Shown here: positions 1 to 40,121 of the stretch, piece by piece
How the letters are laid out: each line of letters starts with the position of its first letter
How positions within the stretch are numbered: position 1 is the stretch's first letter
NCBI RefSeq assembly: GCF_006345805.1
Contig: NW_021835387.1
Location: 1 to 40,121, forward strand
Reading direction: 5' to 3'
Source of the DNA: Octopus sinensis
Taxonomy: Eukaryota
Length of the DNA: 40,121 nt
The notes under the pieces: generated by a model
What the model saw: only the letters and a program-made list of their open reading frames with translations
Told to the model about the DNA's origin: nothing
Database searches by the model: none
Made by a program: the position numbers and the translations under genes

Positions 1-1047
1 AATACTACTCGACTGCCAGTCTTTCCATAAATAATATGTTTATCAAAGTGAACTCACAAGGAATCACGCCTTCAACCAGACATTTAATCAATTTAGATAA
101 TTTTAATTTGTTTGATTTTTTAATGATTTAAATCATTGATTTTTTGTTGATTAAAATCAAATTCTTTAAATCAACTCTTTCATAATATTCATTGCGGGTA
201 ATTTCAATGCCAAAGTAGGCATTCAAAAACAATTAGAACAATTCATGGGAAGAAATGGATTCGGTATAGGAAACTTATCTGGATGCTTCCTCACGAATTT
301 CTGTCCCTTATATGACTTATTTATATTATGCAAACAAAGAAAAAACTGATTTTGTGTAAGTAACAAGATCAAATGACAAAATCGATGAAAGATGGCGCCA
401 TGTACAAAAACTTGACTCTCTTCTGAGAGACAGTGAGAATATTGTAAGGAGAAAAATGCTGACATCTGCATTAATGCACAAACTCTGGAATGAATGGCTA
501 TCATGTATCAGCGAATGTTCAACTCCGGACAAGGCTTTACAATGCCTTTTTGAAACCCGTGTTAATTTATAGCTCCTCCACTTGGGGTTACACAGATACG
601 GAACTGACACGTCTTGACAGTTTCCACAGAGGACAATTGAAAAAATTCTTCAAAATGCAGTGGCCCTATCGAATATCCCGGGAGTCGTTATACAGAAAGT
701 GTTCTACAAGGCCACTTTGCATTAACATTTCTGAATCCCGCTGAAAGCTATTTGGACACATACTGCGAATGGACCACTCCGCACTTGCAAATACGGTGAT
801 GGAGGATTACTTCCAATGCGACAAACCACGTTTCCGTGGACGCCTACGCACTACGTTACCTGTCGTTCTGAAACCGGACCTCGCACAAATCAAATCCTGG
901 CTCAAGACCGGTGATGACTTGGACAGGCTGCGGCCCACAGTCCTTAACCGAGGAAAATGGAGGAGACTCGTTACTAATATTGTTTTGGGTGTTGCACATG
1001 TGGGACTATAATTAATATGGCCCTACAATAAGTGGGTTAATAATAAT
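1..1047 (+). mobile_element. RTE-clade non-LTR retrotransposon remnant, internally deleted
   Basis: APE-like IAGNFNAKVG at ~185-215 is joined near 340 directly to the post-RT region (LYNAFLKPVLIYSSSTW, LFGHILRM, RGRLRTTL). It ends in a (TAA)n tail at 1038-1047. The 3' motif GCACATGTGGGA is shared with the element at 19065-21424. Confidence 0.8.
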
Positions 1048-1091
1048 GGTTTTCCGAACTTTAACGCCGAAAGAGAAAGCATTAGTGTTAA

Positions 1092-1327
1092 CCCTTCATC
1101 CATTTATGTTGATGCGTCAAGCATTATCATTAGTCATCAAGAATTAGCATTTCTCTATGGAGTGGCCAATTTAAGTGAGCGTATTCTCCTAAAGATTATG
1201 ATCACCTGGTGTCTGGTGTTAGTGTATCAAGCATGATATACGCGATTTTGCATACAGAAAAGGCACGTCATCTTGGAGCCTAACTATGTACGGTTTCAAA
1301 AGTGAACAAGTCATAGATGTGAAAGGG
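1092..1327. mobile_element. possible piggyBac-like MITE
   Basis: TTAA|CCCTTCATC on the left (1088-1100) and GATGTGAAAGGG|TTGA on the right (to 1331) form an imperfect TIR with one mutated TTAA. No ORF. Confidence 0.35.
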
Positions 1328-1497
1328 TTGATCCAAGTACAAAAAGAGTTTTTTTTATAAAAAAAAAATTGGTGCTGTGCTATATGTTGATATTAGACGC
1401 TCTAGAAAGTTACGAACTCATAGGGTGCAATTTGTAGTAGAGAACGCCAGAGTATGCGTTAAGTGAATATTACCATTTACACCTCGGTTGTTGTCTA

Positions 1498-1580
1498 GCA
1501 CAATAAGCCAGACATTGTGGTACAAGATAAGATCTCTGTTGAGATACTTATCATTTATGCACAGATTCAAAATCAATGTC
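1498..1580 (+). mobile_element. very degraded REL endonuclease fragment (R4/NeSL-type)
   Basis: Translates HNKPDIVVQDKISVEILII, matching the NRPDIVV.DK motif of restriction-like endonucleases. Confidence 0.4.
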
Positions 1581-1814
1581 ATTTCTTGCGTACTATTTCC
1601 AAACTTGTCATGCAGACGGGTAGTCGGATTAATTTAGTTAACTTTTAATTATCTGTTTTTCGTTAAATAAAGCATATTCTTTTAATAACGAATTTGACTT
1701 TTGTTCGGAAATCTTGTATTGGTATTGTCTAGTTTTGTTGAAACATCCAAATTTTTTAAAAATTAATTTAATGTTATCAAATATCAGATGACAGAAAAAA
1801 GGAGTAAATTATAT

Positions 1815-2420
1815 GGCAGAGGCTGTGCGTGCCAAAACGTAGCCAGGACGATACCAGGCGATGCGCTGGAAGAACCAGTAACACTCTCCCGGATCCTTAA
1901 GCCTCCTCACAATTGACAACCCGACCTTGTTAAGAAACAAATGAGTGTCCCTTCCCGCGGTTCCAGGGCAATTAGTACAGCACGGTAGCGGTCCGCCAGG
2001 GCTGAATACTTTTCCAATTTTATCTTTTTGGCGTGGTTTGCAGCCGAACGAGGGTTCGCAGTGGAAAAGACGATTCTCGACTTTGAAAACGTATCAACAC
2101 AGTTACATCCCACAACAAGCTCTCCCTGACGAGTAAGGGAATATTGTTATCCCGTCAGGCTTTTTGCCGTCCCACTATCGAGTACGACCAGTTCGAGGAG
2201 GCAGAAATGGAAACCGGCCTTTAAGATTTTGTTGAGGGTTTGTGTCTGTGTGCCCTGCCTGCACTCATCTTGCAGGACAGTGGGTGCAGTCCCTTTTCGT
2301 AAACAGTCTTATCGCATCTCTGCAGCTGGTTTCACCACAGACGTCCAAGCCGAGTCAGAGAGCGACTTCGATCAGCATGGCAGCATCATCTAGCAACGTC
2401 CCAATACTGGAACATCCAAA
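1815..2420 (-). mobile_element. CRE-clade retrotransposon 3' fragment (zinc knuckle + REL endonuclease)
   Basis: GLHPLSCKMSAGRAHRH, DGKKPDGITIF, DTF...KKIKLEKY...IALE motifs across frameshifts. Confidence 0.8.
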
Positions 2421-2719
2421 TTGAATATAAAAAAATATGATAAATTTTATGGTGAAATTTGTAGATAATATTGATGTCGAGAGATTAAATATAATTCATC
2501 CATTAGGACGGAATGGCAATATTTCCATTTTAACAAGGTAAGTCACTCGTGTGGAATACAACGTGAACGGAAATTTGGTTGTTTTTGAACATTATCTTGT
2601 CAGTAAAATTCTTGGGGTATGCTAGCGTAATTGGATATTAAATTCTAATATGACTTTTAATGGATTCAAAAATCATATTTAATCGATCTATCTACTTCTT
2701 CTCAATGGCTCTCAAAGGG

Positions 2720-3330
2720 GAACAATGGTCCACGGTGCGAAGCATTGTACTGTCTTTTGAAAGATAAGAATTTGCTTTTTGCATACGTTGGATCACTGCG
2801 TCCATTGAAAACAAGCAAACAGACTTTTGACCATCTAGCAACGCGGTGTAGTAGGATGTTAAACAGTGATTATCTCCGAAGACATAATGAGGTGGTTAAG
2901 TGTATCCATCTTCACTTATGTCGATTGTATGGAATTTGCGAAGTAGGAAATTGAAAGGACATTCGGTTGTGACAGTCCAAAATGTCGAAATCAGAGTTGA
3001 CACGTTAATTATTACTGAAACAAAATGTCCAATTCAATAAACCTGACATTTTTATGTATGACAAGAGGAAAAAAGAAATAAATTTAATCAAAGTGGAGAT
3101 TACTTCACAAGATCGTTTAAACTTTAAAGCAAGTTGAAATTATGAAATTTCATAAATACGACCTGCTTGGAAACGAACCATCGATCTTCTATAAAGAAAA
3201 AGTACAGATTATTTTAATTGTCTTGACATGGGATGGAGTTGCCTTAAAATTCTTTAAAAGTCACATGGATAAGTTATCCATTGAAGAAGCAACTAGTACA
3301 TTCAGTCGCTTGTGCTGAAAAGGACGTTCT
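2720..3330 (+). mobile_element. R4/Dong-like retrotransposon C-terminal fragment (CCHC + REL)
   Basis: DHLATRCSRML..DYLRRHNEVVKCIHLHLC, NKPDIF.YDKRKKEI..I.VEITSQD, KYDLL, VLTWDG motifs, with stops and frameshifts. Confidence 0.8.
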
Positions 3331-3334
3331 AGAG

Positions 3335-3360
3335 CAGTGATTCTTAACTTGCGGAGCTAG
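3335..3360 (+). mobile_element. solitary hAT (Buster-like) terminus
   Basis: CAGTGATTCTTAACT resembles the TIR at 9424 and is preceded by TTCTAGAG (nnnTAnnn). No partner end was found. Confidence 0.3.
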
Positions 3361-3931
3361 CATGTCGCGAGGACACTCAGATGAACAATTATTTTGATGT
3401 AGAAATGGAAAATTAGGGAAGTTTATGGCAAACTCTTCTCCCAAACAAAGAAGAGAATCACTGACTATCTGGATTTTTAATTATTATTAAAAAACGTTCA
3501 CAGAACCATCGAATATAAATTAACTAAGGTCCCGTTTGTGCCACACGTTTCAAGATTATATTCACCAAGTCCTACCACTTTTAATTTATAATACTGTCAT
3601 TCTGTAATCAAACCTCCACACTCTGTGAATTCTCCTAACAAAACAACTGTGGATAGAAAAGGTAACTCCGAAGTGATTGCATTTGGAGTTTAGAAATAGA
3701 AGTTGCATCGTTCACATTTGTCTCCTGAAGAGTGGAAATAGTGACCTTATATGATGTTAAGTCGATTATTAGGTTCTCCCTTTTTTCTTTAAGCCTCGAA
3801 CGTTAAATTACACCAAAGTGAACAGATTATTCGAAACGTGTGAAAAAGACATGACTTTAAGAATCACGTTACCGTTTGACCAAGAAATAATTCTTAATTA
3901 AATAATTTAAAATAGAATTTACATAATTAAG

Positions 3932-4008
3932 TCATAATAAAATTTATCTATTTAGTTCATAATAAATTATTAATTCATAATAAATTATAGTCATAATAAA
4001 TTATTAAT
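3932..4008. repeat. short tandem repeat, 4 units with core TCATAATAAA(TTAT)
   Basis: Cores start at 3932, 3957, 3975 and 3991, about 75-150 nt upstream of the ATG at 4081. Confidence 0.8.
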
Positions 4009-4080
4009 ATCTAAAATTGGTGTTTTGCGAGTTTTGGAAGGAACTTCGTACTTAAAAATATCAATCTAGTGATTTTTGAA

Positions 4081-5277
4081 ATGTTAGTTTTACTTATATT
4101 GTTTTCAGCTACAACTATGCACATAAGTAAGTTTAATAATTAGGTTTGTTAGATTTGATGATTTGGGAAAATAAAACAATTACTAATGACCCAAATTGCT
4201 TTAATTTAACAGGTAAAAATTTCCAAATAAAATATTATTTTTAGAAGTATACGAAGAAGTATATGCCAATCGTTATAAATTTGCAACAAGATTTTGTGGA
4301 TATACAGAATATCACATTTACTACAGTGGTTTGGAATTTTTCAAATATAATATAGAATTTCCACACGCAAATTTTTATATTAAAGAAAATGGAAACAAGC
4401 AGGCTTGCTTTGAGAGAAAAGATTATGGATATTCACTTGAGAGTTTTATATTAATGGTTGATATTTTGAATTTATAATTTAAAGATGAGATGAACTTGAT
4501 TATGGATATACGTATCCCAACAAAACAGTCGATCTAGAAGATGTTAATGATTTTTCTTTCACCTATTGGCTATTCCCAAATAAAGATGCTATTTCTTTTG
4601 GTATTTTATATAAGATTAAATTTAGATTTTCCTTACGTTCTTAAAGAATTCGAGATAATTTACTATCAAAAAATTTTTTCAATTTCTACTTAGAAACAAA
4701 AATAAATGAATTTAGCTTGGCTCGTATTTGTACTGATATCGACAACTACACGCGTTGTGAAAATATCGAAAACAGTTTCATATTTGTAATATGATTTTTA
4801 GATACTGTTTCTATTCAATCATGGAATTCAAAATTAGACAAACTATTTGTAACTCTAGAATTTAAACTAAAACATGGTCTTACGGAACACTATTATATAA
4901 ATAAATCAATTAAAAGAAGTGGAAAATATCTTCCGGAGAACGAAGATAATAAAGGCCTTTTATACAGAATCGAGTCAGATTGGATAGAATGGAAACAAAA
5001 TACAAGTTCCCTAGAAAAAACGGAACCATCTTGGATAATAGTATCAAAGATGAAGAATAAAATAGAATTAAAATGTTCTTTTGGTTGATAATATTTTAGA
5101 TTTGTATATATCTTTAGTAATATTAACTTTTGCAGCAATTGTTATCGTTATTTTCATAAATAGTTATTAATATATTTTAATGTAATAGTTTTAATATACT
5201 GGATCAAAAAAAGAAAAGAAAAACAAATGTATGAGAAAATAAATAAAACCTTATCTAGATTTTCAATGAATTATTAA
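4081..5277 (+). CDS. orphan type-I membrane protein, 8 exons, ~315-330 aa
   Basis: Signal-peptide-like start MLVLLILFSATT. GT-AG introns at 4127-4152, 4213-4244, ~4443/4457-4484/4489, 4601-4625/4654, 4775-4801, 5084-5117 and 5163-5188. The spliced C-terminus is VILTFAAIVIVIFINILIYW-IKKRKEK...MNY* (TM helix plus basic stop-transfer). Introns 3 and 4 need either longer GAG acceptors or one indel each. Confidence 0.7.
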
Positions 5278-6639
5278 CTAATCTAAATAAAATTTTGTTT
5301 TTAGTTTTGTTTTAGGTTTTAATTCCTGTAATACTTTTATTTTTTGTATTTTTAAAGTCCTAAAATGTAAAAAATTCTTACAATTAACTTAGTTTAATTG
5401 AAATTCAAATAAAAATAGCAGAAAATCATAAAACTTCTTTTTTTAATTACTTTATTTTTAATCCAAAGTTGGATAAGCATGTCATTTTGAGAATTGAATT
5501 TGAATTAAACACTAGATTAAAAGAAGATTGTTCCGTATCTTTTTTATTTGTAATATGATTATCTTTAAATTCATTAAGAAATATAAAAATGTTGGTGTTC
5601 AAACTAACCGTGTAGTCCGTCGTGCCGTACGCTGGTGAATAGGGTCGTTACCAACATTCATGACTTTCAAAATTTGATATTGATAAAATCTTGTAAATGT
5701 ACAACTTCAACAACCAGTGACAACTACAGTAAATTCTTTCATACCTGCCACCCTTTGATAACCGGTACAAAAATATTTATTAAATAGAGAAATCTTGATA
5801 TTTGCATTTTTAATAACGCCACATTTTTAGAAGTCCTATTTTTGCGGATATAAGAGACTTTACTAAACATATAAATCCTAAAAATACAAACTTAAAAGAA
5901 AAACCAATCAATTTATAATCTTTATTCGTTCTACATCCTCAAGAACTATCTTTTGATCCAAAATATTTATATCCTGAGGAGCTCTTTTTATTTTTATGTT
6001 ACGCACGTGCTGAAATCTTATGATTTCTTGGTTCGGAGTTCTGCTGAAAAAATTCCTAATGTACATTTCGATAATATTTCCTGGTGTAGGCTAAACTTCC
6101 TGTGAGTCACGGAGGTCTGGGCCTCTGTTCCAGAGCCCTTTAAGTAATTAAAATATAATAAAATATCATACAAATAATAAAATATCATCCTTTTGAATAA
6201 GATCTGAATTAGAAATAAAACAGCTCATTTGCCAGAATTAACGAATGATTGACGAATTAATTAAAATATTATACCAGACTAAAACTGTCATTGATTAGTT
6301 TTTTACTTGTAATTTAATAGTAAGAATTAAATGGCCGCATGGCCATATGGATAGTAATCCATAAACTAAAAACTTGATATGACACTAAAAAGCATCTAAA
6401 AAGCACTTTGAAAAGCGACCTTCAGTGGTTGCGGGGCATAAAAAAGAAAAGCCTTAATTTTCATACCAAAAAATTAAATTGGCATGGAAAGTTTGCAAAA
6501 ACAAATGAATCATATGTTTATTTTACCAACTTCAAATCAATAATATTCAGTTTAAAAAATTTTTGACCGTTCGAGCTTTTGAATTTCAGGTCAGTGAGAA
6601 CGTAGACAATCTGACAAATCTCTCTCTTTCGTTTTGAAA

Positions 6640-6735
6640 AAGAGAAGGCTTAGGAAAACAGTACTTTTTTGACAAAAACAGGACTGTCACTGTGAACAAA
6701 GGCATACCATAGTCAATGTTCTACAAATATGGTAG
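6640..6735 (+). mobile_element. highly degraded mariner-like transposase fragment
   Basis: QYFFDKNRTVTVN resembles the PYFF..N..TVTVN..RY segment of mariner/rosa-type transposases. Confidence 0.3.
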
Positions 6736-7099
6736 TATGGAATCCAACGCAAGGGAAAAATTGGAAAAATTAATTTAAATACAATGAATGCACTTCGAAA
6801 CTAGCTTAACTAACGGAAGAGAAAAACTGCTTCTTACTCTAAAGGTCCTCTTTCCTTGACGTTAACAAACAGGCCAGTTACACCCCTTCTTTTCATTGGC
6901 TGTTTTACGCGGGAATTGTCTCTCAATCCTGCGAGCCGGTACTTAATAACTAGCTTATTCCGTTTTCCATTTATTATAGATGTTTAAATATTTATAATCG
7001 GTATGAAATAACTCTCTCAAATTTGCCATTTTTGGTTCCTGTCAAAGTTGCGACGAATTTAAGAAATGGAAAATTTCAGAAGTTAATCAATAATTTTAA

Positions 7100-8930
7100 A
7101 ATATTTATTTAAAACTTCTCTTCAGGTGTAAACAATTTCAGGTGTAAACAACCAAATTTGATTTTATTTCTCTTTTTTTGTTCTTAAAAGTTTTTTAATC
7201 TCCTAATTGCTGTAATAAAGACAACATCCTTTTCGTTTTCAATTTTCTCAAAAAGATCCTTTTAAATTTCACATAAATTAGATGCTATTTTATTCTTGTT
7301 GAAGGTTCCCACTTTAATAGCTTCTTCATTGATGAATAGTATCTCACTTTCATTCAATAGTGATGTTATTGCTCCAAAATCTATCGCATTTTTTCAGAAT
7401 AATTAATCGAAATAAATTCTCCGTTTACAATAGGATCGTAAATATTCATATTGAATAATTTTTCTCAACTATGTTCAGATTTACAAACCGTATGAGTATA
7501 TTCGTTTTTTTGAAGTTTAAAACAATTTTCGATCTTTTTAGAGAATCCATCTTCCTAATCCATTTTTATAAACATAACAGTGTCTCTAAGTTCAAATGTT
7601 TATATGATTAAAACACCGACATTTTCTTCTTCAATTATCTAGTAAGATACTCCAATTTGTATCGATTCAAACGGATTTTAAACTTTTTAATAATGTTAAT
7701 TTAGATTTCCAAACATTTTTGCGCATAACATCACAGATATTTTATCTTTGAAGTTTTGTGTATCCTCCGAACAAAGTACTACAGATACTACTAAATTAAA
7801 TAAGCTTATAGAATATTACAGTTTGATATATATATCTGATCCCTGGTTTATGATATTGAAAGTTCTTTAAATTCTTCGAACAGCCGTTTTATGTAGACAC
7901 TTTTGTCAGTAGACATGTTTACATGTAATTTCCTCACCCGAAATCCATGCTTTTTCTTAAAATTGGATAAAAATTCATAAGAGTTTTGAAATATTAAAAA
8001 AGCTGCTTAAAAATAATTCTGCCTTTCTTGACATTAATGCATCGCTCAATAATGCAGTTTAAAAACCCTAAGATGTACCTTTTGACTGTCATCTGTATAC
8101 CGCAACATTTACACTTGAGTCTTGTATATCTACCACCAGAAGCACAACGAAGCATGCTGGCAAATAGAGTTTTATTGTTTATTAAAAATAAAAAGTTTCA
8201 ATTTTCAGTAATTTTTTAAAGACTAAAAAATAGTGGTAAATTTTGAAATTGACTAAAATTAGAAAATTTCTTAAAAAATTGGGAAATAAAGAATTGGCAA
8301 ATTTAATACAGTTTATTCTTAATTTATCTCCATTGAATGACAATAACCAAAATTTTTTGCCCTGTAAAGTATATAGGTCATTCTTTTCGCCAGCGTAGAT
8401 CGGGTCATTGTTGATATTTAGAAATTGAAAGAAATTAAGTTTTAGTAAATTTTTGTTCTCAACATAATGTCAAATAAAATAAAAACACTAAAATTGAAAT
8501 TAAAAAGAGTAGAAATAAAAAGAATTACCAGATTTAGTCGTATTGCCACATTTAATCAACTTTATATACGAACTAATTCAGTGGTCAATCTTAAATTTAT
8601 AGAAATTACATATAATTAAAAAATAAGAGAAAGTTTTAATCTCAACCTTTCTCTTCTACCCAGCCTGGCTGTCTCAATCGTCCTCACGTGAAGGGCCAGC
8701 CAAAAACTAATCTAATCAAAATCAACTCTCATCAACCTCTATGATGAACTTACGCCCACTTTTGGATCTTTATTTGTCAAAATCAGATATTTCCGTCAGC
8801 TTTGATTAGTCTGGAAAACAATTTACGTCCGATATCACTTCAATCCTGTTTCCGAAAACTCGAAAAACATCCCCACTAATTTTTTCCTCAGAATCGAACT
8901 AGGAATATTGAAAGCTTGCAAAAATATTAG
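7100..8930 (-). pseudogene. possible multi-exon host gene of unknown function, degraded or error-ridden
   Basis: Exon-like stretches (EEKISGDVFRVFGNRIEVISDVNCF; LNINNDPIYAGEKNDLYTLQGKKFW; MLRCASGGRYTRLKCKCCGIQMTVK; STDKSVYIKRLFEEFKEL) are separated by AT-rich GT..AG pieces such as gtaatattctataagcttatttaatttag. I could not build a full model. Confidence 0.3.
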
Positions 8931-9004
8931 TGTCTAAATTCAAAAACGTCATTATTTTAGTACAAGATGATAAAACGTAGTAAATTAAGACAATCCAGTT
9001 GTTA

Positions 9005-9340
9005 ATAATAATAATAGAGGCACGTCCGCAAGATCGCAACTTAATGTGAATCTCGCACTGGCCAGCCACATAAGATCAAGATAGAAAGAGAGAACATGTA
9101 TTAGGAACTAACTAATCCAAACGAACGAATCCAAACGAGCTGTCCCCCCGCATCTATTTTTCTCTCGTGCTGTGGCTGATGTAGACATCCGGTTTCGCAG
9201 TGAAATCACTGATGACGGCGTCACTCGTCAATCCTGGGTGCATGTAATGCATGGAACCTTCAGCCGGAATGATAGCAGTGAGATTCGAACCCAGAGCTTC
9301 GCTAAACTGCCAAATTCTTCAAGCACTGCACCACCCGGCC
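9005..9340 (-). mobile_element. tRNA-derived SINE, 336 bp
   Basis: Minus strand begins GGCCGGGTGGTGCAGTG (A box) ... GGGTTCGAATCTC (B box) and ends in an (ATT)n tail. The 13-bp TSD AATCCAGTTGTTA lies at 8992-9004 and 9341-9353. The empty site is at 37112-37124. Confidence 0.92.
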
Positions 9341-9423
9341 AATCCAGTTGTTAGGAAGTAAATAAACAAAAAAGACGGGAAATCAAAAAAAGCTTAATTG
9401 AATCAAGATCAGGTGATTTACAC

Positions 9424-11598
9424 CAGTGTTTCTCAACGTTGGGCCCCAGGCCCACTTGTGGGCCTGAGAAATTTTGAAATGGGCCTGAAGATTTAATTGA
9501 GCCTGGAGTGGGCCTCAAAGAAAATATGTTAATACTAATACTAATAAATCTTTATTCGTTATTATTTTCAAATTGATTTGATTTGTTTTTAATTTAATGA
9601 TATTGTCATATTTAAATTTAAATATTATAGGCCTGATTGTATAGTTCATGTCAAAAGTACACAAGGAAAAAAAAGACTACACGCAAATACCAGACTGATT
9701 TTTTATTACTAGGCTTCATCCCATCAAGTGCTGATTCTAAGAGGCCTGAATGTGTGGACTGTGGCTTAGTAATGACAAATGTTTCCATGAAGAAATCAAA
9801 ATTGTTCGCCCATCAACAGTTGAAGCATCCTGCTTCTGTTGGAAAGGAGCGCAGCTATTTCAGGAAGAAAGTGGAGTTACGCCAAAAGAATGCTCCAAAA
9901 ACTTTAGAATTCTGCTTAAAAAAAGCAATGAGCATAATAACAAGACACTAAAAGTCAGTTATGCAGTGAGTGAACTGGTTGCTAAGGTGGGGAAGCCACA
10001 TACAATTGCAGAACGTCTGGTGAAGCCAGCAATGTTGATCTGTGCTAAAGAACTGCTAGGAGAACAGGCTGCCAACATTCTACAAAAAATCCCATTGTCT
10101 AATGACACAGTGAAGAGAAGGCAAATTGAAATGGCAGAAAACCTCGAGAAACAGCTTGTGGAAAAATTAAAAGTTTCTAAGTTCTCACTACAAATTGATG
10201 AGACAACAATCAACAATTCTGCCTTATTACTTACTTATGTCCGATATATTGATGCAATGGCAATTCATGAAGAAATGTTATTTATAAAAAAGTTGATTGA
10301 CACACGAAGCGACACTATATATGCGGCTGTTTACGACTATCTGTACGATAATGGGATCCCTCTGTCAAATCTGTTGCAGATTGCAACAGACGGTGCCAGC
10401 GCTATGACCGGCAAACAGAATGGCTTTGTAGCTAAATTAAAAAAAGTTGCCCCTCATATATTGGCAATTCATTGCATCATCCATCGAGAACATCTTTGTG
10501 CTAAATCTCTCAATGATGACATGGAACATGCATTGAAAGTCGCTGTTTCAACAGTGAATTTTGTCAAAGCCAATGCTTTGCATGACCGCCTATTTCAACA
10601 TTTATGTGAACATGAGGACCACCAGAGACTCCTCATGCACACTGAAGTGAGATGGCTTTCCAAAGGAAATTCCCTAGTTCGTCTTGCTGAAATGTGGGAT
10701 ATGGTTCTTATTTTTGTTCATGACATGAAAACACAAGCTTGTAGCAAGAAGCAGAAAGATAAAGCTGAGACTTTGTTTTCAGTGATAAATAACAACGATA
10801 CAAAAGCAAGGATTTTTTACCTGGCTGACTTATTCGCACATGTCAACCAACTGAACATGACACTGCAAGGGCGAAATGCTAATCTGATAGATAGTGCTGA
10901 GAAAGTACGCTCTTTTTTGAACAAGTTATGTCTCTGGAAGATGCATCTTCAAAAAAATGAATTTGCTTATTTTTGTAATTTTGCCAAAACTGCTCCGAGC
11001 TCAGAAGTAATCGCAAGCTGCACTGACCACTTGAAATGCTTGAAAGAAGATATGACTAGAAGATTTAAAGATATCATCGAAATGAATCCGCCTAGTTGGA
11101 TTATAGATATAGCACATTTTGACGTATTAAGTGAAAAAGACATTGATCCTATTATTGCTGGAGAACTTCTTGAACTGAAGGAGAACAAAGTATTAATGAA
11201 AAATATTGAAAGGGATGGCTTATATGGATGGATGAAAGTAGAATCGATTCATCCATTACTCTTTGAAAAAGTTGTTCCGTTTGTACTTGGCTTTCCCACC
11301 ACTTGGTTGGTTGAGACAGGATTTTCTGCAACAAACGATTTACTCACAAAAAAACGCAATCAATTGCAGATTGAGAAGAGAGGAGACTTACGTTTGAGGT
11401 TGAACCAAGATCTGGAAATTCAACTTGACAATTGATAGATAGACATCAAGAGCAGTGTAGTCATTGACATTTTAATAAGATTTTTTATGTTAATAAAAAT
11501 ACTTTTTTGTTAATCAAAGTTTTATTAAAGGCAATGGGCCTGAGATTTTATATGACCCTGAAAATGGGCCTCAGGGAAAAAAAGGTTGAGAAACACTG
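9424..11598 (+). mobile_element. hAT DNA transposon, Buster subfamily, near full length (2175 bp)
   Basis: 14-bp perfect TIR CAGTGTTTCTCAAC (9424-9437 / 11585-11598). 8-bp TSD ATTTACAC (9416-9423 / 11599-11606). GGGCCTGA subterminal repeats at both ends. Empty site at 37189-37196. Confidence 0.97.
9648..11467 (+). CDS. Buster-type hAT transposase (ZBED5/SCAND3/FAM200-like) with single-base indels in A-runs
   Basis: BED-like CVDC...HQQLKH; catalytic motifs LQIDETT, ATDGASAM, CIIHREHL, VRWLS, LVETGFS. ORFs 9637-9951 and 9750-11435 join at an A-run near 9920. The natural end LIDRHQEQCSH* at 11467 is one base out of frame. Confidence 0.9.
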
Positions 11599-11889
11599 AT
11601 TTACACGACCAATCAAGAATTTTATATTTTCTAATATTTTATTACAACTTTCAAGTACACAAGTATGGGATTATCTTGTAAATATTAATGAATTTAACTT
11701 ATTTTTTTAAAATTTAATGTATTAAGAACATGATTCAGCGACAGAGATTTCATTTTAAAAGTTTTCCTAAAGAATTCAATTTACAGACTAGAAGTCCATA
11801 AATTACTTATTACAATATTTAATCAAATTAGATATTAATTATTTTATATTAATAAAATACTAAATCCACGTGTTTTGATTTCATTTTTG

Positions 11890-12800
11890 TTGTATCTTTT
11901 GCAGTTACAGTTTCGGATATTACATTTCGGAGATTCGGCTGCATACATTATTACTGATGCATTATTATGTTATCAAACAAAATTTAATATAGATTATCAA
12001 TTTGAAGAGATAAAATGTTTTCTATGCTTAAGGGAAAGATATATAGTGCAACTCGGGAAGAGACTAGCAAAATAATTGAAAAATGTGCTCATTGTCAGGT
12101 ATTTCGTTAAATTATTCGATTTCAGTCCGAAAATTGGTAGCTACAAGGCCGGTTATCACTCCTATTATTGCAAAAGGCCCAAGAGATAGATACATTGCTG
12201 ATTTGATCGATTTAAGAAGATATTCAGAAATAAATAACACCTTTAAATGGGTATTACGATTTATCCAGATTCTTGTTTTGATTGACTCTTTTTGAAAATA
12301 TGGGGTTGTAGAACTTGCTAGAACCAAATGCGCCACAGAAACAGTGCCTATTATTGAAAACATTTTTATGATTGATTTGAGCTCCATTAATCTTGCAAAC
12401 AGATAATGGAAAGGAGTTCAAAAACAATATGATGGAGGAAATGTGCACGAAGTTTGTCACTAAGCACATATGTGGAAGACCACGTGCACTTTGGATACAA
12501 GGTCAGGTAGAACGGTATATTTATTTTGTTAATTTTAAGATTTAACCAATCTATAAAACGATGGATCTCTTCTACAAGCGCTTCAAATGGAATGTTTGGA
12601 GAATATCATGCAATTATTAAAAGAATTGTCGACGAATATAATAATTCAAAACATGACACTACAAAGCATATTCCATTTAACATTTTAATGGAAGTGGGAT
12701 ATGAAAAAAAACTTGATGATTACATTATGCAATCTTTATTGGCTTTTAATGGTAATTATGAAATCCTTTTACGATAAGGAGAAAATGAATACGAAGAAGT
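11890..12800 (+). mobile_element. Ginger/GIN-like DDE integrase gene with micro-introns, frameshifted
   Basis: CAHCQ zinc motif, PIIAKGPRDRYIADLIDLR, ILVLIDSF, LQTDNGKEF, GRPRALWIQGQVER|FNQSIKRW, YNNSKH. Introns at 12515-12539 (strong), 12251-12268 and 12099-12125 (candidates). Confidence 0.85.
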
Positions 12801-12880
12801 AGATTTTGTGTATCAAGAAAGCGAAGAAGTAAATAAAATGCAAAAAGACGTACTTAACAATTTGCATTTTATAATCATAA

Positions 12881-13035
12881 TATGACTTATCGAATGATTT
12901 CTGCAAGTATAGGAGTCCCAAAATAAACTGTATCAGATGTGATTCAGAAATTCAAAAAACTGGATCAAATAACCGACATTCCGGAACTGGATAAAAAAAA
13001 ATATTGACAGAGGAAGAAATTTTGTATATAAAATT
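12881..13035 (+). mobile_element. Tc1 transposase N-terminal HTH fragment
   Basis: MTYRMISASIGVPK*TVSDVIQKFKK...(G)..KILTEEEILYIK is typical of the Tc1 DNA-binding region. Confidence 0.6.
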
Positions 13036-13685
13036 TATTGCAACTGTGATAAACAGGTGGAATGTGCATCTACACTACAACAAATTCGATATGGGAGAGG
13101 TGAAGCTAGAGAGGGGCATATTACAGGGTGACAGTATGTCTCCGCTGCTGTTCATCTTCTGCCTAAAACCGCTGAGTAGAGTCCTCACAGCCCAATTCGA
13201 ACAAATGTCAATTGAACATGAAGGAGGGTGTTTTAGCACCAACCATCTCATGTTCATAGACGACATTAAACTATTCACTCGGTCTTCAGAGATCCTCCAC
13301 TCGATGGGCAATGTCTTGGAAGGTTTCATGAAGGCCGTGGGGTTGGAGCTCAACTACAAGTCGGCGACTAACACCCCTGTATGATGATTTAGTCAAAGCC
13401 TTGGAGGTACACCAAGGATATAAGTATCTTGGTGTGGTTGAGAGTCCAGCCTCATTAATCACACCCGAAACGAGAAAGTGTGTAGCGGAGGGTGTGCGTA
13501 GTAGGGCAGCAATGTTATGTAAAACTCGCCTCAATGAACGGAACTTATTTCATGCCTTGAACGAGTACGAGACGAGTGAAATCGAAATCGAGACGAGTGA
13601 GTACGATGAAATGGACCTTATTGTCCGAAGAGTACTCCGAGAGAATCGCATCAATGTGTTGCCAAGCAATAAGAAGAGATTATTT
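13030..13685 (+). mobile_element. R4/Dong-like reverse transcriptase fragment
   Basis: RGILQGDSMSPLLF, NHLMFIDDIKLF, GLELN..KSA, GYKYLG, LCKTRLNERNLFHALNEY, LPSNKKRL. Confidence 0.9.
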
Positions 13686-13689
13686 GGTT

Positions 13690-14320
13690 CCTCCATCTTC
13701 TGCTCAGCAAAAAGTATGGCTTGAGGCGAGATTTACTCAGAGTTCTGGGCTAACCTCCACGCTGATGGAGATGGAGGGCGATCCTTGGAGGGATGTTGCC
13801 AGTTATCCATCTCTCTGATTTAAGGGAGCTAACAGCGACTGGGCAAATATTGACGTGGTATTAGAGAGGTGGTGATGGCGATAAAGTCTATTCTATGCAA
13901 TGGCAAGAGTTACAACCAAGCCTTTCCTGGTGGCTTCAAATCAGTCAAAAATATGATGATGGCCATACGTATCTGGTCATAAGCGAGGGTCAGAAATGAG
14001 AACTGACCAAAAAGTTCAACTGGCATTAGTCCGAGAAGCAAGAGTGTCTGATGCTTCTGCTTTCATCCTTCTTAATTAGATTTTGCCTTTTCTTTCTTCT
14101 CTTTTCTCTGACGGAGGAAGGTTGCCAGAGTAAGGCCATAGAATCAAACTTGAGAACACCACAAAAGTGGCTTAGGCTCGAAGAGAGAATCGACTGAGAG
14201 AGCGACGAACTAATTATAAAGTAATTTAGTAAAAAGCATGCAGTGTATCCAGATAATTTCTAACTTGAAAACCAGATTTGTATACTGACATTGACTGTGC
14301 CCAATCTGCACAAAGTCCAA
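13690..14320 (-). pseudogene. unidentified host-gene-like fragment
   Basis: GC-richer, codon-like blocks (SVYKSGFQVRNYLDTLHAF; IREMDNWQHPSKDRPPSPSAW) and a candidate intron gtatggccatcatcatatttttgactgatttgaag. Also present in the duplicate. Identity not recognised. Confidence 0.25.
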
Positions 14321-14374
14321 AACAATTAATAATTTTATGTTTTTCTCTTTAAAAAAATATCAGATATAATACTA

Positions 14375-14905
14375 ATTTCATTCTCAAGATTATAAAGATA
14401 CATATTTTACTAAAATGAACAATAAAATAGTACAAAAATCAAAATAGAATATATAGAAATAAAGTTAATTTCAAAAATCAATATTAATGGAGATTAATTA
14501 ATTGACAAAATGAAAAAAAATGCTTGCAAAATGAACTTTAGCCAAGATATTTTACCAGCAGTCGATTTAATTAATCTTCACAAAAATAAAAAACCAAAAT
14601 ATTATAAAAATAATACATCGATTGCAAGAAATGATCAAATAAAAATTAGAAACAGAAATGCACAACAACAAAAGAACAGAATATGACGTGATAAACACGT
14701 GTACAATTTATCGAATTTAATTTCAATAAGTTAAAAACATTTAAAAAATAAAATAGTTAAAATTTAATATCTTCAGTCTGTTTGACATTAACAAAAAAAT
14801 ATGAATTTAACCAATTAACATCAATGATAACGTCAGGTGTACAAACATACCGACCTTTTTTCAGACGAAAAAGACAACAAAATCATATAATTAATTACTT
14901 TAATT
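14375..14905 (+). repeat. ~530-bp AT-rich non-coding interspersed repeat (copy 1)
   Basis: Homologous to 22037-22560 (more diverged) and to 39935-40121. Confidence 0.85.
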
Positions 14906-15379
14906 AACTATACAAATTTTGGATCAAAAATAATAATAAAAAGATTTTCTAATCACATCCAACTGGATCTTCATATTGTAATTTGTGTAAAATTCCGTAA
15001 TAAATAGTTTGTGGAAAGACACGATCTACTTAAAACATATTTTACATATAAAGGATTTTCGAAGGCTCTGGACTTAGAAAATTAATTAGTTAATTAGTTT
15101 CTTTTTATTCATAAAGTCATATAAAGGATTCTAAAATATGAATTCAAATAAGTATTCCTACAACTGTTGATACAAATGATTTTTTATTACATTTAACTGA
15201 AGCATATGTTCTAGCAAATATTCCATTATATAATCTAAGGAATTCTGTCTCAATACATTTTTTAACTATTGGATTTGAGTTATCTCGATTATAGACCATT
15301 AATTTGTTTGCCGAATGCATCAATTGAATTTTAGATTGTGGATGGTAAAATTCGTTTTGTGAATGTTGAAAGAAAAAAA

Positions 15380-17202
15380 CAGCCTCAACACAACCGCCAC
15401 CCACGACACAACTCTTGGACTCCATGATCCGCTTAGTCACACACAAAGCGTCGTGGATTAACCTCTCGATCTCATCACAACCGAAATAATTGGGTCTTCT
15501 GATTACAATGGAGGCAACCGACCTCGCTTTTAGTCTACAAATGGCATCATTATGGCACTACCCAGTAATAAGAATCGACCCACTGCTGACTGACCTGCGC
15601 TGCATTCACAACGAAAGACGACTAAAATGTCTCCCCTCCCTCCAATGAGACCATATCATCCACCACAGTAGCTGAATTAATAAATAAACACTTCCAACTC
15701 CAGTTGCCTTGGCTATCTGTTTGAGATCCGTCTTCAATACTCTCCTCACAGCCATGGCATTGGCAGACACGATCATGTAAATGTCGTCAATTCCCCCAGT
15801 TGTGAACACCACCTTCACCCCAGTGTCCAAAATCTTTATTCTATCAGAAGTGATGCTTATCTTCCGTTTCCTGATATCCTTAAGTTTGGAAGCATCATTC
15901 ATCATCACCTGCACTCCCAACTTGAACTTAGACTTTATTAAACAAAGCCTAGGCAGGTGATCTTAGCATTGGCGACAGATTTGACCATATCTGGAATAAA
16001 ATCATAGAGAACATTACCTACACTCCCAATTCTGCAGTTCACAGCATATGCGTTAACGAGGAATGACTCCCTCACGTTCTGCCATGTGCTTTGAGGATGT
16101 TGATTGCCTTGATGGGCACTTTGTCTGCCCTCACACATCCATTTTGACCTTCGAACAGGCTTCCACACAGATTGGAGCAAAAAAGTCAGCATTTCTACAA
16201 TTTAGACATTTCTTCATACGGGCCAATGACCTTCCTCTGCATCGATGTCTTGGTACTGTTAATCAATCACGTTTTATCAATCTCATTCCCCGATACCAAC
16301 ATCCTCTCCTCAATAAACTTACAGGCCTCTCTACAGTATTGGGGAATGAAAGAGTATTATTTGCAGGCAATTCTGTAGCTGTTGATTACTGAGGTTGGAT
16401 GGACGTTCATTGCGATTTATTTTTCTGCGTTTTTGAAGAGTTTTGCTGTGATAATCACCCGGTTTGAGACGGAGATTGTATTACCACTGATGTTGTCTGT
16501 CCCCTACTTCTTGGTCCTGGAGATTGGCTAATTGAACGAGGATTTTAGCAGCAGGATGTTCCACGTTCATTAATCCGAGTATTGTGGCGATAGTGAAATC
16601 CTAACACCGTCAATGTGGAAAAATACTCCAACCATCATTTTATCAAAATCAATTGGGCCTAGACTGGATTTCAGAATGATCCCGATTGCACATGCGGCTT
16701 TATTTATTTTATTTATTTATTAAAGACCAATGACGGGTAAGCCAGTTAACTATAATAATCCCCGTGATCCCCCGAATCAAGCGAGGGAGATCCTTCTGAA
16801 AGGTTCAATCCTGCTCACAATGATCGGACAGAGACGACGATGTCCCAGGGTCTGAGATCTAGAAGTCCTTTTCGGTAGGCATTAAGTGCCTCCTGAGCGT
16901 TGCCATATCCGAATGGAATTTTCCAACTGACATGGTGGACCGCACAACGCCACGCTAAGACCGGAAGGAAGGTAAAGATCCCCATTTCCAACTGTGTCGT
17001 GCCAGAAGTACTCGTTGCCTCACGGGCAGGGGAACGATAACGAGAATTGGCCCCAGGATGAAAAAGCTTTAACTATTGAGGTCTATCTGGGTTGAATTTT
17101 AATTAAATTAATAATTAGATAATAACGGTTTGTTTCTCTAACAGAATTTCCCGAATTTCTTTCACCAAATAAAAGCAACGGATTTCCCCAAACAGCACTC
17201 AT
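15380..17202 (-). pseudogene. TCP1: T-complex protein 1 subunit alpha (CCT-alpha) unprocessed pseudogene, 3'-truncated
   Basis: Exon 1 MSAVWGNPLLLFGERNSGNSVRETN (17202-17127), then LKAACAIGIILKSSLGP, NVEHPAAKILVQLANLQDQEVGD, HPTSVINSYR, VNAYAVNC, GVQV, TTGGIDD, AMAVRRV, DEIER.IHDALCV.KR..ESK.CV.GGGCVEA. Introns at 17073-17126, 15672-15698 and 15535-15561. It has stops, frameshifts and an exonic insertion, and lacks the C-terminus. Confidence 0.93.
16703..17065 (-). mobile_element. 363-bp retroposon (probably a 5'-truncated LINE 3' end) inserted in TCP1 exon 2
   Basis: (TAAA)n tail at 16703-16721. 6-bp TSD GCTTTA at 16697-16702 and 17066-17071. Removing it restores RETN-LKAACAIG. Confidence 0.8.
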
Positions 17203-17299
17203 GTAGCTTAAGAACTAAAACGTGTTTTATATATTTTTTGAATTACATTTATTTACAAAAATTGTACTATGTCGCGTCCCATGGTGGTAACACTTCCCG

Positions 17300-18780
17300 A
17301 AAACATTTTTATATGTTTATAAAACGTGCGTCGAACCATTTCTTGGAAAACGTATAATTCTTCATACGAACAAAGGGAAGGAATTTGTCAACGATAGGAT
17401 TTCCCGATTGTGTGATGAGTACAGAATAAAACACGTGAGAGGTCATACAAGGTGCCCTTGGTTGCAGGGGCAGATAGAAAAATAAAACCAATCCTTGAAA
17501 TATATGTTGTCCTCCACCTGTTTGTCTGAGAACCTCAAATATAAATGGATTTAAATAAAAGACAGGACAAAGAGTTCATATAACTCAGAGGTTTCCAAGC
17601 TTTTTTTTACGCGCCTCCCTTAGAGAAAAAGTACAATCTTGCGCCTCCCTTTATATTCCATAATATAATACAATTATTATTTTATCAAAAACAATTTTTT
17701 AAAACAAAAAGTTAATGAGATAATTTTTTTTCCATCTTGGCGCAAAGTTTTTCAAATCTTGGTGTCATCGCAGAGAGTGCTACTCTTAGCTCATTAGTCA
17801 CTACTAAACGAGTTCGATATTTAGATTTAATTGCAGCTAGTGCAGAAAATCCAGTTTCGCATAAATATGAAGTAGCAAATGGCAACAAAACTTTCATTGC
17901 TTTATTCGACAAAATTTCATATTCCGTTCTTACATTCAACCAAAAAGAAATTAGCGGTTCTCTCTCAAATTTTTGTTTCAATAATGTATCGCATGACAAT
18001 TCTATCAATTTTTCTTTTTCAAAAGTTGTCAATGCAAATTGATTATCTTCTTCATCAATAAATGGATTCTGTATCCATTCGAACATTTTACAGTCGAGAT
18101 CTTTAAAATAGTGAGCAAAATGCTTCAACAAACAATCCAAATGTTCAGCAAATATGTCTTTGTTTGCTTCAATGTTCACTATGGCGCAAAAGGTGTTTAA
18201 AAGTGGAACATGTCATAGATATTTTTTGTATATTGATTTCCATAATACCAATTTTTCATAAATGCTTTTATTTGTGTGAATCCTAACAATAAGTAAGATG
18301 GAAAGTATTTTCTTGTCTTTGGAGTGGTATTGATTATATTCCAATCATTTTGATTTTTTGAACCATCGTCAAAATCTTTATTATTCGTGAATTTTCTTTG
18401 CACCACTCAAGAATTTATCCATGTGTTAAAATTATTTAATTGTCTAATAATTAAATAAATTTTGAAAAAATATAAATTTTAAATTAATAACTCTTATTAT
18501 CGGAATATAGTCACGTTTTTTACATAGATTATAATTTTCTAAAAAATGTTTCTGAATACTTTGCGCGCCTCCCTTGACACGAGTCAACGCCTCCCTAGGG
18601 AGGCGCGCCCCCCATTTGGAAACCTCTGATATAACTCAACGGTGCATTCCGCTATGTCGTTTGCATCGTTCAGAGTTATGTTTGGAGAAAATGCCGATCA
18701 GTCGGCAAACATGGCGAAGAAGAACTTGTTCTCTTATTCGCAAAATTGGTGGATTAATCCATGTGGATGTAAAAAATGAC
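17300..18780 (+). mobile_element. second Ginger/GIN-like integrase fragment, split by a hAT insertion
   Basis: IILHTNKGKEFVN...KHVRGHTRCPWLQGQIEK*NQSLKYML...KWI before 17585, continuing SYNSTVHSA..SFRVMFG across the hAT after 18636. Confidence 0.8.
17586..18628 (-). mobile_element. internally deleted Buster-type hAT (non-autonomous, 1043 bp)
   Basis: 13-bp TIR CAGAGGTTTCCAA / TTGGAAACCTCTG and 8-bp TSD ATATAACT (17578-17585 / 18629-18636). It retains the N-terminal TRKYFPSYLLLGF and the C-terminal dimerisation region (LLPFATSYLCETGFSAL..IKSKYRTRL). Confidence 0.95.
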
Positions 18781-18789
18781 GTAGAGAAC

Positions 18790-19064
18790 TGCATGGCAAA
18801 GCGGCCGTTAATTCGATCCGTGAACTTATTGAATCCTCCGAGGCGCCAATCATGGTTAAACTAGACGTCTCGAACGTCTTCAATTCCATCAGACGTGACC
18901 ACCTACTGGAATGGTGCCGCGAACTGGTTCCGTTCGCTTATCCCCTCGTACATCTTTCATAAGCTTCCTTATGCTCGATGATGTTCAAATCTCTTCGTCT
19001 ACAGGGCTCCAGCAGGGCGATCCACTGGGTCCTGTTCTTTTTTCTTGGGCGTAATCATGGGTCC
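18790..19064 (+). mobile_element. CRE-clade RT fragment
   Basis: AAVNSIRELI...VKLDVSNVFNSIRRD...GLQQGDPLGPVLF. Confidence 0.8.
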
Positions 19065-21424
19065 GTCATAAACCACGTGGACCGGGACTAGAAAAACAAA
19101 AATGGGGAGTACGTCAACATCTATAATCAAATCGATTATATCATCTGTAGACAAGAAGAAAAACATCGATTGCTGGATGCCAGGTTCATATGGCGGGGCA
19201 CTAACACTGAGCGATCACTAAGTCATTGTGGCACGATTGAGACTGAAAAGAATTTTGGATCGCCTCTTTCAAAAGAAAATGAATCAAACCGAATTAGATA
19301 CTCAGTGGAAAAACTGATTACATCAGTGTTACCAGGAAAAATACTCCAGGCAATCATCGACGAAACCTAAAAGTAACAGAAACGGTAAAAGACCCAAACA
19401 AAAGCTGGGATATATTAGAAAAACTTATTCACAAAGCTGCAACGGAAACCATTGGAACGACTGCATTCAGAAACCACTCAAACCCATTGAATCCAAATGT
19501 TGCCGAAATGGCAACAAAACAAAAAGCCATCCAACTGAAAATTGAAACACCAACGACAAGGAGGCAAAGGAAAAACTCAAAGAGAACGTAGGAAAATATC
19601 GAGAACAATCAAGAAGGAAAATCTTAAATACGTGAAAGCTTTATTAAACTCTCGAATATCAGAAGTTGAAGACTTAAAGGATGGTGCGCAAATGTACGCA
19701 GCCATCAGACTACTACGCCGACGACAACAGAAAACAAAAACTGGTTGTGCACGATGAACATGGGAAAACAATTGGAAACCCCATCGAAATGGTAAATACA
19801 ATCGCCGACCACTTCGAAATACTATTCAATGGCAGGCCGATGCTCTCGATGAGGGTGAAGAACGTTATCTAAACAACAAAATAACACACCTTGAAGTTTT
19901 GAAGGCTATAAAAAAATTAAAAAACAACCGTGCGGCGGGTCCAGACAACATCAACGGTGAATTGATAAAGTACTCCCCAATGGAGATCTCAACTAAATCA
20001 CAAATCTCCTGAACGAGATGTTCCATGGAAATACCATACCGCCTATTGGGAAAGGAACGCTAATTCCTCTCCAAAAACCCAACAAGCCGCAAGGTCCTCT
20101 TAACAACATTCGCCCAATCATACTCTTGAACACAATAAGGAAAATCTTCTCACTCGTAACACACTGGAACGTATTAAGGACCCTGTTAATGAATATCTGT
20201 CGGCTAGCCAAAGTGGATTCAGGCCTGGGCGATCAACTGCAGATGTAGTATGGGGACATAGATGGATCTGTGCCATATCTCAGAAATTTAAAATGGCGAC
20301 CACAATATTGGGCATTGATATGAGCAGGGCATTTGATACAATCCGCAGAGACAAGCTAATGGAGATCCTCAAAACCATTCTTGACAATGACTCGATCAGA
20401 ATGGTTCGAGCACTACTTATAGACACCGAGTTAACGGTGAAGATCGGACCCGTAACAATCAAGATCTTTCAAAACAAGCATTGGAACGCCCCAAGGTGAT
20501 TCAATATCACCTGTACTATTCCTTGTCTATCTTGAAGCGGCACTAAGAGATCTGAGAAAACTAGTGAAGACTACTTCAATAACTGAAGTGATATATGCCG
20601 ACGATGTAGACTTTTTGTCTCATGATAGTCGACACTCGAAGAACTGCTGAACATTGCTCCTCATGCACTGGAAAAATGGTTCTTAAAAGTGAACATAGAA
20701 AAAACCGAATATGTAACAATCAACCGGGAGGCAAATAGAACAGACGAAAAATGGCGAAACTCGAAAAAAGTGGAACTCTTTTAGGAGATAGCGAAGACAT
20801 TATGAGGAGAAAGATGCTATCGACTGTTGCACTTAACAAACTGCGGACCACTTGCTACGAAACCGCGAGGTTGGAACGGCCTTACGTGCCAAATTATACA
20901 ATGCTTTTATTAAACCCATACTTTTGTACAACGGAGGAACATGGGGAATATCTGAGTCTGAATCAAAATCTCTTGATGCATTCCATAGAAGACAGTTAAG
21001 AATTCTTATTGGCATCAACTGGCCAAAGAAAATCAAGAACTCCAACTAACTACCATATATACAATCTGCAACAGCAGACCCGTCAGTGTGGACATTACCG
21101 AAGCACGTTGGCGCCTATTGGGCCACATTCTAAGACTCGACCAGGATGTCTATGCTAACTGGGCAATGGAATCATATTACGCAAAGGACGAAAGATCTGC
21201 GTCCGAGACACGCCCACGAAATACATTACCTATTGTAATCTCAAAGAACTACAACGCGTTAAAAGACAACTGAAAAATGGAGACGACCTAGATACTCTCA
21301 GGAGTATAGCATACAACCGCACATCATGGAAAATTATGACCGAAAAGATAGTCTCATATGTGGCACATGTGGGAACTTAATTAGTTTAAATTACATTATG
21401 TTCCTATGACAGTGCTAATAATAA
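19065..21424 (+). mobile_element. RTE-clade LINE, 5'-truncated, frameshifted
   Basis: YNQIDYI (APE C-terminus), RPIILLN, GIDMSRAFDTIRR, PQGDSISP, YADD, LYNAFIKPILLYN..TW and a (TAA)n tail. 13-bp TSD TAATCATGGGTCC at 19052-19064 and 21425-21437. Confidence 0.93.
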
Positions 21425-21578
21425 TAATCATGGGTCCTTCTGTCCTTTTTTACTCATATCAATTTCCACGGAAAATTCTTCATTGTGATTAACCTCAAAT
21501 GCTTACTCGCTGGAAAAATTTCCAACCTATACAATAATTATCCGGCAATGACTGTATATTGGTTTTCAAAGAAAAACA

Positions 21579-22034
21579 CTCAACCCTCTCAAATTGGCGA
21601 GCTTTTTATATGAACTATAAACGAATATTTCTTGATGTTCTAACAAATCCGTTAAATATGCAAGTTTATGCTTATTGAAATGCGTTTTAAATTTTTTATG
21701 ACTCCCAGGTCAATGGCTGGACCAAGCCTGTACTATTTCGCGGTCTAAACATGATTTCAATATTAGACAAATCTCTTCTGGTATGCAATGGGAAAACAGT
21801 TATCCAGAATGACCAAAATTTGTTTTCTCTGTAGTTTTAGATTCATATCAAAGTATATTAGCCAATCTATGAAGATTTTCCAGTCATCTAAGCAGGCTGG
21901 GAGCTATAAATTTGTGGCCAATCTGAGAACTGGCCATTTTGCAGAGGTTTTTTCATTTTCCAGAGGTAAATTGTTAAAAATGGCCAATTTGAGAGGTGGG
22001 CCAATTTGAGAGCGGCCAATTTGAGAGGGTTAAG
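21579..22034. mobile_element. pogo/Tc1-mariner-type MITE (~456 bp)
   Basis: TIR CT(C/T)AACCCTCTCAAATTGGC at both ends, flanked by CA (left) and TA (right). Three tandem GCCAATTTGAGAG motifs at the right end. Confidence 0.75.
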
Positions 22035-22036
22035 TA

Positions 22037-22560
22037 ATTTCATTCTCAAGAATTTTGAGTCAAGATTATAAATAATATATTTACTAAAATGAAAAATAAA
22101 ATACTACAAATAAAAATAGAATAATAGAAATTAAGTTAATTCTAAAAATCAAATATTAATGGAGATTAATTATGAAAAAAATTCGCTTGCAAAATAAACT
22201 TTATCCAAGATATTTTACTAGTAGTCAATTTAATTAATCTTCACAAAAATAGAAAAGCAAAAATATTATAAAAATAAAGCATTGATTTCAATAAATGATC
22301 AAATAAATTAAAAACAAAAATGCACAACAAACAACAAAATATGACGTGCTAAACACGTGAACAATTTATTGTATTTAATTCAATAACTCAAAAACATTTA
22401 GAAAATAGAATAAATAAAATTTAATATTTTCAGTCTGTTTGACATTAGCAGAAAATATGAATTCAACCAATTAACATCAATGAAGACGTCCGATGTAAAA
22501 ACATACCAATTTCTTTCTCAGACGAAAAGGACAAAGAAAATCATGTAATTAATGACTTTG
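22037..22560 (+). repeat. ~530-bp AT-rich interspersed repeat (copy 2)
   Basis: Aligns with 14375-14905 throughout (e.g. TTCAGTCTGTTTGACATTA, AACCAATTAACATCAATGA). Confidence 0.85.
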
Positions 22561-22629
22561 AAAAAACAACCTAATAAACACCTAAAGAGAGTCAATACAG
22601 ATTAGGAAATTATGACTCGCCAAAAGCTG

Positions 22630-23210
22630 GCTGCACCGCGGATAACAAACGAATTGCCTCGCAAGATTGCTATAGATACCTTCTGGTACAGTCACCTGGT
22701 TTCCCGGTAGTCATTCGTGTTCTTTCCAACGAGCTTCACGATGACCGAAAGAACCCTCTTCCCAGCAGTCCAAATCACGCCGCTCGTCTCCACAGCAATT
22801 GGAACAAAGTGGTATGAGTCAGGAAGTGACGCGTACTTGCTCCGCTTGTTTTTTCTTCGGCCCGACAAGACGCGAAGCCAGAACACGACGCAGACTGAGT
22901 AACGGTCCCCTGAGCAAAGATGTCAGCACAGGTTATATCCCAAACGAGACATTCCCCTTGCTGTGTGGGAATACAGTCATTCCGTCCGGACGCTTGCCGT
23001 CTCCGCGATCAAGACCAGTGAGCTTCAGAACCGAAGGGAAGGCTGCGACATTAAGCCCTAGTTTGACGACGTTGTTCAAACTGGAGTGTCTCGAGGTACG
23101 TCCACCACTTGACCGACAAGAAATAGGATGGAGGTTATCCGAGACCATCAACTACCCGCATTTGCATGAATGGGGTGGCAAAGAGAGATTCCGAGTCGTA
23201 AACAGGTATT
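22630..23210 (-). mobile_element. CRE-clade 3' fragment (REL endonuclease)
   Basis: LHPISCRSSGGRTSRH, DGKRPDGMTVFP, KYASL...FVPIAVETSG, ETRWLYQ...AILRGN. Confidence 0.88.
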
Positions 23211-23409
23211 AAGTTGAACTAACTCATCATCCAAAAGTATCCAGCCGAGGATAGTGGGACGGCATTTAACCAGTTTAACTAGTGTGGTTGCAGTGGAGGG
23301 AAATCGAGAGTGAAAGAAAATTCAGTCAGTTCGAAATGTTAAGAAGAGGGAAAAAGAACAGAATTCACAAAATTTCTCGATTCCGAGAGCAGAGCAAAAA
23401 TTATTTTAG

Positions 23410-23615
23410 CAACGTTCTCCCTGATTTGATTTCCACGTCAGTTCGGCGTTGGTGTCCGAGATGCCTGTGAAGCATTTGCCTACGGACTAAGGGAACTGGC
23501 CACAAAGCCAACTCCCAAATCTCGTTTCTCGTTAAGCTGGATGTGTGCAACGCCTTCAACAGTGTTTGCAGGGACCACATCCTGGAAGTCATTTACGCCC
23601 GTTGATTGACCGATT
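23410..23615 (+). mobile_element. CRE-clade RT fragment
   Basis: QFGVGVRDACEA and VKLDVCNAFNSVCRDHIL. Confidence 0.7.
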
Positions 23616-23659
23616 GTTTACTTATTTTACGCGTGTCCTTCAAATCTTATTTGAGAAAA

Positions 23660-23975
23660 ATTTGCTAATCTCAGCGTCTAGTCCTTTCGTTGACAGATTC
23701 GATTCCGTCTCGAGGAAGCTCCTCTCAAGGAAGATATTCCAATCCGACTTTCCTCTGAAGCTAAAAATATGGATTACCAACTTCCTAAGTGGACGAAGGG
23801 GAAGGGTGTGCCTCGGTGGTCTGAAGTCCAAATCTCTTCTTCTACCCAACGGAGTACCTCAGGGATCCCCTTTATCCCCGGCCCTCTTCAACCTATTTTT
23901 GGAAGACCTCCCTCACTCCCTCGACAACAATGACATTGTTCTCTCATACGCGGACGACATCGTGCTAGCCTCACG
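23660..23975 (+). mobile_element. Jockey/I-group RT fragment
   Basis: FDSVSRK, WITNFLSGR, GVPQGSPLSPALFNLF, YADDIVL. Confidence 0.85.
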
Positions 23976-23979
23976 ATTG

Positions 23980-25830
23980 TGCATCCCATTTCCATTTCGT
24001 TGCGACTTAAGGCTAACATATCGGCATGCATGTCTTATCCCTCGGATTTCTCTAGTTGGTTAAGTGCCCCTGTGAAGGCCCAAAAGAAGAGCCAAAACCA
24101 CCAGCCCCGCGTCCTACAAAACGACAAGAGCATTGACCGCGACGCCATACGCCCACGTGAACGTGTAAACGCCCAACTATTGGAAGAAAATGTCGCCGAC
24201 GTTGTGCGAGTACTGGCCTCCGATTCAAAAGCTTTCGAAATAACCCCCAAATTCTTACATAACTCAAAGCAAAGCACCCCACCCCAATCAATTCTCTTCC
24301 AACCGGTAGCTGTGGCGGTATAGACGGTCATCGACCCGGAAACGTCAAAGACATGCTCTCCCCCAAACCTGTGAAGCTGGTCACCGCCTCCTATCCTCTC
24401 AAACAGCTCTTACGAACCGTATTTTGAACGGAGAGATCTCCGAGTATGCTCGTGACTTATTTTTTGCCGCCAATCTCACCGCCCTGAGAAAAAAGGAGTC
24501 CGTCCATCGCCGTGGGTTTTCTCTTCTTTCGCCGATTGGCGTCAAAAGTAGCCTGCAGACAAACCACTAAGTTGCTGGAATCGGAATTACGCCCAATACA
24601 ACTCGGCGTATGTGTTCGGGGAGGCTGCGAAACAGAAAGTTTGTTTTTTCCTTGCAAGATCGGCCATAAGAAAGTTTGTTTTTTCCTTGCAAGATCGGCA
24701 AGACAAGCCTTGTCTTTTTATCAAGATAGACTTGGCTAATGCTTTTAACTGTGTGCGTAGTGAAACTTTCTTCGAATCTGTTACCTGTCGCTACCCAGCA
24801 ATCTAGCGCCTCGTCGCCTTGGCCTACCGCCAGCCCAGCCTCCTTATCGCCGGGAATCAGACAATTCTGTCCAACAATGGAGTAAAGCAAGGTGACCCTC
24901 TGGGCCCTCTCCTTTTCGCCTTGGCTGTGGATAATGTTGCCATGATGGTTTCATCCCATTTAAATATCTAGTATTTAGACGACGCCACCATAGGTGGTTC
25001 ATCTGAATCGGTCCTAGATGATCCGAGAATCCTAATCCCCTCCCACGCTATCCTTCTCTAAATAAGTCCCAACAAATAATGAATATCAGTTACGATCCAC
25101 ATCATTTTCCCGATATTCTCCACTCGTTTAACTCCTATCAACCTTCGACCGTGATCTCATGTCTTGCCTCGAAACAATCTCTAGCGCCCCTTTGATGACC
25201 TCGACTGGAAGCAAGCAATCCTCCTGGTTAGTCACAGTTGCATTGGTGTGCGCTCTGCCGCTGATCATTCCATGCCAGCATCCTTTCCTCTGTTCACGCC
25301 ACTAGCTTTCTCGTCCATGAAATCTCCAATCCGTTTCTGAATCCCACCTGGACTCTGATTTCTCTTCGGCTGTCAGATCTTGGTGATGTGGTGATCGTGC
25401 CCTGACTTGTGCAGGATTCCTAACGTATTGAAACCAGTATGGTTGGATCGCGGAAATGGAAAGCGCCCAGATGGCATGACAACATTTTCCTTCGACAAAG
25501 GAAAATGCCTCATCTGGGCGCGAAGTTCTCAGACATATTCTCTCCCAACAACCTGATCTCGTCAGTTGCCGAGCCTAGGTCGGCGGCCAAACTCGCGGAG
25601 TTGAGAAAATTAAGAAAGTACGTCCCTGACCAGAAATCATATTTTGCGTCAATAGCGGTCGTGACATCGGGGTAATCGGTCTGGAAACACTTTCTTTGCT
25701 TTGTCGACTTGGGACAAAGATCGCCAAAAAAGCAAAAACCAAAACGAGACTTGTCATCTTCCCAAAGAGTCTTGTTGGCGATCGCCCGGGGGTAAAGCCA
25801 TCTTATGTGCTGGAAATTCACTATACATAG
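23980..25830 (+). mobile_element. degenerate CRE-clade retrotransposon (RT + REL), internally deleted
   Basis: FFAANLTALRKK, QLGVCVRGGCE, KIDLANAFN, GVKQGDPLGPLLFALA, YLDD, W.QA.L....GVRSA, AELRKLRKY..IAV.TSG. A 31-bp internal direct repeat lies at 24634-24664 / 24669-24699. Confidence 0.9.
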
Positions 25831-26052
25831 TATAAATTAGTGGTTTAAAACTTTTAATTTTAAATTTTTGTTGTCAGAAGAAAATTGAATAGAAACAAAA
25901 ATTAAATTGATTGAAAATCTTTGTTGTGACATGTTATTAACATTTTAATCGACTTTCAAATTGTACCAGGCTTACACCACAAGACACTAAATCTAAGCAG
26001 AAATAATTTATTAGATTTAAATAATTAATTATATTTTTTAATATTTAATAAA

Positions 26053-26757
26053 ATGAATGCCCTCAAACGTAATAAATTTCATTTAATTTTGATTAGTCAC
26101 TGTAAATCAACTAATGTCGTTTTTACTGCCTGCTGTGCTGTTACTTGCCACAAAAAATCCTGTTGACTCCTCTGACTGGCAGAGCCACATCAAGAAAGAC
26201 AACATGGACGCCTCCTATTCAGACCAGGACAGGGAACAATACTCAATCAGCCTAAAAAACTACAACTCGACCTTAATCGACCGAATAATAAATAAGACAG
26301 GGGGAAAGACAGTCCCTTGTGATCTCTTTGGGGATACCCCACTAGTAATGTTCTGCATGAATAACGCCACATGTTATGCTGACATTGTCTTTGAAAAGGC
26401 GTCTCCATATTGCATGTAACAGCCTATTTTTTATTTAGATGCACTCCCTTTCATGGCAACATCTATATAGGAGATCGATGCCAAACAGAATATCCTAAAA
26501 AATATTTTGTATCTCACCAAGCGAGTATTTGTTATTTTTTTAAAGTAGATGAGAAGAAGATACTGATCTTCATGATAATATTTAATTCTTTACTCACTTT
26601 GCTGGCTCTAATTTTGCTGGTCCGTATTATTTTATTCCGCAGAAAGTTTTTTATTTGATAAATGTATAGTGCCTGGAATTTTCTCTTCAATCTCCGATAC
26701 CCTTATCAGTCATTATATTCTTCGGATGTTATTATTCGGCCATTTAATGTTAATTAG
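26053..26757 (+). CDS. single-EGF type-I membrane protein, EGFR/ErbB-ligand-like, 5 exons, 202 aa
   Basis: Exons 26053-26068, 26097-26415, 26439-26524, 26546-26645 and 26670-26757 (introns 28, 23, 21, 24 nt) give a 609-nt open frame. It has a hydrophobic leader (MSFLLPAVLLLA), an EGF domain CDLFGDTPLVMF-CMNNAT-CYADIVFEKASPY-CI-CTPFHGNIYIGDR-C and a TM segment ILIFMIIFNSLLTLLALILLVRIILF-RR. Confidence 0.85.
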
Positions 26758-26869
26758 TTATTTTGTTAATTTTTTTTGTAATCGTTATTTCTTAAACATT
26801 TTTATTCTTGATTTAATTGCCTAAACTTATTGATTATAATTTAAAAATTACTAATAATTTTCTAATGAA

Positions 26870-27169
26870 ACTAAAATTTTGTTTATCAGTTTGGGGTTTT
26901 CTTTTTATAATTATCGAATAAATGGCATTTCAAAAAACAACCCTAAAACATAAAAATAAATAATAAAACCACTATCTATGTCCGAGTTTGATTTTATAAT
27001 ATAATTATAATAAGTTGATATGAGACATTGTTTTTATAATCCTAACGAAGTTTTCATCGTCAGAAATACCTTCCATTTAATTCTATTGTTTAATTTATCA
27101 ATTAGCTTTCCTGTTGTTATACAATTATTACAACGACCCCCACAAGCTCAATCGGCTCTTCAAGCGTGT
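26870..27169 (+). repeat. ~300-bp local direct repeat, copy A
   Basis: Near-identical to 27520-27824, ending at the same CAAGCGTGT. Confidence 0.9.
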
Positions 27170-27171
27170 TT

Positions 27172-27478
27172 GGCTGTTACATGCAATATGGAGACGCCTT
27201 TTCAAAGACAATGTCAGCATAACATGTGGCGTTATTCATGCAGAACATTACTAGTGGGGTATCCCAAAGAGATCACAAGGGACTGTCTTTCCCCCTGTCT
27301 TCTTTATATTCGGTCGATTAAGGTCGAGTTGTAGTTTTTTAGGCTGATTGAGTATTGTTCTCTGTCTTGGTATGAATAGGAGGCGTCTATGTAGTTCTTC
27401 TCGATGTGGCTCTGCCAGTCGGGAGAGTCGATTGGGTCTTTTGTGGTGAGTAACAGCACAGCAGGCAGTAAAAACGAC
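27172..27478 (-). pseudogene. inverted genomic copy of exon 2 (plus 9 nt of intron 2) of the EGF gene family
   Basis: The reverse complement aligns to 26116-26424, including the intronic GTAACAGCC. Confidence 0.92.
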
Positions 27479-27519
27479 TTGGAAATTTAATGATGAGTTT
27501 GTAAAATAAGTTTAGCAAA

Positions 27520-27824
27520 AACACTAATTTTTTTTATCAGTTTGGGGTTTTATTTTTTAATATCGAATAAATGCCATTTCAAAAAATAACTCTTAAAAAT
27601 AGATAATAGAACCACTATCTATGTCCGAGTTTGACCTTATAATATATTGTATAAGTTGATGAATTAAATGCTTTATGAGACATTGTTTTTATAATCCTAA
27701 CGAGGTTTTCATCGTCAGAAATACCTTCCATTTAATTCTATTGTTTAATTTATCAATTAGCTTTCCTGTTGTTATACAATTATTACAACGACCCCCACAA
27801 GCTCAATCGGCTCTTCAAGCGTGT
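27520..27824 (+). repeat. ~300-bp local direct repeat, copy B
   Basis: Near-identical to 26870-27169. Confidence 0.9.
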
Positions 27825-28460
27825 CTTAATAGCTGCTATAATGGGGAACAGTTTCTCAATTCTCTCTGCGGATGGTCCCAATTTCCTTTTGTTTTTTTGT
27901 TTAATATTCGAATTCTAGATTTAAAAAAATTATTACATATGGTATCGATATGGAACCAACGGAGTTTGAGTTTATTTATCAAAATGTACATGGAAGCCTG
28001 GTACATCTGAACCAGGAAGAAAAGTTATATTTATCATATTTTACAAAATATCAATAAGAAGAAGATTGCTGTCAGTGACAAGAGTGAACAAATACTTTTC
28101 TAATTGTGAAAAGACTTGGAAAAGAAGTTGTCTATTATCTAATAAGAGTGGGTATTCTACTGATTGTTAAGTAAAGAAAACATAGCCACAATCTAGAATA
28201 TCTTAACCGCATTCAAAGATTTTGGAAAATTATTGATGAGTTTGTTAAAACAAGTTTAGCAAAAACATATAATCGAAAAGATTGAAAAAAAGTCCTTCCA
28301 TTTAATACTTTTTAATTGTCAAACGTGGACAGTAGTAGTTTTGGTCCTAACTTGAAATGGTATTATAAGCAATTTTAATCAACATCATTCAAATATTCTC
28401 AAAGTAGACAACTTAATCAAGGTGTATATTGAAAGCACTGTAAAAAAGAAGACCCTAGAA

Positions 28461-28510
28461 CAGGGGTGCGCAAGTGCGGCCGTGAGTCGATGAATGTGCG
28501 GCCGTGGGTA
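28461..28510 (+). mobile_element. solitary hAT terminus
   Basis: CAGGGGTGCGCAA preceded by CCCTAGAA (nnnTAnnn), with two GTGCGGCCGTG subterminal motifs. No second end seen. Confidence 0.4.
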
Positions 28511-29039
28511 CAATTAGGTCATCGAGCAACTAATCTTAAATATAATGCTCATAGTGTTAATTAATCAAGAAAAACCCTAAATAATAATTAAAAATATTCA
28601 TATTAAATAAAATTCTATTTTTATATAATGGTTAACCCTTATTAAAAGTAATTATCATAAACGTCTTAATTTATTTTCATTATGTAGCGCTGTTGTCTTT
28701 ATTTGGTTTACCTTTATTTATATATATTTAATTGGATTCAAAGGAATATTTCGGGATGTAGTTTCTTTTAATGGTTAAATTATTTGAATTTCATCATTTT
28801 TGTGATATTTTCCGAGTTTATTTCTTTAATCGTTTTTTTACTTATTTTGAATTTTTTAAAACACAATTATTTTCTTTTCATTTCACCAACAAGCACTTTG
28901 TTCACAAATGAGAAAATTTGAAGATACACTTAATGAAGTAAAACAAATTATTATGTCGCGAGCGCAGCGAGCGCAGCGAGCGACCACTCAATTTCTAGAT
29001 CCGATCAATCAAAAAATCTATAAATTGACAAATACCTAG

Positions 29040-30467
29040 AATTGAATTTGAATTGAAATGTTTATTTTCTATGTAACAAACTCGTCACTAGATTAAAAGG
29101 GGAGAGAAGAGCCAAACGAAACCAAGGAGACGGAAGAAAACAATTTTTGTTGCTGATTGGGGTCAATTCTAATGGGACACCAGATGTCCCTTCGATAAAA
29201 AAAACGACCCCTTGCACCACTATTTATTTAAGTGATGGCAACAGTTTTTCAATGGATCGTACCGATCCCTCCAGCTCTGGGGTTAGTTTGGATTTTAGTC
29301 CAAGCCATGTGCCAGTTTAATGGCATATCTCCGCGTTTTCTCCAAAAGATCAATATGTTTCTTTCCTTCGCAGCTTCGAACCATCCTTGAGATCCATAGA
29401 TCAGGAAGGGTTCTATACACGCAGAGTATACGTATAAGAACGTTTCCGGTTTCAGCTGGAATCGCATCAGAGCTTTCAACATTTGGGTAGCCTTGTTCTT
29501 TCTCTTCCTTATATACATCTTGAATGAACCAGTTGCATCCACAACTATTCCGAGGTATTTAAGATCATCCACGGGTTTTATCGCTCCGGTGTTAATACAA
29601 ACATCAGGTTTCCTTCTTCTCTTTTACCAATCCAGCAAACAGTGCTTTTTCAAAAGATAAAGACAAGCCTTTATCCTGGCACCATTTGCCAATTTTTTCG
29701 ATATGATTGTTGGGTTCTTTTCCACGATATTGACTTGCTCATAGAGAAATCCATAATTAAAATATCATCTGCGTAGATGACCATCTCCATGCTAGGGAGA
29801 TCCACTTGAGGGATGTCGCACATCACACAGTTAAATAAAGTTGACTGATGACAGATCCTGCGGAACTCCTCTCTTAAGCAAAATTCTCTTCGATAATTGG
29901 TTACCGACCCGTACAAACGATTCTCTTTCGAGGAGAAACTCTTCATCCAAACTAGGGCTGTCTTTCCAACGCTAAAATTGTATAAAGTTCGTAATAGCCC
30001 GGCATGCCAGACGCTATCAAATGCTTTTGATATGTCTATACATGCAGCCGTAAGATACTCTTTTTCCTTTGTGCTGTAGATATGGCCTCCTTTAACAGTG
30101 AAAAGCAATTTCCAGTGCCCTTGTTCCGCGAAAACCCCATTGCTCTTTCAAGAGAACTGTTTATCTTCAATATAAGTTGATAGTCTTTTAAAGACAATTT
30201 TTCCATGATTTTGAGATAGAACATATGAGGCTGATTGGTCTGTAATTTGCAGGATCCGAACTCGGTTTTCTTTCTTCTTCGGGATCATGCGAACAATTGT
30301 CCTCTTCCATGCTTGGGGAACATGTCCAATACTCCACGAAGAGTTAAATAGCTTCCATAGTTTCATATACAAAGGCATTCCCGCCTTTTTGAAGATAATC
30401 ATCGGTATGTAGTCCCAACCAGGGGATTTATTTTTACATCCGTGTATTGCTGATTTTATTTCTTTTC
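29040..30467 (-). mobile_element. Jockey/I-group LINE, 5'-truncated
   Basis: GWDYIP, FRG..GT, DISKAFDSVWHAGL, YADD, KYLG motifs and an (AATTCA)-like tail at 29040-29056. 12-bp TSD ACAAATACCTAG at 29028-29039 and 30468-30479. Confidence 0.9.
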
Positions 30468-30603
30468 ACAAATACCTAGGAATATAGGAATAGGAAGTTT
30501 TATTGGAAACAGAGAAGGGTTAAGGTTAGGGGGGAGTTTGTATAATGAAAAATAGGACTACCCTATCGACTTCTTCCCAGAAAAAAAGAGACCCCCTCAA
30601 GTA

Positions 30604-33447
30604 ATTTTTTTTTTTTTTTTTTTTTTTCTTTTCTACCTCTGCAGGTACGTCCCAGTGACAATTGAGTTGGATTATAACCACTTATAGCTTTTTCGACAGT
30701 TTCACCGACCATGGAGGATTTACTTTCAAGCCACAGGGGGATTGGATCTTCAACTTTTTGGTGGTAAGCAAGCTTCAAAGCGAGCCTGCGAGACTTTTCA
30801 AATTAGTTAAGATGGTGTCCTTCTTTTTAGAGAAGTACCATCTCTCTTTTCCGTATAGTAGTCCCGGTAGGATCACCGTATTGAAAACGTAGAGGAAAGT
30901 ATCAGGCTCCAAATTTAACTTCCTCAGGCAGAACAGAGCATTAGTTGCTTTCCTTTTACTTAATTTTGCGTTTTCGAGATAGTTTCCTCCTTTCATCGAT
31001 GAACAAGCCAAGATATTTAATTGAGTTTTGTCGAGGTATGTTCTTGATCAGGCACGGTAAATTTATTAAATTTCTGCTTTCTGTGATTCTCAGTAATGCG
31101 GACTTCTCACGCGCAATAATGAACATATTTTCATCGCACCATTGCTCCACTGTATTCATATATGATATAATCCTTTGTTCGGATAAGGCAGGTTTCGATG
31201 AAATGTCAAGGATTACAACATCATCGGCGTATATCAAAATTTCCGTCCGTGTGTTGACAGGAGACGGCAGATTGCTCATCACAATGTTGAATAATAGAGG
31301 ACTGAGGACTGATCCTTGAGGGACGCCTCTTTTAAGTTTCAGTTCATCCGAGTCATAGTTCAGAAAGCTTATCACAGAGCGCCTGTCGCGGAGGAAGTCT
31401 TTTAGCCATAGGAATAGTCCTTTGTCTATGTGACACTTCGCCGCAGATGTCTAAGGAGACCGAGGTGCCAAACCATATCAAAGGCTTTTGAGATGTCTAG
31501 AGACACAATTGTCAGACACTCTTTGAAATCCAGAGCCTTTACAATCGACGAATTGAGTGTATAAAGACAGTCAGCACAGGAACGACCCCTCCGAAAGCCC
31601 CACTGCACGTCTTTGAGATAACCATTTCTCTCGACGTGTTCAGAGAGTCGTTCAAACATTACCCTTTCCATTATTCGACTGATGGTAGGAATTAGGCTTA
31701 TAGGCCTATAACTTGTCGCCAAGTAACCAGGTTTTCCAGGCTTCCGTATCATCCTTACCTCCGTCAGTTTCCATGAAGAAGGACGTATCCCAAGCTCACA
31801 CTGCGGGAGAAGAGACATCCCAAATATTCGTAAAGTTGCTTGGGAGCTTCTTTGAACATGCGCATGGTTATCTTGTCCTTTCCCGGAGCGTTATTTTTGG
31901 AGTATCTAACTGCATTTTCCACGTCTTTGCACGTTATAGATTCCGAGCACATTGGTAATGAGCTAAGATTGTCTTCCAACTCTTTTTCCATATCAAACAA
32001 AGCTGAATCAGATAGATTTGTATCCGGATTGACTTCTTGTATTCTTTTGAGACTATCAGCAAATATGTTCGGGATTTCTTCATGAGATGCAGGGGATCCA
32101 TCTTGTTTTAGCAGTTTAGGTATAGTTTTCTCAGACGTCGAGGTTAATTTCGAGTAGACCTTCCAAAAATTTGGACTTCCTTTATGTAGCTTTTTGCACT
32201 CAGTATTCCATTTTTTATCCTTCGCCACCTTCGCCGATTTTCTTATTTCTTCCGTAATGGTGAAGATTTCACTTTCCAAAACGGACCGGTCACGAAAATC
32301 TGCGCAGCGCCGGAGTTTGTTCCTTAGACATTGTTTTTTCCTTAGTAGGATTTCAACATTCATGTTTGGCATGTGAGTTTTCCTATTGTTTGAGACGATT
32401 TTGTAGAATATGTTTCCAGATAAGACTTTATGTATCCAATAAGGGAATTGCTAGACTTCTCGAGGTCCTCAGATGAAGAATTTTCGTCAAGTTTAGGAGC
32501 GAAATTGCTCAGATAAAGTGTAAAACATTTTCGGTAGTGTTCCCAGTTTATAGTCGAGAGGTTATATCGTATAAAAGTTGGTTTACCCTTTAAAGGTCCA
32601 AGGTTGAGTTTGTATAAAATTGGTAGATGGTCACTTCCAATATCATTTAAGGTGTACGGTTGTTCCATAAATTGAAGAGTAGACATAGAGACCAATGCTA
32701 CGCCCAAATAGTCCCACCCTCCTGGTGAGTAATGATTTGGGGTTTTTGATGTGATGACCGAGAAACTGAGAGATTCTGAAAGCTTCTTAAGAATGATGCC
32801 ATCCCTGTTGGTTCTCAGACAGCCAAAAGATGTGCATTTGGCATTTAGATCCCCGAGGAGTATTGACAAATGATTGTGTTTATCGGCAAAAAAGTCCTTG
32901 ATAAGCGATGAATAATTGGAAAGGGATTTTGAGTACATCCCTCCGATTGTTACCCACCCTTTTTCCAGAAGGACGTCGATTGTGAGGAATTCACACAATT
33001 CCTCGGACACAATTTTTAGATTTTTCACCCTTAGAGTTGATTTGTAGTAGATAGAAGTGCCTGTTCCAGCGATCGAGCCCGGCTTCCACTTAATATCAAG
33101 GGAACGATAGCCATCCAAGTAGTAATCATCATGTTTTTTGATTTTTGTTTCGTTTACGATCAAAAGGTCCACGGGGTTATGGGATAACATATCCTCAATC
33201 TCTGAACGCCTTCTCTTTAGAGAACGTGCGTTCACAGCGATAATAGACAGAAAGGGGCTCACGCCTGATCAATCCTTTCCCTTCCAAGAGAAAGGGACAA
33301 CAGATTGTTGATATCGAGGCCTTTTTCATCGCATATAGCGATTATTTTGCGAATCATAGAGGTAAGCTCAACGTCGATAGTTGGTGCTTTCCTCTTAAAG
33401 CGGGTTGGAGGCTCTGTGTGTTGTGTATTGGGAGCAAAGTTGCGTCT
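30604..33447 (-). mobile_element. Jockey/I-group LINE: ORF1 C-terminus + complete ORF2 (APE-RT), frameshifted, poly(A) tail
   Basis: APE: IIAVNARSL, NETK, GDLNAK, GSDHLPI. RT: YRPISL, LDISKAFDMVWH, GVPQGSVLSPLLF, YADD, KYLG. T-run at ~30604-30628 on plus. An open frame of 62 codons (33447-33259) precedes ORF2. No RNase H was recognised. Confidence 0.92.
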
Positions 33448-33449
33448 TC

Positions 33450-34320
33450 ACTAACATCTTTTGCGTTGAGGAGTCAAAACAGCGGGAAATTGTAGGTTTT
33501 CGCCATACAGATTCAACGGCCTCCGCTTTTGACCATACAGTATGTGAGGCTCTTGACGTACATCTACGCTAAAATTTCGATCGGCACAGACTTGCATGTC
33601 TCCGCGCAGGCTGCTGCACAGGGAGCGGGGCCTGGCTGGATGCTTTCCCTGTCCCTTCCACCAGTAACCTATTAGACAAGGATTGTCTACGAATTGGATT
33701 ATCATTGTGCCTCGGATTGGAAATCTGCGAAATACATAAATGTCGTTGTGGTGCTGTTATTGACAGTTTTGGTCTGCATCCCCTTTCCTGTCGTCGCAGT
33801 GCAGGGCGCGCACCACGCCATGCAGCACTTAACGACGTTCTTCATAGGGGGGTCACGGCCGCTCGCGACGTTCTCCTTGAACCCGTTGGGCTTGCGAGGG
33901 GAGACGGAAAAAGACCCGACGGTCTATCGACTTTCCCGTTTGAGTTCGGCAAGTCTCTGATATGGGATGCGACGTTTTCAGACACTTTCTCGGAGCTTAA
34001 TCTTCCTTCTCTCAGGCTGGCTCAGTCTCTCGCAAAACCGAGAAGATGAAAATTGGAAAGTACAAGGAGCTCTCTGAACGATATCTGTTCTCTCCTATCG
34101 CCGTCGAGACTTCCGGCGTCATCGGCGAAAAGATCCTTTCCTTTTTGAAAAAGCTTGGCCGCATGATTTCCCATAAACGGGGAGACTCACGCGAGTCCAA
34201 GTGGCTTCTCGAAAGGATTTCCTTGGCTATAGTACGTGGAAACTGTGTTTCCATTTACGAGGCCGGGAATTTAGCTAGTTAATAACTATTTTATTCTTTA
34301 ATTTACTTATTTACAAAAAA
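33450..34320 (+). mobile_element. CRE-clade 3' portion (zinc knuckle + REL) with A-tail
   Basis: GAWLDAFPV, CRCGAVIDSFGLHPLSCRRSAGR..RH, DGKRPDGL..FP...GK.LIWDAT, K..KY.EL...FSPIAVETSG, ERISLAIVRGN. A-run at ~34314-34321. Confidence 0.92.
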
Positions 34321-34649
34321 ATTCTTGCCATTGAATTCCATTTCCCCGCAACACCAAATTATTACGGACAAGAAAAGAGAGTATACTTCCGATAAAATCG
34401 TGTAGAAATCATCAAGCTCATCCAGAAATCATCAAGCTTTTCTCCTTTATCGTTATCGTTATTTATTGAATTTCACATAATTTTTTGATAGAAAGTTCTA
34501 TTCATTATATTCTTATAGCATAATTTTATTTATTTGTTCCTGGATTTTTTTAAAAGTTTGAGTTGCTTTTTAATTTTTGAAAATATTTTTTTATTTCTAA
34601 ATTTAATAGTAATTTCGATCCTTCAGTACTTGAACTTTTAACTGCAGCA

Positions 34650-34904
34650 ATTTCTAGGCATTCGTGCCCCAAATTCGACGCAGTGATTCAAATTTTTCTA
34701 AACGGACATCACCTTTTAACTGTGAATATGTTTGTCCATGTTTAGTTTCATAGTGACGTCGAATATTGTATTCTTTCATAACTGCAATTTTGTCATTGCA
34801 CATGACACACACTGCATTTTTATTGAATTCAATGAAAAAGTATTTAAGGTTCCATTCGTTGTTAAACAAACGGCACTCAGTGTCAATTTTTTCTTGTCTT
34901 TCAT
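34650..34904 (-). mobile_element. hAT (GTF2IRD2/SPIN-like) transposase N-terminal fragment
   Basis: FNNEWNLKYFF...AVCVMC...KEYNIRRHYETKH. Confidence 0.85.
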
Positions 34905-34984
34905 ATTGTGAGCAAACTAATTCAATACAAAATGACCAAACTAGCCATGAACATTTACACCTGAATGTATCCTCTCCACTTCTG

Positions 34985-35250
34985 TTATGCTCTCGTCCAA
35001 TAAGTCTGACCAGGATTAAATCACATTCCTCTTGATTTTGTGTTTATTTTGTTTCTTAATTCTGATTTTGGTCCAGGATCACAATTTTCCATTTGGAGTT
35101 CTAAATCTCTTTGAAGTATACAAAATTCATTGACTGTCGAGTTGTCTGGTCCTTGGAACAAAATATAATCAATTTGATTATATTTTTGTTTTTTTGTCAG
35201 TTTGTTTGTTTTACAACCTACCCAGGTTGTATTATGCTGAAAAGCCATGT
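34985..35250 (-). mobile_element. RTE endonuclease remnant
   Basis: FQH.TTW.G...YNQIDYIL, the same motif as at the start of the 19065 element. Confidence 0.6.
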
Positions 35251-35261
35251 TACAAATGGTA

Positions 35262-35720
35262 TTACAAATGTTGAATGTCGATTATAAGATTTCCAGAAGA
35301 ATTTTGATAACCCTTTTTGTGATTAATCACCTGACAGCGTGAAAGTAAAAAATAATCTTGTTGGCTAATTTTCGTTTCAGTCATCTCAATAATAGGTTTA
35401 AATCCGTTTTCCTCCACTGTTTTATTCATATAATTTTTAATATTTGCCTTATCATCATAAAAATGTAGTCCTTCTATGTCATAATATGCCCGATTGATTG
35501 AATAGTCGCAACATTCCGAAACTTTGAGAATATCTATTATTTGTGAATAATTGCATATGATCTCCGTTAATTTCAACTTAATATCGGGATTATTTACATG
35601 AGGCATTCTCAACCTTTTTTTGTTTATCACCCCCTTTGAAATTTTATCGCCCCTTGTCCACATACAATTTAAAAAATTTTGGGCATTGTCCCTTAATTGG
35701 TTGTTTTGTCCCTTAATCAT
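35262..35720 (-). CDS. 152-codon ORF of unknown function, possibly an exon of the gene entering the duplicated block
   Basis: Stop-free and AT-rich. A TTAG acceptor-like site precedes it at ~35742. No motif recognised. Confidence 0.3.
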   Translation of the reverse strand: MIKGQNNQLRDNAQNFLNCMWTRGDKISKGVINKKRLRMPHVNNPDIKLKLTEIICNYSQIIDILKVSECCDYSINRAYYDIEGLHFYDDKANIKNYMNKTVEENGFKPIIEMTETKISQQDYFLLSRCQVINHKKGYQNSSGNLIIDIQHL

Positions 35721-37489
35721 TATCCGTATAAGGTTTTGATGCTAACACCGACATTTTCTTTTTTCAATTATCTAGTAAGATATCCAATTTGTATCGATCA
35801 AACGGATTTTAAAACTTTGTAATAATGTCCAATTTAGATTTCCAGACATTTTTGCGCATAACATCACAGATATTTATCTTTGAAGTTTTGTGTATCCTCC
35901 GAAACAAATACTACAGATATACTAAATTACATAAGCTTATAGAATATTACAGTTTGATATATATATCTGATCCCTGGTTTATGACATTTAAAGTTCTTTA
36001 AATTCTTCGAACAGCCGTTTTATGTAGACACTTTGTCAGTAGACATGTTTACATGTAATTCCTCACCTGAAATCCATGCTTTTTCTTAAAATTGGATAAA
36101 AATTCATAAGAGTTTTGAAATATTAAAAAAGCTGCTTAAAAATAATTCTGCCTTTCTTGACATTAATGCATCGCTCAATAATGCAGTTTAAAAAACCCTA
36201 AGATGTACTTTTGACTGTCATCTGTATACCGCAACATTTACACTTGAGTTTGTATATTACCACCAGAAGCACAACGAAGCATGCCGGCAAAATAGTGTTT
36301 TATGTTTATTAAAAATAAAAAGTTTCAATTTTCAGTAATTTTTTAAAGACTAAAAAATAGTGGTAAATTTTGAAATTGACTAAAATTAGAAAATTTCTTA
36401 AAAAATTGGGAAATAAAATGGCAATTTAATACAGTTTATTCTTAATTTATCTCTAATGAATGACAATAACCAAAATTTTTTGCCCTGTAAAGTACGTAGG
36501 TCATTCTTCTCGCCAGCGTAGATCGGGTCATTGTTGATATTTAGACAGTAAAGAAATTAAGTTTTAGTAAATTTTGTTCTCAACATAATGTCAAATAAAA
36601 TAAAAACACTAAAATGAAGTAAAAAAGAGTAGAAATAAAAAAGAGAATTACCAGATTTAGTCGTATTGCCACATTTAATAACCTTATATACGAACTAATT
36701 CAGTAGTCAATCTTACATTTATAAAAATTACATATAATTAAAAAATAAGAGAAAGTTTTAATCTCAAACCTTATCTCTACCCAGCCTGGCTGTCTCAATC
36801 GTCCTCACGTGAAGGGCCAGCCAAAAAATAATCTTATCAAAATCAGCTCTCATCAACCTCCATAATGAACCTACGCCCACTTTTGGATCTTTATTTGTAA
36901 AAATCAGGTATTTCCGTCAACTTTGATTAGTCTGGAAAACACTTTACGTCCGATATCACTTCAATCCTGTTTCCAAAAACTCGAGAAATATCCCCACTAA
37001 TTTTTTCCTCAGAATCGAACTAGGAATATTGAGAGCTTGCAAAAATATTAGTGTCTAAATTCAAAAATATCATTATTTAGTACAAGATGATAAAACGTAG
37101 TAAATTAAGACAATCCAGTTGTTAGAAGTAAATAAACAACAAAAAGGGACGGGAAATCAAAAAAAGCTTAATGAATCAAGATCAGGTGATTTACACGACC
37201 AATCAAAAATTTTATATTTTCTAATATTTTATTATACTTTCAAAGTACACAAGTATGGGATTATCTTGTAAATATTAATGAATTTAACTTTATTTTTTAA
37301 AATTTAATGTATTAAGAACATGATTCAGCGACAGAGATTTCATTTTAAAAGTTTTCCTCTAAAGAATTCAATTACAGACTAGAAGTCCATAAATTACTTA
37401 TTACAATATTAATCAAATAGATATTAATTATTTTATATTAATAAAATACTAAATCCACGTGTTTTGATTTCATTTTTGTTGTATCTTTG

Positions 37490-38400
37490 CAGTTACAGTT
37501 CCGGATATTACATTTCGGAGATTCGGCTGCATACATTATTACTGATGCATTATTATGTTATCAAACAAAATTTAATATAGATTATCAATTGAAGAGATAA
37601 AATGTTTTCTATGCTTAAGGGAAAGATATATAGTGCAACTCGGGAAGAGACTAGCAAAATAATTGAAAAATGTGCTCATTGTCAGGTATTTCGTTAAATT
37701 ATTCGATTTCAGTCCGAAAATTGCTAGCTACAAGGCCGGTTATCACTCCTATTATTGCAAAAGGCCCAAGAGATAGATACATTGCTGATTTGATCGATTT
37801 AAGAAGATATTCAGAAATAAATAACACCTTTAAATGGGTATTACGATTTATCCAGATTCTTGTTTTGATTGACTCTTTTTCAAAATATGGGGTTGTAGAA
37901 CTTGCTAGAACCAAATGCGCCACAGAAACAGTGCCTATTATTGAAAACATTTTTATGATTGATTTGAGCTCCATTAATCTTGCAAACAGATAATGGAAAG
38001 GAGTTCAAAAACAATATGATAGAGGAAATGTCTACGAAGTTTGTCACTAAGCACATATGTGGAAGACCACGTGCACTTTGGATACAAGGTCAGGTAAAAC
38101 AGGTATATTTTATGTTAATTTTAAGATTTAACCAATCTATAAACGATGGATCTCTTCTACAAGCGCTTCAAATGGAATGTTTGGAGAATATCATGCCAAT
38201 TATTAAAAGAATTGTCGACGAATATAATAATTCAAAACATGACACTACAAAGCATATTCCATTTAACATTTTAATGGAAGTGGGATATGAAAAAACTTGA
38301 TGATTTACATTATGCAATCTTTATGGGCTTTAATGGTAATTTTGAAATCTTTTACGATAAGGAGAAAATGAATACGAAGAAGTAGATTTTGTGTATCAGA
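37490..38400 (+). mobile_element. duplicate of the intron-bearing Ginger-like integrase
   Basis: Same motifs as 11890-12800; the corresponding intron is at 38103-38125. Confidence 0.85.
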
Positions 38401-38462
38401 AAGCGCGAAGTAAAATAAAAGCAAAAAGACGTACTTAACAATTTGCATTTTATAATCATAAT

Positions 38463-39260
38463 ATGACTTATCGAATGATTTCTGCAAGTATAGGAGTCCC
38501 AAAATAAACTGTATCAGATGGATTCAGAATTCAAAAAAACTGGATCAAATAACCGAACATTCCGGAATGGATAAAAAAAATATTGACAGAGGAAGAAATT
38601 TTGTATATAAAAATTTATTGCAACTGTGACTAAACAGGTGGAATGTGCATCTACACTACAACAAATTCGATATATGGAGAGGTGAAGCTAGAAAAGGGCA
38701 TATTACAGGGCGACAGTATGTCCCCCCGCTGCTGTTCATCTTCTGCCTAAAACCGCTGAGTAAAGTCCTCACTGCCCAATTCAAACAAATGTCAATTGAA
38801 CATGAAGGAGGAGTGTTTAGCACCAACAATCTCATGTTCATGGACGACATTAAACTATTCGTTCGGTCTCAGAGATCCTCCACTCGATGGGCAATGTCTT
38901 GGAAGGTTTCATGAAGGCCGTGGGGTTGGAGCTCAACTACAAGTCGGCGACTAACACCCCTGTATGGGTGATTTAGTCAAGGCTTGGAGGTACACCAAGG
39001 ATATAAGTATCTTGGTGTGGTTGAGAGTCCAGCCTCATTAATCACACCCGAAACGAGAAAGTGTGTAGTGGAGGGTGTGCGTGAGTAGGGCAGCAATGTT
39101 ATGTAAAACTCGCCTCAATGAACGGACTATTTCATGCTTGAACGAGTACGAGACGAGTGAAATCGAAATCGAGACGAGTGAGTACGATGAAATGGACCTT
39201 ATTGTCCGAAGAGAGAGTACCGAGAGAATCGCATCCATGTGTTGCCAAGCAATAGATTAT
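38463..39260 (+). mobile_element. duplicate of the Tc1 fragment + R4-like RT fragment
   Basis: Colinear with 12881-13685, with more indels. Confidence 0.85.
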
Positions 39261-40121
39261 GGTTCCTCCATCTTTCTGCTCAGCAAAAAGTATGGCTTGA
39301 GGCGAGATTTACTCAGAGTTCTGGGCTAACCTCCACGCTGATGGAGATGGAGGGCGATCCTTGAGGGATGTTGCCAGTTTTCCATCTCTCTGATTTAAGG
39401 GAGCTAACAGCGACTGGGCAAATATTGACGTGGTATTAAGAGGGTGTGATGGCGATAAAGTCTATTATATGCAATGGCAAGAGTTACAACCAAGCCTTTC
39501 CTGGTGGCTTCAAATCAGTCAAAAATATGATGATGGCCATACGTAATTGGTCATAAGCGAGGGTCAGAAATGAGAACTGACCAAAAAGCTCAACTGGCAT
39601 TAGTCCGAGAAGCAAGAGTGTCTGATGCTTCTGCTTCATCCTTCTTAATTAGATTTGCCTTTCTTTCTTCTCTTTTCTCTGACGGAGGAAGGTTGCCAGA
39701 GTAAGGCCATAGAATCAAACTTGAGAACAACCACAAAAGTGGCTTAGACTCGAAGAAGAGAATCGACTGAAAGCAGACGAACTGATTAAAAGTAATTTAC
39801 TAAAAAGCATGCAGTGTATCCAGATAATTTCTAACTTGAAACCAGATTTGTATACTGACATTGACTGTGCCCAATCTGCACAAAGTCCAAACACAATTAT
39901 AATTTTATGTTTTTCTCTTTAAAAAAATATCAGATATAATACTAATTTCATTTCAAGATTATAAAGATACATATTTTACTAAAATGAACAATAAAATAGT
40001 ACAAAAATCAAAATAGAATATATAGAAATAAAGTTAATTTCAAATCAATATTAATGGAGATTAATTAATTGACAAAATGAAAAAAAATTGCTTGCAAAAT
40101 GAACTTTAGCCAAGATATTTA

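Follow-up and report, generated by a model that had tools for sequence, protein, structure and literature searches.

A candidate divergent EGFR/ErbB-ligand gene with micro-introns on a probably dicyemid contig filed under Octopus sinensis

Ligands of the EGFR/ErbB receptors were defined by Stein and Staros by a splice site lying between cysteines four and five (C4 and C5) of their EGF module and by that module's position close to the transmembrane (TM) helix (PMC1618406). Barberan et al. require in addition that the EGF module be single (PMC4914847). Endogenous ligand precursors are described as running in the order signal peptide, pro-region, EGF module, stalk, TM helix and tail, with important Gly and Arg residues before C6 (PMC8851504), and the Arg is present in all verified ligands except the tomoregulins (PMC1618406). 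The human ligands follow the consensus CX7CX4-5CX10-13CXCX8C (PMC8943033). Counted by eye in the supplement of PMC4914847, the C5-C6 loop has 8 residues in 73 of 74 ligands and 9 in the other. The splice site between C4 and C5 is also found in spitz genes from outside Drosophila, and the combination of splice site and position picks out mucins 3, 4, 12 and 17, the meprins and IMPG2 as well (PMC1618406).

We analysed a contig of 40,121 nt filed under Octopus sinensis (NW_021835387.1, hereafter the window). The first-pass annotation had proposed that, once four micro-introns of 28, 23, 21 and 24 nt are removed, a 202-aa open reading frame (ORF) appears, with a leader, one six-Cys module ending in GDRC, a stalk of about 19 residues, a TM helix and a short tail, and that the 23-nt intron, in phase 2, interrupts the codon lying between C4 and C5. 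Splicing at these coordinates gave 202 aa followed by a stop, all of the parts were present in the spliced translation, and the hinge intron was found at the DNA level (Table 1). The analysis thus confirmed, at that level, a real and unannotated gene for which the predicted five-exon model holds.

Table 1. Coordinates of the predicted gene and of the other features of the window.
Feature	Position	Strand	Description
Micro-intron gene, whole model	26053-26757	+	Five exons; splicing out the four introns gives 202 codons and a stop
Exon 1	26053-26068	+	Initiation codon and the signal peptide's opening 5 codons
Intron 1	26069-26096	+	28 nt, GT-AG, phase 1, 14% GC
Exon 2	26097-26415	+	Core of the signal peptide, hydrophilic pro-region bearing 2 N-glycosylation sequons, C1-C4 of the EGF module
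Signal-peptide hydrophobic core (predicted)	26111-26149	+	Residues 11-23; from hydropathy only
EGF-like module, single	26318-26481	+	Cys80-Cys126; interrupted by intron 2
Intron 2	26416-26438	+	23 nt, GT-AG, phase 2, in the C4/C5 hinge codon; in-frame stop inside
Exon 3	26439-26524	+	C5, 12-residue C-loop, C6, most of the stalk
Intron 3	26525-26545	+	21 nt, or 24 nt if the acceptor at 26548 is used; phase 1, 14% GC
Exon 4	26546-26645	+	End of the stalk, TM helix (26560-26622), Arg167, Arg172, Arg173
Intron 4	26646-26669	+	24 nt, phase 2, directly past the TM helix; in-frame stop inside
Exon 5	26670-26757	+	Short cytoplasmic tail, three Tyr, stop codon
Inverted partial duplicate of 26116-26424	27172-27478	-	93% identical
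Second micro-intron gene	4081-5275	+	Signal peptide, ectodomain, C-terminal hydrophobic stretch, basic tail
hAT transposon, apparently intact	9424-11596		Terminal inverted repeats, 8-nt target duplication, 561-aa transposase
Segmental duplication	7612-14552 and 35744-40120		95-96% identity, many 1-nt indels
Chaperonin TCP1-alpha, decayed copy	15375-16698	-	Three frameshifted pieces
Integrase-like ORFs	12000-12780 and 37590-38400	+	Seemingly broken by short AT-rich GT-AG segments

Taken as a whole, the predicted protein resembles the spiralian ligands (mostly putative ones, including Owenia EGF-1) and Drosophila Spitz and Keren, with which it shares a signal peptide, one EGF module, a short stalk, a TM helix and a tail. 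In the part of the published sequences compared by eye, these ligands also have a C3-C4 loop of 12 residues and a G-x-R-C end, as here. Most of them start the loop with an aromatic residue and Ala, namely Lottia EGF, Capitella EGF-1, Terebratalia EGF, Lineus EGF-2 and Spitz among those with the 12-residue loop, and a C1-C2 loop of 11 to 13 residues, to be compared with 11 here, was seen by eye in the ligands of the bryozoan Membranipora and of planarians. In contrast with these ligands, whose C-loop (C5-C6) has 8 residues, the loop has 12 here, and both the Cys after the signal peptide and the small-residue entry into the TM helix of the Spitz type are absent; sequence similarity to the spiralian or Spitz ligands is not established as measurable. 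In Spitz-type ligands, the N-terminal Cys is the site of palmitoylation and the small-residue motif at the TM entry is that of rhomboid cleavage.

Among vertebrate proteins, TGF-alpha, HB-EGF, betacellulin and epigen are made as precursors of about 150 to 210 aa with their parts in the same order. The sequence Pro-x-Cys-x-Cys precedes the hinge in the first three of them, and these vertebrate ligands end in aromatic-x-Gly-x-Arg-Cys, both as in the predicted protein. The genes for TGF-alpha, HB-EGF and NRG1, like those for betacellulin and epigen, have a phase-2 hinge intron and another intron just past the TM helix, again as in the present model. The departures from the vertebrate consensus are a C1-C2 loop of 11, a C5-C6 loop of 12 and introns of 21 to 28 nt; five residues past C6 there is a Pro, where these ligands have a Leu. 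A juxtamembrane EGF module with a C4/C5 splice site is common to Neuregulin and Vein as well, and several NRGs end in Gly-Asp-Arg-Cys. Nevertheless, the Ig domain and the long intracellular region of those proteins are both missing here, so that the protein is not of the NRG type as defined in PMC4914847: its pro-region is devoid of Cys and has no Pfam match. The other proteins with a C4/C5 splice site and a near-TM EGF module (mucins 3, 4, 12 and 17, meprin A, IMPG2, tomoregulin/TMEFF and neuroglycan C) are large and multidomain, several of them without the Arg before C6, whereas only a short pro-region precedes the module here.

The predicted protein has six Cys in all, at positions 80, 92, 98, 111, 113 and 126, giving a spacing of 11-5-12-1-12 and a G-D-R-C end. 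C2-C3 (5), C3-C4 (12, starting with an aromatic residue and Ala after C3) and the single hinge residue thus lie within the human consensus, while the C5-C6 loop of 12 exceeds the 8 residues that it prescribes. Gly123 and Arg125 before C6 match Gly39 and Arg41 of EGF. The module is single and stands in a precursor of the signal-pro-EGF-stalk-TM-tail type, its splice site between C4 and C5 is predicted from the DNA at 26416-26438, and the stalk from C6 to the TM helix is 19 residues long. The TM helix, like the signal peptide, is predicted from hydropathy only (residues 146-166) and is followed by three Arg. With a hydrophilic pro-region of about 55 residues, the ectodomain amounts to only about 120 aa. 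No GT-AG intron that might shorten the C5-C6 loop was found within that stretch. Two GC-AG introns inside it (26456-26470, 15 nt; 26456-26473, 18 nt) were considered and rejected, as their removal would cut the loop to 7 residues or take out the conserved Gly.

Introns and exons of the model differ in GC content (0.14-0.26 versus 0.32-0.44). The donor reads GTA in three of the four introns, a reduced donor known from myxozoans and Dicyema (PMC13644364). A longest-ORF search started from the ATG at 26053, to which the candidate introns were not supplied, recovered introns 1, 2 and 4 together with the same stop, and at the highest intron penalty it recovered introns 1 and 2 alone. The EGF module requires intron 2 only, and introns 1, 3 and 4 of the predicted model are less certain. 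Met12, at 26114, is an alternative start that would bypass intron 1. Intron 3 is the least certain of the four predicted introns: it is in frame, it contains no stop, a second acceptor lies 3 nt downstream, and forms of 201, 202 and 209 aa all fit, with a seventh Cys if the intron is retained. Retention of intron 4 would give 177 aa and shorten the tail, with no other effect. A sequencing frameshift was rejected as an explanation of intron 2, as translation through it runs into a stop immediately, and that stop recurs in the inverted copy of the locus. Five runs labelled Octopus sinensis, probably host transcriptomes, contained almost none of the sequence words searched for; over 15100-27150, four of them gave only AT-rich pieces of 18 to 37 nt, with no joints, which counts neither for nor against the splicing.

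We then asked how readily such a module would appear by chance. The candidate micro-introns of the whole window, on both strands, numbered 1,088 (GT-AG, 18-36 nt, GC at most 0.35), and a single one of them, at 26416-26438, completed a loose six-Cys EGF pattern. Block shuffles (n = 713) gave a loose match in 10 cases, and none yielded the G-x-R-C version or an intron in the C4/C5 hinge; these patterns were defined after the gene had been seen, and the figures are somewhat generous.

The window has a GC content of 36% and consists mostly of transposon debris. Among 51 animal genomes, introns this short were reported only from myxobolid myxozoans and Dicyema japonicum (PMC13644364), and the introns of Dicyema sp. 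have a median of 27 bp (PMC6543705). D. japonicum inhabits the renal sac of O. sinensis, attached to the renal tissue, and its genome has 36.7% GC and 49% repeats (PMC6736024). The 561-aa hAT transposase of the window (9750-11435) belongs to a 22-member cluster in which 7 entries are named; all 7 carry the label Octopus sinensis and sit on contigs between 15 kb and 1.03 Mb long. The transposase is 98-100% identical to 4 of the 14 cluster members listed, those four being labelled Octopus sinensis on contigs of 0.2-1.0 Mb. A transposon may cross species, so that this evidence on the lineage is indirect. On account of the micro-introns, the GC content and the transposase matches, the window is very probably a dicyemid contig filed under the label of its octopus host, and the earlier description of the source as a very reduced animal agrees with this. 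A myxozoan origin would account for the introns but not for the octopus label, and we give it little credence. True octopus DNA was rejected, as introns so short were reported only from myxobolids and dicyemids in the sources consulted. The lineage matters because cnidarians, and hence myxozoans, are without EGFR, so that a myxozoan origin would remove the receptor, whereas spiralians, to which the dicyemids belong, nearly always have one (PMC4914847).

The inverted copy next to the gene lacks a start and ends 9 nt into intron 2. Over the 202 nt that precede C1 it differs from the gene by 19 substitutions, and over the 107 nt that start at C1 it shows no substitution (Fisher p = 0.0003, with the breakpoint set at C1); 15 codons are changed among codons 22-51, 6 of them silently. 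As selection alone would be expected to leave silent changes in the EGF part, where there are none, the copy more likely arose by recent gene conversion or as a chimera with a diverged paralogue. A fold-back read artefact was rejected, given the 19 substitutions, several of them silent, and the lack of a mirror image. The two 1-nt gaps of the copy resemble long-read errors, of which the contig has many. Local duplications flank the inverted fragment (26875-27169, 27526-27824, 27479-27523 and 28222-28267), which suggests that the sequence just downstream of the EGF gene underwent a complex rearrangement.

Elsewhere in the window, the gene at 4081-5275 has introns at 4127-4152 (26 nt) and 4213-4244 (32 nt) and candidate introns at 4601-4625, 4775-4801, 5075-5099 and 5163-5188. 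Its frame breaks near homopolymers, by sequencing error or decay, and one of its exons gave nothing significant against Pfam. The hAT transposon is missing from the duplicate block at 35744-40120, so its insertion is recent. The 1-nt indels between the duplicate blocks suggest unpolished long-read sequence, and the integrase-like ORFs are possibly a transposon gene with micro-introns.

Homologue searches were run with separate exon pieces of the gene, and the halves of the module carry little signal. Neither half matched an EGF family in Pfam. One of 10 matches in the PDB was of EGF type, weakly (Pfs28, E = 0.62), and nothing was significant. With phmmer, the exon pieces matched three sequences among 1.84 billion representatives, all of them ankyrin-repeat proteins and none an EGF ligand. 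A word-index search with the C-terminal piece confirmed none of 68 candidates, and a metagenome scan none of 231 pattern matches. The ESM Atlas returned low-recognition ankyrins and one match below 0.9, with no EGF family. By exact look-up in the protein library, the exon-2 ORF was absent, as were all 10 other ORFs of the window that were looked up. As a control, the TCP1 remnant of the window served as a query and picked up a single relative, at only 56% (1 of 148 candidates; 0 of 1 in a second search). The searched library thus seems to be without full-length proteins of this lineage, and the blank searches say little. An ankyrin-repeat identity was rejected, as the E-values sum weak repeats of which the best single one scores 13.6 bits, no Pfam ankyrin was matched, and the fold model contains no helix; the tandem helical 33-residue repeats of ankyrins are absent. 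That model, computed from the single sequence of the C1-C4 fragment, has a pLDDT of 55, two strands and a hairpin off the place expected for EGF, and at such low confidence it weighs little either way.

As for the receptor, the main text of Lu et al., as far as it was accessible, makes no mention of EGF, ErbB or tyrosine kinases, and in their domain tables for D. japonicum 4 genes carry PF00008, FGF, PDGF/VEGF, Hedgehog and DSL stand at zero, and the Receptor-L and furin-like domains are not among the rows (PMC6736024). EGFR-related terms are absent from PMC6854800, and the accessible text of Zverkov et al. refers to EGF once, for the basement membrane, and nowhere to ErbB (PMC6543705). The accessible dicyemid genome literature yielded no report that describes an EGFR from these animals; further information may lie in subscription work (e.g., Ogino et al. 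2010) and in supplements. A parasitic flatworm retains a ligand-receptor pair of its own (PMC12963305). D. japonicum has one Notch LNR gene and no DSL gene (PMC6736024, Table S6): either its Notch is without a canonical ligand, or a DSL gene is hidden by gene models broken at micro-introns.

Thus, the first-pass proposal of a candidate receptor tyrosine kinase ligand holds for the architecture, for the splice site at C4/C5 and for the Arg that precedes C6, and is weakened by two points that it left unmentioned, the 12-residue C5-C6 loop and a criterion that is not specific. Likewise, its premise that the splice site marks EGFR ligands stands as one of the Stein-Staros criteria, and fails as a mark of ligands only, since mucins, meprins and IMPG2 share the feature. 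Our preferred reading is that the locus is a functional micro-intron gene, most likely from a dicyemid, and that its product is probably a divergent EGF-type ligand for receptors of the EGFR/ErbB family. Ligands of such build and dicyemid micro-introns are both already known. We file the gene as a probable divergent ligand and not as a proven member, because the near-invariant length of the C5-C6 loop is not kept and the receptor is only putative. EGF trees were poorly resolved in both PMC4914847 and PMC1618406, and the proposed tree with EGFR ligands may therefore not settle the question.

The protein might instead be a real single-EGF membrane protein that is no ligand, such as an adhesion or surface protein or a remnant of the mucin, meprin, IMPG2 or TMEFF type, which we regard as rather unlikely. 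Proteins of the mucin, meprin and IMPG2 families satisfy the same splice-and-position definition, the C-loop of 12 residues lies outside the range of the ligands, the exon-piece searches matched no EGFR ligand, and the window carries another lineage-specific type I membrane gene. However, SEA, astacin, Kazal and mucin-like regions are all absent from the short ectodomain, and the protein keeps the Arg before C6, which in IMP2, MUC12, MUC4, MUC17, one meprin and the tomoregulins is either substituted or not constant (PMC1618406). It is very improbable that the locus is non-functional, be it as a pseudogene, a product of chance or a fragment resembling ankyrin. The contig is repeat-rich, with 1-nt indel noise between its duplicated blocks, the adjoining inverted copy is broken, and the only database matches are ankyrin proteins; nevertheless, the ORF is intact over five exons, none of the 713 shuffles gave the G-x-R-C version, and the ankyrin matches dissolve into summed weak repeats that neither Pfam nor the helix-free fragment model supports.

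Two further readings place the protein in another signaling context. The dicyemid may have lost EGFR, and a tethered or shed protein, derived from a ligand and with a remodelled C-loop, might stimulate the EGFR of the host renal epithelium. A dicyemid EGFR is unreported in the genome papers as far as accessible, the loss of receptors and ligands in dicyemids is extreme (PMC6543705, PMC6736024), the parasite attaches to renal tissue, and the B-loop is like that of molluscan and annelid ligands. EGF-like peptides acting against the ErbB of another animal are described from ants and from sea anemones, the latter themselves without EGFR (PMC8851504). Even so, such a host-directed role seems improbable to us: silence in papers is not genomic absence, all the more as the tables have no Receptor-L or furin-like rows; the known mimics have no TM tether (PMC8851504); an 8-residue C-loop would be expected to persist in a mimic of host ligands; and likeness to spiralian ligands is expected from descent. 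A non-canonical Notch ligand or modulator, replacing a lost Delta/Serrate, would suit the D. japonicum gene counts given above, one Notch LNR gene and no DSL gene, but we consider it extremely unlikely. The EGF repeats of Notch ligands are in tandem, with shorter loops and with introns between repeats, which counts against it; the lone module, the C3-C4 loop of 12, the hinge intron and the G-x-R-C end form the pattern of an EGFR ligand.

If the gene does encode an EGFR/ErbB ligand, its pre-mRNA would be spliced at the four micro-introns, and the protein would enter the endoplasmic reticulum and be displayed as a type I membrane protein, its EGF module folding with disulfides C1-C3, C2-C4 and C5-C6. 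On an adjacent cell, the ligand would then switch on an EGFR-family kinase encoded by the animal itself, in juxtacrine fashion while still tethered or else once ADAM-type shedding has cut it within the 19-residue stalk. Release by a rhomboid would be less likely, because the Spitz-type small-residue motif at the start of the TM helix is absent. In a body of about 30 cells, such a ligand might signal over a short range to control cell fate or proliferation.

The gene illustrates what is lost when introns shorter than 30 nt are disallowed and when parasite contigs bear the label of their host. If it is a ligand, its 12-residue C-loop would broaden the tolerance known for the ligand fold. It offers a concrete candidate for a surviving growth-factor/receptor tyrosine kinase axis in dicyemids and makes the retention of EGFR in these animals testable. 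If the dicyemid EGFR has been lost, a host-directed role becomes testable, and, were that role true, one of the simplest animals would, as a parasite, be sending its host a growth-factor signal. If a dicyemid EGFR exists, EGFR signaling would be part of the minimal toolkit of an extremely simplified bilaterian.
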